Shown: in pieces, positions 1 to 64,000 of the stretch
Position numbering within the stretch: the stretch's first letter is position 1
Layout: every line of letters begins with the position of its first letter
Virus record (IMG/VR): IMGVR_UViG_3300021197_001489
Location: 1 to 64,000 of that record
Reading direction: 5' to 3' (one strand)
DNA: 64,000 nucleotides
The notes under the pieces: generated by a model
The model's database searches: none
What the model saw: the letters and a program-made list of their open reading frames with translations, nothing else
What the model was told of the DNA's origin: nothing
Made by a program: the position numbers and the translations under genes

Positions 1-28
1 GTAAAGCCGTCAAGCAAAGGAGAAAATT

Positions 29-985
29 ATGGAAGCACTCACCTTATGGGCCTTTCTTGGGTTCATATTCGCAGCCTATGCTGTGATAGCAAACGATTCA
101 GTACAAACTCTCGGTACATGGATTGCAAGTAACAATGAGAGATTCAATTGGAAGATTATGTGGGCCGCAGCAAGTGCGGTTTTATTATGGGCATTGTGGT
201 ACGGATTCTATATGTATGGTGACATATCATATGGTCGATTAAACAGAATACCATTTGTAGAAGTACAATGGTATCATGCTATGGCACCACTTGTGTTATT
301 GTTATTAACCCGCGTAGGCGTTCCAGTTAGTACAAGTTTCTTAGTACTAAGTGCATTTGCAAGTACCTTTGTACTAGAAAAGATGCTAGTAAAAAGCATG
401 CTGGGCTACGTCGTAGCAGCAACAGCAGCATACGCTATTTGGTATATTGTTAGTCGTTATCTAGATGAAGCAAAACCAGTTAAAGAAGAACACAAGGCAT
501 ACTGGCGTATTGGGCAGTGGGTAACCACAGGCTTCTTATGGTGGACTTGGCTAAGTCATGACATGGCAAACATTGCTGTGTTCTTGCCAAGACAACTGGA
601 CATTCCGTTGATGTTTATGATCAGTACAGTCTTTGTAGGTGGACTATGGTTTATGTTCCGCGAAGGTGGAGGCAAAATCCAAAAGATTGTACTGGAGAAA
701 CACAACACTCGCTATGTGCGCAGTGCAACTATTATTGATGCAGTATACTGGATTATCTTGTTTTTCTTTAAAGAACTTAACGACATTCCAATGAGCACCA
801 CTTGGGTGTTTGTGGGTATGTTAGCCGGGCGTGAATTTGCAATTGCAAGTTTCATGGGTAAGAAGAAAACACGGAGTGTGTTCCCATTAGTAGGCAAAGA
901 CTTTGGTAAGATGATGATCGGACTAAGTGCATCACTTGCTATTGTATTACTAATACACTATGTGATTGTTCCTAACGGACTATAA
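29..985 (+). CDS. Multi-pass membrane protein, phosphate/sulfate permease (PiT/PHO4-like)
   Basis: 318 aa, about 9-10 hydrophobic segments, repeated ANDSVQ/SHDMAN and PVSTS/PMSTT motifs as in the inverted repeats of PiT-type permeases; convergent with phoH. Confidence 0.55.
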   Translation: MEALTLWAFLGFIFAAYAVIANDSVQTLGTWIASNNERFNWKIMWAAASAVLLWALWYGFYMYGDISYGRLNRIPFVEVQWYHAMAPLVLLLLTRVGVPVSTSFLVLSAFASTFVLEKMLVKSMLGYVVAATAAYAIWYIVSRYLDEAKPVKEEHKAYWRIGQWVTTGFLWWTWLSHDMANIAVFLPRQLDIPLMFMISTVFVGGLWFMFREGGGKIQKIVLEKHNTRYVRSATIIDAVYWIILFFFKELNDIPMSTTWVFVGMLAGREFAIASFMGKKKTRSVFPLVGKDFGKMMIGLSASLAIVLLIHYVIVPNGL

Positions 986-993
986 GATATAGA

Positions 994-1023
994 ACAGGCA
1001 GTGTAAAAACTGCCTGTCCTTTT
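994..1023. terminator. Probable bidirectional intrinsic terminator
   Basis: Perfect 9-bp inverted repeat ACAGGCAGT-GTAAAA-ACTGCCTGT followed by CCTTTT, between convergent genes. Confidence 0.7.
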
Positions 1024-1027
1024 GACT

Positions 1028-1750
1028 TTAATTTGCGTATAGTTCTAGTACAGTGTCAATAATTGGATGCCGTTGTATATCTGCATTGCTCATATAACAC
1101 ACTGCCAGTCCCGAACTGTGTTTTGCTTCCAGTCTTGCACATAGATCAATCAAGCCATTGTCTTTTAGCCTGCGATCCGTTTGCTCAACATCACCTGTAA
1201 TTATGATCTTGCTATTCTCGCCAATGCGTGTCATAAGCATTTTCATTTGACTTGGTGTTGCATTTTGCATTTCGTCTGCAATGATCCAAGATTCTTTGAA
1301 CGTTCTGCCTCTCATAAACGCCAATGGTGAAATCTCAATGGTTTGATTTTCCAACATACGTTCAATGTCTTTGGGAGAGTAATATTCTCTTAGTACATCA
1401 AACAGTGGGCGTGTCCAAGGTTCCATTTTGCTATTCAAATCGCCTGGAAGAAAGCCGTGTTTCTCATCATCCACACCCACTGCTGGGCGTGTTAACACAA
1501 TGCGCTCACATTCACCTGCACGAAACGCTTTAATAGCCGCCAGCATAGCCAAATACGTCTTGCCAGTTCCAGCAGGACCTGTGGCAATCACAATAGATTG
1601 CGTGTGGTCTAGTAGGTTCAGTATAAGAGTTTCTTGATTTAATGACTTCGGACGAAGTTCTATATGGCGTTGTTTAAGTGCTTGGTTAAAGTTAATGGTG
1701 TTGTCGTTTTGTTGTGGATGGTATTTTGCTTTACGCTTTGCTCGGGACAT
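1028..1750 (-). CDS. phoH: PhoH-family ATPase
   Basis: GPAGTGKT Walker A, LTRPAV, GFLPG, FMRGRTF, DEMQN, TGDVEQ motifs; start placed at MSRAKRK (1750) because of AGGAGA RBS. Confidence 0.95.
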   Translation of the reverse strand: MSRAKRKAKYHPQQNDNTINFNQALKQRHIELRPKSLNQETLILNLLDHTQSIVIATGPAGTGKTYLAMLAAIKAFRAGECERIVLTRPAVGVDDEKHGFLPGDLNSKMEPWTRPLFDVLREYYSPKDIERMLENQTIEISPLAFMRGRTFKESWIIADEMQNATPSQMKMLMTRIGENSKIIITGDVEQTDRRLKDNGLIDLCARLEAKHSSGLAVCYMSNADIQRHPIIDTVLELYAN

Positions 1751-1898
1751 TGTATCTCCTCTGTCTCTTCTATTCGCTACCCTCAATAATATTTAGGCCA
1801 ATATACCACTACCATAAACCCGCGTAAATTTTTTGGATTGTACCACTAAATAAGGAACATGCTCAAGCACAGCAATTTCTTTACTCTTATCAATTGTG

Positions 1899-1905
1899 CT
1901 AAATA
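1899..1905 (+). promoter_or_regulatory. T4-like late promoter box
   Basis: CTAAATA 5 nt before ATG 1911; the motif recurs in front of many genes. Confidence 0.6.
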
Positions 1906-1910
1906 CTGTT

Positions 1911-2492
1911 ATGAAAACACTAGACACTGATATTTTCAAAAACGACGAAGACTACTGGATGATTGCCGACAACATCAAAGGCATCTACATGAGTGACGGT
2001 AGCATGAATGTGCTACTAGATTTCGAGCGTGTTCTCAATGAGTTGGATATTTTTGCTTTTCGCAATTGGGAACTAGGTGAGCTAGTTGCTGGACCATCAC
2101 AAGGTCCATACAAAACTTCATGCACATTTATGTGGCCTGCAAAACTGATGCCAGACCCAAGAGGCGCACTGCGTTTGTTGCCATTCGACTGTGAAATATT
2201 TTGGAAAAAGACCAAGATGAAAGTTCCTGTCAAGGTTAAAAACCCAAGCGACTTTAAAGCAGGCACAAAGGTTGCTCGTCTAATTGAAAAAGAAATATGG
2301 CTGGTAGAAGTTATAATGCCAAAGAGTCTAATGGCAGATATCCGCACTGGTTCAATTGAACTAGAAGATGAAACTGTAGATCTGCAGGATCTCGACGACG
2401 CTTACAGTGCAGACTTAGACCAGCAAGCAGTAATGAATCAAGACGCACAAACAGAAATGGATGCACAAACAGATGTCAATGTCCAAGTATAA
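1911..2492 (+). CDS. Hypothetical phage protein (late)
   Basis: Long ORF, acidic C-terminus; ATG 1911 preferred over GTG 1896 because it follows the late box. Confidence 0.6.
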   Translation: MKTLDTDIFKNDEDYWMIADNIKGIYMSDGSMNVLLDFERVLNELDIFAFRNWELGELVAGPSQGPYKTSCTFMWPAKLMPDPRGALRLLPFDCEIFWKKTKMKVPVKVKNPSDFKAGTKVARLIEKEIWLVEVIMPKSLMADIRTGSIELEDETVDLQDLDDAYSADLDQQAVMNQDAQTEMDAQTDVNVQV

Positions 2493-3024
2493 TCTCAACG
2501 AAGGCCTAGGTTACAAAGACCTAGCTGGCATGATGAAAAACACCATGTACATTGATGACTTTTCATCAAAAATGGGTGACGATGACGAGATTGTTGTTGC
2601 CAGTTTTTATGTAAGAGATCATCAAGCAGCAATGGACTTGGTTAACTGGTTTGAAAAAGGCTACGATTTTGTCATGGACGCTGACATGAGCCCTGGTGAA
2701 GTAAAACCAAATCGCTATCTGGTTTACGTTGAAATGAAACGCAGAAGTTACACAGGCGAAAACCTAAGTCAATTGGTCAATGACTTCGACACACTAACTG
2801 AATACGAAGGTGACAAATGGGTAATGGGATACAAAGGCGAAGAGTATCCATTTACTGTTGAAACATACAACAGCCTAGTTCCGCAAAGCCCGCAAACTTA
2901 CAGAGAACGCGAACAATTTGCACTCAATGAGATGAGAATTGCAGCAGGTCTTCCTCCCAAAACTATATACAACAAGCGCAAGAAAAAAGATATTAGAAAC
3001 CTTTTAAATAACGCAGGGATGTAA
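2479..3024 (+). CDS. Hypothetical protein, possible internal head protein
   Basis: Overlaps the previous gene; N-terminal LNE site like other putative processed virion proteins; start uncertain (2461/2473/2479). Confidence 0.5.
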   Translation: MSKYNLNEGLGYKDLAGMMKNTMYIDDFSSKMGDDDEIVVASFYVRDHQAAMDLVNWFEKGYDFVMDADMSPGEVKPNRYLVYVEMKRRSYTGENLSQLVNDFDTLTEYEGDKWVMGYKGEEYPFTVETYNSLVPQSPQTYREREQFALNEMRIAAGLPPKTIYNKRKKKDIRNLLNNAGM

Positions 3025-3744
3025 ATGTCTTATAAAAGAGTAACTGCTATTGGTGATAGCTTCACTCGTGGTGACGAACTGGCTGATTGTCCTGATTATC
3101 CATCCGACGGTAAGGGCAGTCACATGACCTGGCCGGCATTGATTGCCAAATCTATAAATGCTGAATATAAATGTATGGCAGTCGGCGGCAAAGGCAACCA
3201 ATGGACAAGTTGGGTAGTTGCAAAAAAAATATGTGATGCACATGAGTATGGAAACACTCCCTCGCTTTTTATTATAAACTGGAGTTGGTTTGAGCGATTT
3301 GACTATGTTAATATTGATGACGATTTGTGGGTAACCACTCACCCAGGGCATGAAAATAAAATAGATCATTATTTTTATCGTAATTTAGACAGTGAATTGT
3401 GGAACTTATTTAGAAACTTACAACAAATACACAGCACAATTTCTCTACTGAAACAGCACAACATTGATTTTATTATGACTTGCCTAGATCCAACATACAA
3501 TACTAACGTAAAAGATTTTCGTTCTGATAGTTTTGTCCAGGATATTAGAGGGCAAGCATGGACCAAAGTCATTGCCCAATTGCAAGAACAAGTATTACCA
3601 TATATCATTGCGTTTAACGGGATGAGTTTTTTAGATTGGGCTAACCATCATAATTATCAACTTGGACCAAATGGTCATCCGTTAGAAGAAGCACATGCTG
3701 CGGCTGCTGAGTATGTACGGCGTACAGTGCCGTTACTGCACTAA
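3025..3744 (+). CDS. SGNH/GDSL-like hydrolase fold protein
   Basis: N-terminal GDSF, C-terminal GHP..EAH; paralogous to 43500 and 54586 ORFs. Confidence 0.6.
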   Translation: MSYKRVTAIGDSFTRGDELADCPDYPSDGKGSHMTWPALIAKSINAEYKCMAVGGKGNQWTSWVVAKKICDAHEYGNTPSLFIINWSWFERFDYVNIDDDLWVTTHPGHENKIDHYFYRNLDSELWNLFRNLQQIHSTISLLKQHNIDFIMTCLDPTYNTNVKDFRSDSFVQDIRGQAWTKVIAQLQEQVLPYIIAFNGMSFLDWANHHNYQLGPNGHPLEEAHAAAAEYVRRTVPLLH

Positions 3745-3771
3745 ATAGCAGTAGTTATTAAGGATAATGTT

Positions 3772-4281
3772 ATGCAAGCAAACTATGAAAAGTGTTTAGA
3801 AACTATACTACATCACGAAGGCGGCTATGTAAATCATCCTAAAGATCCAGGTGGAGAAACCAACTTGGGTGTTACCAAAAGAGTCTATGAAGACTTTGGT
3901 GGTGAGAAGGATATGAAAGACCTTTTAATTGAGGACGTTGCTCCTATCTATGAAAAGAATTACTGGGGCAGAATGAAATGCGGCGACATGCCAAGTGGGC
4001 TTGATTTGTGTGTGTTTGACTTTGGAGTTAATGCAGGAACTGGGCGTAGTGCAAAGTACTTGCAAACAATGATTGGCACTGTGGCAGATGGCGGCATTGG
4101 ACCTAATACACTAGGCGCACTGGCTAACTATGTGGAAGAAGTTGGAGTTGAAGGTGCTATAAGAAACTTTCAGGAAGCACGACAGGAATACTACGAAAGT
4201 TTAAGCACATTTGAAACATTTGGACGTGGCTGGACCCGACGTGTTGATGAAACTACAGAACTTGCGGTTTCAATGATCTAA
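3772..4281 (+). CDS. Endolysin, glycoside hydrolase family 108 with PG-binding domain
   Basis: HEGGYVNHPKDPGGETNLGVT, FDFGVNAG, DGGIGPNT, FGRGWTRR motifs. Confidence 0.92.
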   Translation: MQANYEKCLETILHHEGGYVNHPKDPGGETNLGVTKRVYEDFGGEKDMKDLLIEDVAPIYEKNYWGRMKCGDMPSGLDLCVFDFGVNAGTGRSAKYLQTMIGTVADGGIGPNTLGALANYVEEVGVEGAIRNFQEARQEYYESLSTFETFGRGWTRRVDETTELAVSMI

Positions 4282-4784
4282 TGCTTAGGATTTATGCAAT
4301 ATTAGTTATTGTAGGTTTGCTAGGCGGCGTAGGGTATGCGGCCAAGAGCTATTACAATGATACCCAAAATGCAATAAAATCACTGAGCGAAAACAATGCA
4401 AAGTTAGAAATTGCAGCCGAAACTGCTGAAGCAAGCACAAAAGCACTACAAGCCGATATGGTTAAGAGTGCAGCACTTACTAAACAGTTGCAAAGTGAAT
4501 TACAAAAAGCCGAAGCATACGGTGATGAACTGAGATCTAAACTAAACAAATTAAATTTAGTTGTAGAAGCATTAAAAAATGCAAAAGTATTAGAAGGAAA
4601 AATGAATGGCGCAACAGCAAAATTATGGCGCGAGTTTATGGGCGACACTGGCAATGATAATCAGCCTGAGCTTCCTCAGTGGTTGCAGCAGTCTGATGCC
4701 GGAGCCGGAAGTGAAAGTAGTAACTCAAGTCCAAAAGTCAGTGATACCGACAGTAGCAAGACCGAAAGCAGTACAACTAACTGA
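4281..4784 (+). CDS. Inner-membrane spanin (Rz-like)
   Basis: N-terminal TM helix plus long coiled coil, immediately after the endolysin. Confidence 0.75.
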   Translation: MLRIYAILVIVGLLGGVGYAAKSYYNDTQNAIKSLSENNAKLEIAAETAEASTKALQADMVKSAALTKQLQSELQKAEAYGDELRSKLNKLNLVVEALKNAKVLEGKMNGATAKLWREFMGDTGNDNQPELPQWLQQSDAGAGSESSNSSPKVSDTDSSKTESSTTN

Positions 4785-4998
4785 CACTCGAGTCTTTGTC
4801 GTTACCAAAGATAACTATGATGAATTCGTCAAAGAGTTCACAGAGATCTATGGCGAACTTGCATTTGTGGCATTGTCAATGAAAGACTACGAGAACCTTG
4901 CACTCAACATTGCTGACATCAAAAGGTACTTGCAGCAACAAACCAAAATTATTGTGTATTACGAAAACGCAGTAACGGAGAAATCAGATGGCGACTAA
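4606..4998 (+). CDS. Outer-membrane lipoprotein spanin (Rz1-like)
   Basis: Signal peptide ending in lipobox LSGC, Pro-rich periplasmic start; overlaps the 3' 179 nt of the i-spanin gene in another frame. Confidence 0.75.
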   Translation: MAQQQNYGASLWATLAMIISLSFLSGCSSLMPEPEVKVVTQVQKSVIPTVARPKAVQLTDTRVFVVTKDNYDEFVKEFTEIYGELAFVALSMKDYENLALNIADIKRYLQQQTKIIVYYENAVTEKSDGD

Positions 4999-5410
4999 AC
5001 TAAATGAAGGCACCGAAGTAGCTTTACCTCTTAGAAATATTGTAAGCATGCTTGTTTTTACAGCATTAGCAACTTGGGCATATTTTGGTATTGTTGAAAG
5101 ACTGAATAAAGTCGAAACAAAACAGACTATGATGGTAGCAGACTTAGATCAAAACACTGAGTTTCGTATTAAATGGCCAAGAGGAGAAATGGGAAGTTTA
5201 CCTGCTGACAATGAACAATTTATGTTGATTGAACATTTGGCAGGAGAACTTGAAAGTTTAGCCACTGAGATCGAAGAAGGCAGGGCGCCTTATGATCAAC
5301 AACAAAAACTAACACTTGAGTTTTATGAAAAGAGAATTAACAATTTAGAAGAACAAATTGAAAAACTCAAAGACGCTCAGTTAGAAATTAAACAAAAGAA
5401 CGGACACTAA
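4988..5410 (+). CDS. Single-TM coiled-coil membrane protein (holin candidate)
   Basis: One TM segment (res ~17-35) and C-terminal coiled coil; adjacent to the lysis genes. Confidence 0.45.
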   Translation: MATKLNEGTEVALPLRNIVSMLVFTALATWAYFGIVERLNKVETKQTMMVADLDQNTEFRIKWPRGEMGSLPADNEQFMLIEHLAGELESLATEIEEGRAPYDQQQKLTLEFYEKRINNLEEQIEKLKDAQLEIKQKNGH

Positions 5411-5411
5411 A

Positions 5412-5687
5412 ATGACAACTGAAATGGTATGCATCACTCTATTATTATATGTCAATGGCGCAGTAGAATCGCACGTTGGACATCACAAAATGGTAGACTG
5501 CTTGAAAGCAAAAAAAACTAATGAAAGATCTTATGATGGTGAAAAGCCATTTAGGTTTACATGCCAAAAACGCCTGGTAGAAGTTGGAAAGGATGCTAGC
5601 GGCAAGGACTATATTGTTCGTTTGCTAGATACAGATGAGAATCCACGGATCAAAGCGAAAAGTATTACAGAGAAGCTAGGAGGATGA
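5412..5687 (+). CDS. Small protein with hydrophobic N-terminus and Cys pair
   Basis: CLKAK...FTCQK; paralog of the next ORF. Confidence 0.55.
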   Translation: MTTEMVCITLLLYVNGAVESHVGHHKMVDCLKAKKTNERSYDGEKPFRFTCQKRLVEVGKDASGKDYIVRLLDTDENPRIKAKSITEKLGG

Positions 5688-5688
5688 T

Positions 5689-5943
5689 ATGGTTAAAGAG
5701 GCAATCGTATTATTAATGTTCTTTGGCAGTCCTCTGCAAATACAAGAATACACAGTGAGAGACGGTCTGAGTGAATGTTTGAAAGCAAAACGAACAATTT
5801 CACGTAACGTAAAATCACCCGGATCAAACGCATATAAAGGTTCTATGAGATTGGCTTGTAAGAAACTTATAGTAAAAGTGGATGAAGATAACCGTATACT
5901 TGAATTTGTAACCGTTAAGAAAAGTGAATTAAAACCATTCTAA
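5689..5943 (+). CDS. Small protein with hydrophobic N-terminus and Cys pair
   Basis: CLKAK...LACKK; AGGAGGA RBS. Confidence 0.55.
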   Translation: MVKEAIVLLMFFGSPLQIQEYTVRDGLSECLKAKRTISRNVKSPGSNAYKGSMRLACKKLIVKVDEDNRILEFVTVKKSELKPF

Positions 5944-5949
5944 GAGAGC

Positions 5950-5978
5950 TTGACAGCCTCACAAAAAAATAGTATAAT
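5950..5978 (+). promoter_or_regulatory. sigma70-like promoter
   Basis: TTGACA-17 nt-TATAAT upstream of dnaJ. Confidence 0.8.
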
Positions 5979-5983
5979 ACACT

Positions 5984-6796
5984 ATGAATAATCCATATAG
6001 TACACTGGGCGTGAGCAAAAATGCGACTGAGGCTGAACTGAAACAAGCCTATCGTAAACTTGCTATGGAAAATCATCCAGACAAAGGTGGAGATCAAAAT
6101 CGCTTCGCTGAGATTAGCAGTGCGTACGACACACTGAAGGACCCACAAAAACGTGCTGCATACGATCATTTCGGAACGGCAGATCCACAACAACAAAGAC
6201 CACATGGCTTTGGTGGGTTTCAGCAAAGTGGACAGCCGTTTGATCTTGACAGCATCTTTGAAATCTTTGGCCAACGCATGCACCCAAATGCCAGGCGCGG
6301 CCCTCCAGATGCCAGAGTAAGCATGGTAATTGATCTTGCTGATGCAGTTCGTGGCGGCAAACGTGCATTTGCAGTGCAAACACCCAATGGACAAACCAGT
6401 ATTGAAATAACCATACCCAAGGGCGTAGTTGACAACGAAAACATACGCTATCCAAAACTTGCGCCAGGTGGCATGGACTTGGTTGCAAACTTTAGAGTTC
6501 GGGCGCACCAGCATTGGCAGCGTGATGGACTTGACATGCACTGTGAGCGTCCAATAGATTTTTGGCAATTGATACTGGGAACTACACTGAGCATAACAGA
6601 CATCTTGGATCGCACATACGGATTGACCATACCGCCAACAACTAAACCGGGTGCAGTAATGAGACTGCGTAACAAAGGCATAGAACGCGAAGGACACAAC
6701 ACAGGTGATCTTTTTGTTAAGCTACGAGCAACTATGCCAGACAACATCAATGAAGAAATACTAAAAGTAATCCGCGAACACCAAGTCAATAAATAA
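5984..6796 (+). CDS. dnaJ: DnaJ/CbpA-like co-chaperone
   Basis: J-domain with HPD, G/F region, C-terminal substrate domain, no zinc finger. Confidence 0.9.
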   Translation: MNNPYSTLGVSKNATEAELKQAYRKLAMENHPDKGGDQNRFAEISSAYDTLKDPQKRAAYDHFGTADPQQQRPHGFGGFQQSGQPFDLDSIFEIFGQRMHPNARRGPPDARVSMVIDLADAVRGGKRAFAVQTPNGQTSIEITIPKGVVDNENIRYPKLAPGGMDLVANFRVRAHQHWQRDGLDMHCERPIDFWQLILGTTLSITDILDRTYGLTIPPTTKPGAVMRLRNKGIEREGHNTGDLFVKLRATMPDNINEEILKVIREHQVNK

Positions 6797-6817
6797 TTTA
6801 AAGAACAAAGGAAACAG

Positions 6818-9118
6818 ATGCAACAGAATCCTGAAATTGAACATATCCTAGGACAAGCGCAACGCTTGGCAAAAACCAAAAAGCATGCTTATGTAACGCT
6901 GGAGCATTTGACACTTGCATTGGTTAGACATACTCCGTTTTGGAATTGCCTTGAAAAGTTTGGAGCCAGCCCAGTTGCTATTGACGAAGAGCTAGAACTT
7001 TACCTTGATGCGCAAATGGGATTGATTGATCATAAAGATCGCAGCGAACCAAAGAAAACCAATGCAATAGAAAGAGTGTTTAATCGAGCATTAACACAGG
7101 TGATGTTTGGCGGGCGGCGCAGCATGGAAACTGTTGATATCTGGTTAGCCATCATAGCAGAAAACAACAGTCATGCACAGTACTTTATGCTAAAGCATGG
7201 CGTTACCAAGCAAGAGTTTGTGCCGTTTTGGCAAGAGAATTATGCTCGTCGAAATAAGTCACCTGACATGGTTGCAGATCAAGCAGACGAGATCCTGGAA
7301 GAGCATTGTACAAATATCACACAACTTGCAGTAGATGACAAACTTGAGCCTGTGATTGGGCGCGATGCTGAACTAGAAGAAATTGTCACTGTGTTAGCCA
7401 AACGTTTTAAAAGCAATGCGCTATTGGTTGGCGATCCTGGCGTTGGCAAAACTGCTATTGCCGAAGGTCTTGCCACATTGATCAAAGACAACCATGTACC
7501 TACGTTCTTGCAAAACTTTGAAGTGTGGGGATTGGAAATTGGCAGTTTGCTAGCAGGCTCAAAATATCGCGGCGAGTTTGAAGAAAAACTTAAAGACGTT
7601 ATTGCTGCACTGGAAACAAAGAAAAACTGCATACTGTTTATTGACGAAGCGCACACCATGAAAGGCGCAGGCGCAGGAGGTGGCGGCGGCTTAGATTTTG
7701 CCAACATGCTCAAACCAGCAATTACCAAAAACAATATCAAAGTAGTAGCAAGCACAACTTGGGAAGAGTTTTACGAAAGTTTCGAACAGGATCGTGCGCT
7801 AATGAGACGTTTTTATAGAATCAGCATTGACGAACCTGATCAAGCAACCACAGTTAAAATATTGGAAGGGCTAAAGCCACGGCTTGAAAAGTTTCACAAT
7901 GTGAAAGTTGACAGTCCTGCTATTGTTAAAGCAGTTGACCTCGCCACACGTTACATGGCTGACAAAAAAAATCCTGATAAGAGCATTGACTTAATTGATG
8001 CTGCCTGTGCTGTTGAGCGTGTAAAAGATCAAGAAGGTTTAGTGGTCACTGAAGATCTCATTGATGTGCAAGTATCTCGTATTGCAAATATTCCAGAAAC
8101 CAAAGTCAAAAGCGATGCTAGCGATAAAGTGCTTGAACTTGACAGCAATATTAAACAACGTCTGTTTGGTCAAGATCATGTTGTTGACGAAGTGCTAGAA
8201 AGACTCTACGTGAACTATGCCGGCATCAGTACCACTGGACGGCCAATGGGTGCGTTTCTGTTCTTAGGTCCAACTGGTACAGGTAAAACTGAATTCGCAA
8301 AATTGCTAGCAGAAAACCTGGACATGGAAATGCTGCGTTACGACATGAGTGAGTATCAAGATCGCCACACGGTGAGCAGCCTACTTGGTGCACCCCCGGG
8401 CTTTGTGGGATACAACGACAGCAATCTTGGCGGCGGCAAACTGATCAGTGATGTTAGCAAACATCCATACAGTGTGCTACTGTTTGATGAAATTGAAAAG
8501 GCACACCCTGACGTAAGCAATATTTTCCTACAAATGATGGATGAAGGAAAGATTGCTGGTGCAAATGGAAAAGTTGTTGATGTTAAAAACTGTATTATTA
8601 TTATGACATCAAACTTGGGTGCTAGAGATAATGAAAACAACAACATTGGCTTTGGACAAGACTTAACAAAAACAGGATCCGAGGACAAAGCAGTTAAAGA
8701 CTTCTTTAAACCTGAGCTTCGTAATCGACTGGATCTTACTGTTAAATTTAAAACACTTGAGACACTGGCCATTAAGAAAATTGTTGCCAAGTTCACAGGC
8801 GAGTTACGCAAAAGTCTCAAAAGTAAAAACATCAATCTTATTGTTACTGAGGCATTGGTTGATCGTTTAGTTGAAGTGGGATATGATCCTAAAATGGGAG
8901 CAAGACCATTGGGACGCAAGATTGATGAGTTAATCAAAGTTCCGCTGTCAAAGAAAATACTGTTTGAAAAACTAAGTAATTGTCACGTCACTGCTGACTG
9001 GGTGCGGATTAAAGCTAAGAAATATGCTGTAGGTCTTACCAGCAAGCCTAAAACAACAGTGAGTGGCGGCGAAGTAAATCAGGATGGTATTGTAATTGTT
9101 AACGAATCAGAAAATTAA
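6818..9118 (+). CDS. clpA: ClpA-like AAA+ unfoldase
   Basis: Clp-N domain, two NBDs (GDPGVGKT/FIDEAH; GPTGTGKT/LFDEIEK), IGF ClpP-docking loop, no ClpB middle domain. Confidence 0.92.
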   Translation: MQQNPEIEHILGQAQRLAKTKKHAYVTLEHLTLALVRHTPFWNCLEKFGASPVAIDEELELYLDAQMGLIDHKDRSEPKKTNAIERVFNRALTQVMFGGRRSMETVDIWLAIIAENNSHAQYFMLKHGVTKQEFVPFWQENYARRNKSPDMVADQADEILEEHCTNITQLAVDDKLEPVIGRDAELEEIVTVLAKRFKSNALLVGDPGVGKTAIAEGLATLIKDNHVPTFLQNFEVWGLEIGSLLAGSKYRGEFEEKLKDVIAALETKKNCILFIDEAHTMKGAGAGGGGGLDFANMLKPAITKNNIKVVASTTWEEFYESFEQDRALMRRFYRISIDEPDQATTVKILEGLKPRLEKFHNVKVDSPAIVKAVDLATRYMADKKNPDKSIDLIDAACAVERVKDQEGLVVTEDLIDVQVSRIANIPETKVKSDASDKVLELDSNIKQRLFGQDHVVDEVLERLYVNYAGISTTGRPMGAFLFLGPTGTGKTEFAKLLAENLDMEMLRYDMSEYQDRHTVSSLLGAPPGFVGYNDSNLGGGKLISDVSKHPYSVLLFDEIEKAHPDVSNIFLQMMDEGKIAGANGKVVDVKNCIIIMTSNLGARDNENNNIGFGQDLTKTGSEDKAVKDFFKPELRNRLDLTVKFKTLETLAIKKIVAKFTGELRKSLKSKNINLIVTEALVDRLVEVGYDPKMGARPLGRKIDELIKVPLSKKILFEKLSNCHVTADWVRIKAKKYAVGLTSKPKTTVSGGEVNQDGIVIVNESEN

Positions 9119-9761
9119 AAAAGAAACTCGCAGTAGCCTGTATTTTAACGAATACAAACACTGCTTAAAGTTTTACTTGCCCGATGTGTTTACATTACGC
9201 TATCGTTCGCATGTGAAGATTGACGAAATATTAGCATACAATGCTAAACGAAACTTCAACTGGGGAGGTAGTTGGCAACGTAATACAAATTCACACGGTA
9301 CCAGTGAGGATTTACACGAACTTTTGTATTTCATTGAAGATATGGTTGACAGTTGCAAGTTAACAGTTCAAAGACATCACGGATATCTATACACCAATAA
9401 TTGGGATGTAATTGAAACAGTTAGTAAACTTGAGTATATTATGGCCATTCAAGGCAAGTCAGTTGAGCTTGCTGAAGCTGGCACAATGAAGTTAAAGAGT
9501 CCTAATCACGTCTACCGTACCTATTTTAAAACACAACGTATACAGCAAGAAGAAAAATCACGCATGGCTCAGTTTATAAATTCACAAACTGAAGTTCGCC
9601 CAGGCCCTGGATTTAAAGACTTCTTAACTAACTGGACCAACTATTGTTATGTGCAACAAAATCACTTTGTAGATCACAATGATATGGGTGTCATAACCAT
9701 GCTACAACTGGTGTGTCCTATCAAAATTAAGAAAACTCTAGAGTTAATATGCGATAAATAA
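9096..9761 (+). CDS. Hypothetical protein
   Basis: 221-aa ORF overlapping the clpA end; start uncertain. Confidence 0.55.
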   Translation: MLTNQKIKKETRSSLYFNEYKHCLKFYLPDVFTLRYRSHVKIDEILAYNAKRNFNWGGSWQRNTNSHGTSEDLHELLYFIEDMVDSCKLTVQRHHGYLYTNNWDVIETVSKLEYIMAIQGKSVELAEAGTMKLKSPNHVYRTYFKTQRIQQEEKSRMAQFINSQTEVRPGPGFKDFLTNWTNYCYVQQNHFVDHNDMGVITMLQLVCPIKIKKTLELICDK

Positions 9762-9765
9762 CAGT

Positions 9766-9945
9766 ATGGCAAAGATAAATTCAACATCAATAGCAATTAC
9801 AGTTAGTGAACTAGCAAAGGACGATAGCCCTGCACGTGAACTTCTCAGTGATGATATTATTGCACAACTAGAAGCAGTAATTACACAACTAGCAAGCGAA
9901 AGTGCCCCTGGCGGCGTGCTTGTAGAAGTACTAAAAGCAGAGTAA
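9766..9945 (+). CDS. Small hypothetical late protein (59 aa, not in ORF track)
   Basis: ATG 5 nt after ATAAATA; MAKINSTSIAITVSEL...; TAA at 9943-9945 abuts the next ATG. Confidence 0.6.
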   Translation: MAKINSTSIAITVSELAKDDSPARELLSDDIIAQLEAVITQLASESAPGGVLVEVLKAE

Positions 9946-9946
9946 C

Positions 9947-10345
9947 ATGAAGTCTAGCAGTCTTGTACTAATTCCGGTTACTGTCTATAGCGGCACCACA
10001 ACTATTACTGGTGGTCGGCAAAAAGGCGTGGGTTACTACCAAGGACAAGGCAACGGACAAAACATCAGATTTATTGCAAACGACTTTCCTGGAATAGTAA
10101 CCATACAAGCAAGTTTAGATACAGATCCAAAAACAGCTGATAGTTATCCAGCAGAATATCCTACTGGACTTATTGAAGCTGACTGGTTTGATGCCTATAC
10201 ATTCCCCGGAGACAGTGCAGTAGATGGATCAACTGCTATTACAACAGACTACAGTATATACTTGCCTGGTAAGTTTACCTGGATCCGCGCAGTTGTAAGC
10301 CAATTTACCGACGGCGAAATTGGACCAATTACACTTAGTTACTAG
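9947..10345 (+). CDS. Hypothetical, probable virion structural protein
   Basis: Beta-rich T/G/S composition in a late operon. Confidence 0.5.
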   Translation: MKSSSLVLIPVTVYSGTTTITGGRQKGVGYYQGQGNGQNIRFIANDFPGIVTIQASLDTDPKTADSYPAEYPTGLIEADWFDAYTFPGDSAVDGSTAITTDYSIYLPGKFTWIRAVVSQFTDGEIGPITLSY

Positions 10346-10363
10346 AAACAGATAAATATCATT

Positions 10364-11665
10364 ATGTTAAAAAAGTTAGTCATCATACCAGGCGGGTTTC
10401 ACCCATTCCATGCAGGACATAAAGCATTATATGATGCTGCGGTAAGCCAGTTTCCAAGAGCAGACGTTTACATTGCTGCCACTGATGACCAAAACGCAAG
10501 ACCATTTCCGTTTAAACTGAAGCAGCAACTGGCACAGATTGCTGGCATCCCCAAGCATAGATTTATACAGGTTGGAAATCCATTCCAAGCCAAAGAAATT
10601 ACTCAACATTATGATCCAGATAGCACACAACTTATTTTTGTAAGATCAGATAAAGATTCAGGAGTGGCTCCACTGCCTGGCAGTGTAAAGAAAGACGGCA
10701 GCGCCGGATACTTACAGCCCCTGAATCGACGCAATCCAGAGCCAATGACAAAACACGGCTTTATGACATACTTGCCAACAATATCGTTTGGTCCAGGTAT
10801 GAGCAGCGCAACAGAGATTCGCGCCAAGTGGCCTACAATGAGCGACGACAGCAAAGCTGATCTTGTTAGCAGTTTGTATCCTGCAGCAAACGACAGTGTA
10901 GCATCCAAAGCAGTGGAAATTTTCAACACTGTGCTAGGTGAAGAAAAAGAAATGATCACTATGCCGCTGGGTATGTCAATAGAAGAGCCAAAGCAAGAAG
11001 CAAAGATTATCAAAACTGATGATTCAGTTAGCATACTACCAAGTGGCGGTATGGGCAGTTACGACGAAGCCACTCTCAAAAGCAACCTTGGCAGCAAACT
11101 ACGCACACTAGCGGATCTACTTGACAGCGGCGACTACGATAATCTTGAATACCACATCTATCAAAGCGGTGCAATGCAAGCAATGATTGAAGCACTTGGC
11201 CAGTACAAGCGTTTTAAAGATAAAAAAGGCAATCGTCCAATCAAGAAAAACGTTGAGATTGATATAAGCAACGAATCAGGTTTTTCACAAGAGTTACCAA
11301 CTATTGACCAAGAAATGAATGCTTATTTCAAAGACAAAAAAGATATGGGCGAGTCAGAAGATTACTTGCCAGAAGACGAGCTGATTGTTGAATATGTATT
11401 CCAAAGTCGTCCACTGAGAGTACTTGACAATATTGCAGGGCGCAAAGATCAAACACCATTTCCAATCAAGTTTGATGACGGTTCGCAAGTTATGGTATCT
11501 CCGGCAATGGCCAAGAAGTTTATGTCAATCTACCTAAGCAAAGATGTTGCTTTTCAAAAACAGATTGATCAAAAAATAAGCCAAAAGTCAGTGTTTGTTG
11601 ATGTGTTCAATAACTTGGTTAAAGGTCTACGCAGTACTGGCGTAACAGTTGGCGACCGCAGTTAA
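10364..11665 (+). CDS. Cytidylyltransferase-like (HxGH) nucleotidyltransferase with C-terminal extensions
   Basis: PGGFHPFHAGH, VRSDKD, SATEIR motifs; late box ATAAATA at 10352. Confidence 0.75.
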   Translation: MLKKLVIIPGGFHPFHAGHKALYDAAVSQFPRADVYIAATDDQNARPFPFKLKQQLAQIAGIPKHRFIQVGNPFQAKEITQHYDPDSTQLIFVRSDKDSGVAPLPGSVKKDGSAGYLQPLNRRNPEPMTKHGFMTYLPTISFGPGMSSATEIRAKWPTMSDDSKADLVSSLYPAANDSVASKAVEIFNTVLGEEKEMITMPLGMSIEEPKQEAKIIKTDDSVSILPSGGMGSYDEATLKSNLGSKLRTLADLLDSGDYDNLEYHIYQSGAMQAMIEALGQYKRFKDKKGNRPIKKNVEIDISNESGFSQELPTIDQEMNAYFKDKKDMGESEDYLPEDELIVEYVFQSRPLRVLDNIAGRKDQTPFPIKFDDGSQVMVSPAMAKKFMSIYLSKDVAFQKQIDQKISQKSVFVDVFNNLVKGLRSTGVTVGDRS

Positions 11666-11723
11666 TTACACCCACTAGATAAACTCTATTAAATACCCAT
11701 ATAATTAACTTCACGAGGAACCT

Positions 11724-12659
11724 ATGGCTGAAGAAATCAAATCTGAAGAGACATTGCCACAAATGCCTGAAACACAACCAGAGCCCGCTGATCCTAACAA
11801 GATTCAAGTAAACATTGACAAAATTAGAGAAACAAAAGTGCATATCTGTTTGCCTTGCTATGGCGGACAGCTTACTGAGTCAACGTTTATGAGTTTTATC
11901 CGTTGGGGTAACACTGCTCGGCAGTTGAACATAGACTGGACAGTGGAAACACTTACAAATGAAAGTTTGATCAGCCGTGCTAGAAATACCATGTCAGCTA
12001 AATTCCTTAACAATCCCGCCAGCACACATTTAATGTTTATTGACGCTGACATAGGCTGGGAACCTTGGCACTTGTTATTGCTACTGCACCACGACAAGGA
12101 TGTAATTGGTGGTATGTACCCTCTCAAGAGCTTGCCAGTTAAATGGTGTGTTAACGGCTTTGACGGTGCAAAAACTGAAGACAATGACAAAGTGCAAGAA
12201 GTAAGCAAAACAGGCACAGGATTCATGTTAATCAAACGTCATGTATTTGAAAAACTCAATGAACATCCAGCAGTGGTTCCTTTTATCAATGACATTGGTT
12301 TGCCCGACGAACTTAACACACATATGAAAACATACTTTGATACTGATGTTCGCGAAGGTCGCTACTATTCAGAAGACTGGACATTCTGTGAAAACTGGCG
12401 TGATCTGGGTGGAGAAGTTTGGGTTGACAAACGTGTGCTACTCAAGCACACCGGCACATACACATATGATCACACTGCACAGCAAGCCCTTTATGATGCA
12501 CTAAAAACAGAGCTTGAAACCAATCCTGTGCCGCCGCAACATCCTGAGCAAGGCAAAATTGAAATGCCAGAACAGCAAGCAGCACTAGCACCTGAACGCA
12601 GAAGTGCAAAAGTACTTGCTAAAACAGGTGGCAAAAAGAAAAAGAAAAAAGCCAGTTAA
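11724..12659 (+). CDS. GT-A fold glycosyltransferase-like protein
   Basis: ICLPCYGG, ESLISRARN, FIDADIGW (DxD), SEDWTFC, KHTGTY; basic C-terminal tail. Confidence 0.7.
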   Translation: MAEEIKSEETLPQMPETQPEPADPNKIQVNIDKIRETKVHICLPCYGGQLTESTFMSFIRWGNTARQLNIDWTVETLTNESLISRARNTMSAKFLNNPASTHLMFIDADIGWEPWHLLLLLHHDKDVIGGMYPLKSLPVKWCVNGFDGAKTEDNDKVQEVSKTGTGFMLIKRHVFEKLNEHPAVVPFINDIGLPDELNTHMKTYFDTDVREGRYYSEDWTFCENWRDLGGEVWVDKRVLLKHTGTYTYDHTAQQALYDALKTELETNPVPPQHPEQGKIEMPEQQAALAPERRSAKVLAKTGGKKKKKKAS

Positions 12660-12667
12660 AGAAAATC

Positions 12668-12691
12668 AGCAGCGGAAACGCTGCTTTTTTT
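12668..12691 (+). terminator. Intrinsic terminator
   Basis: AGCAGCG-GAAA-CGCTGCT followed by a T run. Confidence 0.85.
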
Positions 12692-12710
12692 GTGATTAAA
12701 TTGTAAAAAA

Positions 12711-12757
12711 CGGTTGACCTTTTGGATGTATGTGTTATAATATATGTATAGTTAGAG
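12711..12757 (+). promoter_or_regulatory. Early-type promoter (extended -10)
   Basis: CGGTTGACC-16 nt-TATAAT with TGn; closely resembles the promoter at 59028. Confidence 0.7.
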
Positions 12758-12808
12758 CAAAGGGTATTGTACCCAGCGCAGTTTTATTGTAAAATGGAGA
12801 AGTAAAAC

Positions 12809-13849
12809 ATGGACCGTCTTGTTAGAAAGTTCACCGACGTTGTAGAAGAAGTTCGTATTCAGTTAGAAGCCGAGTTTGGCGTAACCCAAGAACAGTTGGA
12901 ATCATTTCGCAAAAGAGTTGATGCCAACGGACACAATTTTCCAATTGGCAGTAACATGGTAGACATTGACACACTGTACTTAGACTATGAAGTACAACGT
13001 GCCGCTATTGCCAAGCACATCTTACACATCATGAAAACCTACGATCCGCGGCTTTGCACACCTGCTAGTGCTTGTAAGGTTGATGGACAGGACTACACCA
13101 CACTGTATGATGGTCAACAGCGTAGTATTGCTAATGCATTGCTTGGCTTTACATATGTGCCCGCTACAGTGGTAGAAACCAAAGATGTAGCGTTTCCAAG
13201 TTATGCATTTGAGGAGCTAAACGAGACAGGTGTACAGCGTCTTGCACCAGGCGACTTGCATCGCAATGCACTTACACGTTATCGTTTGGGATCACGTGAA
13301 ATTAGAAACGTAAAAGCCCGTACACTGCAAGACCAGTTTGATTTTGTAGGCATTGACTTGCAGGACAAAGGTCAGAGAAAAAGTGCCAACTTGCGCGGTT
13401 CAAATGATTACTTCTTTAGCCACTTCAAGTATGCATACAAAGGCATTGACCTTGATCAAAGCGGCGGCGTACTAGAAGAAATACTGGATGCTATTATCTC
13501 TGTATTTCCGCTACAGGAAGAAGTTGATCAAGGTTGTTACATTGGACTGTACGAACTTGCAAGACTGGATACACGCCAAGAGCTCAATGGTGATTGGATG
13601 AAGCAGGTGCTTCGCAGTGCCAAGAAATACTGTAATTCAAGCGCAACTGTGCATGCAAAGGCCAAGATGCAAAACGCATATGTAAACCCAGGTGCTACTT
13701 GGAGTGCGCCCAGCAACATGAGCAACTTCTTGCGTGAAGTATACATCATGGATGGTGGTACACTGGATCTTCCATACCACGGAGAAGGTGCGCTTATGCA
13801 AGTTGCAACTAACCCTGCTCCGGGACTGATTGCCAAGGCAGCAGCATAA
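12809..13849 (+). CDS. ParB/DUF262-like DGQQR-motif protein
   Basis: DYEVQR and YDGQQR motifs, AFEELNE downstream. Confidence 0.6.
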   Translation: MDRLVRKFTDVVEEVRIQLEAEFGVTQEQLESFRKRVDANGHNFPIGSNMVDIDTLYLDYEVQRAAIAKHILHIMKTYDPRLCTPASACKVDGQDYTTLYDGQQRSIANALLGFTYVPATVVETKDVAFPSYAFEELNETGVQRLAPGDLHRNALTRYRLGSREIRNVKARTLQDQFDFVGIDLQDKGQRKSANLRGSNDYFFSHFKYAYKGIDLDQSGGVLEEILDAIISVFPLQEEVDQGCYIGLYELARLDTRQELNGDWMKQVLRSAKKYCNSSATVHAKAKMQNAYVNPGATWSAPSNMSNFLREVYIMDGGTLDLPYHGEGALMQVATNPAPGLIAKAAA

Positions 13850-14400
13850 TGTTGAAAGAAGCAATTGAAAACTTTCGCCAGCCAGTTTACACAAAAACTG
13901 CTCGTAGCACAGACACATACGCCAGCATTAACAATCGCTGTGCTACACAGATATCACGCCTGGTTGAAGAATACAACAGTGTAAAAAACGATCAGCAACT
14001 GTTGCGCGAAATACGCAACGAAATTGATTATCAGTTGCGTAGGTATCACAACTATGCTATTAAGGAAAACATTGGTGCGCACTACATTGAAGTAGGACTG
14101 GAAGGCAACGGCATCTTTGAACACATGATACCTGCTAGCACTGTGCGTGACCTTTGTATTGCAGGTATTATCAGTGCCAAGCAAGCACTGAATGTGCCGA
14201 CTTGCAGACTAAGCAAACAGCGTGATGATCTGTTGCGTGAAAAGGGTTGGGTAAGCAAGACACCAGACATCTACAATTTTTGGAAACGCTACAAATACTG
14301 CTTTGACACTGAAGGAGTGTTTACCACATGGGATGGACAGGCAGTAAACACTGATATGACACTGAATGACCACTTTGAGTATTTTGTTGTTAAACAGTAA
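13849..14400 (+). CDS. Putative His-Me/HNH-like nuclease (EHMIP)
   Basis: FEHMIP resembles the EHxxP motif of DUF1524/GmrD; stop-start coupled to the upstream gene. Confidence 0.4.
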   Translation: MLKEAIENFRQPVYTKTARSTDTYASINNRCATQISRLVEEYNSVKNDQQLLREIRNEIDYQLRRYHNYAIKENIGAHYIEVGLEGNGIFEHMIPASTVRDLCIAGIISAKQALNVPTCRLSKQRDDLLREKGWVSKTPDIYNFWKRYKYCFDTEGVFTTWDGQAVNTDMTLNDHFEYFVVKQ

Positions 14401-14418
14401 TACCATAAATACTGTATC

Positions 14419-17232
14419 ATGAAAGCAACCTGGTTCGAAAATAAAGAATTAATAACACTGTACACTGATGAACGCTATTTTGGCGCAGATGTGCCTGACA
14501 GTTACGCAAAGCGTCCTAGCAAGCCTGTGCCAGTAGACAGTTTGTTTGGCTACGAGCCGTCAAGCAAGATGGATGACATACATCACAAAGATGAAGTATT
14601 ACAAATTGCATTAAAAATGAAATCAGGTACCTGGGACGGCGACCCTATCGTGGTTCGCAAAGATCCTAAAGGCTATCAAGTGTTGGACGGACATCATAGA
14701 ATGCATGCAGCTCGCAAAGCAGGCTTGGACACACTTGATGCAGTCATAGTTGGTCACGAAGATATAGAATATTCAGATGAAGTCAAAGAACAAAAGGTAA
14801 ATGAAGATACCGAAGAGTTCATGCACGGTGATTGTCCTATATTTGCAATAGCACTTAGTCGACTAAGCGGACTTCCACTACAAGCAATGCTTGATTATAG
14901 CGATGAATTAGATAAAACTGTTCTTGTACATGCTTTTGTAGGGTATAAAAACGGACAAGTAATCGATGCAAGTGGTGTTCGCAGTATCGAAAGCATAGAA
15001 GATGACTATCCAGTTGAAGATGAACCGTATGTTACAGACATAAGTGAAAAAGAATTAATTGCATTAGGTTATGATGGAAACTGTCCTACAATAGATATTG
15101 CAAAACAACATGCAGAAAAAGTATTATCAACATTAAACGAAGCATCGGGTTACATACCAACTGCCGCACAAGCAAACGATCCTCGTTTTAAAACTGCACT
15201 CACTGTAGATGTGCGTCCGGGTGAAGATCAACGCAATATTTCAAAACTGGGTCTTGATCTAAACAAAGAACTGGTAAAGAAGACATCGCCAAAACGCAAA
15301 AACAAAAACTCAGTTCACACACTGCAAAATCTAGGACTAGCTGAAAGTCTTGCACTTGATTACCAAATAATGAAAGAAGATGATCTATTCGAAGTAAACA
15401 TGAGCCCTGGCGCATTGCGTGACTGGGCAAAAAGTGACGAAGCAAAAGGCATTGTTGCAGGCTTTGAAATGGAACTTATTTTTGCAGATACTGAAGGGGC
15501 TGATGGTGATTATGATGAAGCAATACCAGACTGGGACAGAGATGAAGGTCATAGAGGGCGCAGTTTTGATGCTGTAATTGACTGGTTTGACGATGACGAA
15601 TATGGTTATGCTATCAGCAACGATAATCCAGAACGTACCCGTGAACAAATGGATGAAGACTTCTTTGAAAAGGCCGACGAATGGGTAAACTCAGAGTTTG
15701 AAGAAGTAGCTGCTGAAAAAGTTCGTGAGATCATGGACGACGATGTTTGGGATGCAACCAAAGAAGAACGTTACGATGATACAGCAAACGAACTGTTTGA
15801 AAAAAGCTATGAAGCATTGGATGAAGAAGAACAAGAACAAGTTAGAGATACAGCATTTGACTACTATCTAAACGAAGTTGATGAGGCAGTCAGTGATCAG
15901 TACAATAATGAATACTGGGAACAGGCCATGGAAGACTTCCGTGAAGATCGCTGGGGCGACTATACCTGGGTACAATATTACAACGACGCTGATATAACTT
16001 ACATGAGTGATATAGCCGAACGCTTTGGAATAGCCTGGCCATTTTTAACTGGTGGCGGCGGCCTTGGAAATCGCAGTTGGGAAGAAATTGAACAGTCATT
16101 GATCAACGAACCGCTTGCTGACACAGACTTTTCCATAACCATTGGCGCTGGCTATCATGGCACTGCACGGCGCGACAACTTGTTTATTCTAGAACCTGAC
16201 AGCAGCCTGGAATCAGATGATGGCAGTGACACTGGCGTAGAAATTGTATCGCCGCCAATGCCATTGGGACTGGCAACAACCACACTGGAAAACATGCTAA
16301 TTTGGGCCAAAGACCCAGACACTGATGCTTACACAAACGGCAGCACAGGCTTGCACATGGGCATGAGTGTTCCAGGAACAGAGAATGTTGACTATGTGAA
16401 ACTGGTATTGTTCTCAGGTGACAAGTATATACTGGAAAAATACGGACGATCGGCCAACAGTTACACACCAAGTGCGCTTGACCAGTTACAGCGCAGAGGT
16501 CAAATGTTTGTGCAAAATCCAGAGATACTGAATGATATACTGGCAAAGATGCACGACAAATTAGACGATGCCGCCGAAGGCCTTATTCGCGGCAGCACAG
16601 GTGACATGAAGTACACTTCAATGAGCATAAAGAAAGGCTACATTGAATTCCGTTCACCAGGCGGAGACTACTTGTCAATGGACATTCCTGATGTTATCAA
16701 CACCATGCTGAGATTTGCCAGAGCTATGAAGATTGCCAGTGATCCAAATGCATACAGACAAGAGTACCAAAAGAAACTGTACAAATTAACAACCGCAGGC
16801 GGCGAAGGCATTGTTAATAAATTTAATAAACTGTTTGCAGATTATCAGACAGGAACACTCAGTGCCGAAAGTCTAAAGCGGCAATGGGCTAATTTAGTAT
16901 CAGATGAGAATACTACTATATTAAACAAACTAGATGATAAGCCTGATACCAAACGTGTCGGACTTGCAAAGCAAATACTGCAACCCAAGCCAAGTGTGGG
17001 TGCAGACAATGCAGCAGACAGTCAGCAGGTGCAACAGCGAGTAGAACCAAAGAACTATAATTACATGATGCCAATGGTTGACTTGGCGGGCGACGTGCAA
17101 AACACAGCGACAGGCACTGTAACAGCAACCAGCGAAGACGAAGCCAAAAGGCTAATCAATACTGAAGTAAGAGCCCGGAATCCAGACTTGCAACCTCTGT
17201 GGAGCCAAAGTAGAATAGAACAAGGCAGATAA
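14419..17232 (+). CDS. Multidomain late protein: ParB-like N-terminus plus amidoligase-2 (COOH-NH2 ligase) domain
   Basis: PIVVR...VLDGHHRMHAA; GFEMEL, EPDSSL, GVEIVSPP, TNGSTGLH, YIEFRSPGG; late box ATAAATA 14405. Confidence 0.7.
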   Translation: MKATWFENKELITLYTDERYFGADVPDSYAKRPSKPVPVDSLFGYEPSSKMDDIHHKDEVLQIALKMKSGTWDGDPIVVRKDPKGYQVLDGHHRMHAARKAGLDTLDAVIVGHEDIEYSDEVKEQKVNEDTEEFMHGDCPIFAIALSRLSGLPLQAMLDYSDELDKTVLVHAFVGYKNGQVIDASGVRSIESIEDDYPVEDEPYVTDISEKELIALGYDGNCPTIDIAKQHAEKVLSTLNEASGYIPTAAQANDPRFKTALTVDVRPGEDQRNISKLGLDLNKELVKKTSPKRKNKNSVHTLQNLGLAESLALDYQIMKEDDLFEVNMSPGALRDWAKSDEAKGIVAGFEMELIFADTEGADGDYDEAIPDWDRDEGHRGRSFDAVIDWFDDDEYGYAISNDNPERTREQMDEDFFEKADEWVNSEFEEVAAEKVREIMDDDVWDATKEERYDDTANELFEKSYEALDEEEQEQVRDTAFDYYLNEVDEAVSDQYNNEYWEQAMEDFREDRWGDYTWVQYYNDADITYMSDIAERFGIAWPFLTGGGGLGNRSWEEIEQSLINEPLADTDFSITIGAGYHGTARRDNLFILEPDSSLESDDGSDTGVEIVSPPMPLGLATTTLENMLIWAKDPDTDAYTNGSTGLHMGMSVPGTENVDYVKLVLFSGDKYILEKYGRSANSYTPSALDQLQRRGQMFVQNPEILNDILAKMHDKLDDAAEGLIRGSTGDMKYTSMSIKKGYIEFRSPGGDYLSMDIPDVINTMLRFARAMKIASDPNAYRQEYQKKLYKLTTAGGEGIVNKFNKLFADYQTGTLSAESLKRQWANLVSDENTTILNKLDDKPDTKRVGLAKQILQPKPSVGADNAADSQQVQQRVEPKNYNYMMPMVDLAGDVQNTATGTVTATSEDEAKRLINTEVRARNPDLQPLWSQSRIEQGR

Positions 17233-17236
17233 AAAC

Positions 17237-17524
17237 ATGAAACCACCCTTTACCAGGATTGAATTTGATTTGCATTTCCAATGGAAAAAGAACCCACCTG
17301 CATACAGACTGTATGTTAACGATGAAATGTTCACTGAGCGTACATACATTTGGAGCGGCACACAGTACCTATCTGAAATACTACAGCTAGAAGCGCCGCC
17401 AGGCAAATATATCATACGCATCGAAAACCTAGGAAAAGGCACATTTAAAATGCGTAATCTTACATGCACTGTAGGCAGTGCATTAATTTTAGACAATCAA
17501 ACATTTCAGGTATTAGCAGCATGA
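17237..17524 (+). CDS. Hypothetical protein
   Basis: 95-aa beta-rich ORF in operon. Confidence 0.55.
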   Translation: MKPPFTRIEFDLHFQWKKNPPAYRLYVNDEMFTERTYIWSGTQYLSEILQLEAPPGKYIIRIENLGKGTFKMRNLTCTVGSALILDNQTFQVLAA

Positions 17525-17709
17525 AGATAAAAGAACTACTAGAAGATGCAAGTGCAGGATCAAGCGGTGCAGGTAGCATGGCTCCAGTTGAAGTTCCACT
17601 AGGTGCTGTGATCACTCGTGGTGCACCTGCTACAAAAAAACGCAAACGCAAGTATGCTAATGCAGTAGACACTGCTAAATACACTGAACTACAACAAACA
17701 AAGGATTAA
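17521..17709 (+). CDS. Small putative internal head protein
   Basis: Starts MKIKELLE; ATGA overlap with the previous stop. Confidence 0.55.
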   Translation: MKIKELLEDASAGSSGAGSMAPVEVPLGAVITRGAPATKKRKRKYANAVDTAKYTELQQTKD

Positions 17710-17713
17710 AAAA

Positions 17714-18070
17714 ATGGCAAGCGTCACACGGATACACCCAACTTCAACAACACCTAATTCATCAATTGCTCCAACACAATCAGTAGCATTTTTTACAGTC
17801 GATTATATCAATGCAATTAACGGATCTGCTGGTCCCGAAGGAGCTCAGGCTGCTGTGCTTCAAGCAATAACAAACATAGCAACTATCATACAGTCTGGAC
17901 CATTAGGCAACAGTAATACAGAACAAACATTTGCTCTTGACAGAAACTCTTTGCCGAATTCAACGGCAGTCGCAGCATTACAGGCTGCTATTAGAGCCCT
18001 TGGCACATATGATGGCGTTAACCTATCGTCTGCAACTGTTACTGAAAAAGACCTGTATATAGCGGTATAA
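17714..18070 (+). CDS. Probable virion structural protein
   Basis: Ala/Thr-rich; CTAAATA at 17675. Confidence 0.5.
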   Translation: MASVTRIHPTSTTPNSSIAPTQSVAFFTVDYINAINGSAGPEGAQAAVLQAITNIATIIQSGPLGNSNTEQTFALDRNSLPNSTAVAALQAAIRALGTYDGVNLSSATVTEKDLYIAV

Positions 18071-18076
18071 TAAAAA

Positions 18077-18517
18077 ATGTTAGCTGATGATCTTAAAACA
18101 CTTCTTGCAACTGAATATGCATTTGTAATAAAAACACAAAACTTTCACTGGAACGTAGAAGGACCTGATTTTGCACAATACCACAACTTCTTTCAGGAAC
18201 TATACGAAGAAGTTTATGGCATCATTGATCAAACAGCAGAATACATTAGAACACTAGACGTATACGCACCAGGATCATTTGAAAGATTCACAGAGCTCAG
18301 TGTTATCATGGGGCAAACAAAAATCCCAAGAGCAATGCTGATGATTCAAGAATTACTTGATGATAACAGTGCAATACTGCAAATTTTAACACAGACTTTT
18401 CAATCAGCAACAGACGAAAACAACGAAGGCATTGCCAACTTTATTGCAGAACGTATGGATGCCCATAACAAGCATGCATGGATGTTGCGCAGTTTTCTCA
18501 AAGGAAGTAGAGCATAA
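18077..18517 (+). CDS. dps: Dps-family ferritin-like protein
   Basis: NFHWNVEG, HNFFQELYEE, D..AE ferroxidase residues, KHAWML. Confidence 0.9.
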   Translation: MLADDLKTLLATEYAFVIKTQNFHWNVEGPDFAQYHNFFQELYEEVYGIIDQTAEYIRTLDVYAPGSFERFTELSVIMGQTKIPRAMLMIQELLDDNSAILQILTQTFQSATDENNEGIANFIAERMDAHNKHAWMLRSFLKGSRA

Positions 18518-19482
18518 TGAGTATTGATCCACAAGAAGTAGCAAGTTTTGCCGACCTAGTTTCTAAAATGAATTCAATTGACAAAGGCGAAACGGTGAAG
18601 TCCACAAGCAATCATATTCAAGAAGGCATGAAGGCAAACAGCATGAATGCTATACTTGAGAATTTGTATCGAGACCAACCGTTTGAGAGTGCTAAAACTG
18701 TAAGCACAAAAGAATTTGAACCTGGCTATAAGCCAAAGCAACTTCCAGCAGACTTCAAAATGCCAAGTGTTGGACCAGTACTGGGCGGCGACGAAGAGAA
18801 AATCCCCACAAAAGGATACATGGTTGGCGATAGTATCGATGCTGATATGATCCGACAAATGGCTTCTGATGCTGACGAAGTTGAAATTGCTATCACAGAC
18901 AAAGGCGAATACGACGAAGAAGGTGCTGCAAGCAAAGATCAACTGGCACGAGCTGCTGATGCGGCACTAGAATTGCAAGGCATACTGGACGACGATGAGA
19001 ACTTACCTGAATGGGTGCAAAACAAAATTACAAAAGCATTAGACTATCTTGATACCAGCCGAGACTACATGAAGCAAGAGCTTGATGAGTACACTCCGCA
19101 TCCAGGTTCAGAAGAGTCATGGGATGGTGTAAGTCCTGACACTGATCAAACACTTAGTGGCCCAATCAACCCAGCGCCAAAAGCTGCAGAACTACCCGAA
19201 GACAAGGTTGGGATCAAACGCAGCATCATGGATTACGTTGGTGATATTGAAAGCAAAGCAGAAAGCAACAAACTGGTAGAGCCAGTGAAAACATACGAGC
19301 GTGACGGTAAAACTATCAAAATCTTTGGTACCGAAGATGATGGCTATAGAGTAAAAGTCAATGACAAAGACAGTAAAAAAACTTTTGGGAAATTAGAAAA
19401 TGCTGTTCGTGCTTGCGAAACGTTTCTCGAAAGACTAGAAGAACGTGCAAAATTAAAACATGATTATATGGATGAAAAATAA
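18517..19482 (+). CDS. Acidic putative internal head/scaffold-associated protein
   Basis: Contains LPEWVQNKITKALDYL module and several xxE sites. Confidence 0.5.
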   Translation: MSIDPQEVASFADLVSKMNSIDKGETVKSTSNHIQEGMKANSMNAILENLYRDQPFESAKTVSTKEFEPGYKPKQLPADFKMPSVGPVLGGDEEKIPTKGYMVGDSIDADMIRQMASDADEVEIAITDKGEYDEEGAASKDQLARAADAALELQGILDDDENLPEWVQNKITKALDYLDTSRDYMKQELDEYTPHPGSEESWDGVSPDTDQTLSGPINPAPKAAELPEDKVGIKRSIMDYVGDIESKAESNKLVEPVKTYERDGKTIKIFGTEDDGYRVKVNDKDSKKTFGKLENAVRACETFLERLEERAKLKHDYMDEK

Positions 19483-20993
19483 TGAAATACTTTGACCTTT
19501 TTGAAAGCAGTTTTGGAGACAACTCACTGGCTGATCGCCAAATGAAAGCAGATATGGCAGCCAAGAAAGATGTCCCTTTTTCTGGTCCATACCGTAAAGC
19601 AGGCGAAAAACGCACTGACAAATACGGAAATGAAATAAAGAATGCAGCAAGGCATCTTGCTAGGAAAGCAGCCAGAGGCGAAGTAAATGAAGAAATGATG
19701 TATGGACAAAGTGATTTTGACATGATCAAAGTTGTGGGAGATTATGTGCTAGGTGCAACTGATCACAGTGATGAGGATCGTCCAGCATTTGATTACTACA
19801 TACTGAAAAAAGAAGGCGACAAGTACCGCAAAGTGAGAAATCTGGATAGCAGAGTAAACACTGGCCCAGGTACAAAGCATCGGATTGCAGTGCGTGACTT
19901 TATGGATCTTGTTGACACAATCAACGAAGCCGACAACTTTGAAGTTAATCCAGCACAAAAGTCACTGGCTGACATTGGACGCAAACTGATGGACAAAGCA
20001 GCAACAACCAAAGATGACAAACTGTCAACTGCACTAAGCCGTGTAGGCAATGAGCTAACTTCATATGGCACAATTTTTGGTGCCAGAAGCATTGAAGAAC
20101 TTGAAAAGAACACTGGCATTGCTAAAGCAAGCATCATGAAGATGCTGGACTATGGCAAGAAGATGGTTGAAAAAGAAGGCATTGCACAAATTGCTGACAA
20201 AGACGAAGTTGAAGAAGGCAAGATGGCAAACATCGCCATGGGTGCGCTGCTTGGACTTGGTGCTATGTGGAGTGCAGGTGAAGCAACCAGTGCTAAGAAT
20301 TCGCCTCTTGGTGATGCACTAAAAGCTGCTGCACAAGCAGGCGACGACATTGCAATGGATCACTATAAGAATCTTGACTTGTATGTTGATGGCAATGATC
20401 GCAGTATTATGAAAATGCTAAACGGCAAGTATCTAAAAAAAAAGATAGACGATGATGCACCTCCTGGTGCTAAAGCAGAACGCATGGTCAAGCATATTAA
20501 AAAAGGATATGCCAAGGACGGCTTAACTGATACTGAGCGTTCAATTGCTTATGCCACAGCATGGAAACATCATAACAGGAAAAATGAAGATGCTGAGCCA
20601 GCACTGGCTACAAACAAGCGTACTGAGCGTATCCTCAATTTGCTACGAGCAAAATCACCAACTGCCAAAAACGATCTTGAAGCATTGATACTGAGCTTTG
20701 ACAAAGGCCAGTTGCAAGATCGCATGGACATCAATCGTCTATATGGTGAAAACAACACTGAAGAACAAAACATTGCAAATCTACAGCGCGATGTTGAAGA
20801 GCTAAAACGTTTGGTGTCTACGCAGAATGAATCACTCACAGAAGCACAGTTTGATGAAGCTGCAGGCGAGAAAGATGCTTGCTATCACAAAGTAAAAAGC
20901 CGTTACAAAGTGTGGCCAAGTGCTTATGCGTCGGGTGCGCTAGTACAGTGTCGTAAAAAAGGGGCAGCCAACTGGGGAAACAGCAAAAAATGA
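19482..20993 (+). CDS. Modular putative internal head polyprotein
   Basis: Short modules separated by VNE/INE/VEE/KNE/LTE/FDE sites. Confidence 0.5.
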   Translation: MKYFDLFESSFGDNSLADRQMKADMAAKKDVPFSGPYRKAGEKRTDKYGNEIKNAARHLARKAARGEVNEEMMYGQSDFDMIKVVGDYVLGATDHSDEDRPAFDYYILKKEGDKYRKVRNLDSRVNTGPGTKHRIAVRDFMDLVDTINEADNFEVNPAQKSLADIGRKLMDKAATTKDDKLSTALSRVGNELTSYGTIFGARSIEELEKNTGIAKASIMKMLDYGKKMVEKEGIAQIADKDEVEEGKMANIAMGALLGLGAMWSAGEATSAKNSPLGDALKAAAQAGDDIAMDHYKNLDLYVDGNDRSIMKMLNGKYLKKKIDDDAPPGAKAERMVKHIKKGYAKDGLTDTERSIAYATAWKHHNRKNEDAEPALATNKRTERILNLLRAKSPTAKNDLEALILSFDKGQLQDRMDINRLYGENNTEEQNIANLQRDVEELKRLVSTQNESLTEAQFDEAAGEKDACYHKVKSRYKVWPSAYASGALVQCRKKGAANWGNSKK

Positions 20994-21403
20994 GAAATTT
21001 AATCAGTATTATTGAAGCAATTGGAAAAAATTGTCCACTACCAACGCAAGATTTAGAACTAAACACCAAAAATCGTGACGCAAGTATCAAAGCAAAGCAC
21101 ATTCAATATGGTCCTCTTAATGTTGGCGTACCTGGTGATTACTGGATAGACATTGCTGACTACTGGAATACCAGCGAAGAGGCTGCTAAAGCAAGCAACT
21201 GTTCAGTTTGTGCAGCGTTTGATATATCACCAAGGATGCTAGACTGTATGCCCGGCGAGCTTGAAGACAAAGACGGTTATCTGGGCTATTGCTGGATGCA
21301 CAAGTTCAAATGTCACAGTGCTAGAAGTTGTAGAACATGGGCTGGCGGCGGACCAATTGAAACTGACGAGACAAGTTATAGTTGGGACAAAGAGTCAGCA
21401 TGA
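20990..21403 (+). CDS. Cys-rich putative internal virion protein
   Basis: MRNLISIIE leader; multiple Cys/His (CSVC, CWMHKFKCH, SC). Confidence 0.55.
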   Translation: MRNLISIIEAIGKNCPLPTQDLELNTKNRDASIKAKHIQYGPLNVGVPGDYWIDIADYWNTSEEAAKASNCSVCAAFDISPRMLDCMPGELEDKDGYLGYCWMHKFKCHSARSCRTWAGGGPIETDETSYSWDKESA

Positions 21404-21786
21404 GAATACTAGAAGTACTCACAGAAAAATGCTGGAAGGGCTACCGAAAGAAGGGCATGAAAACCATGTTCGGCAAGCGTGTTCCTAACTGTGTTAAAAA
21501 AGAAGACGTGCAACTTGGATCAGATGGTGAACTGGTATTTGCTGAACATCTAGACGAAGATCTCAAAAAATGGTTTAAAGAAAAATGGGTGCGCTTTGGT
21601 CCTGACGGCAAGATCCGCGGTGATTGTGCTAGAGGCAGTGACTCAGAAGGCAAACCAAAGTGTTTGCCACAGAAGAAAGCGCAAGCACTGGGCAAGAAAG
21701 GCCGCAAAACTGCTGCCAACAGAAAGCGCAAGCAGGATCCCAAGAAGAACAGACGTGGCAAAGCAAAGAACGTAGCAACAAAATGA
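21400..21786 (+). CDS. Basic Cys-containing putative internal virion protein
   Basis: MRILEVLTE leader; KCWKGY...PNCV and EDLKKWFKEKW modules. Confidence 0.55.
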   Translation: MRILEVLTEKCWKGYRKKGMKTMFGKRVPNCVKKEDVQLGSDGELVFAEHLDEDLKKWFKEKWVRFGPDGKIRGDCARGSDSEGKPKCLPQKKAQALGKKGRKTAANRKRKQDPKKNRRGKAKNVATK

Positions 21787-21992
21787 GAGCTACAGAATTT
21801 GTCAATGAAAACTTTGCTGATGGTAAGAAAAAAGGCAAAAGCAGACCTGGCAGAGTAAAGAAGTCAGGTGCTAGTTGTAAAGGATCTGTTACTAGCCTTA
21901 GAGCAAAGGCTAAAAAAGCAAGCGGTGAACGTGCTAGAATGTATCACTGGTGTGCGAACATGAAAAGTGGTCGCAAGAAATCCAAGTCATAA
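21783..21992 (+). CDS. Small basic putative internal virion protein
   Basis: MRATEFVNE leader followed by a Lys/Arg-rich peptide. Confidence 0.55.
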   Translation: MRATEFVNENFADGKKKGKSRPGRVKKSGASCKGSVTSLRAKAKKASGERARMYHWCANMKSGRKKSKS

Positions 21993-22000
21993 TTACTTGT

Positions 22001-22174
22001 ATGAGCCAAGTATCCTATACACCAACAAAATGTAAGAATTGCGGCGATAATAGCCACTGCGGCACAGCTAACTGGCGTGAAGAACGAGACTATGACGGTG
22101 GTTATCACTTAATCAAAGCGTGTGATGCATGTAGATGTGATCTTTGTGTTGTGCCCAATTATCAAGATGGCTGA
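22001..22174 (+). CDS. Small Zn-finger-like protein
   Basis: CKNC..SHC...CDACRC; ATG 5 nt after ATAATTA. Confidence 0.55.
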   Translation: MSQVSYTPTKCKNCGDNSHCGTANWREERDYDGGYHLIKACDACRCDLCVVPNYQDG

Positions 22175-22868
22175 AAACTTTATTACAATACTGTTGCCAA
22201 CTCGTAAACGCACTGCCATGGTAGAAAAAAGTGTGCGCGGACTGATTGCATTGGCACTTGATCCCAGTCGCATACACGTTGCCATTGCATACGACAGTGA
22301 CGATACCGAAAGCAAAGACTACTTGAGCAGTAACGAGTGGAAGCACTTGGTTGAGCACCCTGGTGCTACACAATCTGTACTGGAAATTAACAGAGTAGGC
22401 TGGATGGCACTACACGAATACTACAATAAGTTAGCAACCAGCATAGACAGTGATTGGTACTTTGTTTGGAACGATGATGCGTTTATGCAAACCAACGGAT
22501 GGGATCAAGAAATATGGGAAAACAAAGACTATCCTGGGTTGATCAGCATGGAAAGCAACGGTAAGCTACCTGGCTCTACACTGTTTCCATGTGTAAGCGC
22601 ACAATGGGTCAACACATTTGGCATGATTGGAATGAATCCGGTGGACCAGTGGATACAGGACATTGCATACGAAATTGGTTCATACAAAAGGATTGAAAGT
22701 AAAATTTTTCACGACCATTTTCAATTTACTGGCAACAACAATGACGAAGTATACCAAGAAACAAGCAAAAACAAAAAGTTTACAAAACGTGCTTACAAAA
22801 CAGCAGAAATGCACAAACTAAAACAAGTTTGGATTGCACGTTGGAAAGATGCATTGAATGAAATGTAA
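22167..22868 (+). CDS. GT2-like glycosyltransferase
   Basis: LLPTRKR, YDSDD, WNDDA (DxD), GWD; paralog of the 39800 ORF. Confidence 0.7.
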   Translation: MAENFITILLPTRKRTAMVEKSVRGLIALALDPSRIHVAIAYDSDDTESKDYLSSNEWKHLVEHPGATQSVLEINRVGWMALHEYYNKLATSIDSDWYFVWNDDAFMQTNGWDQEIWENKDYPGLISMESNGKLPGSTLFPCVSAQWVNTFGMIGMNPVDQWIQDIAYEIGSYKRIESKIFHDHFQFTGNNNDEVYQETSKNKKFTKRAYKTAEMHKLKQVWIARWKDALNEM

Positions 22869-23562
22869 AATAATAGTTTTAGCCAGCAGCGATATATCTG
22901 TGTCAATGGGCAACAAGTGCATTGCTCGCGCAAAAGAGTTTGGCATCGATGCAAAAGTAAGCAATGGTGTACACGGTGAAGATGCACACAAGATACTTGC
23001 TGACTTAGGATTACGCCAATACAAAGCAAAAATGAAAGGTGGGAGACTAGGAGTTCTTGGTTGTTTCCTCAGTCATTACTTCTTGTGGAATGAGTGTATA
23101 AAATCAAATGAACCTTACATGATATTAGAACATGATGCATATATGCTACGTCCATTGCCCAGTAAAGTTCTAAAACTTTTTCCTGACGTACTCAAGCTAG
23201 ACAGCTTAGATCCCTACTTAGAAACATACAATCAAGATCTGGAGGATCAGCCCAAAGAAGATAGCATATGGAGCTTGCGTGATAGAAAAGAACATGGGAA
23301 ACATATACACGAACGAGGATTATACTCAATTGGTGGTTACGGATACATAATTAAACCACATGCGGCCAAAGAAATCATTACAGAATGTAAGACGCATGGC
23401 TTTCGGCCTGCTGATCATCAGATACACACAACAACTAATATTGACATACATCACATTTCACCTAGTGTTGTAAGAATACACAAAGACTACCACGATCACG
23501 ATGCAATGAAAACACTGTCTCTGACACGCAACCTTGAGGCCAACAGCACACGAACCACATGA
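22858..23562 (+). CDS. Glycosyltransferase family 25-like
   Basis: GCFLSHYFLW, ILEHDA, GYIIKP, PAD motifs. Confidence 0.8.
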   Translation: MKCKIIVLASSDISVSMGNKCIARAKEFGIDAKVSNGVHGEDAHKILADLGLRQYKAKMKGGRLGVLGCFLSHYFLWNECIKSNEPYMILEHDAYMLRPLPSKVLKLFPDVLKLDSLDPYLETYNQDLEDQPKEDSIWSLRDRKEHGKHIHERGLYSIGGYGYIIKPHAAKEIITECKTHGFRPADHQIHTTTNIDIHHISPSVVRIHKDYHDHDAMKTLSLTRNLEANSTRTT

Positions 23563-24332
23563 AACTACAGATACCCGCAGAATCAATTAGGATCAGAGAG
23601 CAATTGTTTGGTTACTTGCTTGCAAACTATGATTGCAAAATCATAAAAGATAGCAGTGACATTGAAGTTGAACGAACACTGGTGTTCTCTGCTCCGTTTG
23701 ACAATTACTTACAACAAGCAATTAAACAGCTCAGCATTAACTTCTTTTACATTGACAACGGCTACATTGGCAACCACAATTATAAAAAACCTTGGTACTA
23801 TCGAGTCAGTTACAATCAACTTCAAAACACAAGGATTGGCCAGTTTGGAAACAGCAGGATACACACACTGGAACTTGATGGACGCTATGAAGATTGGAAC
23901 GCAGATGGTGAGTATAATTTACTTGTGATGCCTTTACCCAACAAGCTGTTTTCCTGGTTTGGCAAGGACTACGAAGCATGGAGAGCAGAAACTATACAAC
24001 ACTATGAAAAACAGGATACATACTGTAAAGTTAGAGACAAGCCTGGAGGTAGAGCAAGCCGCCAAGAACGCTTTAGGGATATCCTGCCATTGATACGTGG
24101 AGCAAAGAAAGTGATTACGCATCACAGCATGGCAGCAGTTGAAGCACTGTGTCTTGGCAAGCCAATTGAGATACTAGGTGAAAGTGCAGTACAACATTGG
24201 CAAAATCAAGTCAACTTTAATAGGCAGGAAATGCTAGAACACATCGCACACAGCCAGTTCAGTAGAGACGAGTTTGCAGACGGAACTGCCTGGCAGGTTA
24301 CAATGGATTACCAGTTTTACAGACAGCCTTAG
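23559..24332 (+). CDS. Capsule-biosynthesis/GT-B-like protein
   Basis: YIDNGY, VRDKP, VITHHSMAAVEALCLGKP motifs. Confidence 0.55.
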   Translation: MKLQIPAESIRIREQLFGYLLANYDCKIIKDSSDIEVERTLVFSAPFDNYLQQAIKQLSINFFYIDNGYIGNHNYKKPWYYRVSYNQLQNTRIGQFGNSRIHTLELDGRYEDWNADGEYNLLVMPLPNKLFSWFGKDYEAWRAETIQHYEKQDTYCKVRDKPGGRASRQERFRDILPLIRGAKKVITHHSMAAVEALCLGKPIEILGESAVQHWQNQVNFNRQEMLEHIAHSQFSRDEFADGTAWQVTMDYQFYRQP

Positions 24333-24419
24333 GACCGTAATCCTTAGGCTAGGGCGGGAACTGCCCTAAAATCAAGCATCGCTACCCTGGTTTTAAAAGT
24401 GCCAACTTTACCAAAACTA

Positions 24420-24448
24420 TTGACAACATAGCAACTATCGTATATACT
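24420..24448 (+). promoter_or_regulatory. sigma70-like promoter of the replication operon
   Basis: TTGACA-17 nt-TATACT. Confidence 0.8.
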
Positions 24449-24478
24449 AGCAAAGTATTTTAAAGGAGTATACATCAT

Positions 24479-24736
24479 ATGAGCGTACAATTTGACAGCG
24501 AAAGCAAAGCAAAACTAACACAGATTATCAATGAAGGCATGCAAGTAATGAGTGAAGTTGAAGCACTCAATGCCGGGCTTGCAGATACAGTAAAAGCCAT
24601 TGCAGAAGAAATGCAAATCAAGCCAAGTGTGCTTAAAAAAGCAATTCGCATTGCACACAAAGCCAGTTATACCACTGAAAAAGAAGACCAAGAACTACTT
24701 GAAGAAATCCTCACAACCGCTGGACGGACACTATAA
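24479..24736 (+). CDS. T4 DsbA/GapR (DUF2312)-like dsDNA-binding protein
   Basis: 85 aa helical; size and pattern (IAEEMQIKPSVLKKAIRI...E.LEEIL) match this family. Confidence 0.55.
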   Translation: MSVQFDSESKAKLTQIINEGMQVMSEVEALNAGLADTVKAIAEEMQIKPSVLKKAIRIAHKASYTTEKEDQELLEEILTTAGRTL

Positions 24737-24742
24737 ACTTAT

Positions 24743-27403
24743 ATGAGCTATGTTGACGCACTGTTTGATCGCGACAAAGACCGCATCCACGTAGTAGAAC
24801 GTATTGATGGACGCAGGGAGTATCGAGAATATCCTGCAAGCTATCAGTTTTATTATGCAGATCCTCGAGGCAAACACAAAAGTATCTATGGTACACCTGT
24901 AAGCAGATTCCACACACGAAACAACAAAGAGTTTCGCAAAGAACTGCGATTGCAATCAGGCAAACAGATCTTTGAAAGTGATATCAATCCGGTGTTTCGC
25001 TGTTTTGAAGAAAACTACAAAGATGACATTGCCCCTAAGTTACAAACAGCGTTCTTTGATATTGAAGTTGACTTTGATCCAGTACGTGGCTATTCGCCAA
25101 CCAACGATCCATTCAATGCAATCACTGCTATTTCTGTTTACTTGCAGTGGATGGAACAACTGGTAACATTGGTTGTTCCTCCCAAGAATATGAGCTGGGA
25201 AACAGCACAAGATATATGCAATCAGTTTGAAAACACCATGCTGTTTGAACGCGAAGAAGAAATGCTGAAGGTGTTTTTGGATCTTATCGAGGATGCAGAT
25301 GTACTAAGTGGCTGGAACAGCGAAGGGTATGATATTCCTTACACTGTTAACAGAGTTGCAAGAGTGTTGAGCAAAGATGATACAAGACGTTTTTGTTTGT
25401 GGAGCCAACTACCCAAGAAGCGCACGTTTGAACGCTTTGGTGCTGAAAACATTACATTCGATCTTATTGGCAGAGTGCATATGGATTACATGCAACTGTA
25501 TCGCAAGTATACCTATGAAGAGCGTCACAGTTACAGTTTGGATGCTATTGGTGAATATGAACTGGATGAGCGTAAGACTGCTTATGAAGGCACACTGGAT
25601 CACTTGTACAATCACAATTTTAAAACATTTATTGAATACAACAGGCAGGATACTGCACTGTTGGACAAGCTGGACAAGAAACTGCGATTCCTTGCTCTGG
25701 CAAATGAACTAGCGCATGCAAACACTGTGTTGCTACAAACCACAATGGGTGCTGTTGCTGTGACAGAGCAAGCAATTATCAATGAAGCACACGAACAAGG
25801 GTTGGTTGTTCCTAATAGACGTGAACGATTAACAGATGAAAACACTGCGGCTGCAGGTGCATATGTTGCATATCCCAAGAAGGGCATCCACGAATGGGTT
25901 GGTGCAATTGACATCAACAGTTTGTATCCTAGCGCCATTCGTGCGCTAAACATGGGCAACGAAACTATCATTGGGCAGTTGCGTCCAATCATGACTGATC
26001 GTTATATCAAAGACAAGATTTCAAACAAAAGTTCGTTTGCTATGGCGTGGGAAGGGCTGTTTGGTACACTGGAATACACTGCCGTTATGAAAATGGAAGT
26101 TGGAACTGAAATTACAGTTGACTGGGAAAACGGCGACGAAACAGTACACAGTGCAGCAGAAATATGGAAGATCATATTTGACAGCAATCGGCCTTGGATA
26201 CTGAGCGCAAATGGCACCATCTTTACATATGAAAAAGAAGGAGTTGTTCCGGGCTTGCTTGCACGTTGGTATAGAGAACGCCAAGAGATTCAAGCAAAAT
26301 TGCGAGCAACAACTGATCCTGATGAGCGTGAGTTTTTAGATAAACGTCAGCTAGTAAAGAAGATTAATCTAAATAGTCTGTATGGTGCTATTCTCAACCC
26401 AGGATGTAGGTTCTTTGATAAACGTATTGGGCAAAGCACAACACTAACTGGCAGGGCTATTGCACATCACATGGATGCATTTACAAATGAAGCAATCACA
26501 GGCACATATGACCATGTAGGTGATGCAGTAATCTATGGCGATACTGATTCAGTATACTTTAGTGCATGGCCTGTAATCAAGAAGGATGTTGAAGAAGGCA
26601 ACATGGAATGGAGCAAGGAAATTTGCATACAGCTCTATGATGCTATAAGTGATCAATTGAACGAAAGTTGGCCAGCATTTATGGAGCAAGCATTCCACGT
26701 TCCAAGGGCTAACGGTGTTATAATCAAAGGCGGTCGCGAGCTTATTGCAGACAGAGGGCTGTACATTACCAAGAAGCGTTATGCAGTAAACATATTTGAC
26801 TTAGAAGGCAAACGTTTGGATGTTGAAGGCAAGCAAGGCAAGATCAAAGCAATGGGTTTAGACTTGAAACGCAGTGACACTCCAAAAGTAATCCAAGACT
26901 TTTTGATGACGTTGCTGGTTAAAGTGCTTGCTGGTGCACAGCGTGAAGAAATAATTGAGATGATTAAAGCATTTAAGTATGACTTCAAGGAACGGCCTGC
27001 TTGGGAAAAAGGTTCTCCTAAGCGTGTTAACAACTTAACCAAGTACAGCGCAGAAGAAAAGAAACTGGGCAAAGCCAATATGCCAGGACATGTTAGAGCT
27101 GCAATGAACTGGAATTCAATGAAGAAAATGAACAGTGATAACTATTCACAGAGCATCATTGATGGCATGAAAACTATTGTTTGCAAACTAAAGCCCAATC
27201 CACTAAACTGGACCAGTATTGGCTACCCAACCGACGAACTGCACATTCCGCAGTGGTTTAAGGACTTGCCTTTTGATGATGCACTAATGGAAGCAACTGT
27301 GGTAGATCAAAAAATTGACAACTTGTTAGGTGTGCTTGCATGGGATCTAGCAAGTGAAACAGATACTTCAAATACCTTTAGCAGTTTGTTTGAGTTTGAG
27401 TAA
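24743..27403 (+). CDS. DNA polymerase family B with 3'-5' exonuclease
   Basis: DIEVD, WNSEGYD, YNRQD exo motifs; DINSLYPS, KINLNSLYG, YGDTDS, KKRY pol motifs; no intein. Confidence 0.97.
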   Translation: MSYVDALFDRDKDRIHVVERIDGRREYREYPASYQFYYADPRGKHKSIYGTPVSRFHTRNNKEFRKELRLQSGKQIFESDINPVFRCFEENYKDDIAPKLQTAFFDIEVDFDPVRGYSPTNDPFNAITAISVYLQWMEQLVTLVVPPKNMSWETAQDICNQFENTMLFEREEEMLKVFLDLIEDADVLSGWNSEGYDIPYTVNRVARVLSKDDTRRFCLWSQLPKKRTFERFGAENITFDLIGRVHMDYMQLYRKYTYEERHSYSLDAIGEYELDERKTAYEGTLDHLYNHNFKTFIEYNRQDTALLDKLDKKLRFLALANELAHANTVLLQTTMGAVAVTEQAIINEAHEQGLVVPNRRERLTDENTAAAGAYVAYPKKGIHEWVGAIDINSLYPSAIRALNMGNETIIGQLRPIMTDRYIKDKISNKSSFAMAWEGLFGTLEYTAVMKMEVGTEITVDWENGDETVHSAAEIWKIIFDSNRPWILSANGTIFTYEKEGVVPGLLARWYRERQEIQAKLRATTDPDEREFLDKRQLVKKINLNSLYGAILNPGCRFFDKRIGQSTTLTGRAIAHHMDAFTNEAITGTYDHVGDAVIYGDTDSVYFSAWPVIKKDVEEGNMEWSKEICIQLYDAISDQLNESWPAFMEQAFHVPRANGVIIKGGRELIADRGLYITKKRYAVNIFDLEGKRLDVEGKQGKIKAMGLDLKRSDTPKVIQDFLMTLLVKVLAGAQREEIIEMIKAFKYDFKERPAWEKGSPKRVNNLTKYSAEEKKLGKANMPGHVRAAMNWNSMKKMNSDNYSQSIIDGMKTIVCKLKPNPLNWTSIGYPTDELHIPQWFKDLPFDDALMEATVVDQKIDNLLGVLAWDLASETDTSNTFSSLFEFE

Positions 27404-28362
27404 TGGAGTTAATTGATCTGGTAAAATACAAAGTGCTACTTGACAAACTTAGTTTGCACGAGCCAAGGCTTGCAATACAAGCACTGCTCCACCAGTTTAA
27501 CAACGATGTAAACACACACAATATGGACTTTGATAATCTCAAAGATTCCATGACTGACAGTACAAAAAATATAACAACAGAAATAAATGTATTGTACCAA
27601 AATCTCGATCAACTCAAATGTAGAATTAATGAAAGTATTGTCAATATTGAGACTCCGTACTTGGAAGTAAAAAGTGAGACTATTTACAAAGAAGGTATTA
27701 ACGACGACTGGGATTATAAACTAGATCGAGATAGATTTAAAAAATTGTTATATGATCCTGCAACTTTTGACTTTTTTGTTGGCAGACTTAACGAACACGT
27801 TAATTGGAAATACCCAGGTCTGCAACTTGGTCCGAGGATAGGTGATATCACTGATCATCTAGTCGCACTTGATCCATTGTACCTTGTTGATGAACACCGA
27901 GACATGTTTAAAGTTGTTAAACAATTGTGGTCTAAGCAATATCAGCAACGGTTACGTTACTATGTCAATGATGAACAACAAGCAAATGTGTTAGGAGGAT
28001 TGCTGCCACTTGGACAATTTGGATTTGTCGTTGCAGTTGATTATTTTAACTTTCGTCCTCTTCGTCTTATTAAACAATATTTGGCCACACTAACCACTTT
28101 TTTGCGACCCGGCGGCGTAGTTATTTTTACATATAACAACTGTGATTATCCGATTGGTGTTGACAATTTTCTAAATTCGTACTACACTTATACTCCAGGA
28201 CGCTTAGTAAAAGCAGCTTGCATTGAGTATGGATTTAAAATACTAGCTAGCTTTGACATGGATAATAATGTAAGCTGGTTAGAAATAAAAAAACCCGGAA
28301 CACTCAGTAGTCTTAAAGGCGGACAATGTCTGGGGGCTATAAAATACTTAGGAGAAAACTAA
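27403..28362 (+). CDS. Class I SAM-dependent methyltransferase-like protein with N-terminal coiled coil
   Basis: LQLGP, FGFVVAVDYFNF, LRPGGVVIFTY. Confidence 0.55.
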   Translation: MELIDLVKYKVLLDKLSLHEPRLAIQALLHQFNNDVNTHNMDFDNLKDSMTDSTKNITTEINVLYQNLDQLKCRINESIVNIETPYLEVKSETIYKEGINDDWDYKLDRDRFKKLLYDPATFDFFVGRLNEHVNWKYPGLQLGPRIGDITDHLVALDPLYLVDEHRDMFKVVKQLWSKQYQQRLRYYVNDEQQANVLGGLLPLGQFGFVVAVDYFNFRPLRLIKQYLATLTTFLRPGGVVIFTYNNCDYPIGVDNFLNSYYTYTPGRLVKAACIEYGFKILASFDMDNNVSWLEIKKPGTLSSLKGGQCLGAIKYLGEN

Positions 28363-29094
28363 ATGAGAGACTATCTACTAGACTTGGTTGAACACAGCTA
28401 TGATTTGGGCTGTATCGATCTTATTAAAATTACAGGCACAGACAAAGAAACAAACATTGATGGTCTAGCAGAAGACAAAAGTGTTGTGTTGAATGCAAAA
28501 TTCCATACGCCAGTTGCTGAGTTTATGGGTACATTTGGTATGCCCAACTTGTCCAAGCTAAAGATCTTGCTTAACATTGGTGAATACAAAGAAGGTGCTG
28601 ATATTTCTGTAACACACCAGGAGCGCAACGGCGAACAAGCACCAGTTGGGTTGCATTTTAAAAATGCTGCTGGCGACTTTAAAAACGACTATCGCTTTAT
28701 GGTAAGTGAAATTGTTTCAGAAAAGTTGAAAACTGTCAAGATGAAAGACGTTAACTGGACTGTGGAGTTTGAACCAACCACTGCTAGCATCATGCGACTA
28801 AAGATGCAAGCACAGGCAAACGCAGAAGAAACAACGTTTCAGACCAAAACTGAAGATGGTAACTTGAAGTTTTTGTTTGGTGATCATAGCACACACGCAG
28901 GTGACTTTGTGTTTCAGCATGATGTAGCAGGACAACTAACTCGCTCTTGGAGTTGGCCAGTGCAGCAATTTATTGCAATCATGAATTTAACTGGTGATAA
29001 AACTGTGCGTATTTCAGATGAAGGCGCTACAAAGATCACTGTTGATAGCGGCATTGCTGTATACAACTATATTTTGCCTGCTCAAAGCAAGTAG
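28363..29094 (+). CDS. Putative DNA polymerase sliding clamp (gp45-like)
   Basis: 243 aa alternating beta/alpha pattern; position in the polymerase operon. Confidence 0.55.
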   Translation: MRDYLLDLVEHSYDLGCIDLIKITGTDKETNIDGLAEDKSVVLNAKFHTPVAEFMGTFGMPNLSKLKILLNIGEYKEGADISVTHQERNGEQAPVGLHFKNAAGDFKNDYRFMVSEIVSEKLKTVKMKDVNWTVEFEPTTASIMRLKMQAQANAEETTFQTKTEDGNLKFLFGDHSTHAGDFVFQHDVAGQLTRSWSWPVQQFIAIMNLTGDKTVRISDEGATKITVDSGIAVYNYILPAQSK

Positions 29095-29714
29095 TGATTG
29101 ATAATCGATACATACAAGACTTCCACAAAGCACCATACATGTGGGGTCTATTGTGTATTGATTGTTGGGATGTTCCTGCAAATCGGCCATTTTATCAACG
29201 TGCAGTTGACCAACTGGAACAGTACCGCATTGGTCCTGTAGTTAATTGTTGTGCCGATTTACAACTTGACTATCAAGACAAAAGTGTATACAATACATTA
29301 AATGAATATCTTTGGACAAACAAAAATGAAACAGTGCTATCTAATTTAATAAACTGTGCCGGGCACCGAAAAACAGATCAACATTTGCACGATAAAATTT
29401 TTACTGGGTCTACTGTTCATCTAAGTAGTGTTGATACATTTCGCAATCATGTACAAAAATATTGGCCAAATGTGCAAGATTGGATTATATTAGGAAGTGC
29501 ATGGGGTATATGTGTGACACACGGGCCATTGGGTTTTAATAAGTTAGTCAGTGCTATGCCGTCAGTAAAGTTCAATGTATTTCCGGAGTGGAGTATACAA
29601 GACGAAAACGCAGAATATATCAATGAACAAACATTACAAGATGATTTTAACGTCTGGGCTCAGTATCCAGCAGTGCCAGGCTGTTATAGATGGATTCGTA
29701 GAGTAAAACAATGA
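29094..29714 (+). CDS. Isochorismatase/cysteine hydrolase-like protein
   Basis: LLCIDCW and ILGSAWGICV match the IDxQ and GxxxxxCV motifs; GTG start. Confidence 0.45.
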   Translation: MIDNRYIQDFHKAPYMWGLLCIDCWDVPANRPFYQRAVDQLEQYRIGPVVNCCADLQLDYQDKSVYNTLNEYLWTNKNETVLSNLINCAGHRKTDQHLHDKIFTGSTVHLSSVDTFRNHVQKYWPNVQDWIILGSAWGICVTHGPLGFNKLVSAMPSVKFNVFPEWSIQDENAEYINEQTLQDDFNVWAQYPAVPGCYRWIRRVKQ

Positions 29715-31249
29715 ACTTTGAACAAGATAATCTAACCAAAAAACAAAAAGACTACGCTATATTCCTTCCTGCAATCAGCAGTTTTTATGCTGGCTACATT
29801 GGCAAGGAACGATATCCTGTGGATGACAAAAACAAAAGCGTCATTGGTGATAGACTGCCCAAAGGATTGGGCAATATGGAATCAATGAACTGGCTTAACA
29901 GCAAAGAAAGTTTATTTCCATACAAGTACAGTTTGTACAGTGCCGGACATGCTGACATGGATCTAAGCAAGCATGTACCCAAAGAGGACATGGTTCGTAA
30001 CAGAGAAGCAGACACTATCATGCTTGCTGACTCGGGAGGGTTTCAGATTGCCAAAGGTGTGTGGCCAGGTGAGTGGGCCAACCCCAAAGACAAAAACGCT
30101 GAAAAAAAGCGTGAACAAGTTATTGCTTGGCAAATGGGCATTGCTACACATGGAATGACCATGGATATTCCTACATGGACTTACCTGGATAAAAAAGCTA
30201 GCGAGCTTTGCGGTATTCACAGCTATGATGATGCTGTAAACGCAACTCACTTTAACAACGAGTTTTGGATGGCTAACAGAGGTGGTGATCTCAAAATCCT
30301 AAACGTACTGCAAGGCAGTAACCACGCAGAAGCAGATCATTGGTATGACAAAATGAAAGGCTTTTGCAGCGACAAAGTGGATCGCCCTTTTAATGGTTGG
30401 GGCATGGGTGGACAAAACATGTGTGATGTTCACCTAGTGTTGAAAAGACTGGTTACGCTTATCCACGAAGGCTTATTGGAAAAAGGGCAGCATGACTGGA
30501 TGCACTTCTTAGGTACTAGCAAATTAGAGTGGGCATGTTTGCTCACTGATATACAACGCAGTGTTAGGCGTCATGCAAACAGTAACTTCACTGTATCTTT
30601 TGATTGTGCAAGCCCGTTTTTAGCAACTGCAAACGGACAGGTTTACAACAGCATACGCATTGAAGATAGAGGCAAGTGGAGCTATCAGATGGAACCTACC
30701 ATTGATAACAAAAAGTATGCTGGTGATAGTACACCGTTCCGTGATGCAGTGCTTGCTGATGGAGTACACAAACTGTTTGAAGACAGCCCAATCACTGAGC
30801 GTTTAACCATTGGTGACGTGTGCCACTATGCTCCAGGCATGCTAAACAAAATTGGCAAAGAAGGTAAAACATCATGGGACAGTTTTTCATATGCATTGCT
30901 TATGGGGCATAATGTCTGGATGCACATCGAAAGTGTGCAACGTGCTAATAGAGAATATGATGCAGGTGTAGTTCCAGGTATGCTAGTACAGGAAACATTT
31001 GACAGAATACTATTCCGCGAAGTGGTTGAGCGTGTGTTTGAACAGCAAGACTATGCCAAGTCAATGAACATCATCAACGAATACAGCAAGTTTTGGGACA
31101 GTGTCAAAGGCACAAGGGGTTTTACTGGCAAGCGTATTGTAAACGCTGCAACACAGTTTAACAGTTTATTTGATGTAGAAGAAGGCGATGTTGCAGACGA
31201 ACCAGAACTTGATCAAAAGGCACTGGAAGCACTTGACAACATGGCATAA
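29711..31249 (+). CDS. TGT/DpdA-like 7-deazaguanine transglycosylase
   Basis: DSGGFQ, HFLG, SFDCASP, GHNV motifs; co-located with folE, queD and queE. Confidence 0.75.
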   Translation: MNFEQDNLTKKQKDYAIFLPAISSFYAGYIGKERYPVDDKNKSVIGDRLPKGLGNMESMNWLNSKESLFPYKYSLYSAGHADMDLSKHVPKEDMVRNREADTIMLADSGGFQIAKGVWPGEWANPKDKNAEKKREQVIAWQMGIATHGMTMDIPTWTYLDKKASELCGIHSYDDAVNATHFNNEFWMANRGGDLKILNVLQGSNHAEADHWYDKMKGFCSDKVDRPFNGWGMGGQNMCDVHLVLKRLVTLIHEGLLEKGQHDWMHFLGTSKLEWACLLTDIQRSVRRHANSNFTVSFDCASPFLATANGQVYNSIRIEDRGKWSYQMEPTIDNKKYAGDSTPFRDAVLADGVHKLFEDSPITERLTIGDVCHYAPGMLNKIGKEGKTSWDSFSYALLMGHNVWMHIESVQRANREYDAGVVPGMLVQETFDRILFREVVERVFEQQDYAKSMNIINEYSKFWDSVKGTRGFTGKRIVNAATQFNSLFDVEEGDVADEPELDQKALEALDNMA

Positions 31250-31261
31250 CCAGTGTATAGT
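31233..31261 (+). promoter_or_regulatory. sigma70-like promoter inside the end of the TGT-like gene
   Basis: TTGACA-17 nt-TATAGT. Confidence 0.65.
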
Positions 31262-31284
31262 TATAGAACAATAAGGAGTACTCA

Positions 31285-31473
31285 ATGTCCAATCCTGAAA
31301 AACGTTATGAATACTTGGTAAAAGAACACAAGCGACTTCACGATCTGGTTGAATACATGAAAAATGACAGCGTTAGTGGCGAAGCAATGGCTAAAGCTAA
31401 AAAACGTAAACTTGCAGCCAAAGAAGAAATGATCCAACTAAAACAAGAACTGGGACACACAGATGAATCGTGA
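31285..31473 (+). CDS. YdcH/DUF465-like coiled-coil protein
   Basis: EHKRLH...KKRKLAAKEEM pattern; AAGGAG RBS. Confidence 0.55.
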   Translation: MSNPEKRYEYLVKEHKRLHDLVEYMKNDSVSGEAMAKAKKRKLAAKEEMIQLKQELGHTDES

Positions 31474-31966
31474 CGGACATGAAGCTGTTAAATTCTTTTA
31501 CGGCACTGAAGTAGAACACACACCAGCATATGGTAAGCAAACACTGTTTGTGGTAGGTGTACAACCAGTTGAAGATATTGAGAAAGCATACAAAGACTGC
31601 GAACACATCTTTTTTGGTGCTAATCACAGCTACGATCCTCCTAAAGACAGCATTGAAGAATATGGAGAATGGGAATACATGATCAAGTATTTCCTCAAGC
31701 AGGGCATATTGTGTACGCTAGATGTGCCATACAGTCAACTGGAAGAGATTCACGATGATGGTTACGATGAATACAACAACTTTATAGCACAGTTGCGTAT
31801 CAGTATTCCTTATGTCAGCTCGTACAACTATAACACAATGGTCAAAATTGATGATAAAGACTTTGACGCAACCAACCCGGGCGTGTGGACACACAACCTA
31901 CACAAACTTATGGACAGGACTGTGTTTACTCCATGGAGTGACTACAGCAAAGACGAGGTAGTATAA
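31463..31966 (+). CDS. Hypothetical protein of the deazaguanine cluster
   Basis: GTEVEHT, HIFFGANHS; coupled between TGT-like and T-fold genes. Confidence 0.6.
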   Translation: MNRDGHEAVKFFYGTEVEHTPAYGKQTLFVVGVQPVEDIEKAYKDCEHIFFGANHSYDPPKDSIEEYGEWEYMIKYFLKQGILCTLDVPYSQLEEIHDDGYDEYNNFIAQLRISIPYVSSYNYNTMVKIDDKDFDATNPGVWTHNLHKLMDRTVFTPWSDYSKDEVV

Positions 31967-32391
31967 TGAATCAAGAACAGCGTGAAAATATTGAACACAG
32001 TAAAGATGTTGCTCGTCGATCAATTTGGGTAACATTTCAGCAAGAAGGAATTCACAAGTACCCTGCAGCACTGGATGACCCAAAGCTGGCAACAGGCGAC
32101 TGGGATGACGTTTCTTTTTTAGGATACCCACATCGTCATATGTTTCACTTCAAAGTGGCAATTGATGTATTTCACAATGACAGAGATATTGAGTTTATTC
32201 AATTCCAGCGTTGGCTAAAGCGTCTTTACAGCGGAGATATCTTACAACTTGATTATAAAAGTTGCGAGATGATTGCAGACGAGCTATATACACACATAGC
32301 TGGCAAGTATCCAGGCCGTAACGTTGTTATTAATATAAGCGAAGATGGCGAAAACGGATGCGTTATCAGTTACCCTTCAACTAGTCATTAA
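31966..32391 (+). CDS. T-fold (QueD/PTPS-like) protein
   Basis: EGIH, HRHMFH, EFI, SCEMIA, SEDGENG resemble the H/HxH/E pattern of PTPS. Confidence 0.55.
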   Translation: MNQEQRENIEHSKDVARRSIWVTFQQEGIHKYPAALDDPKLATGDWDDVSFLGYPHRHMFHFKVAIDVFHNDRDIEFIQFQRWLKRLYSGDILQLDYKSCEMIADELYTHIAGKYPGRNVVINISEDGENGCVISYPSTSH

Positions 32392-32401
32392 GGAAAGCAT
32401 T

Positions 32402-32677
32402 ATGGCTAATCAATATAGAAATCCACGCACAGAAGCTGTGTGGAATGACTTAGACGCATACTTGTTGTTTTGTCAAAACTATGGGTATCGTTACAATCCC
32501 GAAGACCTTTACAACAACAAAAAGTATCCTTACCAGCAATTCCGCAAATACTCCGCTGGCAAGAACTGCAAAAATATGTGGGAGGAAGATACCAAGCGTA
32601 TGAATGGTTTCCGTCCACGACACAACGACAATAATAGAAATAACAACCAAGGCCGTTATCACAGCGGCAGGAGATAA
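32402..32677 (+). CDS. Hypothetical protein
   Basis: ORF from ATG 32402; Asn/Arg-rich tail. Confidence 0.55.
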   Translation: MANQYRNPRTEAVWNDLDAYLLFCQNYGYRYNPEDLYNNKKYPYQQFRKYSAGKNCKNMWEEDTKRMNGFRPRHNDNNRNNNQGRYHSGRR

Positions 32678-32680
32678 GCT

Positions 32681-33874
32681 ATGCGTAAACTCTTCTACAT
32701 GGGCCTCGAAAGCTATGAGGCACGTTACACTCTTCAATTGACTGATTGGAATCGGCGTGTTTTTGAGCGTAGAGGCCTTGATGTTGTGTATGTCCCAGGT
32801 AACACTATTGATGATTCAAAAAGCATCAGTGTAGGACAGGTGCTTGACGCACATGGACGCAGTTACTTTGGCATGAGTCAGATCATGAATCTGGTACAGA
32901 TGATGCGCAACGGTGAATGTGGAGGAGGAGACGTAGTTTATTTTGAAGATATGTTCCAACCTGGAATTGAAAGTCTTCCATATATTATGGACCAGATTTC
33001 AGAAGAACAAAGACCCCAAGTTTATGTACGCTGTCTAGCCCAAGCAATTGATCCGGATGATTTCGTGCATGTATGGGGCATGTCAAAGTGGATGGGCCTA
33101 TACGAAAAGATGGTGAATGAGTTTGCAACAGTGTTGGCTACCAATGAAGAAATGGTAGCACACATGAAAATTGCAGGCTGGGAAGCACCCATCTATAACA
33201 TCTCAGGCCTGGCATTTGGCAAACAAGAAGTTCGTGAAAGGTTGGGCGAAGCGATAAAGCCTTTTCACGAACGCTCTAACAGAATTGTGTTTACTGCACG
33301 TTTTGACCAAGAAAAACAACCAGACTTTTATATGGATCTAGCAGAACGCTATTCAGAACAGTATCCAGGCAAACAAACATTCGCTATACTACAAGGCGGA
33401 CCGCTACGCAGTAACAACGACAAGTACATCGAACGTGCAAGAGCGTTGCAAGCAAGCGGTATTCTTGAGATTCACGAGGATCTTAAAAAGGATCAATACT
33501 ACAAGATTGTAAACGACAGTCGTGTACTTTTTAACTGTGCGTTGCAAGACTGGGTAAGTAACACTGTCAGTGAAGCAGACGCACTGGGCTGTAATGTTTT
33601 GTATCCAGCCTATCGCAGTTTCCCTGAAACATTCGCCAATGATCCAGATCGGCTTTATGTTCCATGGAGCATTGACGATGCTGAAAACAAACTGACTAAC
33701 TTGTTACGCAACCCACATCACAACATGGGTTTGATCTCTGATTGGACAGATGGCACAATTGACAGAGTCATTGACATCATGGAAGGCAATGGCGAACAAT
33801 GGTTGCGCACAGGCAATCGCTACAGAGATCATGTTGCTGGCGCAAAGTACGCAGTAACAAAGATTGAAGCATGA
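32681..33874 (+). CDS. GT-B fold glycosyltransferase
   Basis: FTARFDQEKQP and TVSEADALGC...YP nucleotide-sugar-binding motifs. Confidence 0.75.
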   Translation: MRKLFYMGLESYEARYTLQLTDWNRRVFERRGLDVVYVPGNTIDDSKSISVGQVLDAHGRSYFGMSQIMNLVQMMRNGECGGGDVVYFEDMFQPGIESLPYIMDQISEEQRPQVYVRCLAQAIDPDDFVHVWGMSKWMGLYEKMVNEFATVLATNEEMVAHMKIAGWEAPIYNISGLAFGKQEVRERLGEAIKPFHERSNRIVFTARFDQEKQPDFYMDLAERYSEQYPGKQTFAILQGGPLRSNNDKYIERARALQASGILEIHEDLKKDQYYKIVNDSRVLFNCALQDWVSNTVSEADALGCNVLYPAYRSFPETFANDPDRLYVPWSIDDAENKLTNLLRNPHHNMGLISDWTDGTIDRVIDIMEGNGEQWLRTGNRYRDHVAGAKYAVTKIEA

Positions 33875-34833
33875 GCAAGATAGTAATCATCACAGGTGCT
33901 GGTGGCTACATTGGTGGACAAACAGCAATATACTTCAAAGAACAAGGCTGGGTAGTCGTTGGTATTGATCGTCGGCCTTGTCCGCCGCACCTAGCTCAAT
34001 GGTATACCAGTTACCACGAAGCAGAGTTCTCATCACCCAAGGGTTTAATGTGGTTCACTGAGTATCGTCCTGATGCTATTGTGCATTGTGCTGGCTCAAG
34101 TCTTGTTGGCCCAAGTATAAAAGATCCACGCACATATTATGAAAACAATTTTATTGCAACCAAGCAATTGTTAGACTGGATGGTCGAGCATGGTGTACAC
34201 AGTAAATTTATTTTTTCAAGCAGTGCCGCAGTATATGGCGATCCTGTAACTACACCTATCTATGAAGCTGATCCGAAGGATCCTATTTCACCTTATGGTA
34301 TTAGCAAGCACATGGTTGAGCAACTGCTAGAAACTTACAGTGTAGCATACAACATTAATTATGTTGGGCTACGCTACTTCAACGCTGCTGGTGCTGATCC
34401 TCTCGGGCGACACGGGCAAGAAAAAGCTGCTACACACATTATTGCCCGCGTAATGGAAGCAATTCGTGACAACAAGGTGTTTACGCTGTTTGGTACAGGA
34501 CTTGCCACTGATGATGGAACTTGTGTGCGTGACTATGTGCATGTTGCAGACATTGCCAAAGCACACTGTTATGCAACAGAGCAGCGTGTGGTTCCAGGTT
34601 TTTACAATCTAAGCACAGGGCGCGGTGCCAGTAACTTGGAAATTATTGCCAAGTGTTGTGCCGTTAGCGGCAGCAAGCCACAGGCAGTGGTCGAAGGACC
34701 TACACGAGAAGGTGACCCGGACATACTGGTTGCCAACAACGAAAAGTTTTTCAAAATATCAAACTGGCAAAACGAATATCACATTGACGATATCGTTGAG
34801 CATGCATGGAAATGGTATACACGTGAGCTTTGA
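33871..34833 (+). CDS. galE: UDP-glucose 4-epimerase / NAD-dependent epimerase
   Basis: TGAGGYIG, SSSAAVYG, YGISK, LRYFNAAGA, RDYVHV. Confidence 0.9.
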   Translation: MSKIVIITGAGGYIGGQTAIYFKEQGWVVVGIDRRPCPPHLAQWYTSYHEAEFSSPKGLMWFTEYRPDAIVHCAGSSLVGPSIKDPRTYYENNFIATKQLLDWMVEHGVHSKFIFSSSAAVYGDPVTTPIYEADPKDPISPYGISKHMVEQLLETYSVAYNINYVGLRYFNAAGADPLGRHGQEKAATHIIARVMEAIRDNKVFTLFGTGLATDDGTCVRDYVHVADIAKAHCYATEQRVVPGFYNLSTGRGASNLEIIAKCCAVSGSKPQAVVEGPTREGDPDILVANNEKFFKISNWQNEYHIDDIVEHAWKWYTREL

Positions 34834-35416
34834 CCGGTTTACAGAGTTTGAACAAGCATTAAGCAAGTTTACTGGCGCACCGTATGTGGTCCTCACTGAC
34901 TGTTGCACACATGCTATTGAACTTTGTTTGCGCTATAAAACCCCAGGGCCTTGTGTTATACCTGCACACACCTATCTAAGCATTCCGATGACTTTTCACA
35001 AACTAGACATTCCATACTACTATGACACAAACAATGACTGGCAGTATGAATATAGACTAGTACCTAGCAACATCTGGGATAGTGCCAGAGCATTTGATCG
35101 TGGTATGTATCGTACAGGTGCGTTACAGTGTCTAAGTTTTGGACACAGCAAGCGACTTGAAATTGGGCATGGTGGTGCTATTCTCACAAACAAAAAACAC
35201 GAGTATGATGCACTACGGCGAATGGCATATGATGGAAGAGATCTAAATATCTCACCGTGGCAAGATCAAAAAGTATTCCATGTTGGGTATCACTATAAAC
35301 CCAGTATTGAAGATTGCGAGAAAGGTATACACATGCTCGCAGAAAACAAACTTAAAACCAAAGAGTCACAATTGGTAGAGTATCCTAACTTATTAGATAT
35401 ACAAATCCAGGATTGA
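34823..35416 (+). CDS. Short DegT/DnrJ/EryC1-type PLP aminotransferase
   Basis: TDCCTHAIEL, WDSA, CLSFGHSK (PLP Lys), GGAILT; probable GTG start 34823. Confidence 0.75.
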   Translation: MSFDRFTEFEQALSKFTGAPYVVLTDCCTHAIELCLRYKTPGPCVIPAHTYLSIPMTFHKLDIPYYYDTNNDWQYEYRLVPSNIWDSARAFDRGMYRTGALQCLSFGHSKRLEIGHGGAILTNKKHEYDALRRMAYDGRDLNISPWQDQKVFHVGYHYKPSIEDCEKGIHMLAENKLKTKESQLVEYPNLLDIQIQD

Positions 35417-35417
35417 C

Positions 35418-35446
35418 TTGACAGTTTACATAAATAACCGTACAAT
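35418..35446 (+). promoter_or_regulatory. Dual promoter: sigma70 box with a late box in its spacer
   Basis: TTGACA-17 nt-TACAAT with ATAAATA at 35430-35436. Confidence 0.65.
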
Positions 35447-35496
35447 ATAATTAACTTATTGTGGTCATCCTCGACCCAAACTCGGAGAATCATTAA

Positions 35497-36192
35497 ATGA
35501 CAATCAAAGAAAAAATTAAACAAAGACTACAAGACGCCAACGTTAGATACTGGGCCAACGACAACATTGCTGATTACCTTGAAGAAGGTGAAAAGCAACA
35601 GTTACTTGAAGAGGCAGTTCCTGCTTTTGAAAACATGTTACAACATCTGCTAATTGATACTGAGACAGACCCTAACAGTCAAGATACTGCAAGGCGTATG
35701 GCTAAGATGTATATCAATGAAATTATGAGCGGACGTTACGAGAAAATGCCTAATCCAAGTGCATTTCCTAACTACATTGAAGGTGGTTATGAAGGCATGT
35801 TGGTAGTGAGAAGCGAACTTACAAGTTTATGTTCGCACCATCACCAAACAGTAAAAGGTGTGGCATACATTGGTATCATTGCTGGTCCTAAACTATTGGG
35901 ACTTAGCAAATATACAAGAATTGCACAGTGGTGTGCTAGACGCGGGACACTACAAGAAGAACTAAATGTAATGATTGCTGATGCAATACAAAGAGAAACT
36001 GGCAGTGACAATATTGGTGTATATGTACAAGCAACACATGGTTGTTGTGAGAACCGTGGCATTATGGCAACCAGTAGTTTGACTCAGACTACAGTTTTAC
36101 GTGGTGCGTTTAAAAAAGATGCTGATGTTAGAAAAGAATTTATTGACAATGTAAAATTGCAACAAGACAATAGTAGGTATACTTGTAGTTAA
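35497..36192 (+). CDS. folE: GTP cyclohydrolase I
   Basis: TARRMAK, SLCSHHH, GLSKYTR, LQEE, HGCCENRG. Confidence 0.95.
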   Translation: MTIKEKIKQRLQDANVRYWANDNIADYLEEGEKQQLLEEAVPAFENMLQHLLIDTETDPNSQDTARRMAKMYINEIMSGRYEKMPNPSAFPNYIEGGYEGMLVVRSELTSLCSHHHQTVKGVAYIGIIAGPKLLGLSKYTRIAQWCARRGTLQEELNVMIADAIQRETGSDNIGVYVQATHGCCENRGIMATSSLTQTTVLRGAFKKDADVRKEFIDNVKLQQDNSRYTCS

Positions 36193-36249
36193 ATGTTGTT
36201 CGGGTGATGCATTAGTTATAGAACACCCTCTAATGAGAAAGGAAAATCA

Positions 36250-37320
36250 ATGAAACTATTTAAATTCCTGGCAGTAGCCCTGTCAGTGTTATTCTTCAGT
36301 GTTTCAGCAAATGCTGGAGATAAACTAAAGGTCGGATTTGTATATGTTGGGCCTATAGGTGACCATGGATGGACTTATCGTCACGACATTGGTCGTCAAC
36401 AAGTAGAAGAAGCATATGGAGACAAAGTTGAAACAGTGTTTGTTGAAAGTGTGCCAGAAGGTCCTGATGCTGAACGTGTAATGCGTTCAATGGCAAAAGG
36501 TGGAGCAGACATTATCTTTGCAACCAGTTTTGGCTATATGCCATCAATGCTTAAAGTTGCCAAGGAGTTTCCAGATGTAGCATTTGAACATGCAACTGGT
36601 TACAAACGTGCAGACAATATGGCAACATATGGCTTACGTCTATATCAAGCAAGACATGTACAAGGTATTATTGCAGGTATGATGACAAAGACAAACAAGA
36701 TTTGTTATGTTGCTGCTTTCCCAATTCCAGAAGTTATTCGTGAGATTAACACATATTACATGGGTGCAAAGAAGATGAACCCTGACGTAGAGATCATGAT
36801 TACTTGGGCCAACACCTGGTATGATCCAGGCAAAGAGTCACAGGCTGCTAAAGTTATGATGGCTGAAGGTTGCGACATGGTTGCACAGCACACTGATTCA
36901 CCTGCTCCATTGCAGGCTGCACAATTAGAAGGTAAATTAGGCTTTGGTCAAGCAAGTGATCAAATTAAATTTGCTCCTAAGGCACAATTGACTGCAACTA
37001 TTGACAACTGGGGTCCTTACTATGTAAAGCGAGTTGGCGAAGTAATGAACGGCACTTGGGCAACTGGTGACTACTTTGGTCATATGAATGACGGTTCCGT
37101 TCAAATGGCACCGTTTACTAACATGCCAGCAGATGTTGCTGCTAAAGCAAACGAAATCAAGAATGCTATCGAAGCAGGCAAGTATTTTGCATTTACTGGT
37201 CCACTCAAGGACAACAAAGGCAAAGTACAACTTAAAGCGGGCGAAATTGCAGACGACGGACATCTTAATAGTATGATGTATTATGTAGAAGGCATTAACG
37301 CACAAGTGCCTGGTAACTAA
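36250..37320 (+). CDS. BMP-family ABC substrate-binding protein (purine/nucleoside-type)
   Basis: Signal peptide; VGFVYVGPIGDHGWTYRH, IFATSFGY, WANTWYDPGKE, QHTDSPAP. Confidence 0.88.
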   Translation: MKLFKFLAVALSVLFFSVSANAGDKLKVGFVYVGPIGDHGWTYRHDIGRQQVEEAYGDKVETVFVESVPEGPDAERVMRSMAKGGADIIFATSFGYMPSMLKVAKEFPDVAFEHATGYKRADNMATYGLRLYQARHVQGIIAGMMTKTNKICYVAAFPIPEVIREINTYYMGAKKMNPDVEIMITWANTWYDPGKESQAAKVMMAEGCDMVAQHTDSPAPLQAAQLEGKLGFGQASDQIKFAPKAQLTATIDNWGPYYVKRVGEVMNGTWATGDYFGHMNDGSVQMAPFTNMPADVAAKANEIKNAIEAGKYFAFTGPLKDNKGKVQLKAGEIADDGHLNSMMYYVEGINAQVPGN

Positions 37321-37322
37321 AA

Positions 37323-38183
37323 ATGATTCCAGTTATTGATTTCACAAGCGAAACAGTACTGGAAGAGATTCGCGAAGCCTACACAACAGTAGGCTTCGCT
37401 GTCCTTACCAATACACTTAACCAACAAGACCAACAAACCATGGAAAACTGGTTTGACTTTATGAAGCAGTTCTTTGAACTAGACTTGCATACCAAAAAGA
37501 AATACAGTTACCAAGCAGAAAACAATCTTGGATACAGTGTTATGGGCGCAGAAAATGTAGACCCAACTGCTCCTAAAGACATGAAAGAAAGTTTCAATTA
37601 TAACAACACTCGTATGCCAGACGAACTATGGCCTACTGAGATAGACTTTTTTAAAGTTACAGCATTAAATTCTGTGCGTATTGCAGATAATTTAACTTTG
37701 CGTATCCTTGAAAAGTTTGATACAATCCTCGACTGCGGCACTACACTGGTAGATGCGCATCAGGATCCTTATAATACTACTCGTGTTATTCACTATCCTG
37801 CGTACACAGGTCCACTTGAAGATAAACAAATGAGAATAGGAGAACACAGTGATTACGGCACTATTACACTTCTTTGGCAGATTAATGACGTTCCGGGGCT
37901 CGAAGTCCAAGATCTCGAAGGCACGTGGCACCCGGTGCCGTATGCAAATGATGGAGTAGTTGTTAACATAGGCGACTTACTACAGCGTTGGACCAATGAC
38001 TACTTCAAATCAACAAAACACAGAGTTGTAAACAGCCACATAGATCAAACACGTTACAGCATGCCGCATTTTGTAGACCCTACCCCAGGAACAATAGTGG
38101 CAAACTTGCGTGACGAGGATGCAAAGTATGATCCTATCGAAAGCAAGGAATACTTGATGTGGCGATTAGCACAGAGTTATTAA
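37323..38183 (+). CDS. 2OG-Fe(II) oxygenase, isopenicillin N synthase-like
   Basis: HSD...H (GEHSDYGTITLL, KHRV) and RYS 2OG-binding motif. Confidence 0.9.
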   Translation: MIPVIDFTSETVLEEIREAYTTVGFAVLTNTLNQQDQQTMENWFDFMKQFFELDLHTKKKYSYQAENNLGYSVMGAENVDPTAPKDMKESFNYNNTRMPDELWPTEIDFFKVTALNSVRIADNLTLRILEKFDTILDCGTTLVDAHQDPYNTTRVIHYPAYTGPLEDKQMRIGEHSDYGTITLLWQINDVPGLEVQDLEGTWHPVPYANDGVVVNIGDLLQRWTNDYFKSTKHRVVNSHIDQTRYSMPHFVDPTPGTIVANLRDEDAKYDPIESKEYLMWRLAQSY

Positions 38184-38201
38184 CCAGCTGATGATTAAAG
38201 G

Positions 38202-38230
38202 TTGACAAGCAATATGAATTGTTGTATAAT
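38202..38230 (+). promoter_or_regulatory. sigma70-like promoter
   Basis: TTGACA-17 nt-TATAAT. Confidence 0.8.
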
Positions 38231-38256
38231 AAACATTGAAACAGCGGAGAAGCGGT

Positions 38257-38637
38257 ATGCATAGTGTAGACACGTTAGATGTGGCGAAACAAGAGGGTAG
38301 AGCTCCTTGGACTGATGTGCAGTTGGAAACACGAGATTTTATTGTTTTCAACGACGGCTTTCCAGTAACGCCAGGGCATGCACTAGTAGTGCCTCGTGAA
38401 TCTACTATGGAGAAACTTCTCCGCTGCTTTAATTATGCAGTGCAAATGGGAAATGCCAACGTCGAAGCAGATACCAATGCTGTTACAGGATTTAACGTTG
38501 GCATGAATGTAGGAACTAGTGCTGGTCAAACTGTGATGTACCCACATGTGCATTTGATTTTAAGGCGAGACAAAGACTGTGTAGATCCAGTTGGCGGTGT
38601 ACGCAACGTTATTCCAGGTGCCGGCAACTACAGATGA
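38257..38637 (+). CDS. HIT-family nucleotide hydrolase
   Basis: FPVTPGHALVVP, GFNVGMN.G.SAGQTV, PHVHL. Confidence 0.85.
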   Translation: MHSVDTLDVAKQEGRAPWTDVQLETRDFIVFNDGFPVTPGHALVVPRESTMEKLLRCFNYAVQMGNANVEADTNAVTGFNVGMNVGTSAGQTVMYPHVHLILRRDKDCVDPVGGVRNVIPGAGNYR

Positions 38638-38706
38638 TAACTACTATAGACGCCGTTGGTTCACCCGTCTCTAAACATTCTGACCTACTAACACTAGGAG
38701 AATAGA

Positions 38707-39183
38707 ATGCCATATTACAGCACAAAAACATACGGACACAACATTGGACTAAGTGCAGTGTTTCGCCAACCACACGCAGATCATTCGCATTGCAAGTTCT
38801 TGCATGGATACAGTTTACAATTTAAATTTGTATTTGGTTGCAGAGATCTTGACAACAAAAACTGGGCAGTTGACTTTGGTGGCTTAAAGCCGCTTAAACA
38901 ATGGCTCGAAGATAGTTTTGATCATAAAGTTGTATTAGATGAAAATGATCCTCACTTGGATGACTTTCGAGTACTAGAAGAAAAAGGCCTAGCACAACTT
39001 AACATTGTTGCAGGTGTTGGCGCAGAAAAGTTTGCAGAACATGCATGGCGCTTTGCTGACAAACTTATCCGTGAAGCAACTGATGACCGTTGTTGGTGCG
39101 ACAGTGCAGAGTGTGCAGAACATGGTGCTAACAGTGCCATCTATACACCATTTATAATCCGCAAAGAAAGGTTTACTGAATAA
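38707..39183 (+). CDS. queD: 6-carboxytetrahydropterin synthase
   Basis: [32 protein letters not shown]. Confidence 0.8.
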
Positions 39184-39800
39184 TGTCATTGATCCCAATG
39201 GTAGTAGAGACTACCTCTAAAGGCGAACGTGCATACGATATCTACAGTCGCTTGCTAAAAGATCGCATTGTAATGCTAAACGGTGTAGTTGAAGATCAGA
39301 TGGCAAACAGTGTAATTGCACAGTTGCTATTTTTAGAATCAGAAGATCCTGACAAAGACATCTTGCTATATATTAATTCACCAGGCGGGCAAGTAAGTGC
39401 AGGACTTGGTATATATGATACAATGCAGTTTATCAAGTGTGATATCAGCACTGTGGTTATTGGACAAGCATGTTCAATGGGCAGTTTCCTTGCACAAGCA
39501 GGCACAGCAAAAAAGCGTATTGTGCTTCCTGAATCGCGCACAATGATTCACAGAGTAAGTTCAGGCACACGTGGCACATCAGGTACTGTTCATGTACAAG
39601 AACTTCAATTTGAAGATGCATTGCGCAGTATGGAAGAGTCTAAGAAAGTCAATCGACGTCTTACTGAACTTTATGTAAAACATAACACAGCAGGCAAGAC
39701 CTATGATGAGATGGCAGAAACAATGAAGTTTGACACATTTCTAACAGCACAGGAAGCAGTTGAATGGGGACTTGCAGACCGGGTAATGGAGAATAGATAA
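39183..39800 (+). CDS. clpP: ATP-dependent Clp protease proteolytic subunit
   Basis: [23 protein letters not shown] (Ser), MIH (His). Confidence 0.95.
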
Positions 39801-40642
39801 TGCCTTTTAATATTGAGGCAACTAAAAAAATATCTGTGCTGTGCGCAACACGAGGTCGTCCACAGATGATCATGGAAAGTATGCAAAGCATGCTAGCCAC
39901 TGCTGACGATCCTGACAGTATTGAGTTTTTACTTGCCATCGATGATGACGATCAGGATACCATTGATTTTGTACAAAGTGATATTGTACCTGAGTTTGAA
40001 GAACGTGATCAAGACCTATATGCATTTGTGCAACCAAGATTAGGGTATGCTAGACTTAATGAATATTACAATCAGTTAGCTGGGGAGAGCCATGGAGAAT
40101 GGTTGATTGTGTGGAACGATGATGCCAGAATGGAAAGTCAAGGCTGGGATACTGAAATCCTCAGCCACAGCGGCAAATTTGCAGTACAGCGGTTTAACGA
40201 CAACCACGGACACCCATATGCTATTTTTCCAGTTCTTCCACGTGATTGGATTATAATGTATGGTTGTATATCACCGCACCAGATTGTTGATGGATGGGTT
40301 AGCCAAGTGTGTTACATGAATGACGCAATAATTCAACTTAAAAGTACTTGCTTTCATGACAGACATGACTTGACAGGTAACAACAATGATACTACCTATC
40401 AAGAGAGAAATCCACAGCAGAACGAAGGCAATCCAGAAAATCCCAAAGACTTTCTCTATCCAGCAACACACCAGTTAAGAATACAGTGGGGCTTCAAAAT
40501 GGAATGGCTACGCAAGTTGCTCAAGCAAGACAATGGCTATCTTGACAGAGTCAAGCGGGGTGAAATTGATGTATGGACTAAAATGCGCGAGAATGATCCT
40601 AAAAAGTTTTTGGGCACGTTTAAGGTAGACGTAGGTGGTTAA
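39800..40642 (+). CDS. GT2-like glycosyltransferase
   Basis: ATRGR, IDDDD, WNDDA, GWD; paralog of the 22167 ORF. Confidence 0.7.
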   Translation: MPFNIEATKKISVLCATRGRPQMIMESMQSMLATADDPDSIEFLLAIDDDDQDTIDFVQSDIVPEFEERDQDLYAFVQPRLGYARLNEYYNQLAGESHGEWLIVWNDDARMESQGWDTEILSHSGKFAVQRFNDNHGHPYAIFPVLPRDWIIMYGCISPHQIVDGWVSQVCYMNDAIIQLKSTCFHDRHDLTGNNNDTTYQERNPQQNEGNPENPKDFLYPATHQLRIQWGFKMEWLRKLLKQDNGYLDRVKRGEIDVWTKMRENDPKKFLGTFKVDVGG

Positions 40643-40677
40643 GCAGTGTATTATAGTGTAATAGAAGGACGCAAACT

Positions 40678-41265
40678 ATGAAAAAAGTCTATGTAACATG
40701 GCACGATGTACAGCGGCAAACACAAGAAATACTTAGGCAGTTGCAAAAAGATTGTTGGAAGCCGGATTACATTGTAGGAGTTACACGTGGCGGATTAACA
40801 CTTAGCAATCTGCTTAGTCAATACTTGGACATCACAATGTACACACTTGATGTAAGACTGCGTGATGGTAAACATGTCCCATGTGAAAGCAATACCAAAC
40901 TTGCAGAAATAGCATTTGGAATAAATGATGGTAGATCAAAAGGCGCACGTTGGGATGTTGGGCAACGTAAAAAAGTGCTGATAGTAGACGACATCAATGA
41001 TTCCGGGCAAACTATTAACTGGATAAAAGCAGACTGGGAACACACTATTAGTAGTAAAATACACGAAGATGTTGCCTATGTGTGGGATACTGTTTGGAAC
41101 GACAGTACACGTTTTGCAGTACTCTATGATAATGTAGCAAGTGATGCAAACTTAAAAGTATCTTATGCTGCGGAAGAAATAAACAAAGTTGAAGATCCAA
41201 GCTGGGTTGTTTTCCCTTGGGAAGAATGGTGGAGCAGATGGGATCCTAATGAGGAGATAATGTAA
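40678..41265 (+). CDS. Type I purine phosphoribosyltransferase (Gpt/Hpt-like)
   Basis: GVTRGGL, VLIVDDINDSGQT PRPP loop, WVVFPWE. Confidence 0.85.
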   Translation: MKKVYVTWHDVQRQTQEILRQLQKDCWKPDYIVGVTRGGLTLSNLLSQYLDITMYTLDVRLRDGKHVPCESNTKLAEIAFGINDGRSKGARWDVGQRKKVLIVDDINDSGQTINWIKADWEHTISSKIHEDVAYVWDTVWNDSTRFAVLYDNVASDANLKVSYAAEEINKVEDPSWVVFPWEEWWSRWDPNEEIM

Positions 41266-42137
41266 TGAGCAAAGTTAAGATAGCAGAAATCTTCTACAGT
41301 CTACAAGGTGAAGGCAAGTGGGCAGGAGTACCTAGCGTATTCTTGCGCAGCTTTGGTTGTAACTTTGAATGTAGAGGCTTTGGGATGCCTGCTGGAGAAC
41401 ACACTGACAATCCAGAGCAGATTGCCAAAGACGTTGACAAGTTTGAAAAATATGAAGACTTGCCGCTAACTGAGTTTGGTTGCGATAGTTACGCTTCATG
41501 GCACAAGGACTTTAAAAAGTTTAGCCCTGTTATGGAATCTCAGGATATTGTGCAACGCATGCACAAGTTGATTCCAAACAACCGTTGGAGCGATGGTAAC
41601 CAATTTGGACAAGATGTACACTTGGTTATCACAGGCGGTGAACCATTGCTAGGTTGGCAACGTGCTTGGCCTGGCATTATCAAATTGTGCAAACTTTCTG
41701 GATTGCAAAACATTACATTTGAAACAAATGGCACACAGCCACTAAGTGACGAGTTCTGTAAGTTCTTAAACGAGTTTACTGAGTTCGGACGTTACCGTGA
41801 TCGACTTACATTTTCAGTAAGTGCAAAATTGCCTTGTTCAGGAGAAAAGTGGGAAGATGCTATCAAGCCTGATATTATCAAGCACTACCAAAGTCACGGA
41901 CATACTTTTCTTAAGTTTGTTGTTGCTACAGAAGCTGATGTTCAAGATGTAGAACGTGCTGTTAGCGTGTACAGAGATAATGGATTTCATGGACCAGTAT
42001 ACTTGATGCCAGTAGGCGGCGTTCCAAATCAGTATCATTTGAATGTCAAAGATGTAGCAGCACTGGCAATGACAAAAGGGTATCGTTACAGCCCAAGATT
42101 GCAAGTAGATATATGGAAGAACGCATGGGGAACCTAA
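41265..42137 (+). CDS. queE: 7-carboxy-7-deazaguanine synthase (radical SAM) with split Cys motif
   Basis: IAEIFYSLQGEG...VFLR.FGC, ITGGEP, ETNGT, SVSAK, LMP, SPRLQ. Confidence 0.88.
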   Translation: MSKVKIAEIFYSLQGEGKWAGVPSVFLRSFGCNFECRGFGMPAGEHTDNPEQIAKDVDKFEKYEDLPLTEFGCDSYASWHKDFKKFSPVMESQDIVQRMHKLIPNNRWSDGNQFGQDVHLVITGGEPLLGWQRAWPGIIKLCKLSGLQNITFETNGTQPLSDEFCKFLNEFTEFGRYRDRLTFSVSAKLPCSGEKWEDAIKPDIIKHYQSHGHTFLKFVVATEADVQDVERAVSVYRDNGFHGPVYLMPVGGVPNQYHLNVKDVAALAMTKGYRYSPRLQVDIWKNAWGT

Positions 42138-42895
42138 CAGAAGAAATCCCACAGTGGATTAGAAAATATGCACTGGACAACAACTTTGGACAATTAGTTG
42201 TTGGAGTCAGCGGAGGCATTGACAGTGCTGTTGTATCAACGCTGTGTGCATTAAGTGGTGTACCAACATTGTGTTTGGTAATGCCTATTAGACAAAAAGC
42301 AGAACAAACTGACATGGGCATTGATCATTGCTTGCAGTTAAACACACATTACATGAATGCCAGTTTTGAAACTGTTGATCTTACCAAGGTGTTTGATGAA
42401 TTTGAGAATCTTTTTCAAAATGCATACTCGCCACTGGCATTAGCAAACAGTCGTGCAAGATTACGCATGATGACACTGTACCAAAAAGCACAAACACACG
42501 GCGGGCTTGTAGTAGGAACAGGCAACAAAGTAGAAGACTTTGGTGTTGGGTTTTACACAAAGTATGGTGACGGTGGTGTTGACATTTCGCCTATTGCTGA
42601 TCTAACAAAAACTGAAGTATGGGCATTAGGCAAGGAGCTAGGAGTTAGCAACGCAATCATTGATGCAAAGCCAACAGATGGACTGTGGGATGATGGTCGT
42701 ACTGACAATGATCAACTAGCAGGGATGAGCTATAGCGATATCGAACGCTGTATGTCTATTCAAGAACAAGGTATTGATATAGAAACACTTAGCAATTATG
42801 ACCAAGATTGTTTAGCAAAATATATTGAAATCAGAGAACGCAATTTACATAAAATGAACCCAATTCCGGTGTTCAGCAAATCAAAGGAGACTTAA
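42122..42895 (+). CDS. nadE: NH3-dependent NAD+ synthetase
   Basis: GVSGGIDS, ARLRM, GTGNKVE, GFYTKYGDG, PIADLTKTEV, PTDGLW. Confidence 0.9.
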   Translation, partial: RMGNLTEEIPQWIRKYALDNNFGQLVVGVSGGIDSAVVSTLCALSGVPTLCLVMPIRQKAEQTDMGIDHCLQLNTHYMNASFETVDLTKVFDEFENLFQNAYSPLALANSRARLRMMTLYQKAQTHGGLVVGTGNKVEDFGVGFYTKYGDGGVDISPIADLTKTEVWALGKELGVSNAIIDAKPTDGLWDDGRTDNDQLAGMSYSDIERCMSIQEQGIDIETLSNYDQDCLAKYIEIRERNLHKMNPIPVFSKSKET

Positions 42896-42896
42896 A

Positions 42897-43106
42897 ATGA
42901 AAGTAGGCGAACATATTATACACGCGGCGCGGAAACAAGCCGAAGGTGACATTGCAGTGCATCAAGCAAATATTGAAGTGTATAAAACCATGCCAGCAGG
43001 CATTGGCGAACATTCAGATATTACCGAAGCAGTGATTGCAGAGTTAAATAAACTAGCAGAAGCAGACGATAGACTGGAAATGATTAACAAATACTTTTCA
43101 GAATAA
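42897..43106 (+). CDS. Small hypothetical protein
   Basis: AAGGAG RBS; GIGEH motif. Confidence 0.6.
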   Translation: MKVGEHIIHAARKQAEGDIAVHQANIEVYKTMPAGIGEHSDITEAVIAELNKLAEADDRLEMINKYFSE

Positions 43107-43114
43107 GGAACCAC

Positions 43115-43498
43115 ATGTTAGATAAACTAAAAAAAGCAATGGGCATAAAAGAAAAGCCTGTTGTGCCAGAAAAGAAAAAGCGTACAAAGAAAACCGATAA
43201 AGAAATAGCAACTGCTGCCGGTGAACCTTATGTTGCTATTCTCAGTATGGATGTTGACCCAGAAGATATAAACAATGGTGCATTTGAACTAGATTGGAAC
43301 GAAAAATTTATTGCCAATCTAGTTCGCGCTGGCTATCAAGGACAGCCAAACGAGCCCGAGCATGAAATTGTTGATCGTTGGTTTCAAAATGTTTGCCGTA
43401 ACGTAGTAATGGAAACTTACGAACAGTTCCAAGCTGATCCTGAGATTCGTTTTACGAGCAGTAGAGATCTTGGCAACGGTTACACAGAAGTAAAATAA
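43115..43498 (+). CDS. Hypothetical protein
   Basis: AAGGA RBS; basic N-terminus, GAFELDWN motif. Confidence 0.6.
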   Translation: MLDKLKKAMGIKEKPVVPEKKKRTKKTDKEIATAAGEPYVAILSMDVDPEDINNGAFELDWNEKFIANLVRAGYQGQPNEPEHEIVDRWFQNVCRNVVMETYEQFQADPEIRFTSSRDLGNGYTEVK

Positions 43499-43499
43499 C

Positions 43500-44198
43500 T
43501 TGATACTGTACGTCAACGGTGATAGCCATACAGCGGGTGCTGAATGTACAAATAACCATGCATTTGCTTGTGATGATCCAAAACTGTTTATGATGGGAAG
43601 GCAGCCGCATCCGGACAATCTAGCACATTCGTGGAGTAAACTGCTAAGTCAACACTTGAGCTGTGCGCTAAAATGTGATGCGGAAAGTGCTAGCAGCAAT
43701 GATCGCATAATACGCACCACCCGCGATTGGATATCTAATCATCACAGGGATAGTTATCGAACACTTTATATTATACAGTGGAGCACATGGGAGAGAGAAG
43801 AATGGCTTATAGACGGAGATTATTTTCAGGTCAACGCCTCCGGTATAGACGACGTTCCTTATTCTCATCAACAGTCTTACAAAGACTACGTCGCAAACGT
43901 AAATTGGCAACAAAAAACACAAGACGCTCACGAAAAAATATGGTCTTTTCATCAAGAATTAAACGAGCTGGGCATAAAGCACATATTCTTTAATGGCAAT
44001 ACCACGTTCTCTGGTATTCCAGATAGACAAGACTGGGGTAGCAGTTATATTGATCCATACGGAACTATTACATTTGACAGCGTTATCAGTGAGACATGCG
44101 AAACAGTTGCGCCAACAAGTTATCACTATGGCCCTGATGGGCATCGAGTGTGGGCGCAATATCTTACAAAATATATCGTTGACAACAAGCTGGTTTAG
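43500..44198 (+). CDS. SGNH/GDSL-like hydrolase fold protein
   Basis: NGDSHTAG, SNDRI, HYGPDGH; TTG start. Confidence 0.6.
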   Translation: MILYVNGDSHTAGAECTNNHAFACDDPKLFMMGRQPHPDNLAHSWSKLLSQHLSCALKCDAESASSNDRIIRTTRDWISNHHRDSYRTLYIIQWSTWEREEWLIDGDYFQVNASGIDDVPYSHQQSYKDYVANVNWQQKTQDAHEKIWSFHQELNELGIKHIFFNGNTTFSGIPDRQDWGSSYIDPYGTITFDSVISETCETVAPTSYHYGPDGHRVWAQYLTKYIVDNKLV

Positions 44199-44207
44199 TG
44201 CTACAAT
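44179..44207 (+). promoter_or_regulatory. sigma70-like promoter
   Basis: TTGACA-17 nt-TACAAT. Confidence 0.7.
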
Positions 44208-44234
44208 AATAACATAATCAGCGAAAGGGTTGTT

Positions 44235-45236
44235 ATGAAGTATCTACTTATTGACACTGCTAATATGTTTTTCCGCGCAAGACACGTTGCATTTCGTGCA
44301 AGTGATCCATGGGAGAAAGTTGGGTATGCATTGCATATCAGCATGGCAGCCATTAACAAGGTAGCCAAGCAGTTTGATACTGATCATGTGGTGTTCTGCT
44401 TGGAAGGGCGTTCATGGCGTAAGGATCACTATAAGCCTTACAAGGCCAATCGTGCAGCAGCAAGAGCAGCACTTACTGAGCGTGAACAAGAAGAAGAGAA
44501 ACTTTTTTGGGACACCTTTGACGACTTCAATAAGTATTTGCAAGATAAGACAAATTGTAGTGTGCTTAGAGAACCTGACGCAGAAGCAGACGACCTAATA
44601 GCACGTTGGATACATTTGCATCCTGAAGATGATCATGTTATCATTAGCAGCGATTCAGACTTTTACCAACTGCTAGCAACGAACGTAAGACAGTTCAATG
44701 GCATCACTGATCAATTGATTACTATCGAAGGCATATTTGATGCCAAGGGTAAACAGGTGCTAGACAAGAAAACTAAACTGCCAAAAGAAGTTCCTAACCC
44801 TGAGTGGTTGTTGTTTGAAAAGTGCATGCGCGGCGATAGCAGCGACAATGTGTTTTCGGCATACCCGGGTGTGCGCAAAAAAGGTACAAAGAACAAAGTT
44901 GGTTTGATTGAGGCATTTGAAGACCGTGCCAGCAAAGGCTATGCATGGAACAACATGATGCTACAGCGTTGGACTGATCACGAAGGCAAAGAGCATCGTG
45001 TACTAGATGATTATCAACGCAATAGAGAACTTATTGATCTCACTGCACAACCCGATGCAGTTAAGGATCGTGTTGATCTAGTTATTATTACACAGGTAAG
45101 CAACAAAGACGTTGGGCAAGTAGGCTCAAAGTTCCTTAAATTTTGTGGTAAATATGAGTTGAATCGACTCAGTGACAATGCAGAGCAATACGGACGTTGG
45201 CTTAATCAAACATATCAAGGAGCATTAAAAGCATGA
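44235..45236 (+). CDS. rnh: T4 RNase H-like 5'-3' exonuclease/flap endonuclease
   Basis: LIDTAN, YKANR, EADDLIA, SSDSDFYQL, RGDSSDN. Confidence 0.88.
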   Translation: MKYLLIDTANMFFRARHVAFRASDPWEKVGYALHISMAAINKVAKQFDTDHVVFCLEGRSWRKDHYKPYKANRAAARAALTEREQEEEKLFWDTFDDFNKYLQDKTNCSVLREPDAEADDLIARWIHLHPEDDHVIISSDSDFYQLLATNVRQFNGITDQLITIEGIFDAKGKQVLDKKTKLPKEVPNPEWLLFEKCMRGDSSDNVFSAYPGVRKKGTKNKVGLIEAFEDRASKGYAWNNMMLQRWTDHEGKEHRVLDDYQRNRELIDLTAQPDAVKDRVDLVIITQVSNKDVGQVGSKFLKFCGKYELNRLSDNAEQYGRWLNQTYQGALKA

Positions 45237-45679
45237 ATGACACAATTGCAAGACCAATTGTTGACGGTGAATTTTGGATTCTCAAGGAGAATGACCAAAA
45301 AGTAGGCAGTGTAGAAAGAGCCAGAGGTGGCTACTTTGTGCGCACCAATGAAGGTGTAAAACAGTACAAATCCATACATGCACTGCGTGACATTGCCAAG
45401 CTCAACTTTGAAGATGCACCTGAAAAAGTTGCATATCCAGAGTTTCAAGTTAATGGATTTGAAACTGATGCAAAGCCGTATAATGCAGTATACAATGTTA
45501 AAACACGTTTGCCAATCTACACCAAAGAACCAAAGTCAAAGAGCTGGTATGCAGCAGGCTGGTATGAAATCACTGTCAACAACAAAACTACTATTGAGTT
45601 TTGTCCTAAACTGATCTTGCTTGAGCGTTATTTTTATCGCGGACCAGCAATGAGTGCAGATGGATTTACATTTAAGTGA
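45233..45679 (+). CDS. Hypothetical protein
   Basis: ATGA-coupled ORF. Confidence 0.6.
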   Translation: MNDTIARPIVDGEFWILKENDQKVGSVERARGGYFVRTNEGVKQYKSIHALRDIAKLNFEDAPEKVAYPEFQVNGFETDAKPYNAVYNVKTRLPIYTKEPKSKSWYAAGWYEITVNNKTTIEFCPKLILLERYFYRGPAMSADGFTFK

Positions 45680-45879
45680 GCGGACTTTATATACGCAAAT
45701 TCATTGATCGTGTGCAAGCATGCGACAGCAAGGGTGTTAACGACTTTGTTTGGCCACTTGCTGATGCAAAGAACTTACACGGCGATATCACAAAATTGCT
45801 CCTGGACATTGAAGCACTACAGCAAGCTCGCAGCAACGAACAAATCACGCAAGTTGAGGTATCTGGTGGAGATTGGTAA
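45676..45879 (+). CDS. Small hypothetical protein
   Basis: GTGA overlap, 67 aa. Confidence 0.5.
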   Translation: MSGLYIRKFIDRVQACDSKGVNDFVWPLADAKNLHGDITKLLLDIEALQQARSNEQITQVEVSGGDW

Positions 45880-46397
45880 TGGATATTGAACCATATATTA
45901 GAACTGTGCATGACTATCCTGTATCAGGTGTAAAATTCTACGACATGAACAGTTTGTTTGCAAGCCCTGTGTGGAGCAGTGTAGTTACAACCATGGTAGA
46001 AGTCATTGATGAGTTATATGAAGCACCCACACACGTTGTAGGACTGGAAAGCAGAGGATTTGTTGTTGGTGCAGCGATAGCACAGGAAATGCGTTTGCCG
46101 TTTGTAATGGTGCGCAAAAAAGGCGCAAAGTATCCGGGTAAACTGTTTGAAGAAACCTACAATCTTGAATACGGCAGTGACACACTTACACTGCAAGAAG
46201 GTATACTAGGGCATGTTAGCAGATGTATTATCACTGACGATCTGGTAGCAACAGGCGGCAGTGCATTGGCAACCAAACGCTTGATTGAACAAACTGGTGC
46301 GCGGGTATTGGGTATTATTGCTCCAGTGAATCTAGCGTACCTAAACAAAGTAACCAGTTTAGACACACCAATTACAGCTCTATTAGAGGTTAACTAA
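45873..46397 (+). CDS. apt: Adenine phosphoribosyltransferase
   Basis: DYPVSGVKFYD, GLESRGF, VRKKG, YNLEYG, DDLVATGGS. Confidence 0.9.
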   Translation: MVMDIEPYIRTVHDYPVSGVKFYDMNSLFASPVWSSVVTTMVEVIDELYEAPTHVVGLESRGFVVGAAIAQEMRLPFVMVRKKGAKYPGKLFEETYNLEYGSDTLTLQEGILGHVSRCIITDDLVATGGSALATKRLIEQTGARVLGIIAPVNLAYLNKVTSLDTPITALLEVN

Positions 46398-46454
46398 GCA
46401 GTTAACCCAGTTATCTACGCAGTTTATCATAAATAACTGTGGAGATAATGAAAC

Positions 46455-46754
46455 ATGAGCAGACCAAAACCCACAGTATTAGTTGAAATTACAGACAAAA
46501 CAACCTACAAAACAGAGCAGGTGCTTGCCAGTGATGGTATTTGGGCAGTGTACTTTGATAGCAATCCAATCAATCTAAAAACTTCAAACATATTGGTACA
46601 ATATCCTGGACCAAAGTACAAAAAGGTCAGCTTTTCAAATCCAGGACACGCAATTAGTCTTGCTAAAAAGCTCAACGCACAGTTTAAAACAGACAAGTTT
46701 ACTGTGGTATTGCTTACCAAAGGCGAAACTGTTTACGCAGCCAATGAGAAATAA
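46455..46754 (+). CDS. Hypothetical late protein
   Basis: ATAAATA 46429 and GGAG RBS; MSRPKPTVL...KYKKVSFSNPGHA. Confidence 0.65.
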   Translation: MSRPKPTVLVEITDKTTYKTEQVLASDGIWAVYFDSNPINLKTSNILVQYPGPKYKKVSFSNPGHAISLAKKLNAQFKTDKFTVVLLTKGETVYAANEK

Positions 46755-47094
46755 ACAAGAGCTCACAAACCTCATAATAGAACTGCTTCCAGAAAATAAA
46801 CCGGACTATAAAACTGCACTGCATTCATGGTGGTACAACACCAGAGATGGTGGTGGCATGCGATTAACGTCTACTGGGTTTGTGATATTTAAAAAATTGG
46901 ATTTTGAATATTGGGATTTTGTACTACCTGAAGGTTATTCACGTAAGAACAAACGTGTAATACTAGGATTGGATCGCAAACTGAGTTGGCCTTACTACTA
47001 CGGCAAATACCGTATCAGTTTTTTTAGCAGTCGCGATGCCATGATGGTCAATCTAACAGGCGACATAGAGCAGTGGCTTACTAACAACTTTTAA
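46744..47094 (+). CDS. Hypothetical protein
   Basis: Start at ATG 46744 overlapping the previous stop. Confidence 0.55.
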   Translation: MRNKQELTNLIIELLPENKPDYKTALHSWWYNTRDGGGMRLTSTGFVIFKKLDFEYWDFVLPEGYSRKNKRVILGLDRKLSWPYYYGKYRISFFSSRDAMMVNLTGDIEQWLTNNF

Positions 47095-48085
47095 GTTGTG
47101 CCAAACAACGTTGTTCGATACTTTCTGCATAATCATTCATTAAAAAATCAAAGTTGTATTCTGCATTTTCTTGGGCAGCGTCTACATCCCATTCAGAATC
47201 TGTAATTCTTTCCCAATTGAGGTGCAATGCAGTATCCAATCTCTGTTCTGCCGGCAAATTATCGTAACTTAAATCAAAAACGTTATCAAACAGTTGAAAT
47301 CCACGCTGAGCTATTTCGCAATGTATACCTTGATGTCCAATGCACATAAACGGATGCTTTGCTGCAATAGCCAATAGTGTTTTTTCTGTTATAATACCAG
47401 GATGGTCGGCATAAATGGTCTCGGTTACTATGCTTGTTTTACTCTGCTGATATAAAGGCATAAGTTTTACAAAATTACTTACATTATTAAAATCATATTT
47501 GTTATAAGGACACATCGGTGCTGGATTGTGATTGATATGCGACGTAAATCCTAACGGTTCACTTCCAAGCATATCATACATTTTTATCCTGTGTTCTCGC
47601 AACGTCCCATTTAAGCAGAGAAAATTGTACTTTATATCTTTGTGGTGAACATCTTTCCATTCACTGTGGCGTTCTTTAAGACTGTATACCAGTTCATAAC
47701 TGTGACTGGCAAACTCAACACACTTTACATTACCAATGTAAAGATCAGTTAAACCATGATCCCAGTGTAAAAAAATAGTTTTTGATTGTTGTTCCGGAGT
47801 CAAGTGTTCTTCAATAAAATGCAATTCTGTACACAGGGTATTGTTGTAGTAGTGACAAAAATCTTGAGCGTGTAAAACTAAACGAAAATTTCTTCTCTTC
47901 CAATCATTTGCAGTAATATTTGCTAGATGATCTTTGAGGTTAATTGCCCATCGCCCTTGTTCAATAGGACGGTCTAAAATACTAGGCACAAAATATGCAT
48001 TGAATCCGGAGGAGCGCAATAATAAATCAATTGTTTTTTTAAATTTTTCTCCAGCGTATGTATCTGGCATTACTGTCATTGACAT
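47081..48085 (-). CDS. GT10 (fucosyltransferase)-like / GT-B protein
   Basis: SIVTET..., ITEKT...HPF..IG...GFQLFD...SYD; start uncertain. Confidence 0.45.
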   Translation of the reverse strand: MSMTVMPDTYAGEKFKKTIDLLLRSSGFNAYFVPSILDRPIEQGRWAINLKDHLANITANDWKRRNFRLVLHAQDFCHYYNNTLCTELHFIEEHLTPEQQSKTIFLHWDHGLTDLYIGNVKCVEFASHSYELVYSLKERHSEWKDVHHKDIKYNFLCLNGTLREHRIKMYDMLGSEPLGFTSHINHNPAPMCPYNKYDFNNVSNFVKLMPLYQQSKTSIVTETIYADHPGIITEKTLLAIAAKHPFMCIGHQGIHCEIAQRGFQLFDNVFDLSYDNLPAEQRLDTALHLNWERITDSEWDVDAAQENAEYNFDFLMNDYAESIEQRCLAQLKSC

Positions 48086-48140
48086 TTGTGTTACCTGTGC
48101 TATAATATAGTTATTGTTTAGAACAGTAGCAGGTATAATT

Positions 48141-48848
48141 ATGTATTTAACGTACAAAGAAATAACAAAGTACGAAAGTGTTAACCAACAAATCAAAAAT
48201 CAAGGCTATGGCAGATACAGTATGAGTCGAGATGATGTTGCAGGACTTAAAGTGCAACAGTTTACACTGACAAAAATTGCAGCCGAACACAGTCGAATTA
48301 ATCTGGACCAGATACTGGAAACTGGTTTAAAATACAATGTACCAACAGTTATAGTCAAACCACAATTGATACAGTTTATTGGGCACGACACTTTTATAGA
48401 AAGTTCACATATACTAGATGCTAAAGCTATTAAACGCTTCACTGACGACGATACCTTTGGACGCTGGGCAAACGGTCCTAAGTGGCGCGACGTAACAAGC
48501 AGTAACGGATACCATATGCTTGAACTTGGCGGATACTTTCAGCATTTTTGGGCAATGAGTCCACAATGTGGCTATTACCAATTAAATCATCTTGGCACCG
48601 ACTACAACAAAACAACAAATCGCAAAACGCAGATTCAAGAACTGTGGAATTGGGGATGGCCAGCACGGCGCGGTCGTCCTGTGCATGTTGGTTTCGAGCA
48701 ATACAGCGGCAATTGCCAAGAAATTGAAATGCTCACTGACATGGCAGAAGTGCTATGCGAACGACAACGATACAGTGAAGTTGCTAAACGTACACTGGCC
48801 AACTTCCGCAGCATTAACAGAGAGTATTCGTGGCCTGGTTACTGGTAG
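48141..48848 (+). CDS. Hypothetical protein
   Basis: Divergent ORF; ATG 48141. Confidence 0.55.
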   Translation: MYLTYKEITKYESVNQQIKNQGYGRYSMSRDDVAGLKVQQFTLTKIAAEHSRINLDQILETGLKYNVPTVIVKPQLIQFIGHDTFIESSHILDAKAIKRFTDDDTFGRWANGPKWRDVTSSNGYHMLELGGYFQHFWAMSPQCGYYQLNHLGTDYNKTTNRKTQIQELWNWGWPARRGRPVHVGFEQYSGNCQEIEMLTDMAEVLCERQRYSEVAKRTLANFRSINREYSWPGYW

Positions 48849-48873
48849 TAAATACACTTGCAAGGAGACTGTT

Positions 48874-49047
48874 ATGAACAGTACAGTTGAATATATACAT
48901 CATTACACTTGTGACGAGTGTAAAGGTTGGTGGAGTATCGCAAGTCATGAAAACTACAAGCCCAAGGCAATGTATTGCCCACATTGCGGTCATAAGCATA
49001 GTGTTATTAATGTTCTCGATGTCAGAGACGGCCGAAAGCGGCGCTAG
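48874..49047 (+). CDS. Small zinc-ribbon protein
   Basis: CDEC...CPHC; AAGGAG RBS; GTAAATA upstream. Confidence 0.65.
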   Translation: MNSTVEYIHHYTCDECKGWWSIASHENYKPKAMYCPHCGHKHSVINVLDVRDGRKRR

Positions 49048-49369
49048 AACCTACACTGGAAAAGAAGATAAAGCACACTGCAAATTATGGAATACAAATC
49101 CGTTACGCTGGCCACAAAAGATATTGGGACTTGAGCCCATGGAGTGCAGACGAAAAGCAGTACCTCCAACTACTACTAATACAATCACTTGCAGACTGAA
49201 AAGTGAATATGTAGATCCCGAAACAGACGAACGCATGTGTATATATGAACGTGGTGCTACAGGACATCTAGACCTCACAGTGGCAATGGACAAGTACTTT
49301 CAATGCCCTAGAACTCAACAGTGTACACAAGCACCTGGAGGCCCCGGAGATAGAAACACATTGGATTAA
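48947..49369 (+). CDS. Cys-rich exported protein
   Basis: Hydrophobic signal-like N-terminus, several Cys; overlaps the zinc-ribbon ORF. Confidence 0.45.
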   Translation: MKTTSPRQCIAHIAVISIVLLMFSMSETAESGARTYTGKEDKAHCKLWNTNPLRWPQKILGLEPMECRRKAVPPTTTNTITCRLKSEYVDPETDERMCIYERGATGHLDLTVAMDKYFQCPRTQQCTQAPGGPGDRNTLD

Positions 49370-49408
49370 AATAACTTCATTGCCACTGTTGCGGATAAGT
49401 AAATCGTC

Positions 49409-49484
49409 GCTGGTTTAGCTCAGTTGGTAGAGCAATGGTTTTGTAAACCATAGGTCGGGAGTTCGAGCCTCTCAACCAGCACCA
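49409..49484 (+). tRNA. tRNA-Thr (TGT)
   Basis: 76-nt cloverleaf, anticodon arm ATGGT-TTTGTAA-ACCAT, GTTCGAG T-loop, encoded CCA. Confidence 0.97.
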
Positions 49485-49595
49485 TTTTTTCTGTAAAAAT
49501 ATGCAGTAGTGGCGAGTTCGCTTTTTTTATTTAGAGCGTAACACTCTGATTATCTAACTTGTTCGAACTGCACTTACTGCATACACAATTACTTA

Positions 49596-49624
49596 TTGAC
49601 ATTTAATCGAAATAGTGCTATTAT
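49596..49624 (+). promoter_or_regulatory. sigma70-like promoter
   Basis: TTGACA-17 nt-TATTAT. Confidence 0.6.
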
Positions 49625-49657
49625 AAGTATAGTTTGAATATAGAGAGACTCAAATAA

Positions 49658-49993
49658 ATGGTACAAAAGTTTAATCAAGCAGGCATAGCATGTGTCTGTG
49701 CAGATGCAATGAATCAAGCAATAAGAAAAAGTATGGACCTTCCTCAGGACCAAATGATCAACATACCACCAGACTGGTTCGATGCAAATTGTGCTTGTAC
49801 TAAACTTGCACCAGGGTGGGGAGCAAAAGCAGACTACAATGCATATGATGCACATGCATATTATCAAAGTCTAGTAGAACTAAAAGATGTTTCTGCCAAA
49901 GTAGTAGAACAAATTGCAGGCAAAGAAGCATTAAAAATTTATTGGTCAGAAGTAGAAACTAGACAAAAAAGAATATGGCGCGATTACAAATAA
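49658..49993 (+). CDS. Hypothetical protein
   Basis: 111 aa with CVC/CAC motifs. Confidence 0.55.
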   Translation: MVQKFNQAGIACVCADAMNQAIRKSMDLPQDQMINIPPDWFDANCACTKLAPGWGAKADYNAYDAHAYYQSLVELKDVSAKVVEQIAGKEALKIYWSEVETRQKRIWRDYK

Positions 49994-50227
49994 ATGTTTT
50001 GGAATTTATTGGCAGTTTCCCTTGTGTTCTTTGTACTGATAATTGCAGCGTGTAGTCCAATTGTTGGCACCACTAGTTTAGTACACAGTATAGTAAAAGG
50101 CGATGCCTTTGGCACAGCAACTGGTATCATTGGTCAAATAATATCAACTGTTACGCCCGAAGAACACCCGCCTAAGCAAAAATCAAAAGCAGAGATTATG
50201 GAAGATTTGCGTAACGCTATGAACTAG
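49994..50227 (+). CDS. Small putative lipoprotein
   Basis: Hydrophobic signal ending IAAC. Confidence 0.5.
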   Translation: MFWNLLAVSLVFFVLIIAACSPIVGTTSLVHSIVKGDAFGTATGIIGQIISTVTPEEHPPKQKSKAEIMEDLRNAMN

Positions 50228-50258
50228 GCATATAAGTAAAAAAACAAAGGTAGATAAC

Positions 50259-50465
50259 ATGGCAGCTAAGAAAAACAAAGATTCAAAAGCCTGGATGATA
50301 CCAGAGGGTGAAAAACGTGAAAATGCAACATATCATTTTCTTGCCCGCAAAAGCATAAGCATGATCCGTGAAGGTAAGAAATTGCGTATGCGTAAGTATC
50401 ATCCTAAATTAAAACAACATGTTTGGTTTGTAGAAACAAAGATGCCAAGCCACAGCGCAAAATGA
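50259..50465 (+). CDS. rpmG: Ribosomal protein bL33-like
   Basis: KLRMRKYHPKLKQHVWFVETK matches the bL33 C-terminal KLxxxKYxPxxxxHVxFxExK pattern; N-terminus divergent. Confidence 0.7.
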   Translation: MAAKKNKDSKAWMIPEGEKRENATYHFLARKSISMIREGKKLRMRKYHPKLKQHVWFVETKMPSHSAK

Positions 50466-51145
50466 ATCAATACATATTTGATGTTGACGGCACACTAACG
50501 CCCAGCAGAGAAAAAATTGATCCTGAGTTTGGTGCATGGTTCATTGACTTTTGCAACAACCACAGTGTGTATCTGGTAACAGGCAGTGACCGTCTGAAGA
50601 CCATTGAACAGGTAGGCGAAACAGTGTACAACAGTTGTGTTCGTGTGTATCAGTGTTCAGGAAATGAAGTATTTGAGAAAAACAAACGTATTCGTGTTAG
50701 TGATTGGCAGTTACCCGATGCAGCACAAACCTGGCTACAAGAACAGTTGGACAAAAGTAAATTTTATAGAAAGACTGGCACCCACATTGAACACAGGACT
50801 GGCATGGTTAACTTTAGCATTGTTGGTCGACAAGCCAACATGGAAGAACGAGCAATGTATGTTCAATGGGATGAACACAAACTGGAACGCATGATAATTG
50901 CTGCACAGTTTAACTTTCGCTTTCAAGATCTGCAGGCAACTATTGGTGGCGACACTGGCATTGATATCTATGCTAAAGGCAAAGACAAAGCACAGATTGT
51001 TAAAGACTTTGACCTAACAGATACGCTGTGGTTCTTTGGTGATGCTATGCGTCCAAGCGGCAACGATTACTCACTGAGCAAAGTTGTAAATCATGCAGTG
51101 CCAGTGAAGGATTGGCAAGATACGTGGCGTATATTAAGTGAATAG
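50462..51145 (+). CDS. HAD-IIB phosphomannomutase-like phosphatase
   Basis: FDVDGTLT, VTGSD, IEHRTGMVNFSIVGR, FGDAMRPSGNDY. Confidence 0.8.
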   Translation: MNQYIFDVDGTLTPSREKIDPEFGAWFIDFCNNHSVYLVTGSDRLKTIEQVGETVYNSCVRVYQCSGNEVFEKNKRIRVSDWQLPDAAQTWLQEQLDKSKFYRKTGTHIEHRTGMVNFSIVGRQANMEERAMYVQWDEHKLERMIIAAQFNFRFQDLQATIGGDTGIDIYAKGKDKAQIVKDFDLTDTLWFFGDAMRPSGNDYSLSKVVNHAVPVKDWQDTWRILSE

Positions 51146-51596
51146 TATGAATATTACTGTTACAGGCACTAGTAAAGGATTAGGTAAAAGTATTGCAGAC
51201 TATTGTGAACAATCACACACAGTGGTCAGGTTTGGTCGAGAATATGACTTGCGTGATTACTCCGTGCGGCAAAAAATTATACAACAAGAAAGTGATATTC
51301 TTATTAGTGTAGCAAAACCTAATTTTTCACAAACGGAATTATTGTATGAGTGGTATAATGTACATGGTACTAGTAAGCGGGTGATTAATATTGGAAGTGC
51401 GGTTGTACATAAAGAATTTTGGGGAGATGATATTCACATGATGAGGTATCATACACAAAAACGCAGTCTCGCACATGCTGTGGCTCAAATTGATCATCCA
51501 AACATCTCTATTATAAACCCAGAACACCTCTACAACAAAAATGCATTTGATTATGCTGTATTGGAAAAATGGTGCAAGGAGAATATTTTTATATGA
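51138..51596 (+). CDS. Short-chain dehydrogenase-like protein (short)
   Basis: TGTSKGLG, INIGS, YHTQK (YxxxK). Confidence 0.7.
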   Translation: MNSMNITVTGTSKGLGKSIADYCEQSHTVVRFGREYDLRDYSVRQKIIQQESDILISVAKPNFSQTELLYEWYNVHGTSKRVINIGSAVVHKEFWGDDIHMMRYHTQKRSLAHAVAQIDHPNISIINPEHLYNKNAFDYAVLEKWCKENIFI

Positions 51597-52738
51597 AACC
51601 AAAAGATTTATACGAAAATAGAGTATTTTGCTCAGCACCATGGAACAATTTATATATCAATCCAGATGGAAAAATTCTAACCTGCAGTATAGGAAAATGC
51701 AATGTAGGAAATCTTAGTGATAACAGGATACAGGATATTGTCCAGGACAATGATGTCTTAAAAGAAATTCAACAAAGTATGATAGACGGCAAGCGCCATA
51801 AAAATTGTGGTACTTGCTATAAGCTAGAAGATAGTGGAGTAAGTTACAGTTTAAGAAAGCACTACAAAAGCAAAATTAGTAATTTTAATAATTTAGATCA
51901 GTATGATATTGCTTCAGGCAGTTTAGATGTGACCAGTTTTGATCTAAGATACGACAACACTTGTCAAAATGCATGTGTTTACTGTGGTCCGGCACTAAGC
52001 AGTAGATGGGAAAAAGAACTGGGTGTAACAGTTCCAAAGCCAAGTCTTGGCAATATAGATAATACCAAGAAGTATGTATCAGAAAATCTTGCGAATCTCA
52101 AAGAAATATACCTAGCAGGTGGAGAACCTTTGGTTACCAAAGACTTTGCTGTTATATTAGAAGAGCTGCACAAAGTAAATCCAAATTGCAAAATTAGAAT
52201 TAACAGTAATATTAAAAATATTAATACTCCGGTGTACGAATTAAGCAAAAAGTTTCGTAATCTAAGATATACACTGAGTGCAGAAGCAGTTGAACAGCAA
52301 TTCGAGTACATAAGATATCCGCAAACATGGAGTAGTTTTCAAAAAAATGTTAAACAAGTTATTGATGAAGTCCCTTCATATAACTTTAACATGGCATTAA
52401 ATGTTCTTAACATGTATGGATTATTTGATTGCATAGACTATCTTAGAAGTATAGGAGCACACGATAATAGTTTAATAATTACGCATGTAAACAATCCATC
52501 TTGGTGTAATATTAATAATCTGTCAGATGAATTATTAGATGAATTTGTTGAACGTTGTAACCTGTACATGTCACAAACAGATCCAAAATACAGTCTGTAT
52601 TCAGCATTGGAAGGTTGTGTAAATTTTGTTCGGGTATCTTTCGATAAAAATATCAATGATACAAGATTAAATTTAGAAACATTAGATATAAGAAGAAACT
52701 TAAATAGTAAAAATATTTTTCCATATATTTACAAATAG
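51593..52738 (+). CDS. Radical SAM protein with N-terminal SPASM/twitch-like domain
   Basis: CQNACVYC, AGGEP; N-terminal CSAPW...C...CGTC. Confidence 0.85.
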   Translation: MKPKDLYENRVFCSAPWNNLYINPDGKILTCSIGKCNVGNLSDNRIQDIVQDNDVLKEIQQSMIDGKRHKNCGTCYKLEDSGVSYSLRKHYKSKISNFNNLDQYDIASGSLDVTSFDLRYDNTCQNACVYCGPALSSRWEKELGVTVPKPSLGNIDNTKKYVSENLANLKEIYLAGGEPLVTKDFAVILEELHKVNPNCKIRINSNIKNINTPVYELSKKFRNLRYTLSAEAVEQQFEYIRYPQTWSSFQKNVKQVIDEVPSYNFNMALNVLNMYGLFDCIDYLRSIGAHDNSLIITHVNNPSWCNINNLSDELLDEFVERCNLYMSQTDPKYSLYSALEGCVNFVRVSFDKNINDTRLNLETLDIRRNLNSKNIFPYIYK

Positions 52739-52745
52739 GTATAAA

Positions 52746-52937
52746 ATGTTAAGTAAAAAATGTAAACAGCATCTAGCAGATGTAAATGAAACAGGACTAG
52801 AGCACATGATAGTAGCACTAAAAGTTGCAGTAAAATTGCAATTGTTAGTGCCTGCATTAATTATACACAGCGTTGCTCCACGTTTCTTTACAACTACTGC
52901 CAGTGATACAATGAAGAATATATTAAAAAATAGATAA
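52746..52937 (+). CDS. Small hypothetical protein (DUF6356-like)
   Basis: HL...ET.LEH...IHS..P.FF..TAS pattern. Confidence 0.5.
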   Translation: MLSKKCKQHLADVNETGLEHMIVALKVAVKLQLLVPALIIHSVAPRFFTTTASDTMKNILKNR

Positions 52938-52958
52938 TGTTGGCCGACTGTTAAACAA

Positions 52959-53225
52959 ATGAGCAAATATGATGAAAAACGTATGAAAGAAATCCAAACC
53001 AGATTGGTAAAACACATACAGCAAAACCTTAAAGAAGATGAAGACTATGTGCTGCTTGCGACCATGCTTTTAAAACACAGTATAGTGCTTTATAGAACGT
53101 TCCTAACAGATCAACAGATAGTTAAAATGTTAGCCCGTGCAGGAGAAACAATCAATGACGCCGCGCACGACATTGACAAGTTTATCGACACAGACGAAAC
53201 TGGCAATCCTCCCACAGTACATTAA
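52959..53225 (+). CDS. Hypothetical protein
   Basis: 88-aa helical ORF. Confidence 0.5.
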   Translation: MSKYDEKRMKEIQTRLVKHIQQNLKEDEDYVLLATMLLKHSIVLYRTFLTDQQIVKMLARAGETINDAAHDIDKFIDTDETGNPPTVH

Positions 53226-53235
53226 AAAAAATTGG

Positions 53236-53264
53236 TTGACACATAGCACAATATATTATATACT
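53236..53264 (+). promoter_or_regulatory. sigma70-like promoter for tRNA-Arg
   Basis: TTGACA-17 nt-TATACT, 14 nt before the tRNA. Confidence 0.8.
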
Positions 53265-53278
53265 AATAAGACAATCGC

Positions 53279-53355
53279 GGTTCCATAGCTCAGCTGGATA
53301 GAGCAACTGCCTTCTAAGCAGTAGGTCGGGAGTTCGAATCTTCCTGGAATCGCCA
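53279..53355 (+). tRNA. tRNA-Arg (TCT)
   Basis: 77-nt cloverleaf, ACTGC-CTTCTAA-GCAGT anticodon arm, encoded CCA. Confidence 0.97.
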
Positions 53356-53376
53356 ACTTTAGCAAGGAGTAAGACT

Positions 53377-53613
53377 ATGGAAGTATTACTATTATTTGGA
53401 GCATTAGCAGCAGGTCATCATTACTTGACTCAAGATGAACCAGTTGCACCAGTTGCACCACAAGCTGTACACAGCGCACAATCCATTGGAGAAATTGTAA
53501 ACTTTGGTCACGACGATGTTAGTCTTGCAAGCATTGACTGGAGCAAGGCAGGAAATTCCATTGTTGGCGATTCATCCGAGAATGGAATTCAGTGGATCTT
53601 TATCACAAACTAA
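53377..53613 (+). CDS. Small hypothetical protein
   Basis: AAGGAG RBS; hydrophobic N-terminus. Confidence 0.55.
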   Translation: MEVLLLFGALAAGHHYLTQDEPVAPVAPQAVHSAQSIGEIVNFGHDDVSLASIDWSKAGNSIVGDSSENGIQWIFITN

Positions 53614-53629
53614 TAGAAGGAATAGTAAA

Positions 53630-53854
53630 ATGAAAGTATCAGTAGACGTTTATACCAAAGACATCGAAGCAGGCTTGGCAGCATTTAAACTTGCACTAGA
53701 CAGTGGTGCAACAGATGCACAATTGCGCAGCAACGAAGATTGGGAAACAAAGAAATTCGAAAGTCTCAATCTAATGTTTGAAGCAGACAACAAGAGTGAA
53801 GCTATTAGCAGCCTAGACAACGGTCCGTTCAAACGCGATCAATCAGATCTTTAA
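53630..53854 (+). CDS. Small hypothetical protein
   Basis: AAGGA RBS; MKVSVDVY... Confidence 0.55.
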   Translation: MKVSVDVYTKDIEAGLAAFKLALDSGATDAQLRSNEDWETKKFESLNLMFEADNKSEAISSLDNGPFKRDQSDL

Positions 53855-53998
53855 ATGAAAAAGATCTCAAGTCTAGTTCATAATCCGTTATTTGTTGGAG
53901 CCCTTGGTTTGACAAACCTATTTGCCAGTCAAGGCAACATATGGATGATAATTACAGGATTGGTATTGATTGTAATCGCCGCAATGGATGCATTCTAA
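53855..53998 (+). CDS. Small two-TM membrane peptide (47 aa, not in ORF track)
   Basis: ATG abuts the previous TAA; hydrophobic. Confidence 0.5.
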   Translation: MKKISSLVHNPLFVGALGLTNLFASQGNIWMIITGLVLIVIAAMDAF

Positions 53999-54000
53999 TT

Positions 54001-54074
54001 AGGGGATAAGTGTTACGGTAGCACGACAGGCTCCAACCCTGTAAGCGTGGGTTCGACTCCTACATCCTCTGCCA
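54001..54074 (+). tRNA. tRNA-Trp (CCA)
   Basis: 74-nt cloverleaf, ACAGG-CTCCAAC-CCTGT, G73 plus CCA. Confidence 0.9.
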
Positions 54075-54089
54075 ATTATAGGAAATACC

Positions 54090-54593
54090 ATGTACAAAGT
54101 ATCAGCATATTTCAAGAACCAAACAGTGATAAAATACTTTGTAGATCAGTATGAAGCAATTGATTTTAGAGACACAGTGGATGCTCACTATCCACTGAAA
54201 GTAATTTTTGAAGAAGGAGTTTATCCAATGCATACGTTTATCATTAACTGCTGGAACAGTGTGATGAATTACGAACACAATCCGTTACGTCATATTCCAG
54301 ACATGAATACAAGACACATGATAATGCAGGTGTTAGCCTGGATGTGGTGCATTGTGTTTGGCATCATGGTAGGAAGCTGGACTGTGTTTAGCATCAGTGC
54401 TGTTGCACATGTTGCACTAATTGCTGGTATCTGTATCACAGTTGGCGTGTTTGAAACAGCAAGACGTAAGCCAGATTTTTTTAGATTGCGCTCGGATGGT
54501 TATCATTCTGTAAGTCGCACACGCGGACATATGTGGATCAATGGTAAAAAAGTAGAACTAGATCCAAATGATCCTGGCGGCGAACATGAATAA
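54090..54593 (+). CDS. Membrane protein with probable internal in-frame start at 54228
   Basis: Two TM segments in the C-terminal half; AAGGAG 8 nt before the internal ATG. Confidence 0.6.
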   Translation: MYKVSAYFKNQTVIKYFVDQYEAIDFRDTVDAHYPLKVIFEEGVYPMHTFIINCWNSVMNYEHNPLRHIPDMNTRHMIMQVLAWMWCIVFGIMVGSWTVFSISAVAHVALIAGICITVGVFETARRKPDFFRLRSDGYHSVSRTRGHMWINGKKVELDPNDPGGEHE

Positions 54594-55344
54594 ATGTTTA
54601 ATACTGGGATGTTCGCATGCTAATGGTGCAGAAATGCACAAAGAACCAGGGTTCAACATTGCTCAATATAACTTTGTTGAACAAATCGAATATGGCGCCA
54701 GAAACAGCTATCCTGTATTACTAGCTGAACAGCTTGGTTATGATCCTCTAAATCATTCAATAAGCGGTGGAAGCAATGATGCAATGTACAGAATTGCATC
54801 AGAACAAATCCACAATCTCACTGATCAAGATATTGTTATTGCTTGCTGGACTGGCGTAGATCGCAGCGAGCTTTGGCATCAAGAGCATAGATGCTGGCGT
54901 CCTATTAACTACAACAATAATCAAATACATCAGATTAGTCCCAATGAATACAGCCTTGAAGGCATTAACATAGGCGCTGTAGTTGATCGAAATCAAGATT
55001 ATCATGAATACGCAAAACAATGGATAGTGTTCCAGGGACATTATCAAAGTGGTTATCACAATAAAATAAAAAATGTGCTTGCACTAAACTGTTTAACAAC
55101 CAGTCGTGGTATTCGCACTATTAACCTGGACAGTTTCCAAGGCTTCAACGCAAACCCGGATTTTTCATCCTGGTTTCCCTGGCCTGAAACGGTATATCGT
55201 CCATTTGATGTACACGAAGACGAATTTGTTCCCTTTTGTCTTGGTAAAAATTACCCACACGACCCCAGCGGACACTTTTTCCGTCCTGCACATGAAGCAT
55301 ATAGCAAACATGTTTATAATCATGTCAAAAATTTTGCCGCCTAA
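54586..55344 (+). CDS. SGNH/GDSL-like hydrolase fold protein
   Basis: GCSHANG, GGSNDA, GHF...AH. Confidence 0.55.
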   Translation: MNKCLILGCSHANGAEMHKEPGFNIAQYNFVEQIEYGARNSYPVLLAEQLGYDPLNHSISGGSNDAMYRIASEQIHNLTDQDIVIACWTGVDRSELWHQEHRCWRPINYNNNQIHQISPNEYSLEGINIGAVVDRNQDYHEYAKQWIVFQGHYQSGYHNKIKNVLALNCLTTSRGIRTINLDSFQGFNANPDFSSWFPWPETVYRPFDVHEDEFVPFCLGKNYPHDPSGHFFRPAHEAYSKHVYNHVKNFAA

Positions 55345-55366
55345 GTTGTGCCATATAAATAAAATT

Positions 55367-55468
55367 AGACAGCGCCAACTACGGCGCGGGTAAAACTGGA
55401 CGCTCACTGAAAGTGATTTTAATGTTGTGTAACATTAGACGCCCTGCCCTATGTTAATCTAGTCTCCC
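55367..55468 (+). ncRNA. Candidate structured RNA / 5' leader of tctA
   Basis: TATAAATA at 55354; hairpins GCGCC/GGCGC, TCAC/GTGA, TAATGTT/AACATTA closed by AGAC/GTCT. Confidence 0.4.
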
Positions 55469-55495
55469 AAAAATTAAATGGTTTAAAGGACCGAT

Positions 55496-56830
55496 ATGTT
55501 TGAATTACTTTCTGCTTTTGTTGTAGGATTAGGTTTAGGTGTTGTGTCTGGAATTGTTCCAGGTCTCAATGTGTTTGTAAGTATCTTACTGGTATTTCCA
55601 CTGTTGATAACTTGGGAACCAACCAGCATTATGTTTATGTATATCACATTGGCCAGTGTGCATCAGTACTTTGGCAGTGTAAGTGCCACTGTGTTTGCTA
55701 TACCTGGCACCAGCACCAGTTTACCTGCACTACACGAAGGGCATGGTATGTTTCAAAGTGGCAGAGGCAGCGAAGCAATTATGACAGCCGCAATTGGCAG
55801 TTTCTTTGCTAGTTTTTTTGCTATTGTTCTAATACATTTCATGTTGCCTTATCTCAGCATTTTCTATCAAATTTTTAACACACACATACAGGCATTGCTG
55901 TTAACAGTTGCCGCAGTAACAATCATAGTGTTCGCTGACAACAAAATTTGGATTAGTCTATTGCTTTGGATAGTAGGAAATACACTGGCCATGGTAGGCC
56001 TACACGAATACTATGGCGGCATTACATTTATGACTTTTGGAATTCCGGCACTGTACACAGGTATTGATCTATTACCTGTGATGATTTCACTGTATGTGGT
56101 TCCTGTGTTTTTGAGAGCAAGTAAGTCAGGCGGCCGTATTGAATTTAAAGGTGTAAGCATGGGAGGCTATGTTGATGCCGCGCGCCGCATGTACAAACAA
56201 ATGAAAATGACACTTTTGCGTAGCAGTATTATTGGAGCATTAGTTGGCTTCATACCTGGCATCAGTTGGGGGTTGAGTACAATGCTTGCTTACAACTCCG
56301 AACTGGGTATACGCAAACGTAAAAAACTATACAATACACAGGGAGATGCAAACTGTTTGGTGGCTGCAGAAAGCAGTAACAACGCAGGTGTGTACACCAG
56401 TATGGTGCCTATGCTGTTTGCAGGTATACCTATCACTGCAAGTACTGCACTCATATACAACATATTCATGTTTAGAGGCATCAACCCAACGCTGCCATTC
56501 TTTGAAAGTTTATACGAAATAACCTTAGTTGGGTTTGGCATAAGCAGTGTTATAGGATTGCTTATAGCAGGCAAATATGTTAATTTTCTCAAGTTTTTAA
56601 GTGGACTGGACATACGCAAATTTTACACTGTGATGTTTTTGCTGCTGGTTGTGATTTGCTACTTTGTGGCAGAACAATACTATGCAGGATTTGACAACAT
56701 GATGATGTTGGTTTGTCTGTTACCTTTTGGGTACCTACTTAGAAATTACAACACAATGCCATTGATATATGGTTTTGTGTTGCAAGATATTTTTATAGAA
56801 AGTGTTTATAGACTAACATTTTTCTATTAA
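55496..56830 (+). CDS. Tripartite tricarboxylate transporter TctA-like permease
   Basis: SGIVPGL, IPGTSTS, GALVGFIPG, AAESSNNA, GIPITAS motifs; about 12 TM. Confidence 0.75.
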   Translation: MFELLSAFVVGLGLGVVSGIVPGLNVFVSILLVFPLLITWEPTSIMFMYITLASVHQYFGSVSATVFAIPGTSTSLPALHEGHGMFQSGRGSEAIMTAAIGSFFASFFAIVLIHFMLPYLSIFYQIFNTHIQALLLTVAAVTIIVFADNKIWISLLLWIVGNTLAMVGLHEYYGGITFMTFGIPALYTGIDLLPVMISLYVVPVFLRASKSGGRIEFKGVSMGGYVDAARRMYKQMKMTLLRSSIIGALVGFIPGISWGLSTMLAYNSELGIRKRKKLYNTQGDANCLVAAESSNNAGVYTSMVPMLFAGIPITASTALIYNIFMFRGINPTLPFFESLYEITLVGFGISSVIGLLIAGKYVNFLKFLSGLDIRKFYTVMFLLLVVICYFVAEQYYAGFDNMMMLVCLLPFGYLLRNYNTMPLIYGFVLQDIFIESVYRLTFFY

Positions 56831-56857
56831 AAAAACCTTTTTTTATTAAAAAGGATG

Positions 56858-56886
56858 TTGACAACAAGCTGTTTTGTTGTTATTAT
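56858..56886 (+). promoter_or_regulatory. sigma70-like promoter
   Basis: TTGACA-17 nt-TATTAT. Confidence 0.6.
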
Positions 56887-56912
56887 ACTGAACAAACTTT
56901 AAAGGAGTTATA

Positions 56913-57812
56913 ATGTTTGATATTAGAAAAACTGTTTCAGTGGCAGTATTAGCACTGACAATGATGATTGGCGCAAACGGTACATCAGTTGCCGGCACAG
57001 ACATCACCACCCTTAAAGGTCCTGGTGATGTTAATGTAATGCTGATGTATCGCGCAGGCGGTTCATATGGACGTATGAGTCAGCAGGTGATTGCACCAAA
57101 TCTTGGTGATGATTTTAAAGAAATCAAAAACATTCGTGGTTGTGCAAAGATGGCAGATTTTGTCAAAAACACAGACGAAAAAATGTTTGGTTTGTGGGAT
57201 TGGTTCTCAACCAATGAGCCACTAGCAGACGGCAGCAAGAATCCTTGCTTCCTTGAGCAAGAAAACATTGTTAGTATTAGCCATGCATTTCCATATCGTG
57301 CATGTTTCGTAGCTGGTGCCAATGGCCGCAGTCTTGATGACTTCGTAAATGGCAAAGGTATTAAGGTTGGCATCCTGGCCAATGGTGTATACAAAGCACA
57401 GGCAACTCAGGTAATACATAGCATCAACCCTGATGCAAAAATCATTCCTTATAGCAGTAGTAAAAAATACATTCCTGGATTAAAGTCTGGCGAAGTAGAC
57501 TATCTTTACTCAGCACAAATGCGTGATTGGATGACATGTGTTGCTTCAACAGATGCAAAAGAAACACAGTTTACACCCTTTGGTACACTGTCAGACAACT
57601 TTCTTGCAGACAAAAACACCTATCCAGCATTTGCAGCATTTAATATGGACATGGACGAAGCATTTGCATTCGCGCAAAAAATTCAACAAAGTCCAGAAAT
57701 GGTCAAGTTCCTTGCTGGTGTCGGACACGTTATGCCGACACAGGTGACAATGCCACGTCGTGAGCAGCTGGCCTTTATGAATGAATGGTACGCAACCATT
57801 CAGGAAAAATAA
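56913..57812 (+). CDS. TctC/Bug-like periplasmic binding protein (divergent)
   Basis: Signal peptide; YRAGGSYGRM echoes the xxGGxxD motif; adjacent to the tctA-like gene. Confidence 0.5.
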   Translation: MFDIRKTVSVAVLALTMMIGANGTSVAGTDITTLKGPGDVNVMLMYRAGGSYGRMSQQVIAPNLGDDFKEIKNIRGCAKMADFVKNTDEKMFGLWDWFSTNEPLADGSKNPCFLEQENIVSISHAFPYRACFVAGANGRSLDDFVNGKGIKVGILANGVYKAQATQVIHSINPDAKIIPYSSSKKYIPGLKSGEVDYLYSAQMRDWMTCVASTDAKETQFTPFGTLSDNFLADKNTYPAFAAFNMDMDEAFAFAQKIQQSPEMVKFLAGVGHVMPTQVTMPRREQLAFMNEWYATIQEK

Positions 57813-57842
57813 AACAATGATGAATGTAGCAGGTGTAGCGTA

Positions 57843-59021
57843 ATGCTGTATTACCAAGTTGGAGATAAAACGTATTACACCAATGTAGATGCACTTGCTG
57901 CATTCACCAAAAATCCTACTCATGATTTGCAACTGAAACTTGAGTTTAATTTTACCAATCAACCACATCTTTGGCTAACCGAACCTAAATTAAGTGTGCA
58001 TGCTTACATGGATGAGCATGCAAAAATATTATATGATAGATATAGAAAAGTTCATTTAAGATACAGCGGCGGCACCGACAGTCACACTCTGTTACAAAGT
58101 TTTGTCCGCACCAAAGGCGTAGTTGACCTTGAACACATAACCACAGCAGAAATGAGTGACTTCAGCAGAGACTTGTATATACACAACAAAGCAGATTTTG
58201 CGGAGGTTGCAAAGCTAGATGCGGTAAACAGTTTCAGCGTATTTGATCATCATGGACTTACACTTAAAGAATTTAATCGTGCTCTTAGCAATTACAAAGG
58301 ACATCTAAACAACGCCTTGGGCAACCAAAGTTTATATTGGGACATGTGCTCAGACCGAACAACACTCACAGGCATCATGGAAAATGATGTTGTTGTTACT
58401 GGTAAAGAAAAACCCAGGTTGGTTATAGAAAATGGTTGGTGGTGTTGGACTGTCCTTGATGCCAATTTAAGCGACAGTCAGGCTGACTTTGACAGAGGAT
58501 TGCAGGTTTGGTTTTATATGACAGATGATGTCCCAGAGTTGCAAATCAAGTTGGCCTGGGTTAAATTAAAATATTTAGAACAAATAGCCAGAGAACAAAG
58601 TACAACAATAACAGAGAGCTGGCTAGCTAATATTCAACAAACCACAAGCATGTACTATCAAAGAATTAATCATGCCATGGGCTACAGTGCATTGAACCCT
58701 GTGTTAAATTCAGTCGTGGGTAAAATCAGTGACCCAAGCCAAACACGCATAAAAGAATACAGACAGTGGAATGACAACAACAACATCACTGATATGTTCA
58801 ATGATTACTGTCAAGATATTGTAAGTAATGTGCGCAGTGATTTCTATACAAGTGCAGGAAACTCATTTCAAACAGAGCGTCATGAACTAAGTGCAGCGGA
58901 AGCATATCAAACAGAGGTAGAAGACCACCAAACTGATTCTAAGCAAATCTATAACATCAGTGGCATATGGCATAAAAAAATACCTATCACGCCAGTAAGC
59001 CCAGACCTGCTGCCAATTTAA
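57843..59021 (+). CDS. PP-loop (adenine nucleotide alpha-hydrolase) protein
   Basis: LRYSGGTDS PP-loop; TGKEKP. Confidence 0.6.
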   Translation: MLYYQVGDKTYYTNVDALAAFTKNPTHDLQLKLEFNFTNQPHLWLTEPKLSVHAYMDEHAKILYDRYRKVHLRYSGGTDSHTLLQSFVRTKGVVDLEHITTAEMSDFSRDLYIHNKADFAEVAKLDAVNSFSVFDHHGLTLKEFNRALSNYKGHLNNALGNQSLYWDMCSDRTTLTGIMENDVVVTGKEKPRLVIENGWWCWTVLDANLSDSQADFDRGLQVWFYMTDDVPELQIKLAWVKLKYLEQIAREQSTTITESWLANIQQTTSMYYQRINHAMGYSALNPVLNSVVGKISDPSQTRIKEYRQWNDNNNITDMFNDYCQDIVSNVRSDFYTSAGNSFQTERHELSAAEAYQTEVEDHQTDSKQIYNISGIWHKKIPITPVSPDLLPI

Positions 59022-59027
59022 CTTTTT

Positions 59028-59074
59028 CGGTTGACAAAGTTTCTAACTGTGTTATACTGTATGTACAGTTAGAA
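59028..59074 (+). promoter_or_regulatory. Early-type promoter (extended -10)
   Basis: CGGTTGACA-16 nt-TATACT with TGn; same class as 12711. Confidence 0.7.
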
Positions 59075-59088
59075 AACAGGAGCAAAAT

Positions 59089-59424
59089 ATGTCAAAGATT
59101 CAAGAAGCCGCTGCCCAGCTTGTAATGGAAAGAGTCCCTTTCCAAGTAGCAAAAACCATCCGTGATCAAATTTGCGCACAAGACAAAATGGCTATGTGGG
59201 CTTGGGGAGCAAAAGATTTGGTTGCTCATCCAACAGGATTGAGCTTTAAAAGTTCAGGACTTGCTACTTGGAAAGGCACTGTGTTTGTTCAGTACAACGA
59301 AGGTGCCGATGACTACACTGTAGAATTCTTTAAAATCCGCAAAGCTGAAAAGAAAATTACCAAAACTGTTGCAGGTGTGTATTGCGATCAGCTGGTACAG
59401 GTAATTGACAGTGTCGTTGGATAA
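59089..59424 (+). CDS. Hypothetical early protein
   Basis: AGGAG RBS, follows an early promoter. Confidence 0.65.
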   Translation: MSKIQEAAAQLVMERVPFQVAKTIRDQICAQDKMAMWAWGAKDLVAHPTGLSFKSSGLATWKGTVFVQYNEGADDYTVEFFKIRKAEKKITKTVAGVYCDQLVQVIDSVVG

Positions 59425-59439
59425 GCAATAAGTATTGCC

Positions 59440-59874
59440 ATGGAAACTGTTGCAATTAATTTTGATTTAGACAGTAACAATTATGCTGCTGGGTTGGGCT
59501 TTTTGGTTGTGTACCAAAATCAAGTCCTTGTTGATATTGACAAGGTTGCCAGCAAGAATAGTATTAAATTTGATCTTGACGTTGAAGACGGAGATCACGC
59601 ACTGCAATTTACAATGAAGAATAAAACTATAGATAATACTGTAGTAGACGAACACGGCAATATTGTATCTGATTCCTACTTAACTATTGCCAATATGCAT
59701 TTGGAAAATGTCGATCTTGGTTACACCTTTATTGAAAACAGTGTATACCATCATGACTTCAATGGCAGCAAGGACAAAATAGAAGAAACATTCTATGGCA
59801 CAATGGGCTGCAATGGTACTGTGACATTTCGATTTACCACGCCGTTTTACATTTGGTTATTGGAAAATATTTAA
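59440..59874 (+). CDS. Hypothetical late protein
   Basis: ATAAGTA 5 nt upstream; beta-rich. Confidence 0.6.
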   Translation: METVAINFDLDSNNYAAGLGFLVVYQNQVLVDIDKVASKNSIKFDLDVEDGDHALQFTMKNKTIDNTVVDEHGNIVSDSYLTIANMHLENVDLGYTFIENSVYHHDFNGSKDKIEETFYGTMGCNGTVTFRFTTPFYIWLLENI

Positions 59875-60233
59875 TCTATGCTGCCAGGAAACATTTCTTC
59901 AATTACAGCGTCGAATATTTCTATCATGCCAAAGCCAATTATTAAACAGACTGGGAAAACAATAAAGAACACTATAGCAAGCAGTATACGCATAACTCGG
60001 TTGCAACGCTCAAAGTAAAAGTGTGCAAACCATTTAAGAGCACCCTTTACTCGTTCTTTAATCCATTCGCCAAAAAAGTTTCTAAACAGGCGCATAACAA
60101 TAAGAACTGGGCTGGTTAAAACATCCCAGAGCATTAATACAAGATCAACCAATAAGTCCACAATGTGATCTATAGTTAGCCACGCTTTGAATTTTTGCCA
60201 GCGTTGTTTAGTAGCAGAGAAAATCTTATTCAT
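59871..60233 (-). CDS. Membrane protein
   Basis: Hydrophobic segments; GTAAATA late box 4 nt upstream on the minus strand. Confidence 0.55.
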   Translation of the reverse strand: MNKIFSATKQRWQKFKAWLTIDHIVDLLVDLVLMLWDVLTSPVLIVMRLFRNFFGEWIKERVKGALKWFAHFYFERCNRVMRILLAIVFFIVFPVCLIIGFGMIEIFDAVIEEMFPGSID

Positions 60234-60272
60234 AGCGTATTTACTTTATAAATATGAGTAACGGAGAGCAGC

Positions 60273-60722
60273 ATGAGTATGTTTTTAAGGTGGTGGCTAC
60301 TGTTCTGCACCAGTTGTGCGGCTATGTTTACCGCCTATAGTTTTGGGTTTGTTGATGCACTGATTGCAAAAGATGTCACGCGACTTAGTTTTGCTATACT
60401 TGCAGTGTTCTTTTTAAGTAGCATGTATGTTGGATGGATGACCTATAAACGAAGCAAAGGTGCAGTAGTGAAAGTTGGTGTAAATGTTGGATGGTTTATC
60501 ACTGAACTACTGCTTGCCTTGGGCATGATTGGAACAGTTATTGGATTTATCTTGATGCTGGGCGGAAGTTTCGAAAGTTTAAATCTTTCTGATACTGGCA
60601 GCGTAAAGACTGCACTAACTGCTATGGCAATAGGTATGAGTACTGCACTGTATACTACACTCGTAGGAATGGTGTGCAGCCAAATCCTCAAGGTGCAGCT
60701 GGTCAATGTCGAATCCAAATAA
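60273..60722 (+). CDS. MotA/TolQ/ExbB proton-channel family protein
   Basis: LGMIGTVIG and GMSTALYTTLVG TM motifs. Confidence 0.8.
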   Translation: MSMFLRWWLLFCTSCAAMFTAYSFGFVDALIAKDVTRLSFAILAVFFLSSMYVGWMTYKRSKGAVVKVGVNVGWFITELLLALGMIGTVIGFILMLGGSFESLNLSDTGSVKTALTAMAIGMSTALYTTLVGMVCSQILKVQLVNVESK

Positions 60723-61371
60723 TAGATTAAAATACAAAAGCAGTATAGGCTTTACTGATTTACTATTCAATCTTGTTATTGGGTTTGTATACCTTTTTGT
60801 GATTGCATTTATACTGATTAATCCTGTTGCTAAAAAAGGCGATGTAATTAAAAAAGCAGAATACTTGGTTACAATAGAATGGAATCATGAGTACAATGAT
60901 GATATTGATTTGTGGATTAAAGACCCTGCCGGCAACATTGTTAGTTTTTTACAAAAAAGCAAAGGCTTGATGCATTTAGAAAAAGATGATCTAGGTCACA
61001 GCAACGATAGCTATCACAAAGGTGCACAAAAGAAAACACTTTATCTCAACAGAGAAGTTATAACACTGAGAGGCACACTAGAAGGCGAATATCAAGTAAT
61101 GGCACATGTGTACAACAGAAAGTTTACAATGAGAGACGGCGAAGTACGTCAGGACTTGCCAGGTATAATAGAAGTCACAGTAATAAAGATTAATCCTTAT
61201 TTGGAAACTTATTTTGAAAGAGTGCCCTATATTGAAACTGGACAAACATTAAGTTTGGTAAGGTTTACAGTGGGAGAAAAACATAGATATCTTGATCACA
61301 ATAATGATCCAAGTTCTTTTATAACTAAAAAAGGAACCAGCGGTTTGGGGAGGTATAACACAATACCATAA
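60706..61371 (+). CDS. MotB/ExbD-like single-TM partner with beta-sandwich periplasmic domain
   Basis: FTDLLFNL TM with conserved Asp; DIDLW...P and D..G motifs. Confidence 0.55.
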   Translation: MSNPNNRLKYKSSIGFTDLLFNLVIGFVYLFVIAFILINPVAKKGDVIKKAEYLVTIEWNHEYNDDIDLWIKDPAGNIVSFLQKSKGLMHLEKDDLGHSNDSYHKGAQKKTLYLNREVITLRGTLEGEYQVMAHVYNRKFTMRDGEVRQDLPGIIEVTVIKINPYLETYFERVPYIETGQTLSLVRFTVGEKHRYLDHNNDPSSFITKKGTSGLGRYNTIP

Positions 61372-61832
61372 TGTTTGATTTCAACCTACTTCCATTTTTT
61401 GCCAGCATGTTGGTTCTAACACTGATAGTGTTGGGTATTGGTGTGCATTTTTATCGCAATGCACTTGTGATGTTTATAGTGATTCCTGTAGCACTGTTTT
61501 GTGCATTTTCAGGATACAACACTATTACCACAATGCTAGGCTATCCTATTAAACACATTATTCCTGAAGATAGTATGTATCTCAATCATATTGAAAATGG
61601 TGACGGCTCAGAATTGTATGTATGGGTATTAGAACCAGAACGCATGATGCCAAAAAACTACAGTATTCCTGCAACAGACGAAAATAAGAAACAAATGCAA
61701 CGTGCCAAAGGTCGCACAGACAAAGGTATAAACCAACAAATAGGCAAATACAAAAGCGAGCGCAGTGGCGAGCGCAACGAAGGCGACTATATGGTTTATG
61801 ACTTTAGCATTGATCCGCAAGGGTTGAAATAA
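61371..61832 (+). CDS. Two-TM membrane protein, third gene of the module
   Basis: Stop-start coupled; hydrophobic N-terminus. Confidence 0.55.
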   Translation: MFDFNLLPFFASMLVLTLIVLGIGVHFYRNALVMFIVIPVALFCAFSGYNTITTMLGYPIKHIIPEDSMYLNHIENGDGSELYVWVLEPERMMPKNYSIPATDENKKQMQRAKGRTDKGINQQIGKYKSERSGERNEGDYMVYDFSIDPQGLK

Positions 61833-61921
61833 CATATACACTGCCTATTAGCCAATAGTTTTACAAACTTTGTTCTTTTGTGTATAATATTTAAATAGCT
61901 GCATATTCCAAAGGAGAAACT

Positions 61922-62410
61922 ATGCCAACATTTGTATACATGACTGCATGCGATGGATGTGGACATTGCGTCGACATTTGTCCAAGTGACATCATGCACA
62001 TTGATCCAGTAACAAGACGAGCAGTAAACATAGAACCAAACTTTTGCTGGGAGTGCTATTCATGCGTAAAAGCATGTCCACAAAATGCAATTGACGACAG
62101 AGGCTACAGTGACTTTGCGCCTATGAATCACAAGGTCAGAGTATTACGAGAACCAGAAAAAGGCGTTATCAGTTGGCGACTCAAATTCAGAGACGGCAGA
62201 GAAAAACACTTTGAATCACCTATTCGCACAACACCTTGGGGCAGTATACAATGCGCCAGTGAGTACGACGTGCCAGATGCAACACTAAATGACTCACAGC
62301 AACTAGCACATGAACCAGAATACTTACTGGCAGATGGCGGGTTGCGCATGATTAGTAAGAATAAATTTGTTAAATACGAGTACACAGGAGACACACATGC
62401 CACCACGTAA
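61922..62410 (+). CDS. aprB: Adenylylsulfate reductase beta subunit (2x[4Fe-4S] ferredoxin)
   Basis: MPTFVYMT.CDGCGHCVDICPSDIMH...NIEP..CWECYSCVKACP...RGYSDFAP; IRTTPWG. Confidence 0.92.
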   Translation: MPTFVYMTACDGCGHCVDICPSDIMHIDPVTRRAVNIEPNFCWECYSCVKACPQNAIDDRGYSDFAPMNHKVRVLREPEKGVISWRLKFRDGREKHFESPIRTTPWGSIQCASEYDVPDATLNDSQQLAHEPEYLLADGGLRMISKNKFVKYEYTGDTHATT

Positions 62411-63500
62411 TCATAATAACTGGACAGCAACACCCAAGGTTGAATACATCAGCAGCGAATGCTACAATAACTTTGAAGTGTTTGAACAAGAGCAAGAGCA
62501 CATCTTTTCAAAAGTGTGGGTACCAATGTGCCACAAGTCAGAGCTTTCGGAAGCAGGTAGGTTTAGAACAACCAAGATTGCTGGTCAAAATGTTATAGCA
62601 ATTAACAATGGCGACACTATTAAAACATACTTAAATCCTGGAAAGTTCAGTACTCCAGCTGGATCAATGACACGAGTTCAATTCTTAATGGATGACTATA
62701 CTCCATTGCATACTGAAGTCAAACATGGTGGAATGGTATGGACAACGTTGGATTCTAATCCTACACAAAGCGTAGATGAGTGGACAGCAGGTGCATTTGA
62801 TTGTATTGCTGATGCCATTGATACCGAAGAGATGGAAGTATTCCATTACCATAAAGCTGTTATAGATACCAATTATAAACTGTGGCATGATACCAACAGT
62901 GAATTCTATCACGACTTCATGCATTATTTTAATAGAGTGAGTGGCTTCAATGATGAATATTTCGCTAGAAAAAATATCCCTTTTGATAATGGTCACGTTA
63001 ATGTGTCTAGCTTTACTGTTAACTATGAAGAGTATGACGGATTTGAAGATCGCGGGGACTTATCTTTTCCCAATTTGCCGCCCAACCAGTGGTACATGGT
63101 TGACCTCTTCCCAGGATTCAATTTTAACCTCCGCGGGAGTGCATATCGTTCAGACTCGGTGACTCCACTAGGTCCTAACAAAGTTCTTATCGAATTTAGA
63201 GGTTATGGATTACTCAATGATACTCCTGAAGAAAGACAAACACGCATTAAGCACCACAATAGTATATGGGGACCTTTCGGCAGAAACTTGCACGAAGACC
63301 TTATTGGCGTGGCTGGTCAAGGCACTACAATGCGTGAAGGTACAGAATCAAGAAACATACTGCACGGCAGACATGAAAATTCTACAATACATGATGAAGT
63401 TGGAATGAGACATTATTATGAAGCATGGGGTAACATGTTGGGTGTAAGTCCAATGAATCCACTACAAGGACAACTACAAGATGTTAGTAAGGCTGCGTAA
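62397..63500 (+). CDS. Ring-hydroxylating oxygenase alpha subunit, MsmA-like, lacking the Rieske cluster motif
   Basis: FHYHKAV..TNYKLWHDTNSEFYHD.MH, WGPFGRNLHED, TIHDE.GMRH; no CxH...CxxH. Confidence 0.8.
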   Translation: MPPRNHNNWTATPKVEYISSECYNNFEVFEQEQEHIFSKVWVPMCHKSELSEAGRFRTTKIAGQNVIAINNGDTIKTYLNPGKFSTPAGSMTRVQFLMDDYTPLHTEVKHGGMVWTTLDSNPTQSVDEWTAGAFDCIADAIDTEEMEVFHYHKAVIDTNYKLWHDTNSEFYHDFMHYFNRVSGFNDEYFARKNIPFDNGHVNVSSFTVNYEEYDGFEDRGDLSFPNLPPNQWYMVDLFPGFNFNLRGSAYRSDSVTPLGPNKVLIEFRGYGLLNDTPEERQTRIKHHNSIWGPFGRNLHEDLIGVAGQGTTMREGTESRNILHGRHENSTIHDEVGMRHYYEAWGNMLGVSPMNPLQGQLQDVSKAA

Positions 63501-63578
63501 AAAGATATTTAAACTGATGGATTGGCTATCTAGAGACTCTGGCTGCAAACATATGGGTCGTAATTAAAAGAGGCAATT

Positions 63579-63800
63579 ATGAAAGAATTCATGCTTGTTA
63601 TCTCTATGTGGGGGAACACTGGTTCCGAATGGGAATACATCGGTAATCAAATGGTATTGCAACAACCAATGACTGAAGCCCAATGCGAGTACATGGTTGA
63701 CAAAGATATGTGGACTCAATACATTGAAAATGAATACTATATGATGGTTGCACAGTGTTATCCTAAACACTGTGCTGGTCAAGAAACCTGTGAAAAATAG
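63579..63800 (+). CDS. Small protein with hydrophobic N-terminus and Cys residues
   Basis: MKEFMLVISMWG...QC...QCYP..C. Confidence 0.6.
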   Translation: MKEFMLVISMWGNTGSEWEYIGNQMVLQQPMTEAQCEYMVDKDMWTQYIENEYYMMVAQCYPKHCAGQETCEK

Positions 63801-63801
63801 T

Positions 63802-63903
63802 TGGCTTTGGGGGGAGGATTCGAACCTCCACGCTTAAATATATTGCAACACATTTAAACAGACCGTAAACAGCGGCCCACGTCTACCATTTCGTCACCCC
63901 AAA
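63802..63903 (-). tRNA. Atypical type II (long variable arm) tRNA, anticodon GTT
   Basis: Acceptor TTTGGGG/CCCCAAA, G73-CCA, D arm ACG-AAATGGTAGA-CGT, anticodon arm GGCCG-CTGTTTA-CGGTC, 31-nt variable hairpin, T arm GGAGG-TTCGAAT-CCTCC; 102 nt. Confidence 0.8.
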
Positions 63904-63910
63904 CTGGTTG

Positions 63911-64000
63911 TTATGCGGCTAGTGCAACCTCTTGCTTTTTATCCATTGCCGCAATCATTCTTGTTAAGCCAATACCGCCGCCTACTCTTGGGAAGAAGTC
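63911..64000 (-). CDS. C-terminal 29 aa of a class IIb aaRS-like / AsnA-like protein (truncated by window edge)
   Basis: Reads DFFPRVGGGIGLTRMIAAMDKKQEVALAA*; PRxGGGIGxxR is class II motif 3. Confidence 0.7.
   Translation of the reverse strand, partial: DFFPRVGGGIGLTRMIAAMDKKQEVALAA

What the first reader, a model, noticed from the sequence alone, without database searches (positions are those of the whole stretch)
12809..14400. Stand-alone DGQQR plus EHxxP gene pair: split GmrSD/SspE-like nuclease in a phage
Seen: a two-gene unit insulated by a terminator and its own early promoter; gene 1 has YDGQQR, gene 2 has FEHMIP; the stop and start overlap. Established: GmrSD and SspE combine a DUF262 (DGQQR) NTPase with a DUF1524 (EHxxP) HNH nuclease and discriminate DNA by modification. 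Inference: an early-expressed nuclease that spares the phage's modified DNA and attacks host or competitor DNA, or a nucleotide-consuming anti-defence enzyme.
Basis: inference. Interest (0 to 1): 0.65.

Follow-up and report, generated by a model that had tools for sequence, protein, structure and literature searches.

The report
Phage ParB-like NTPase with EHxxP partner
Two overlapping genes of an uncultured marine jumbo phage form a conserved movable pair, a ParB/sulfiredoxin-fold nucleotide-binding protein with the GmrS motifs plus a small orphan protein with an invariant Glu-His core. The pair is built like a split GmrS/GmrD restriction nuclease, but the nuclease half is not proven.

Summary
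Gene 1 (12809-13849, 346 aa) carries YDGQQR and gene 2 (13849-14400, 183 aa) carries FEHMIP. Stop and start overlap in TAATG, and a terminator plus a near-consensus sigma-70 promoter lie just upstream. No terminator follows gene 2.

The genes are co-conserved: gene 2 follows gene 1 in 13 of 13 uncut viral loci and in three distant marine contigs, while the flanking genes differ. No fusion was found.

Gene 2 is an orphan family of 157 clusters. (E/D)H-x-x-P is invariant, Asp/Asn/His/Glu sits at position 126, and Y79, R147, Y148 and H175 are also invariant. Its helix-strand order fits the GmrD core. However, fold searches found no His-Me match, the GmrSD_C model does not hit, and the profile comparison is marginal.

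The module is accessory: a complete relative (polymerase 77% identical) lacks gene 2. The genome has no TGT/DpdA, TET or ThyA-type gene, so "spares modified phage DNA" is unsupported.

Verdict: a new, phage-borne variant of the DUF262-plus-effector theme. The split-GmrSD nuclease reading is plausible (about 0.4) but not established.

The parts
12668..12692 (+). Intrinsic-terminator-like stem-loop plus T run that ends the upstream gene (11724-12659)
   Evidence: 7-bp stem with 5 GC pairs, 4-nt loop, TTTTTTTG tail (sequence)
12714..12741 (+). Sigma-70-type promoter TTGACC-16-(TG)TTATAAT
   Evidence: 11 of 12 consensus positions with extended -10. One of 4 such sites in the window against 0.27 expected. 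RNA-library contigs of relatives diverge upstream of 12731 but still carry TTGACA at the same spacing (loose ends of X16 and X18).
12809..13849 (+). Gene 1, 346 aa: ParB/Srx-fold NTP-binding protein with a helical C-terminal domain
   Evidence: ORF. 1019 homologues, all without Pfam domains. AF2 model pLDDT 87.
12947..13234 (+). Gene 1 residues 47-142: ParB/Srx-fold domain
12995..13000 (+). QR pair (Q63 R64), first DGQHR/GmrS motif
   Evidence: Invariant in A1 and A5. Motif definition from PMC4619093.
13106..13123 (+). YDGQQR (residues 100-105), predicted NTP-phosphate-binding loop
   Evidence: D101 and Q103 invariant, G102 and R105 at least 90% conserved. Some relatives read DGQHR.
13208..13222 (+). 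FEELN (F134..N138), the FxxxN motif
   Evidence: F134, E135 and N138 invariant. hhalign aligns it to the FEtlNxrGxxLsxxDL block of 23 real GmrSD proteins.
13244..13750 (+). Gene 1 residues 146-314: conserved helical domain, role unknown (DNA or partner binding inferred)
13847..13851 (+). TAATG stop/start overlap (translational coupling)
   Evidence: Relatives show a 4-nt overlap (L012) or 23-nt overlap (L016).
13849..14400 (+). Gene 2, 183 aa: orphan partner protein with an N-terminal helical hairpin and an alpha/beta C-terminal half
   Evidence: ORF. 157 clusters among 1.84 billion representatives, nearly all stand-alone at 180-200 aa. AF2 model pLDDT 93.5.
14116..14133 (+). FEHMIP (residues 90-95): candidate catalytic Glu-His at the end of a beta strand
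   Evidence: E91 is E in 46 and D in 5 of 51, H92 51/51, P95 49/51 in a 17-51% identity alignment. The strand is 89-92 in the model.
14224..14226 (+). D126, first turn of helix 123-131: candidate metal ligand
   Evidence: D in 31, N in 7, H in 5 and E in 3 of 51 sequences. hhalign aligns it to the last N of GmrD's LGNLxLLxxxN (not significant).
14287..14292 (+). R147-Y148, invariant pair
   Evidence: 51/51 each. No counterpart in the GmrD motifs.
14371..14373 (+). H175, invariant
   Evidence: 51/51.
14419..17232 (+). Downstream 937-aa gene with a ParB_N (DGHHR) domain: probably co-transcribed, not part of the conserved module
   Evidence: PF02195 at 26.4 bits. No terminator before it. No homologue beside the pair in 15 related loci.

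Best explanation
A self-contained, accessory two-gene module of marine jumbo phages, transcribed from its own host-type promoter. It most likely encodes a two-subunit, NTP-regulated DNA nuclease built like a never-fused GmrS/GmrD. Gene 1 is the ParB/Srx-fold nucleotide switch: QR, DGQQR and FExxN form the NTP pocket, and the helical C-domain would hold DNA or the partner. Gene 2 would be the effector, with E91-H92 and D126 (plus R147, Y148, H175) forming a metal-dependent active site. Shown: the genes, motifs, coupling, co-conservation, gene 1's fold and the module's accessory distribution. Inferred: that the two proteins bind each other, that gene 2 cuts DNA, that NTP gates it, and what the target is (host or competing-phage DNA).
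For: Fixed gene order with overlapping or abutting reading frames in 13/13 uncut IMG/VR loci, while the flanks differ. The pair persists in marine contigs where gene 2 is only 21% identical. Gene 1 has the ParB/Srx fold and all three GmrS/DGQHR motifs invariant. hhalign of gene 1 against GmrSD N-domains scores 37.6 (P 2e-4), against 14.2 +/- 2.9 for column shuffles and P 0.04 against ParB. Gene 2 has an invariant (E/D)HxxP and a D/N/H/E position at 126. [quoted passage not shown] Bacterial gene-2 homologues sit next to type I R-M hsdR and next to a WYL regulator. The module is absent from a complete close relative, so it is accessory. The promoter is conserved with the module.
Against: No fold search (Foldseek PDB and BFVD, VIA wide and second look, ESM Atlas) returned a His-Me or any other nuclease for gene 2. 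The Pfam GmrSD_N and GmrSD_C models find nothing in the whole genome at E<=10. None of 51 gene-2 relatives or 18 gene-1 relatives hits them. Gene 2 against GmrSD_C scores 20.4 (P 0.03), no better than the unrelated cross-control of gene 1 against GmrSD_C at 19.4. GmrD's structural Asn is kept in only 15 of 51 sequences and its NxxFxxKK motif is absent. Structurally, gene 1 is nearer to ParB, KorB and Noc than to BrxU. The complex prediction gave no verdict. No DNA-modification pathway was found that would give the phage a self/non-self mark.
Confidence: 0.4

Rival explanations
1. An NTP-dependent DNA-binding switch with a small locking or regulatory partner, like ParB or KorB with KorA. It would organise or silence DNA or control transcription, with no nuclease activity.
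Against: Gene 1 has DGQQR, not the GERRxR box, and no ParB_N HMM hit. Its profile is nearer to GmrSD_N than to ParB. Gene 2's invariant set (E/D-H, D/N/H, R-Y, H) looks catalytic rather than like a binding surface. Gene-2 homologues exist alone in bacteria.
Confidence: 0.2
2. A nucleotide- or small-molecule-directed enzyme pair: a ParB/Srx-fold kinase or transferase like SerK, SbnI or sulfiredoxin, or an NTP/signal-nucleotide-consuming anti-defence enzyme. Gene 2 would be a second catalytic or specificity subunit.
Against: The motif trio QR/DGQQR/FxxxN is that of the DNA-associated DGQHR/DUF262 proteins. No PADLOC or PHROG function match. There is no direct evidence for any substrate.
Confidence: 0.15
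3. A DndB/DpdB-like accessory of a DNA-modification pathway, working with the neighbouring nucleotidyltransferase-like and DXD-containing genes.
For: Some relatives read DGQHR. One gene-1 relative gives a weak DndB hit, E 0.15. ParB-like genes accompany phage DNA-glycosylation clusters (bioRxiv 10.1101/2023.12.21.572611). The upstream genes 10364-11665 and 11724-12659 look like sugar-nucleotide or glycosyl-transfer enzymes.
Against: A terminator separates the pair from those genes. None of the neighbours is conserved beside the pair in 15 related loci. The genome has no TGT/DpdA, Tet_JBP or ThyA-type gene.
Confidence: 0.1
4. Chance motifs in two unrelated neighbouring genes.
For: EHxxP is a short motif. 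No curated family model matches either protein.
Against: Both motifs are invariant over deep alignments, and the genes stay together down to 21% identity. The motifs are rare in the window.
Confidence: 0.02

Closest known systems
GmrS/GmrD (GmrSD, BrxU, SspE): DUF262 NTPase plus DUF1524 His-Me nuclease, type IV restriction
   Same: Order and sizes of the two parts. ParB/Srx fold in part 1 with QR, DGQQR and FxxxN. (E/D)HxxP at a strand end, and a D/N/H in a following helix, in part 2. Same helix-strand order as predicted for the GmrD core. Some bacterial relatives of part 2 lie beside restriction genes.
   Different: Neither Pfam model matches. Part 2 lacks the LGNLxLL Asn (15/51) and NxxFxxKK, has extra invariant R-Y and H, and carries an N-terminal helical hairpin. 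The parts are never fused (0 of 157 clusters), whereas 862 of the 1119 GmrSD homologues gathered by Machnicka et al. are double-domain (PMC4619093). It is encoded by lytic jumbo phages rather than bacterial defence islands. Part 1 is half the length of a DUF262 region and structurally nearer to ParB than to BrxU.
Canonical ParB / Noc / KorB CTPase clamps (ParB_N, PF02195)
   Same: Best structural matches for gene 1 residues 47-142. KorB also has a small partner (KorA).
   Different: DGQQR replaces GERRxR. No HMM match. No ParA, parS or partition context. The profile comparison is weaker than with GmrSD_N.
DGQHR-domain proteins DndB / DpdB (PF14072, TIGR03187)
   Same: The same three motifs. 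Some relatives of gene 1 literally read DGQHR.
   Different: No Dnd or Dpd partner genes and no TGT/DpdA in the genome. Only one member in 18 gives a weak DndB hit (E 0.15).
phrog_1033 'ParB-like partition protein' of temperate Staphylococcus phages (e.g. phage 85 ORF016)
   Same: Weak HMM hit of gene 1 (E 0.002). 29% identity between a marine gene-1 relative and ORF016 over 226 residues. Early-operon position.
   Different: No gene-2 homologue there. The partner is a second ParB-like gene (ORF013). Function untested.

Membership tests
GmrSD_N / DUF262 (PF03235), DGQHR superfamily | ParB/Srx fold | tested here: met
GmrSD_N / DUF262 (PF03235), DGQHR superfamily | QR pair, (I/V)DGQQR and FxxxN motifs (PMC4619093) | tested here: met
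   Q63 R64, D101 G102 Q103 (Q/H) R105, and F134..N138 are invariant or at least 90% conserved.
GmrSD_N / DUF262 (PF03235), DGQHR superfamily | Match to the curated family model | tested here: not met
   No hit at E<=1 for gene 1 or for 18 relatives. No hit in the whole genome at E<=10.
GmrSD_N / DUF262 (PF03235), DGQHR superfamily | Profile-profile similarity to bona fide members | tested here: inconclusive
   hhalign against 22 Bacteroidota GmrSD N-domains: score 37.6, P 2e-4, probability 46%. Shuffles reach at most 25.1. Only the FExxN block aligns well.
GmrSD_N / DUF262 (PF03235), DGQHR superfamily | NTP binding and hydrolysis | not testable with these tools
   Needs biochemistry.
GmrSD_C / DUF1524 (PF07510), His-Me finger | (I/L/V)(E/D)H(I/L/V)xPQ motif | tested here: met
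   F-E-H-M-I-P. E/D 51/51, H 51/51, P 49/51. The trailing Q is not kept.
GmrSD_C / DUF1524 (PF07510), His-Me finger | L(G/A)NLxLLxxxN motif | tested here: inconclusive
   The equivalent stretch is A-x-N-x-P-T-C-x-L-S-K-x-x-D. The first Asn is kept in 15/51. The last position is D/N/H/E in 46/51. Spacing is 11 rather than 8.
GmrSD_C / DUF1524 (PF07510), His-Me finger | NxxFxxKK motif | tested here: not met
   No counterpart in A3 or A4.
GmrSD_C / DUF1524 (PF07510), His-Me finger | Match to the curated family model or to members' profile | tested here: not met
   No hit at E<=10 in the genome. 0 of 51 relatives hit any HNH family. hhalign P 0.03, equal to a cross-control.
GmrSD_C / DUF1524 (PF07510), His-Me finger | Beta-beta-alpha metal-finger fold | tested here: inconclusive
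   No His-Me match in five fold searches, but the helical hairpin 19-76 filled the lists and residues 77-183 could not be folded alone. [quoted passage not shown]
GmrSD_C / DUF1524 (PF07510), His-Me finger | Metal-dependent DNA cleavage | not testable with these tools
   Needs biochemistry.
Type IV (modification-dependent) restriction system | Host-encoded, in a defence island, cuts modified DNA | tested here: not met
   The pair occurs on virus contigs only. No gene-1 relative was found by the pattern scan (two conserved peptide motifs) of one genome each of 185,579 prokaryote species. Specificity is not testable.
ParB_N CTPase clamps (PF02195) | GERRxRA box and family model | tested here: not met
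   DGQQR instead. The only ParB_N hit in the genome is the next gene. hhalign against 25 ParB proteins gives P 0.04.

The most novel reading that the evidence does not exclude
Gene 2 is not a diverged DUF1524 but a new catalytic fold. It would be used alone by bacteria beside restriction systems and, in jumbo phages, harnessed to a minimal DUF262-like NTP switch. That would make a new two-component nucleic-acid-targeting weapon that lytic phages carry as a movable cassette against host or rival-phage DNA.
Probability: 0.25. Interest if true: 0.7.

Novelty: new variant of a known kind. Interest (0 to 1): 0.5.

Why it matters
DUF262-type NTPases gate nucleases in GmrSD, BrxU and SspE, and occur in Dazbog and Menshen, all of them bacterial defences. 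Here the same switch, in a compact form that every curated model misses, is paired with an uncharacterised partner in large lytic phages. Those phages are common in seawater: more than 1000 sequence clusters, with DNA holders in several marine studies. If the pair is a nuclease, it would be a phage-side counterpart of type IV restriction, used for host takeover or phage-phage exclusion. It would also give an experimentally tractable minimal model of how a ParB/Srx NTP switch controls a separate effector. If gene 2 is not a nuclease, the pair defines a new partner class for ParB/Srx switches. Either way, two sizeable orphan families would gain a testable annotation.

Tried and rejected
- **Curated libraries.** Pfam, NCBIfam and PADLOC scans of both proteins gave nothing. 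PHROGs gave only a weak ParB-like hit for gene 1.
- **GenBank phages.** megablast and tblastn against 50,697 phages found no match for either gene.
- **PDB by sequence.** Profile searches with four alignments gave no relevant hit.
- **Gene 2 fold searches.** Foldseek PDB and BFVD, VIA wide, VIA second look and ESM Atlas returned only gene 2's own family or generic helical hairpins. Language-model look-alikes gave no named family.
- **Complex prediction.** Complex prediction on gene 1 plus gene 2 gave no answer (score 0.00, below the mark). This is not evidence either way.
- **Prokaryote genomes.** The scan for gene 1 found none.
- **Modified phage DNA.** TGT, Tet_JBP and Thymidylat_synt are all absent from the genome. 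This is a limited panel and does not exclude other modifications.
- **Freshwater origin.** Rejected: this was first guessed from the ClpB-like matches, but the sequencing runs holding the locus are seawater, marine and salt-marsh.
- **RNA-library contigs.** They cover both genes, and one contig bridges the junction. Contigs cannot prove transcription, strand or ends, so this is not counted as expression evidence.
- **Extra domains.** A scan of the longer gene-2 relatives and of the bacterial neighbour genes found none.
- **Operators' cautions.** No alternative genetic code was needed. No broken toxin or animal-virus sequence was involved.

Full report
**Setting**

The window is the first 64 kb of a 316,012-bp IMG/VR virus record estimated to be 91% complete. 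Nearly all long ORFs are on the + strand, and there are three tRNA genes. A T4-type family-B DNA polymerase lies 11 kb downstream of the finding. Sequencing runs that hold the locus come from seawater, marine, aquatic-viral and salt-marsh samples of 13 studies. This is therefore an uncultured marine jumbo phage.

**The observation**

- ORF 12809-13849 (346 aa) contains YDGQQR at residues 100-105.
- ORF 13849-14400 (183 aa) contains FEHMIP at residues 90-95.
- TAA and ATG overlap in TAATG.
- Upstream are a GC-rich hairpin with a T run (12668-12692) and TTGACC-16-TGTTATAAT (12714-12741).
- Only four TTGACN-N15-18-TATAAT sites occur in the window, against 0.27 expected.
- No terminator-like site lies between gene 2 and the next gene at 14419. 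The unit is bounded upstream only.
- In 20,436 residues of long + strand frames, DGQQR occurs once and [DE]HxxP twice.

**Co-conservation**

Gene 1 has 1019 relatives in the word-indexed protein collection. The best 120 are 65-92% identical and none carries a Pfam domain. Gene 2 has 173. GenBank phages hold neither, and a pattern scan of one genome from each of 185,579 prokaryote species found no gene-1 relative.

In 15 IMG/VR loci found with gene 1, all 13 that are not cut carry gene 2 immediately downstream. No homologue of the window's other neighbours appears there. The junction varies:
- a 4-nt overlap in L012;
- a 23-nt overlap in L016;
- an extra 94-aa ORF in L005-type loci.

Marine contigs found through a gene-2 relative of only 21% identity still carry a 365-aa gene-1 homologue upstream (hmmsearch E 4e-85), with one or two small ORFs between. 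An exhaustive profile search of 1.84 billion representatives found 157 gene-2 clusters. Nearly all are stand-alone proteins of 180-200 aa, and none is fused to a gene-1-like part.

The module is also accessory. A complete 364-kb relative with terminal repeats, whose polymerase is 77% identical, has no gene 2. It carries only a diverged 393-aa gene-1 paralogue reading DGQHT.

**Gene 1**

The AF2 model is confident (pLDDT 87). Residues 47-142 match the ParB/Srx fold:

Machnicka et al. 2015 define GmrS and the DGQHR domain by a QR pair, DGQQR/DGQHR and FxxxN (PMC4619093). All three are invariant in gene 1: Q63 R64, D101 G102 Q103 R105, and F134..N138. Yet no curated model matches. Gene 1 and 18 diverse relatives give no recurring Pfam hit, and PF03235 finds nothing in the genome at E<=10.

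I built alignments of 23 genuine Bacteroidota GmrSD proteins, located with PF07510, and of 25 ParB proteins.
- hhalign of the gene-1 family against GmrSD N-domains scores 37.6 (P 2e-4, probability 46%). It aligns the FExLNxxGxxLxxxDL block.
- Column-shuffled controls give 14.2 +/- 2.9, with a maximum of 25.1.
- The score against ParB has P 0.04.

Gene 1 is therefore a compact ParB/Srx NTP-binding protein. Its motifs are those of DUF262/DGQHR, and its backbone is closest to the ParB clamps.

**Gene 2**

The model is confident (pLDDT 93.5). It has a long helical hairpin (21-73) followed by E79-81, E89-92, H96-104, H110-114, E118-121, H123-131 and further elements. In a 51-sequence alignment reaching down to 17% identity:
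- Y79, H92, R147, Y148 and H175 are invariant;
- E91 is E or D in all sequences;
- P95 and P117 are nearly invariant;
- position 126 is D in 31, N in 7, H in 5 and E in 3 sequences.

This looks like an active site. [quoted passage not shown] With a permissive setting, hhalign aligns EHxxP to GmrD's EHIxP, and LSxxxD to LLxxxN.

The statistics do not carry the claim:
- the score is 20.4 (P 0.03, probability 1.6%);
- this is above 100 shuffles (maximum 17.9), but level with an unrelated cross-control at 19.4;
- GmrD's first Asn is kept in only 15 of 51 sequences, and NxxFxxKK is missing;
- PF07510 finds nothing, and none of the 51 relatives hits any HNH family;
- five fold searches returned only the protein's own family or helical hairpins.

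The fold of the catalytic-looking half is therefore undecided, not excluded.

Two bacterial gene-2 homologues stand without gene 1. One lies directly after the hsdS-hsdR genes of a type I R-M system. The other is in a three-gene operon beside a WYL regulator. This is suggestive of defence contexts, but it rests on only two cases.

**Context for the mechanism**

The genome has no TGT/DpdA, no Tet_JBP and no ThyA-type hydroxymethylase.

The upstream nucleotidyltransferase-like gene and the DXD-containing gene (phrog_1574) might suggest sugar chemistry. However, they are separated from the pair by the terminator and are not conserved beside it.

Contigs from metatranscriptomic libraries of three studies cover both genes, and one bridges the junction. 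Relatives diverge upstream of 12731 yet keep TTGACA at the right distance. This fits a cassette that carries its own promoter, but contigs cannot prove transcription.

**Judgement**

The best-supported reading is an accessory, self-promoted cassette encoding a ParB/Srx NTP switch and a separate effector. It is architecturally a never-fused GmrS/GmrD, with the effector most likely a metal-dependent nuclease (confidence about 0.4). The rivals are:
- a non-nucleolytic ParB/KorB-like switch with a small partner (0.2);
- a nucleotide- or small-molecule-directed enzyme pair or anti-defence factor (0.15);
- a DndB/DpdB-like modification accessory (0.1);
- chance (0.02).

It should not be filed as a member of DUF262 or DUF1524, because the family models and two of the three GmrD motifs fail. 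It does work like, or at least is built like, that system. Novelty: a new variant of a known kind.

Noticed in passing
window 14419-17232 (+): The next gene encodes a 937-aa, very acidic protein whose residues 57-133 are a ParB_N domain with DGHHR (PF02195, 26.4 bits). Two different ParB/Srx-type proteins are thus encoded in a row. This one is not conserved beside the pair in related loci.
   Followed up: partly
window 6818-9118 (+): A full-length ClpB/ClpA-type double AAA+ protein (Clp_N, AAA, AAA_2, ClpB_D2-small) is encoded by the phage. The best cellular-bin matches are 53-58% identical contigs binned as a Polynucleobacter MAG and a Lake Loclat bin. These are probably phage contigs as well.
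   Followed up: partly
window 10364-12659 (+): A 433-aa protein with a nucleotidyltransferase HxGH-type N-terminus (weak CTP_transf_like hit) is followed by a 311-aa phrog_1574 protein. That protein has a DADIGW (DXD-like) motif and a GGKKKKKKAS tail. This may be a sugar-nucleotide/glycosyl-transfer pair, and its target is unknown.
   Followed up: no
window 18077-18517 (+): A ferritin-like (Dps/ferritin) domain protein, E 7e-23, is encoded in the phage early/metabolic region.
   Followed up: no
window 5950-5978, 12714-12741, 38202-38230, 48079-48106 (+): Four near-perfect TTGAC(A/C)-N-TATAAT promoters occur, against 0.27 expected by chance. This suggests that several cassettes are read by the host RNA polymerase.
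   Followed up: partly
L005/L006/L007/L011 5025-5309; L077 3906-4118; L078 4425-5008: In some relatives one or two small ORFs (94 aa, 70 aa, or 123 + 70 aa) are inserted between gene 1 and gene 2. The 94-aa one has no Pfam match.
   Followed up: partly
L189 1249-2427 and L190 1015-2193 (records G088, G087): Close relatives that lack gene 2 carry a 393-aa gene-1 paralogue (27% identity over the ParB/Srx domain). Its motif reads DGQHT, so the Arg is lost. It is followed by an unrelated 103-aa ORF.
   Followed up: partly
L070 4001-4924; L073/L074 5001-5657: Bacterial gene-2 homologues stand without gene 1. One lies directly downstream of type I R-M hsdS-hsdR. The other is in a three-gene operon of unknown proteins beside a WYL/WCX regulator.
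   Followed up: partly
L077 2-478 (-) and G086 contigs C3, C5: The marine bin holding L077 has a second, cut gene-1 homologue at a contig end. It also has two gene-2 copies on different contigs. These could be paralogues or two phages in one bin.
   Followed up: no
BFVD hit A0A218MLT5_1: A 1017-aa protein of an uncultured virus, named UDP-N-acetylglucosamine kinase, resembles the gene-2 model over about 200 columns (probability 0.98, TM 0.45). This may be a fusion of a gene-2-like domain to a kinase. The sequence was not retrievable here.
   Followed up: no
window 51569-52738 (+); tRNAs at 49409-49484, 53279-53355, 54001-54074: A radical-SAM-domain protein (phrog_14086) lies among three tRNA genes (Thr-TGT, Arg-TCT, Trp-CCA).
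   Followed up: no

What the first reader, a model, noticed from the sequence alone, without database searches (positions are those of the whole stretch)
14419..21992. Putative internal head proteins built as (I/L/V)xE-delimited polyproteins of shuffled mini-modules
Seen: similar leaders MKIKELLE, MKYFDLFE, MRNLISIIE, MRILEVLTE and MRATEFVNE. Internal sites (KVNE, TLNE, EVNE, TINE, EVEE, LTE, HLDE) bracket self-contained 25-60 aa basic or Cys-rich peptides (e.g. KDACYHKVKSRYKVWPSAYASGALVQC, KCWKGY...PNCV). Established: the T4 prohead protease cuts after (I/L/V)-x-E, and leaders target internal proteins to the capsid. Inference: a library of injected peptides released on head maturation, a possible source of anti-defence effectors.
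Basis: partly seen in the sequence, partly recalled or inferred. Interest (0 to 1): 0.6.

Follow-up and report, generated by a model that had tools for sequence, protein, structure and literature searches.

The report
Capsid-targeted cargo proteins built from cassettes
A 316-kb marine T4-like phage carries a gene island whose products start with short T4-style capsid-targeting leaders and consist of interchangeable mini-domains joined at likely head-protease cut sites, so it probably encodes cargo packed into the head with the DNA.

Summary
Five genes in 17.5-22 kb start with 8-9-residue leaders of the form M-[K/R]-x-x-acid-hydrophobic-hydrophobic-x-E. This motif occurs in 12 of 391 ORFs of the genome, against about 2 expected.

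The raw density of (I/L/V)xE sites is not above background. Their placement is what matters. They also lie where the same mini-domain starts its own gene behind a leader. The KCW mini-domain follows a hydrophobic-x-E site in 50 of 53 distinct contexts.

The genome encodes a gp21-type (S77) prohead protease, and its capsid protein has a T4-like LxE site. The leaders share the acid-F-I/V-x-E core of the T4 internal-protein leader.

Cyanophage fusions of the same mini-domains (Syn9 gp114 family, T4-GC119) were found in purified S-SM1 virions. The S-SCSM1 member is annotated as a virion protein.

I read the island as capsid-targeted, protease-processed head cargo: a modular variant of the T4 internal-protein system. 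Packaging and cleavage are inferred, not shown. The anti-defence idea is untested, and the strong conservation of the basic peptides argues against it. Four genes in the span (P2, P4, the Dps-like gene, P6) carry no leader.

The parts
14405..14413 (+). Copy of the motif [ACT]TAAATACT, a likely late promoter, 14 nt before the first gene of the island
   Evidence: The genome has 19 copies. Thirteen lie 12-43 nt upstream of same-strand starts, including the portal, the gp13-like adaptor, fibre-like genes and two other leader-gene clusters.
14419..17232 (+). P1, 937 aa, multi-module protein: ParB N-terminal domain, then variable cassette, then conserved module, then amidoligase-like region
   Evidence: ParB_N at residues 75-115 and a weak Amidoligase_2 match at 587-693. 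ParB chains in the PDB match residues 74-112. Relatives exchange the cassette.
14794..14805 (+). Junction KVNE (residues 126-129) between the ParB module and the cassette
   Evidence: In relatives the same point reads RINE, QANE, QVEE or RIAE and is followed by a different cassette or none. In L100-L106 the cassette instead starts an ORF behind the leader MRFREIRE.
14806..15141 (+). Cassette X (residues 130-241), ending in TLNE
   Evidence: It is found alone at 73-74% identity in L100-L106. It is also fused to cytidylyltransferase-like or DUF6267 proteins elsewhere.
17237..17524 (+). P2, 95 aa, no leader, conserved after P1 in all relatives
17521..17709 (+). P3, 62 aa: leader MKIKELLE (17521-17544) plus a 54-aa basic peptide (pI 9.8)
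   Evidence: Homologues in the relatives start MKIKDIIQE or MKIKDIVRE.
17714..18070 (+). P4, 118 aa, no leader, unknown function
   Evidence: No family or phage match. Similar small genes sit in tandem in L100-L106.
18077..18517 (+). Dps/ferritin-like protein, no leader
   Evidence: PF00210 at 7e-23 and phrog_3636. Kept inside the island in relatives.
18517..19482 (+). P6, 321 aa, acidic (pI 4.5), no clear leader
19482..20993 (+). P7, 503 aa: leader MKYFDLFE (19482-19505); two extra cassettes (19506-19691 and 19692-19928) ending in EVNE and TINE; C-terminal KDACY..PSAYASG mini-domain (20871-20978)
   Evidence: Corresponds to two separate ORFs in L090 and lacks the two cassettes there. The mini-domain is found in more than 590 viral contigs.
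20990..21403 (+). P8, 137 aa: leader MRNLISIIE (20990-21016) plus an acidic domain with 7 invariant Cys
   Evidence: 1554 homologues. The body is invariant, but the N-termini are swapped among several leader types that mostly end in hydrophobic-x-E.
21400..21786 (+). P9, 128 aa: leader MRILEVLTE (21400-21426); KCW mini-domain (21427-21495); junction HLDE (21547-21558); LxxWF basic domain (21562-21780)
   Evidence: 2250 homologues. The leader varies in sequence but keeps its pattern, and E53 is invariant. The same two domains are internal parts of Syn9 and S-RIM8 gp114.
21783..21992 (+). P10, 69 aa: leader MRATEFVNE (21783-21809) plus a 60-aa peptide of pI 11.2
   Evidence: In the relatives it sits elsewhere in the island behind MRAFEIVE or MRIFEITE. 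In L092 it is fused behind another module.

Best explanation
The island encodes cargo proteins of the phage head.

Step 1 (inferred): the 8-10-residue N-terminal leader acts like the T4 capsid targeting sequence. It takes the protein into the scaffold core of the prohead.

Step 2 (inferred): the phage's gp21-type serine protease, encoded at genome position 141740-142366, removes the leader after its final Glu. It also cuts the multi-module proteins at internal hydrophobic-x-Glu junctions.

Step 3 (inferred): this frees small basic peptides with paired Cys and some larger domains, such as a ParB-like domain. These stay with the packed DNA and leave with it at infection.

Shown by sequence comparison: a gene start behind a leader and an internal junction are interchangeable. 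Recombination therefore moves cassettes freely between genes and between phages while, on this reading, they stay addressed to the capsid. What the cargo does is open. The composition and conservation of the small peptides point to DNA binding or charge neutralisation.
For: 1. The leader class is enriched: 12 ORFs against about 2 expected. Across 91 distinct leaders in this genome and related contigs, the position before the cut is always E (by the search pattern), the third before it is I/L/V/F/M (also by the pattern), the fourth is mostly F/E/I and the fifth E/Q/D.

2. T4 IPIII and IPII start MKTYQEFIAE, and T4 IPI starts MKTFKEF. Marine leaders such as MKTFKQFISE, MKSFAQYLTE (this genome, 185156) and MRATEFVNE (P10) share that core. 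In T4, residues 4 and 7 of the leader direct targeting and residues 8 and 10 direct processing (PMC9026906).

3. An S77 protease is present in this genome and in the complete 328-kb relative. The capsid protein has HLAE before the conserved block, where T4 gp23 has FLTE.

4. Junctions behave like gene starts. The KCW domain is preceded by hydrophobic-x-E within 4 residues in 50 of 53 contexts, many of them leaders. P1 cassettes are bounded by xxE on both sides in five different versions. Cassette X sits behind a leader in L100-L106.

5. Virion evidence from homologues. T4-GC119 (Syn9 gp114, S-SM2 SSM2_109) was detected in S-SM1 virions with 13 peptide counts. S-SCSM1 gp029 is labelled a virion protein in a record backed by a 45-protein MS proteome. 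PA5oct gp333, which starts MKINDIITE, was detected by MS.

6. A late-promoter-like motif shared with virion genes precedes P1. Five of the seven leader ORFs outside the window island lie next to structural genes.

7. Roseobacter phage CRP-901, in which no S77 protease was found, encodes the same modules as tiny ORFs without such leaders.
Against: - There are no proteomic or cleavage data for this phage or for any junction.
- The [ILV]xE density is at background.
- Some junctions carry the hydrophobic residue one position further from the cut, or have Ala instead (QANE, LHAE).
- T4-GC119 was not detected in Syn9 virions.
- The linkers are rich in Glu, which raises the chance rate of such sites.
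- The contexts counted are not phylogenetically independent.
- The island lies among replication and sugar-transfer genes, not in the head module.
- Only 1 of 3 leader-pattern ORFs in PA5oct is MS-detected.
Confidence: 0.6

Rival explanations
1. These are uncleaved multi-domain ('polyvalent') virion proteins. The leader may target or be trimmed, but the internal xxE junctions are only flexible acidic linkers and recombination joints, and the proteins act as whole chains.
For: Polyvalent proteins with shuffled domains, including ParB-like ones, are known to be packaged and injected (PMC5512222). Linkers are Glu-rich, and site density is at background. Very long fusions exist (P0130 and P0132).
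Against: The Glu before each module is nearly invariant, with a hydrophobic residue three (sometimes four) positions upstream, across unrelated modules and unrelated upstream sequence. The same position serves as the end of a leader in stand-alone genes.
Confidence: 0.2
2. These are not virion proteins. They are small basic DNA-binding or host-takeover proteins made inside the cell, and the conserved N-terminus serves folding, translation or turnover. For example, it could be a tag for the ClpA-like ATPase encoded at 6818-9118.
For: The island lies beside replication genes and a Clp-type ATPase. A Dps-like DNA-binding gene sits inside it. CRP-901 has the modules without leaders.
Against: Fused homologues are in purified virions. 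The leaders match the T4 targeting sequence. Other leader genes sit in structural modules, and a promoter-like motif is shared with virion genes.
Confidence: 0.12
3. The resemblance of a few N-termini and scattered xxE triplets is a chance pattern.
For: The motif is short, and site density is at background.
Against: None of 2000 shuffles reaches the observed leader count. The pattern is conserved in relatives at about 45% protein identity and in thousands of homologues.
Confidence: 0.02

Closest known systems
Phage T4 internal proteins IPI, IPII, IPIII with their capsid targeting sequence, processed by gp21
   Same: Both have a short N-terminal propeptide ending in hydrophobic-x-Glu with an acid-Phe/Ile-hydrophobic core. 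Both have a gp21-type protease in the genome. The mature parts are small and basic. The genes lie outside the head module in a variable region.
   Different: The mature parts are unrelated in sequence. Here many proteins are chains of several mini-domains with internal junctions. The modules are exchanged between distant phages and are far more conserved than the T4 IPs. Nothing has been shown biochemically.
Cyanophage virion protein family T4-GC119 (Syn9 gp114, S-RIM8 gp114, S-SM2 SSM2_109, S-SCSM1 gp029)
   Same: It contains the same KDACY, KCW and LxxWF mini-domains with the same xxE junctions. It is a virion protein by mass spectrometry in S-SM1.
   Different: In cyanophages the modules are fused in one ORF between the terminase genes and end in DUF6321. 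Here they are split into separate leader-bearing genes in another genome region, and DUF6321 is absent.
Polyvalent proteins of phages and conjugative elements (Iyer et al. 2017)
   Same: Many unrelated domains lie in one chain, with extensive shuffling, ParB-like domains, and proposed delivery together with the DNA.
   Different: Those are processed, if at all, by their own zincin-like peptidase domains. No such domain was seen here. The joints here look like sites for the head maturation protease, and many modules are only 25-75 aa long.
Inner-body and ejection proteins of phiKZ and SPN3US, cut several times by the prohead protease
   Same: Head cargo proteins are cut at several Glu sites by a gp21-like protease.
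   Different: The cleavage motif there is reported as small residue-x-Glu (from my own knowledge). There is no sequence relation, and cassette exchange at the sites has not been described.

Membership tests
T4-type capsid-targeted internal proteins | N-terminal propeptide of about 10-19 residues ending in Leu/Ile-x-Glu | tested here: met
   Leaders of 8-9 residues end in LLE, LFE, IIE, LTE and VNE. They are slightly shorter than in T4.
T4-type capsid-targeted internal proteins | Resemblance of the propeptide to the T4 targeting sequence | tested here: met
   The T4 leaders were read from NC_000866. The shared core is acid-F/I-hydrophobic-x-E. Ten-residue leaders in this genome (185156) and in S-SCSM1 gp030 are near-identical in pattern.
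T4-type capsid-targeted internal proteins | gp21-type (S77) prohead protease encoded by the same phage | tested here: met
   PF03420 at 141797-142231, E = 1.7e-27.
T4-type capsid-targeted internal proteins | Protein is physically inside the mature head | not testable with these tools
   The only evidence is from homologues: T4-GC119 in S-SM1 virions and the S-SCSM1 gp029 label.
T4-type capsid-targeted internal proteins | Propeptide removed after Glu during head maturation | not testable with these tools
   No peptide-level data are held. The protease-substrate model gave no answer.
T4-type capsid-targeted internal proteins | Sequence homology of the mature part to IPI, IPII or IPIII | tested here: not met
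   PHROG and Pfam scans gave no internal-protein family. T4 IPs are themselves unrelated to each other beyond the leader.
Polyvalent proteins | Two or more unrelated domains in one chain, with the combinations differing between relatives | tested here: met
   P1 cassette variants, P7 fusion, and P0130 and P0132.
Polyvalent proteins | Signature domains such as a zincin-like peptidase or a DdrB-like ParB domain | tested here: inconclusive
   ParB_N scores below the Pfam cut-off (22.7 against 26.3 bits). No peptidase domain was found.
Cyanophage T4-GC119 / gp114 family | Shared KDACY, KCW and LxxWF mini-domains | tested here: met
   phrog_727 matches both P7 and P9.
Cyanophage T4-GC119 / gp114 family | C-terminal DUF6321 domain and a position between the terminase genes | tested here: not met
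   No DUF6321 in the genome. The island is 170 kb from the large terminase gene. A second leader cluster, at 185-189 kb, occupies that position instead.

The most novel reading that the evidence does not exclude
Marine T4-like phages, both cyanophages and 300-kb jumbo relatives, share an ocean-wide, combinatorial library of mini-proteins addressed to the capsid. A three-residue protease site and a nine-residue leader are interchangeable 'plugs'. Any cassette that recombines in at such a joint is then packed, cut free and delivered with the DNA. That would be a general mechanism for evolving injected cargo, and it has not been described for these abundant viruses.
Probability: 0.45. Interest if true: 0.75.

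Novelty: new variant of a known kind. Interest (0 to 1): 0.65.

Why it matters
T4-like cyanophages and their jumbo relatives are among the most abundant viruses in the sea, yet their head cargo is essentially unannotated. The families here have thousands of unnamed homologues in ocean metagenomes.

If the leaders and junctions work as in T4, three things follow:
- A simple sequence rule would identify the packaged proteome of these phages.
- It would explain a virion protein family (T4-GC119) whose length varies more than tenfold.
- It would give a natural toolkit of targeting tags and cleavable linkers for loading proteins into phage heads.

It also yields concrete candidates, such as the ParB-like and cytidylyltransferase fusions, for proteins that act in the first moments of infection.

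Tried and rejected
- AlphaFold2 of P9 (35 sequences) gave mean pLDDT 55.5 and of P8 (36 sequences) 44.0. Both are too poor for a fold search, so none was run.
- The complex prediction of the protease with P10 gave no answer (score 0.00). It counts neither for nor against binding.
- A search for paralogous modules inside the genome found none.
- The T4 late-promoter word TATAAATA is rare (14 sites) and not linked to structural genes. The related word proved more informative.
- Megablast of 24 kb of the window against cultured phages found nothing.
- P4 is not detectably related to Syn9 gp113 and has no match in the phage collection.
- P8 is not related to S-SCSM1 gp030.
- PDB sequence searches gave only ParB for P1 and nothing credible for P9.
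- The ESM Atlas gave only unnamed viral clusters.
- Literature searches for Syn9 gp114 and DUF6321 returned no paper. The search for DUF5872 returned only a gene-table listing, and the search on targeting sequences in cyanophages found nothing describing such leaders.
- A test of leader-pattern ORFs against the PA5oct virion proteome had only three ORFs, one of them detected. That is too few to conclude anything.
- The Atu_ph07 homologue of the amidoligase-like part carries no useful annotation.
Full report
CONTEXT. The window is the first 64 kb of a 316-kb viral record, estimated 91% complete, that encodes a gp21-type (Peptidase_S77) prohead protease. It also encodes a T4-type DNA polymerase, a major head protein of phrog_138 and a large terminase. 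By capsid protein, the closest cultured relatives are jumbo phages such as Vibrio phage 2.275.O and Pseudomonas phage PA5oct, at about 67% identity. No cultured phage matched the 24 kb of window DNA tested by megablast.

GENES IN THE SPAN. All lie on the plus strand.
- P1, 14419-17232, 937 aa: ParB N-terminal domain and a weak amidoligase-like region.
- P2, 17237-17524, 95 aa.
- P3, 17521-17709, 62 aa.
- P4, 17714-18070, 118 aa.
- A Dps/ferritin-like gene, 18077-18517.
- P6, 18517-19482, 321 aa, acidic.
- P7, 19482-20993, 503 aa.
- P8, 20990-21403, 137 aa.
- P9, 21400-21786, 128 aa.
- P10, 21783-21992, 69 aa.
P5 (the Dps-like gene) to P10 are joined by ATGA or TAATG overlaps, which is typical of one translationally coupled operon.

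THE OBSERVATION. The five leaders and seven internal sites are all present. The pattern M-[K/R]-x(3-5)-[I/L/V]-x-E at the N-terminus occurs in 12 of 391 ORFs. Shuffled N-termini give 2.3, none of 2000 shuffles reached 12, and the rate after internal Met predicts 1.8. Five of the twelve lie in 17.5-22 kb.

Five of the other seven lie next to structural genes:
- one directly after the gp13-like adaptor;
- two between a small-terminase-position gene and the large terminase, which is the position of gp114 in cyanophages;
- two after a phrog_11854 virion protein.

The plain density of [ILV]xE in these proteins is at the genome background.

WHAT COMPARISON SHOWS. Placement, not density, carries the signal.

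First, the cyanophage proteins Syn9 gp114, S-RIM8 gp114, S-SCSM1 gp029 and an S-B43 'structural protein' are single ORFs. They string together the same mini-domains that are split here between P7, P9 and perhaps P10. Where P9 has its leader before the KCW domain, the fusions have an internal stretch ending in FQE, FNE or VDE.

Second, I examined 80 viral contigs that hold the KDACY domain. In those contigs, the cyanophage loci and the window, the KCW domain has 53 distinct upstream contexts. In 50 of them a hydrophobic-x-E site ends within four residues of the domain, and many of these are stand-alone genes with leaders. The LxxWF domain and DUF6321 also almost always follow a Glu, with a hydrophobic residue three or four positions before the cut.

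Third, P1 homologues in related jumbo contigs carry different inserts between the ParB module and the next conserved module. There are four alternative cassettes and one version with none. Each cassette is bounded on both sides by xxE: KVNE..TLNE here, and RINE..NLAE, QANE..DLKE, QVEE..KVNE or simply RIAE elsewhere.

Fourth, the window's cassette starts its own 521-aa ORF behind the leader MRFREIRE in another phage group. Elsewhere it is fused to a cytidylyltransferase-like enzyme.

Fifth, P7 corresponds to two ORFs of the 328-kb relative plus two extra cassettes ending in EVNE and TINE.

Sixth, the P8 and P9 families have 1554 and 2250 homologues. Their bodies are almost invariant, while the leaders vary in sequence and even in type but keep the pattern.

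The order and fusion state of the leader genes differ among the four related islands.

LINK TO T4. I read the T4 genes directly. IPIII and IPII begin MKTYQEFIAE, and IPI begins MKTFKEF and ends its propeptide in ITE. According to PMC9026906, the first ten residues suffice for capsid targeting. Residues 4 and 7 govern targeting, residues 8 and 10 govern processing, and the sequence may be a general device of T4-like phages for loading proteins.

Across 91 distinct marine leaders, the positions before the cut read E, then variable, then I/L/V/F/M, then mostly F/E/I, then E/Q/D. The E and the hydrophobic third position were fixed by the search pattern; the fourth and fifth positions were free. 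Ten-residue versions are nearly the T4 sequence: 185156 in this genome, and S-SCSM1 gp030 just after the polyprotein gene.

The capsid protein of this phage has HLAE just before the conserved block, where T4 gp23 has its FLTE site. That cleavage occurs after that site in T4 is my own knowledge.

VIRION EVIDENCE. It is indirect. Table S8 of PMC3037559 lists T4-GC119 as detected in S-SM1 virions (13 counts) but not in Syn9. Gene sizes run from 276 to 2985 nt, with Syn9 at 1332 nt, the length of gp114. S-SCSM1 gp029 is labelled a virion protein in a record whose paper reports a 45-protein MS proteome. The list itself is only in a figure, so this link is an inference. PA5oct gp333, a 73-aa protein between portal and protease that starts MKINDIITE, is MS-detected.

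A motif [ACT]TAAATACT precedes the portal, adaptor and fibre-like genes, two other leader clusters and P1. Thirteen of its 19 copies lie 12-43 nt upstream of a start. This suggests late co-expression.

A CONTRAST CASE. Roseobacter phage CRP-901 is a complete 53-kb genome in which no S77 match was found. It encodes KDACY-like and LxxWF modules as tiny unannotated ORFs without such leaders. This fits the view that the leader and junction are an address added in T4-like phages, not part of the domain fold. It is one lineage only.

FUNCTION OF THE CARGO. The predicted products P3, P7 9-70, P7 455-503, both parts of P9, and P10 are 44-75 aa with pI 9.1-11.2. Four of the six have exactly two Cys; P3 and P7 9-70 have none. 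The KDACY domain shows 94% amino-acid identity at 78% nucleotide identity, with 16.5 synonymous against 2.2 non-synonymous codon differences out of 36. That is strong purifying selection. It is the opposite of what is reported for the diverse T4 internal proteins, and it fits a constant partner such as DNA better than an arms-race target. The larger modules (ParB-like, amidoligase-like, cytidylyltransferase fusions in relatives) are better candidates for early-acting enzymes, in the sense of the polyvalent proteins of PMC5512222. None of this was tested.

LIMITS.
- Genes were called by a simple longest-ORF rule.
- The leader pattern was set after seeing the data.
- The contexts counted share ancestry.
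- Linkers are Glu-rich, which raises chance rates.
- Both structure predictions failed, and the complex prediction gave no answer.
- My literature search was limited to the held library. It found no description of these leaders or junctions in cyanophages or marine jumbo phages.

VERDICT. The internal-head-protein reading is the best explanation (about 0.6). The polyprotein cleavage step is plausible but unproven, and the anti-defence reading is speculation. I class it as a new variant of a known kind: the T4 targeting-and-processing system, here with exchangeable mini-domain cassettes.

Noticed in passing
window 10364-11665: Cytidylyltransferase-like gene (PF01467). In other marine phages the same enzyme heads proteins of more than 1000 aa that begin MRISE or MRIFE and carry the P1 cassette and other mini-domains. 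The cyanophage cytidylyltransferase (T4-GC190) is itself a virion protein in S-SM1.
   Followed up: partly
window 6818-9118: ClpA-like ATP-dependent protease ATPase (phrog_4871, E = 1.9e-231) a few kb upstream of the island.
   Followed up: no
window 18077-18517: A Dps/ferritin-like gene is kept inside the leader-gene island in all four related contigs. It has no leader, and its role there is unexplained.
   Followed up: partly
window 14405-14413 and 18 other sites in the genome: The motif [ACT]TAAATACT sits 12-43 nt upstream of 13 gene starts, many of them structural. It is probably this clade's late promoter. The canonical T4 word TATAAATA is not used in that way.
   Followed up: partly
window 22001-22174: A small Cys-rich ORF follows P10. 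A 52-aa counterpart follows the P9 homologue in L093 and L096.
   Followed up: no
L107:3983-4379 (Roseobacter phage CRP-901, OQ401623): Two unannotated tiny ORFs encode KDACY-like and LxxWF modules without leaders, next to a gene annotated as an HVA1 family protein whose C-terminus looks to me like the DUF6321 module.
   Followed up: partly
L100:2888-4456 and the same gene in L101-L106: The P1 cassette is fused behind a leader to a DUF6267 domain that contains a KxDG motif like those of nucleotidyl-transferase ligases. Its neighbours carry leaders followed by hydrophobic, membrane-like segments.
   Followed up: no
L005:3780-4100 (S-SCSM1 gp030): A 106-aa 'hypothetical protein' right after the polyprotein gene starts MKTFKQFMSE, close to the T4 IPI and IPIII leaders. 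Its body resembles an alpha/beta module that also occurs inside the polyproteins.
   Followed up: partly
genome 103875-117407, minus strand (outside the window): A single ORF of 4510 aa.
   Followed up: no
genome 185156-189302 (outside the window): A second cluster of leader-bearing genes (starting MKSFAQYLTE, MSLKKYITE, MRASEFLQE) lies upstream of the large terminase gene, in the position that gp114 holds in cyanophages.
   Followed up: partly

Follow-up and report, generated by a model that had tools for sequence, protein, structure and literature searches.

To examine a candidate DNA-modification locus in a marine phage, the 64,000-nucleotide stretch of virus record IMGVR_UViG_3300021197_001489 (hereafter, the window) was analyzed by profile, sequence and structure searches. 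The block at 29.1-42.1 kb is a 7-deazaguanine insertion module, and a GT4-type GT-B glycosyltransferase almost always sits next to modules of this type in phages and bacteria. This association points to an undescribed, sugar-decorated 7-deazaguanine in DNA, a reading that we put at about 0.5 and that rests on sequence, predicted structure and gene context rather than on chemistry.

The original prediction had described a contiguous run of cysteine hydrolase-like, TGT/DpdA-like, unknown, second T-fold, GT-B, GalE and DegT-type genes followed by folE, with queD and queE nearby and no recognizable queC or queF in the window, all downstream of a polymerase/clamp operon. These genes were found where they had been placed, and the observation is confirmed. 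All lie on the + strand, packed with overlaps of -1 to -32 nt or short gaps. Its interpretation, in which an epimerized amino-sugar is attached to a deazaguanine base with the T-fold and the cysteine hydrolase as tailoring steps, is only partly supported.

Organization of the module

The module is embedded in a replication block headed by a family B DNA polymerase (24743-27403, +; Pfam DNA_pol_B, 1e-33, with an exonuclease domain), which is 51% identical to the polymerase of Sinorhizobium phage Phosso and is kept upstream of the module in 78 of 80 related loci. It is followed by a 243-aa protein (28363-29094, +; phrog_12062, unknown function), present just upstream of the transglycosylase in 82 of 83 loci. 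This protein is possibly a sliding clamp, but that identity rests only on the annotation of the Phosso homologue as a sliding clamp beta, and the PA5oct homologue is annotated as a structural protein.

The first gene of the run (29094-29714, +; 206 aa) had no Pfam, PHROG or NCBIfam hit. Its likeness to an isochorismatase/cysteine hydrolase exists only as a lead from the Atlas (score 0.85; TM 0.57 through a proxy model), although LLCIDCWD and GICVTHG motifs are present. It is a rare accessory gene, occurring in only 3 of 80 related loci (designated L006, L011 and L033).

The 512-aa protein (29711-31249, +) is a divergent, DpdA-like protein with a predicted TGT fold, and is the predicted enzyme inserting the deazaguanine base into DNA. 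It had no hit in any sequence library searched or in PDB sequences. Its AF2 model, however, has a pLDDT of 90, and the top 50 Foldseek matches in the PDB are all tRNA-guanine or archaeosine transglycosylases (probability 1.0, E about 1e-6); viral TGT/DpdA-like models also match in BFVD. The three TGT aspartates are found in DSGGFQ, LD-P and FDC contexts, and D107, S108, G110, D152, H265, G268 and D298 are invariant. An hhalign comparison with the ACP17 DpdA gave a probability of 96.4 (E 1e-9). Homologues lie next to QueE, QueC, QueF and FolE in PA5oct and Vibrio phage 2.275.O.

Downstream lies a 62-aa ORF of uncertain reality (31285-31473, +), absent from the original prediction, with a weak DUF465 hit (E 5e-4, below the cut-off) and no tblastn match in related loci. 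The next gene (31463-31966, +; 167 aa, hereafter g167) encodes a core protein of unknown function, as originally proposed. It is present between the transglycosylase and DpdL in 78 of 80 related loci, with homologues in ACP17 (next to its DpdA) and PA5oct. Its AF2 model has a pLDDT of 91.7 but no significant PDB fold match; E16, E18, D87, K128 and D131 are invariant.

The second T-fold gene (31966-32391, +) encodes a DpdL homologue, a QueD-like T-fold proposed to be the 7-carboxy-7-deazaguanine decarboxylase of dDG phages (PMC10516641). By tblastn it shares 54% identity with ACP17, 60% with PA5oct and 32.5% with phiST CGPG_00067, and it matches phrog_17812 (7e-34). Its L52-x3-H56-R57-H58 residues match the described DpdL signature, LxxxHRH. 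It is a core gene proposed to make 7-deazaguanine from CDG, and not a tailoring enzyme of a glycoside. A second small ORF absent from the original prediction (32402-32677, +; g110) encodes a basic-tailed protein between DpdL and the GT-B. It had no family hit but was found by HMM in nearly all GT-anchored loci of the clade, and its start was chosen at the ATG behind an AAGGAAAG site.

The GT-B (32681-33874, +) is a GT4-type glycosyltransferase of the "long" subtype. Glycos_transf_1 was detected in 8 of 8 family members (best 8e-12), although the window's own protein scores 23.9 bits, below the gathering score of 26.4. E10, R15-Y16-T17, R207, E211-K212, Q289 and E298 are invariant, and the R/K/E residues expected of a nucleotide-sugar enzyme are kept. 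The protein is homologous to the product of the gene between DpdA and DpdL in ACP17 (7e-17) and PA5oct (8e-13). Its stop is overlapped by 4 nt by the start of a UDP-hexose 4-epimerase gene, galE (33871-34833, +; TIGR01179, 269 bits against a cut-off of 262; Pfam Epimerase, 9e-53).

The DegT/DnrJ/EryC1-like PLP protein is probably encoded at 34802-35416 (+; 204 aa), half the usual size. It matches PF01041 with 42.5 bits, above the cut-off, but only over parts of the profile. The half size is conserved in relatives (cluster median 197 aa), as are the invariant D93, S112-F113 and K117. The gene usually lies just before folE, but it is absent from many relatives and its homologues also sit in generic glycosyltransferase islands of immuto_2-6A and S-SCSM2R. 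It is less specific to the module, and the proposal of an amino-sugar is therefore weak.

The precursor genes are confirmed: FolE, the first step to CDG (35497-36192, +; Pfam 2e-37, phrog_2197 4e-43); QueD, of the 6-carboxytetrahydropterin synthase type with C-x3-H-G-Y (38707-39183, +; Pfam PTPS 1e-12, phrog_2389 3e-40); and QueE, a radical SAM 7-carboxy-7-deazaguanine synthase (41265-42137, +; phrog_2076 QueE-like, 2e-51; 45% identical to the annotated QueE of BUCT-ZZ01). A phosphoribosyltransferase gene (40678-41265, +; Pfam Pribosyltran 1e-12, phrog_8995) overlaps the queE start by 1 nt, and its pairing with folE and queE recurs in about 24 related loci. No QueC, QueF, Gat or YhhQ was found in the window by tblastn, and the PP-loop gene at 42113-42895 is NadE.

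Linkage of the glycosyltransferase to the deazaguanine module

Failure of the sugar genes to be co-conserved with the TGT-like gene had been named in advance as grounds for rejecting the prediction. The GT-B is co-conserved far beyond chance synteny and so passes this test: it was present in 48 of 48 related viral DpdL loci with 2.5 kb or more downstream, and the linkage held in 74 of 74 GT-anchored loci. Most of these viral loci come from one clade, so the counts are not independent. The linkage was nevertheless also found in six cultured phage lineages that use two different DpdA types (PA5oct, ACP17, BUCT-ZZ01, Xanthomonas X1, Phosso and BCSR5), and in bacterial genomes the GT lies beside a DpdA-like gene in every locus with enough flank. 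More than ten different gene orders retain it. GalE tracks one GT-B subtype, following the long subtype in 22 of 22 loci and the short subtype in 2 of 24.

Some observations weigh against reading this association as glycosylation of the base. Some bacterial islands have the GT and the transglycosylase without DpdL, so the acceptor cannot depend on DpdL chemistry, and a distant GT relative in Xanthomonas phage PhiXhv-12 lies in a GlmS/deacetylase context without deazaguanine genes.

Comparison with known systems

Among the closest known systems is the DpdL/DpdA3-type system of Cellulophaga phage phiST, proven to carry plain dDG (Cui, Hutinet et al., NAR 2023, PMC10516641). Both have FolE, QueD and QueE without QueC, a QueD-like DpdL with the LxxxHRH signature, and a very divergent TGT-like transglycosylase next to the polymerase genes. 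The transglycosylase of the window belongs, however, to another, larger family (about 510 aa), with an hhalign probability of only 73.6% to phiST DpdA3, and phiST lacks the GT4 glycosyltransferase, g167 and g110 within 7 kb.

Pseudomonas jumbo phage PA5oct (Wroclawvirus) shares the transglycosylase family (30% identity), the GT-B, DpdL (60%), g167 (45%) and QueE, and its DNA resists enzymes in a way that points to modified G of as yet undetermined chemistry (PMC12191111). Its gene order is DpdA-like, GT, DpdL, with no GalE or DegT-like gene beside them, and g167 lies about 27 kb away.

The T4-type DNA glucosyltransferases and other glycosylated bases (glucosyl-5hmC, arabinosyl-5hmC, base J) offer a functional analogy, in which a GT-B fold enzyme uses a nucleotide sugar to decorate an already modified base as an anti-restriction mark. 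The GT of the window has no sequence-family match to the T4 enzymes, is GT4-like with an EX7E-type motif, and its acceptor would be a purine analogue rather than a hydroxymethylpyrimidine.

The bacterial Dpd restriction-modification system (dpdA-K; PMC10164549) also relies on a TGT-like DNA transglycosylase that inserts a 7-deazaguanine. Bacterial relatives of the window's enzyme sit in islands with nucleases, HEPN and methylase genes, but there, short of a full search for dpdB-K, the transglycosylase is paired with a GT4 enzyme (plus or minus DpdL, and a Vut_1 transporter) rather than with DpdB and DpdC.

In vertebrate tRNA, mannosyl- and galactosyl-queuosine carry a sugar added to a 7-deazaguanine derivative by a Glycos_transf_1-type enzyme. 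The acceptor there is the cyclopentenediol of queuosine, which cannot be made here, and the connection to the window's GT is limited to an Atlas feature-level lead, with no QTMAN_N match. No paper found in the literature search describes a glycosylated deazaguanine.

Alternative interpretations

The module could instead make plain 2'-deoxy-7-deazaguanine, with the GT-B, GalE and DegT-like genes belonging to a separate glycan pathway (virion, host envelope or another target) that merely lies beside it. The example of phiST, the DegT-like homologues in generic GT islands, the other sugar genes in the window (GT25, a second GT and PMM) and the PhiXhv-12 relative favor this view, but chance neighborhood does not explain why the GT stays next to DpdL or DpdA-like genes across unrelated phage lineages, two DpdA types, bacterial islands and many gene orders, and we consider it unlikely. 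Slightly less likely still, the GT-B may work in the pathway without decorating the DNA base, by transiently glycosylating a free precursor, by acting on the transglycosylase or another protein, or as a required partner of the transglycosylase in the way DpdB serves bacterial DpdA. Its strictest partner is indeed the transglycosylase and not DpdL, plain 7-deazaguanine has no obvious hydroxyl to serve as acceptor, and ACP17 DpdA plus DpdL alone did not give dDG in E. coli. The invariant donor-binding and catalytic residues and the dedicated GalE of one subtype argue instead for real sugar transfer with a choice of donor, which is typical of a final decoration under diversifying selection.

An action of both enzymes on tRNA, as a queuosine-like modification and its glycosylation, is improbable. 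The fold matches are tRNA enzymes, and the Atlas lists a bacterial cluster named tRNA-queuosine mannosyltransferase among feature neighbors of the GT, as a lead only. However, no PF01702 or QTMAN_N match was found, the gene is embedded between the polymerase and other replication genes, relatives sit in phages with G-modified DNA and in bacterial islands with nucleases and a methylase, and phage DpdA families act on DNA according to the literature. Least likely is that the TGT-like protein is an aGPT-Pplase-type enzyme of thymidine hypermodification, a class considered to be related to the TGT fold: no Pfam family, aGPT-Pplase families included, matches any of 48 family members, DSGGFQ and FDC are guanine-TGT motifs, and the context is FolE, QueD, QueE and DpdL, with QueC, QueF and YhhQ in relatives.

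A predicted glycosylated 7-deazaguanine

The best explanation is a DpdL-type 7-deazaguanine DNA-modification system with an extra, conserved glycosylation step. The gene content, the DpdL homology, the linkage of the GT-B and the coupling of GalE to one subtype are established by the analysis, whereas base exchange in DNA is inferred from the fold, the catalytic aspartates and the gene context, and the attachment of a sugar to the base remains an inference without chemical data from any GT-bearing phage. The conversion of GTP to 7-carboxy-7-deazaguanine is established chemistry of the FolE, QueD and QueE families; the removal of the carboxyl group by DpdL to give 7-deazaguanine is a proposal from the literature and is not proven. 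The divergent TGT-fold enzyme would then exchange guanine in DNA for the deazaguanine base, and the GT4 enzyme, the obligate neighbor of this transglycosylase family, would transfer a hexose from a nucleotide sugar to it, either on DNA or on the free base before insertion. The G-modified DNA of PA5oct, which has this trio, is in line with such a system, as is the failure of ACP17 DpdA plus DpdL in E. coli, for which the authors suspected missing enzymes (PMC10516641).

In this view, GalE would supply a 4-epimerized UDP-hexose to the long GT subtype present here, and the half-size DegT-like protein, together with the variable cassettes in relatives, may tailor the sugar. Deazaguanine bases in phage DNA are already known, and what differs here is the predicted sugar on such a base. 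The result would be a bulky G-derived base that blocks restriction enzymes.

Gene content of the deazaguanine module

Every gene named in the original prediction was found at its predicted position on the + strand, in an operon-like array with overlaps of 1-32 nt or short gaps, so its observation is confirmed. Searches against Pfam, NCBIfam and PHROGs identified GalE, FolE, QueD (phrog_2389, 3e-40), QueE (phrog_2076, 2e-51), a Glycos_transf_1-type GT-B and a DegT-family match, with PolB just upstream. No match to QueC, QueF, Gat or YhhQ of Vibrio phage 2.275.O was detected by tblastn within the 64-kb window, and the PP-loop gene at 42113-42895 is NadE; the possibility of a QueC hidden in this gene was rejected, as it scores 168 bits against NAD_synthase and 18.7 bits against QueC. 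Megablast of the block against 50,697 phage records returned no match.

Three corrections to the predicted gene list were required. The DegT-like gene most likely starts at 34802 and encodes 204 aa, about half the normal size. The assignment of the 206-aa ORF as a cysteine hydrolase rests only on an Atlas lead (feature score 0.85; TM 0.57 through a proxy model) and on Asp and Cys motifs visible in the sequence: Pfam, PHROGs, NCBIfam and PDB sequence searches gave nothing for this protein, and it is present in only 3 of 80 related loci. In addition, two small ORFs (31285-31473 and 32402-32677) lie inside the span.

A phosphoribosyltransferase overlaps the QueE start by 1 nt (40678-42137 for the pair). 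The combination of this gene with FolE and QueE recurs in about 24 related loci, and BUCT-ZZ01 has QueE next to an XGPRT; conversion of a deazaguanine base to a nucleotide is a conceivable, purely speculative role. A PnrA/Bmp-type nucleoside-binding lipoprotein gene followed 2 nt later by a 2OG-Fe(II) oxygenase with a DIOX_N domain (36250-38183) is kept as a pair after FolE in two related loci (L010 and L067). A 937-aa protein (14419-17232) has a ParB N-terminal-like domain (PHROG ParB-like, 5e-9); because bacterial DpdA needs a ParB-like DpdB, a link is conceivable. The window also encodes DnaJ, a ClpB/ClpA-like double AAA+ protein (766 aa) and ClpP (5984-9118 and 39183-39800), as well as auxiliary metabolic genes (42113-42895, 45873-46397, 55496-56830, 62367-63500): NadE, a second phosphoribosyltransferase, a TctA-family transporter and a Rieske-type ring-hydroxylating oxygenase alpha subunit.

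A divergent protein with a predicted TGT fold

The 512-aa protein matches no model in Pfam, PHROGs or NCBIfam and no PDB sequence, even when a 51-sequence profile was used, and none of 48 homologues hits any Pfam family, including the curated TGT model PF01702, at E values up to 1. It nevertheless belongs to a large family, with 907 representatives at 50% identity. Only the fold search identified it: the AlphaFold2 model is confident (pLDDT 90, pTM 0.90), and the top 50 PDB matches are all tRNA-guanine or archaeosine transglycosylases (prob 1.0, E about 1e-6, TM by target about 0.5). Among the viral models of BFVD, it matches proteins named tRNA-guanine transglycosylase or queuine tRNA-ribosyltransferase, and a Vibrio phage nt-1 protein.

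The sequence carries ADSGGFQ, MDIP and SFDC motifs, whose aspartates (D107, D152 and D298) are invariant in 48 homologues. By motif, these correspond to the three functional aspartates of TGT, namely the DSGGFQ Asp, the substrate-binding Asp and the nucleophile Asp in FDC (D102, D156 and D280 in Z. mobilis), although this equivalence rests on motif identity rather than on a residue-level structural alignment. The CxCxxC motif of the TGT zinc site (CxCxxC...H) is absent from the sequence. An alternative reading as an aGPT-Pplase of thymidine hypermodification was rejected, because no Pfam family matches any of the 48 members and because the genomic context is deazaguanine biosynthesis.

Homologues at 26-31% identity occur in three cultured phage groups: PA5oct-like Pseudomonas jumbo phages, where the gene lies a few genes from QueE; Vibrio phage 2.275.O, where it lies next to QueF, a YhhQ-type transporter, QueC, Gat and FolE; and Sinorhizobium phage Phosso. 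Profile comparison with hhalign links the family to the DpdA of Acidovorax phage ACP17 (prob 96.4, E 1e-9), whereas the match to the DpdA3 of phiST (CGPG_00065) is weak (prob 73.6, E 2.9e-5 over 82 columns). The ACP17, Xanthomonas X1 and BUCT-ZZ01 enzymes form their own family.

The second T-fold protein is a DpdL homologue

The 141-aa protein is 54% identical to the ACP17 protein, 60% to the PA5oct protein and 32.5% to phiST CGPG_00067. Cui et al. named this last protein DpdL, proposed it as the CDG decarboxylase that yields 7-deazaguanine, an activity that remains unproven, and found it in phages with FolE, QueD, QueE and DpdA but no QueC (PMC10516641). The window protein has no Pfam PTPS hit itself but carries the described change of signature, L52-x3-H56-R57-H58 instead of CxxxHGH, and the gene set of the window fits the proposed pathway. 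In Vibrio phage Bakedbeans (gp176, locus L092, 9221-10372) and Chryseobacterium phage MA9V-3 (locus L096, 9431-10312), DpdL appears as the C-terminal part of longer proteins (383 and 293 aa), fused to an unknown N-terminal domain.

A GT4-type glycosyltransferase is linked to the module

The GT-B is homologous to the gene that lies between DpdA and DpdL in ACP17 (E 7e-17) and in PA5oct (E 8e-13). All eight diverse family members tested hit Glycos_transf_1 (PF00534, best 8e-12), although the window's own score of 23.9 bits is below the cut-off of 26.4. Residues E10, R15-Y16-T17, R207, E211-K212, Q289 and E298 are invariant in 62 sequences, an arrangement typical of GT4 enzymes that bind a nucleotide sugar, with diphosphate-binding R/K residues and an EX7E-type motif; position 290 is D here and E in most members. 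No Pfam or PHROG hit to the T4 DNA beta/alpha-glucosyltransferases was obtained, and the likeness to these enzymes is functional only.

To examine the linkage, 80 IMG/VR loci carrying the transglycosylase were retrieved and their ORFs clustered. The gene order is a clamp-like 243-aa protein (g243), the DpdA-like gene, the 167-aa protein g167, DpdL, the small protein g110 and the GT-B. Of the loci that have DpdL and at least 2.5 kb downstream, 48 of 48 hold a GT of this family. In the reverse direction, of 80 loci retrieved with the GT, 74 of 74 with enough upstream sequence hold DpdL, 73 within 3 kb and one elsewhere in the locus. These viral counts come largely from one marine clade and are not independent events.

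In cultured phages, profile HMMs place the GT beside DpdL in PA5oct, ACP17, cyanophage BUCT-ZZ01, Xanthomonas X1, Phosso and Burkholderia BCSR5, but not within 7-10 kb of DpdL in phiST, RHph_I1_18, Bakedbeans, Ahp1, D479 or MA9V-3. ACP17, X1 and BUCT-ZZ01 use a different DpdA family from that of the window, yet keep the GT. A search for related loci with the ACP17 GT alone found only ACP17 itself. A second tblastn with the short GT type across all 50,697 phage records recovered the same DpdL-bearing phages and one distant group, Xanthomonas phage PhiXhv-12 and relatives. The PhiXhv-12 protein (locus L211, 8749-9852) scores 108 bits against the family HMM, where true members score 215 or more, lacks the ExRYT motif and lies next to GlmS and a BshB-like deacetylase with no deazaguanine gene within 9 kb; it may belong to another sugar system in 227-kb phages.

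In bacterial genomes, the GT is adjacent to a transglycosylase of the window's family in every locus with enough flank. The arrangement is GT, DpdL, DpdA-like, QueD in Magnetospirillum (M. aberrantis, locus L191, 2250-12059); a Vut_1 transporter, GT, DpdA-like in Rhodobacterales (Pseudooctadecabacter jejudonensis, locus L207, 944-13519); and DpdA-like, DpdL, GT in Methylobacterium. Neighbouring genes include HEPN_LA2681, a CoiA-like nuclease, MASE1 histidine kinases, a C5 DNA methylase and a second GT4, which is the look of a defence or restriction-modification island rather than a prophage, and of an undescribed Dpd-like defence island. More than ten gene orders therefore keep the linkage, which inherited synteny alone does not explain.

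The core gene g167 (31463-31966) is present in 78 of 80 loci and also in ACP17 and PA5oct. Its AlphaFold2 model is confident (pLDDT 91.7), yet it has no significant PDB fold match, no hit in Pfam, PHROGs, NCBIfam or PDB sequences, and an Atlas search scored at chance level. Comparison of g167 by hhalign with candidate neighbours in PA5oct, X1 and BUCT-ZZ01 was negative.

Sugar supply and tailoring genes

The GT comes in two subtypes: a long one of about 400 aa, 64-88% identical to the window's, which is followed by GalE in 22 of 22 loci, and a short one of about 350 aa, 20-24% identical, which is followed by GalE in 2 of 24 loci. The window's GalE scores 269.2 bits against TIGR01179 (cut-off 262.3) and carries the GxxGxxG (GAGGYIG) and YxxxK (YGISK) motifs, and its start overlaps the GT stop by 4 nt. 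This fits a GT whose donor is a 4-epimerised UDP-hexose.

The DegT-like protein matches PF01041 with 42.5 bits (cut-off 19.8), and the PLP lysine and aspartate are kept, with S112-F113-x3-K117 and D93 invariant in 30 homologues. However, it lacks the full two-domain architecture of about 360-390 aa: it has 204 aa, the median in relatives is 197 aa, and only profile positions 23-76 and about 170-220 are matched. A truncated pseudogene was rejected because the short length is conserved in the 30 homologues. The gene occurs with both GT subtypes (15 of 17 long, 9 of 24 short) and usually lies just before FolE, but its homologues also lie in large GT islands of Flavobacterium phage immuto_2-6A and cyanophage S-SCSM2R, away from any annotated deazaguanine gene. 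An amino sugar is therefore weakly supported.

In relatives (loci L006-L085), the stretch between the GT-B/GalE and the DegT-like gene holds a variable cassette: a radical SAM/SPASM gene (342 aa) with a 119-aa partner, a B12-binding radical SAM gene (about 610 aa), and the unknown families c28 and c29. GFO/IDH/MocA-like and ADH_N-like genes lie elsewhere, between the transglycosylase and g167, in four loci. Further sugar-related genes are scattered in the window (22858-23562, 39800-40642, 50423-52738): a GT25, a second glycosyltransferase (phrog_14945), a phosphomannomutase and a radical SAM/SPASM enzyme.

Relatives and environmental occurrence

The polymerase is 51% identical to that of Sinorhizobium phage Phosso and 46% to that of Atu_ph07, and related contigs reach 262 kb. 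The sequence at 29500-35450 is present, nearly identical, in 17 marine or seawater DNA runs from ten or more studies, one of which covers the block without a difference; these runs, kept as contigs, are uninformative for base modification. Marine metatranscriptome contigs 90-95% alike cover the transglycosylase through the GT but not GalE, which shows relatives in those samples but does not prove transcription.

Interpretation and significance

The block is, with high confidence, a DpdL-type 7-deazaguanine DNA-modification system, and the GT likely belongs to it functionally. The best reading is a glycosylated deazaguanine base (probability of about 0.5), with GalE feeding the GT. The gene content, the sequence motifs and the conserved linkage come directly from the sequence analysis, and the TGT fold from a confident model; the exchange of guanine in DNA for a 7-deazaguanine and the transfer of a sugar to the base are inferred from them, and the decarboxylation of CDG is a proposal of the literature. 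The interpretation offered in the original prediction, an epimerised amino sugar attached to a deazaguanine with the T-fold and the cysteine hydrolase as tailoring steps, is only partly supported: the amino sugar and both tailoring roles are not supported as stated. Full-text literature searches found no report of a glycosylated deazaguanine in DNA, and one thing that sets this module apart from the DpdL-type system of phiST is the linked GT.

Several findings weigh against this reading. The DNA of phiST is fully substituted with plain dDG and no GT lies near its DpdL, so DpdL-type systems can work without one, and immuto_2-6A, which has a DegT-like gene in a GT island, was reported to carry fdPreQ1 rather than a glycoside. 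Plain 7-deazaguanine offers no hydroxyl as acceptor, and because the Rhodobacterales islands lack DpdL, the acceptor must be something common to deazaguanines, or the GT acts in another way. The non-independence of the viral counts and the distant GT relative of PhiXhv-12, which has no deazaguanine gene within 9 kb, also count against it. On the other side, the authors of the PA5oct study infer a modified G and note QueE and PTPS genes, without chemistry (PMC12191111), and Cui et al. report that ACP17 and phiST dpdL expressed with their dpdA in E. coli gave no dDG, suggesting that other enzymes may be required (PMC10516641). In ACP17, the GT and g167 lie exactly there.

A broader reading, which remains tentative, is that the GT4 enzyme and the divergent DpdA-like transglycosylase form a widespread two-gene core, found in marine jumbo-like phages, PA5oct-like Pseudomonas phages, ACP17, Xanthomonas X1, a cyanophage and bacterial defence-type islands. 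This core would write a glycosylated 7-deazapurine into DNA, the first sugar-bearing purine analogue in a genome, and the sugar would be diversified by GalE, radical SAM and PLP cassettes, as expected under an arms race.

Deazaguanine DNA modifications are a major phage counter-defence, and eight chemical forms are known, none of them glycosylated. The inferred G modification of the therapy-relevant phage PA5oct and the failure to rebuild dDG from the ACP17 DpdA and DpdL now both have a concrete candidate for the missing component: the GT, and also g167, encoded between or beside those genes. The same gene pair in bacterial islands suggests a new type of self-marking restriction-modification system. 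A sugar-bearing purine analogue would also matter for nanopore base-calling of marine viromes and for enzymes that recognise modified DNA.

Follow-up and report, generated by a model that had tools for sequence, protein, structure and literature searches.

A conserved leader with a predicted mini-pseudoknot upstream of folE in uncultured marine jumbo phages

We analysed the first 64,000 nucleotides (hereafter the window) of a 316,012-bp contig of an uncultured marine jumbo phage (IMGVR_UViG_3300021197_001489), which is estimated to be 91% complete. The window encodes a GTP cyclohydrolase I (FolE) of 231 aa, preceded by a near-consensus promoter and by a short hairpin next to the Shine-Dalgarno sequence (SD), and surrounded by several genes related to 7-deazapurine synthesis (Table 1). 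The family-B DNA polymerase of this phage is closest to those of Sinorhizobium phage Phosso (51%) and Agrobacterium phage Atu_ph07 (46%), and near-identical sequence is present in marine and seawater metagenome runs from about eight studies. Two metatranscriptomes contained only fragmentary contigs, without information on transcript start or expression.

Table 1. Features of the folE leader and its genomic context (window positions; letters of the leader are given as RNA).
Position	Strand	Feature	Supporting observation
35418..35446	+	Predicted sigma-70-type promoter (TTGACA at 35418, 17-nt spacer, TACAAT ending at 35446); predicted transcript start near 35453	11 of 12 consensus matches; in relatives the -10 box ends mostly 7-13 nt before the stem
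35463..35466	+	P1 5' strand (GGUC)	Pairs with 35473-35476
35467..35472	+	Hexaloop AUCCUC; UCC (35468-35470) is the proposed P2 5' strand (anti-SD); C35472 is at the position of the preQ1-I specificity base	35471 variable and C35472 near-invariant in relatives; AUCCAC in 33, AUCCUC in 15 and AUCCCC in 4 of 55 distinct cores
35473..35476	+	P1 3' strand (GACC)	Pairs with 35463-35466
35477..35483	+	Linker, proposed L3 (CAAACUC)	AAC..UC near-invariant in relatives
35484..35487	+	Shine-Dalgarno GGAG; GGA (35484-35486) is the proposed P2 3' strand	Invariant; a start codon follows 6-8 nt later in most relatives and 9 nt later here
35497..36192	+	folE, GTP cyclohydrolase I (231 aa, ATG start), the putatively regulated gene	Pfam PF01227, 2e-37; NCBIfam FolE, 1e-40, below the curated cut-off
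36250..37320		PnrA/Bmp-like lipoprotein (a nucleoside-binding ABC substrate-binding family)	Directly after folE with the next gene; in relatives this place is usually taken by the QueE-like gene
37323..38183		2OG-Fe(II) oxygenase	As above
31966..32391	+	DpdL-like QueD paralogue (proposed CDG decarboxylase)	32% identity to phiST CGPG_00067, E 1e-13; LGYPHRHMF fits the LxxxHRHxF signature (PMC10516641)
38236..38637		HIT gene	
38707..39183	+	QueD-like 6-carboxytetrahydropterin synthase	Pfam PF01242; 44% identity to phiST QueD
39800..40642		280-aa ORF	No BLAST similarity to phiST DpdA3
40678..41265	+	Xanthine/guanine phosphoribosyltransferase (PRT)-like gene	Homologues near folE in 150 of 280 loci
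41265..42137	+	QueE-like radical SAM gene (CDG synthase-like)	PHROG 2076, 5.6e-51; in relatives follows folE directly in 70 of 96 loci
49409..49484		tRNA-Thr (TGT)	
53279..53355		tRNA-Arg (TCT)	
54001..54074		tRNA-Trp (CCA)	

The initial annotation described a GGUC/GACC stem with an AUCCUC loop, a 7-nt linker and GGAG, and this observation is confirmed exactly as given, including the capacity of loop UCC to pair with GGA of the SD. The predicted RNA 5' end lies about 10 nt before the stem, and the 25-nt element would then make up almost the entire 5' untranslated region (about 45 nt) of the folE message. In this single sequence the structure is no better than chance, with a minimum free energy of -9.1 kcal/mol (z = -0.87; 38 of 200 shuffled sequences fold as well) and -4.0 kcal/mol for the hairpin alone. 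A 4-bp stem plus a 3-nt complement to the SD is expected by chance, and thus the case rests on comparison with relatives.

To determine the extent to which the leader is conserved, we first retrieved 80 IMG/VR loci encoding FolE proteins 66-87% identical to that of the window (subfamily 1), most of which showed the same leader with different stems. A DNA pattern that ignored the stem returned at least 120 loci. Of the 85 hits with four of four stem pairs, 81 are followed by folE, three are cut by a contig end and one has none, whereas the 21 hits with two or fewer pairs had no folE. Some hits precede a second FolE subfamily only about 37-39% identical to that of the window, and 80 loci of this subfamily 2 were also retrieved. 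As a MAFFT alignment placed a one-base indel inside P1, we used an ungapped seed alignment to build a covariance model (R1), and aligned further sequences to the model. R1 finds the element in 63 of 80 subfamily-1 loci, always immediately 5' of folE and with nothing else at E<=1 in 0.55 Mb, and directly before folE in 33 of 80 subfamily-2 loci, with one weak extra hit at E<=5 in 0.42 Mb (locus L249, E 1.6, gapped over the motif; L numbers denote individual retrieved loci). The 316-kb genome of the window holds a single hit at E<=10 (45.7 bits); E-values from R1 are rough. Overall, the element is found in well over a hundred related viral contigs. About 20% (subfamily 1) to 60% (subfamily 2) of the related folE genes do without it, and in these loci folE mostly abuts an upstream ORF directly or has a plain leader. 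Other genes behind the same promoter type in these phages have plain leaders.

In cultured phages we did not detect the element. The nearest FolE relatives (Phosso, Vibrio phage 2.275.O and RHph_I1_18) lack it, and blastn searches with both main variants gave only chance hits in coding DNA. In a partial pattern scan of bacterial and archaeal genomes, only one of the 120 hits examined was genuine, on a 4-kb contig binned with a Lishizhenia MAG and probably viral, while the rest were chance hits in GC-rich DNA; thus absence from bacteria is not proven. A loose pattern also picked up a hairpin before the next gene (36219, Bmp), which has no Rfam match and which we treat as chance. Literature searches found no description of such a phage folE leader.

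The P1 stem is established. In the two protein-anchored sets 99-100% of cells are paired and three of the four pairs change on both sides (A-U, U-A, G-C, C-G), with covariation scores of 0.454 and 0.435 against 0.126 and 0.094 in shuffles (0 of 500), although the sequences all derive from uncultured contigs and are not independent samples. Controls in which the 3' partner was slid fall to 0.07 or below. At least a dozen different stems occur, and a U-G outer pair fits RNA of the + strand. Part of what the initial annotation gave as refuting its reading was a lack of conservation or covariation among homologous leaders, and the opposite is clearly observed. About 15 positions in the loop, linker and SD are near-invariant: the loop is AUCCNC with position 5 free, the linker keeps AAC(A)UC next to GGAG, and insertions occur only at the 5' end of the linker.

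These patterns make a DNA-level operator, in which the inverted repeat would bind a dimeric repressor, essentially excluded. The inverted repeat, with its 6-nt spacer, does lie at about +10 to +24 of a strong promoter. However, the half-site sequences change freely while complementarity is kept, the conserved parts are the asymmetric loop and the one-sided linker plus SD, one G-U pair fits RNA only, and the element always keeps a fixed distance to the SD and not to the promoter (4-37 nt from the -10 box).

The proposed second helix (P2) between loop UCC and GGA of the SD involves bases that are invariant, which precludes a covariation test, and the SD is constrained by the ribosome in any case. 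Three rare variants (L016, L278 and L406) remain compatible with pairing. In targeted scans of the commonest stem background (AGAC/GUCU) the only loop variant found is a C-to-U change that gives a G-U pair; L016 also has C-to-U, and L278 has U-to-C together with GGGAG, giving CCC:GGG. Two low-scoring, apparently decayed copies (L053 and L271) do not fit. In addition, a closing A-U pair of P1 goes with an extra A three nt before GGAG in 12 of 12 distinct cores, whereas C-G, G-C and one G-U closing pair go without it in 43 of 43. An H-type fold would bring the 3' end of L3 to exactly this place; however, the association may reflect only two ancestral haplotypes that spread by recombination. The P1 hairpin alone is marginal (-2.3 to -4.3 kcal/mol across variants), so extra stabilisation is plausible.

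The initial annotation compared the leader with preQ1-I riboswitches, about 30-nt H-type pseudoknots that sequester the SD of Que-pathway genes, while noting that it did not match their canonical consensus. A search of the window against Rfam (4227 families) at gathering score returned only three tRNAs, and neither the leader (35300-35600) nor the other main variant (L179, 3770-3880) gave any hit at E<=10, including to PreQ1 (RF00522, gathering score 39 bits). preQ1-I is nevertheless the nearest functional analogue. The layout parallels features of preQ1-I (types I-III) described in PMC11625349, namely AC or UC immediately before the P1 3' strand with C as the specificity base and, if the inferred fold forms, an adenine-containing L3 and the SD in P2. 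Here the loop ends in AC in 33, UC in 17, CC in 4 and GC in 1 of 55 distinct cores, the final C being kept in all of them, although the degenerate copy L271 has U. The conserved G at the 3' end of the P1 5' strand, which in preQ1-I forms the closing pair and contacts the 7-aminomethyl group, is absent (closing pair C-G in 37, A-U in 12, G-C in 5 and G-U in 1 of 55 cores), as would be expected if a ligand lacked that group. The U or UU that directly follows the P1 5' strand in preQ1-I is also absent: the first loop base is A (G or U in single cases), and U is second and would also be needed for P2. The linker holds a conserved AAC but is only 7-8 nt and ends in (A)UC, rather than being an A-run ending CUA. 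In preQ1-I an A-rich L3 lies in the P1 minor groove, and the link between closing pair and extra A would fit such a contact here. The element is about 25 nt instead of about 34, with a 4-bp P1 and a 6-nt loop against about 11-12 nt.

Among cultured relatives, the folE leader of Vibrio phage 2.275.O (L283, 2741-2771; MG592671.1), a jumbo phage that has QueC, QueF and YhhQ, gives a sub-threshold hit to Rfam PreQ1 (12.5 bits against 39, E 2.4) that includes the hallmark A-run ending CUA. This may be a divergent true preQ1-I upstream of a phage folE. The folE leader of Sinorhizobium phage Phosso (L282, about 2880-2945; PV764938.1) has a 4-bp stem GUGG/CCAC, a 13-nt loop ending in UC and a long A-rich tail ending AAUAACUU before AGGAG. 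R1 does not detect it, but it could be an expanded cousin of the compact element.

The THF-II riboswitch (folE motif) shares a location in the 5' UTR of folE and, if the inferred fold of the phage element forms, an RBS inside the structure, but is a hairpin of about 50-60 nt with P1, an asymmetric bulge and P2, the RBS forming the right shoulder of P1 (PMC6800512). It is found in Rhizobiales and binds THF/DHF. The phage element has one 4-bp stem with the SD outside it and a different consensus, gives no Rfam hit, and is surrounded by genes for 7-deazapurines, not folate.

We then examined the pathway context. The genome of the window and a complete 364-kb relative with terminal repeats have no QueC or TGT/DpdA hit above Pfam thresholds, and about 2 Mb of flanks of 280 loci hold no homologue of a phage QueC, QueF or phiST DpdA3. 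A remote homologue of DpdA3, including the 280-aa ORF, cannot be excluded. Both genomes do carry QueD, QueE and DpdL homologues, and the window also has HIT genes. QueE-like, QueD-like, DpdL-like, PRT-like, HIT and YhhQ-like transporter genes are neighbours of folE, an association with 7-deazapurine genes that the element shares with preQ1-I; homologues of a YhhQ/COG1738-type transporter, as annotated in Vibrio phage 2.275.O, occur in 21 of the 280 loci. The DpdL-like protein carries the signature that Cui et al. link to a proposed CDG decarboxylase giving 7-deazaguanine (PMC10516641). The gene set resembles that of Cellulophaga phage phiST (dDG) but adds a purine phosphoribosyltransferase, and no DpdA3 is detectable, which may mean that the base is made into a nucleotide rather than swapped into DNA. 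The likely products are therefore CDG or 7-deazaguanine and their nucleotides, not preQ1. The inference in the initial annotation of a phage translational switch sensing a guanine derivative, by analogy with preQ1-I, is partly supported: the conserved, covarying leader that includes the SD holds, but the pathway is not that of queuosine/preQ1, and a ligand, if there is one, is more likely 7-deazaguanine or CDG.

We interpret the element as a cis-regulatory RNA specific to the leader of folE, or of a small ORF followed by folE. The comparative data establish the 4-bp hairpin, its conserved hexaloop, the spacing of 7-8 nt to GGAG and the link to folE, and we hold this part with very high confidence. 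That loop and SD pair in a compact H-type pseudoknot (P1 4 bp, L1 1 nt, P2 3 bp, junction NC, L3 7-8 nt) that would block 30S binding is inferred, and is somewhat more likely than not. Further inferred, including the binding of any ligand, is that the fold is stabilised by a purine-like metabolite that stacks between P1 and P2 and pairs with the invariant junction C, as in preQ1-I. In this view, the product of the phage's own QueC-less pathway (7-deazaguanine, CDG or a nucleotide of these) would repress translation of the first enzyme, which consumes GTP. We favour such a metabolite-sensing riboswitch only tentatively, at slightly less than even chance, as it rests on sequence comparison alone.

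Alternatively, the hairpin loop and adjacent linker/SD could be recognised by a protein, either FolE itself (autogenous repression) or another phage or host factor. Phages classically use protein-bound translational operators of just this size, and in phage T4 the gp43, gp32 and RegA operators are short hairpins or pseudoknots overlapping or next to the SD, usually bound by the gene's own product. The small size, the sequence-specific loop next to the SD and the invariant single-stranded nucleotides fit this reading, and the single copy per genome tied to one gene is the pattern expected of autogenous control. However, the same RNA serves FolE proteins that are only about 38% identical, no RNA-binding domain was seen nearby, and the anti-SD complementarity and the link between closing pair and linker A have no obvious role in a simple loop-recognition model. 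In four loci (L236, 2100-2474; L126, 548-934; L134, 1895-2281, - strand; L159, 1479-1874) the element precedes an unrelated 125-132-aa ORF without Pfam match that is followed by folE. We rejected this ORF as a trans-acting factor because it is too rare (4 of 280 loci) and absent from the genome of the window. Overall, we consider a protein-bound operator unlikely.

A ligand-independent structure appears equally unlikely. Such a 5'-terminal hairpin or constitutive mini-pseudoknot could set a low, fixed rate of folE translation, stabilise the mRNA 5' end or act as a thermometer. The hairpin starts about 0-6 nt from the predicted 5' end, a position known to protect mRNAs, and 64 of 156 distinct element-led genes (41%) start with UUG, an unusually high share of a weak start codon that fits deliberately low expression. 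Moreover, ligand-free H-type pseudoknots of about 26-28 nt exist, as in luteovirus -1 frameshift signals. That of BWYV (~28 nt), the nearest physical analogue, has nearly the same dimensions (S1 4-5 bp, L1 1-2 nt, S2 3 bp, a junction nucleotide and a 7-nt adenine-containing loop in the S1 minor groove), which shows that a fold of this size is physically possible without a ligand; it acts, however, inside coding sequence on elongating ribosomes, whereas the phage element lies at the predicted mRNA 5' end, contains the SD and is tied to one metabolic gene. On the other hand, a stabiliser or damper would not need about 15 near-invariant unpaired nucleotides kept across such divergent FolE proteins, other genes behind the same promoter type lack the element, and the marginal stability of P1 argues against a robust constitutive fold.

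A bolder possibility, which the data allow but which remains doubtful, is that the element is a previously undescribed riboswitch class and, at about 25 nt, the smallest natural aptamer known. It would be a stripped-down preQ1-I-like pseudoknot tuned to a 7-substituent-free or 7-carboxy 7-deazapurine (7-deazaguanine or CDG, or their nucleotides), used by marine jumbo phages to throttle GTP cyclohydrolase I while they rebuild their guanine pool for DNA modification. If it binds a metabolite, it would lower the size limit for natural aptamers below the 34-nt preQ1-I, add a ligand (7-deazaguanine or CDG) for which no riboswitch is known, and show that phages feedback-regulate their own DNA-hypermodification pathways at the RNA level. 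A 25-nt ligand-responsive SD switch would also be a useful synthetic-biology part. Even if a protein binds it, the element is a clean, abundant and well-defined translational operator with a ready-made covariance model, and it marks a widespread, uncharacterised pathway in marine jumbo phages with a DpdL-like and a purine PRT-like gene but without detected QueC or DpdA.

Related phages share a promoter type with CTAAATA inside the spacer of a TTGACA/TATAAT pair, found before folE and before other genes (e.g., L184, 7597; L096, 1753; L168, 3005). The genome of the window has only three sites of the looser form TTGAC..TAAATA..-10, two of which are identical copies at 212558 and 283784. Finally, two folE leaders that lack the element (L028 and L052) share, about 40-60 nt before folE (locus position ~3000), another small hairpin (GG..UAAUAUAU..CC) next to a GGGAGG/GGGAAG box, which may represent a second leader type.
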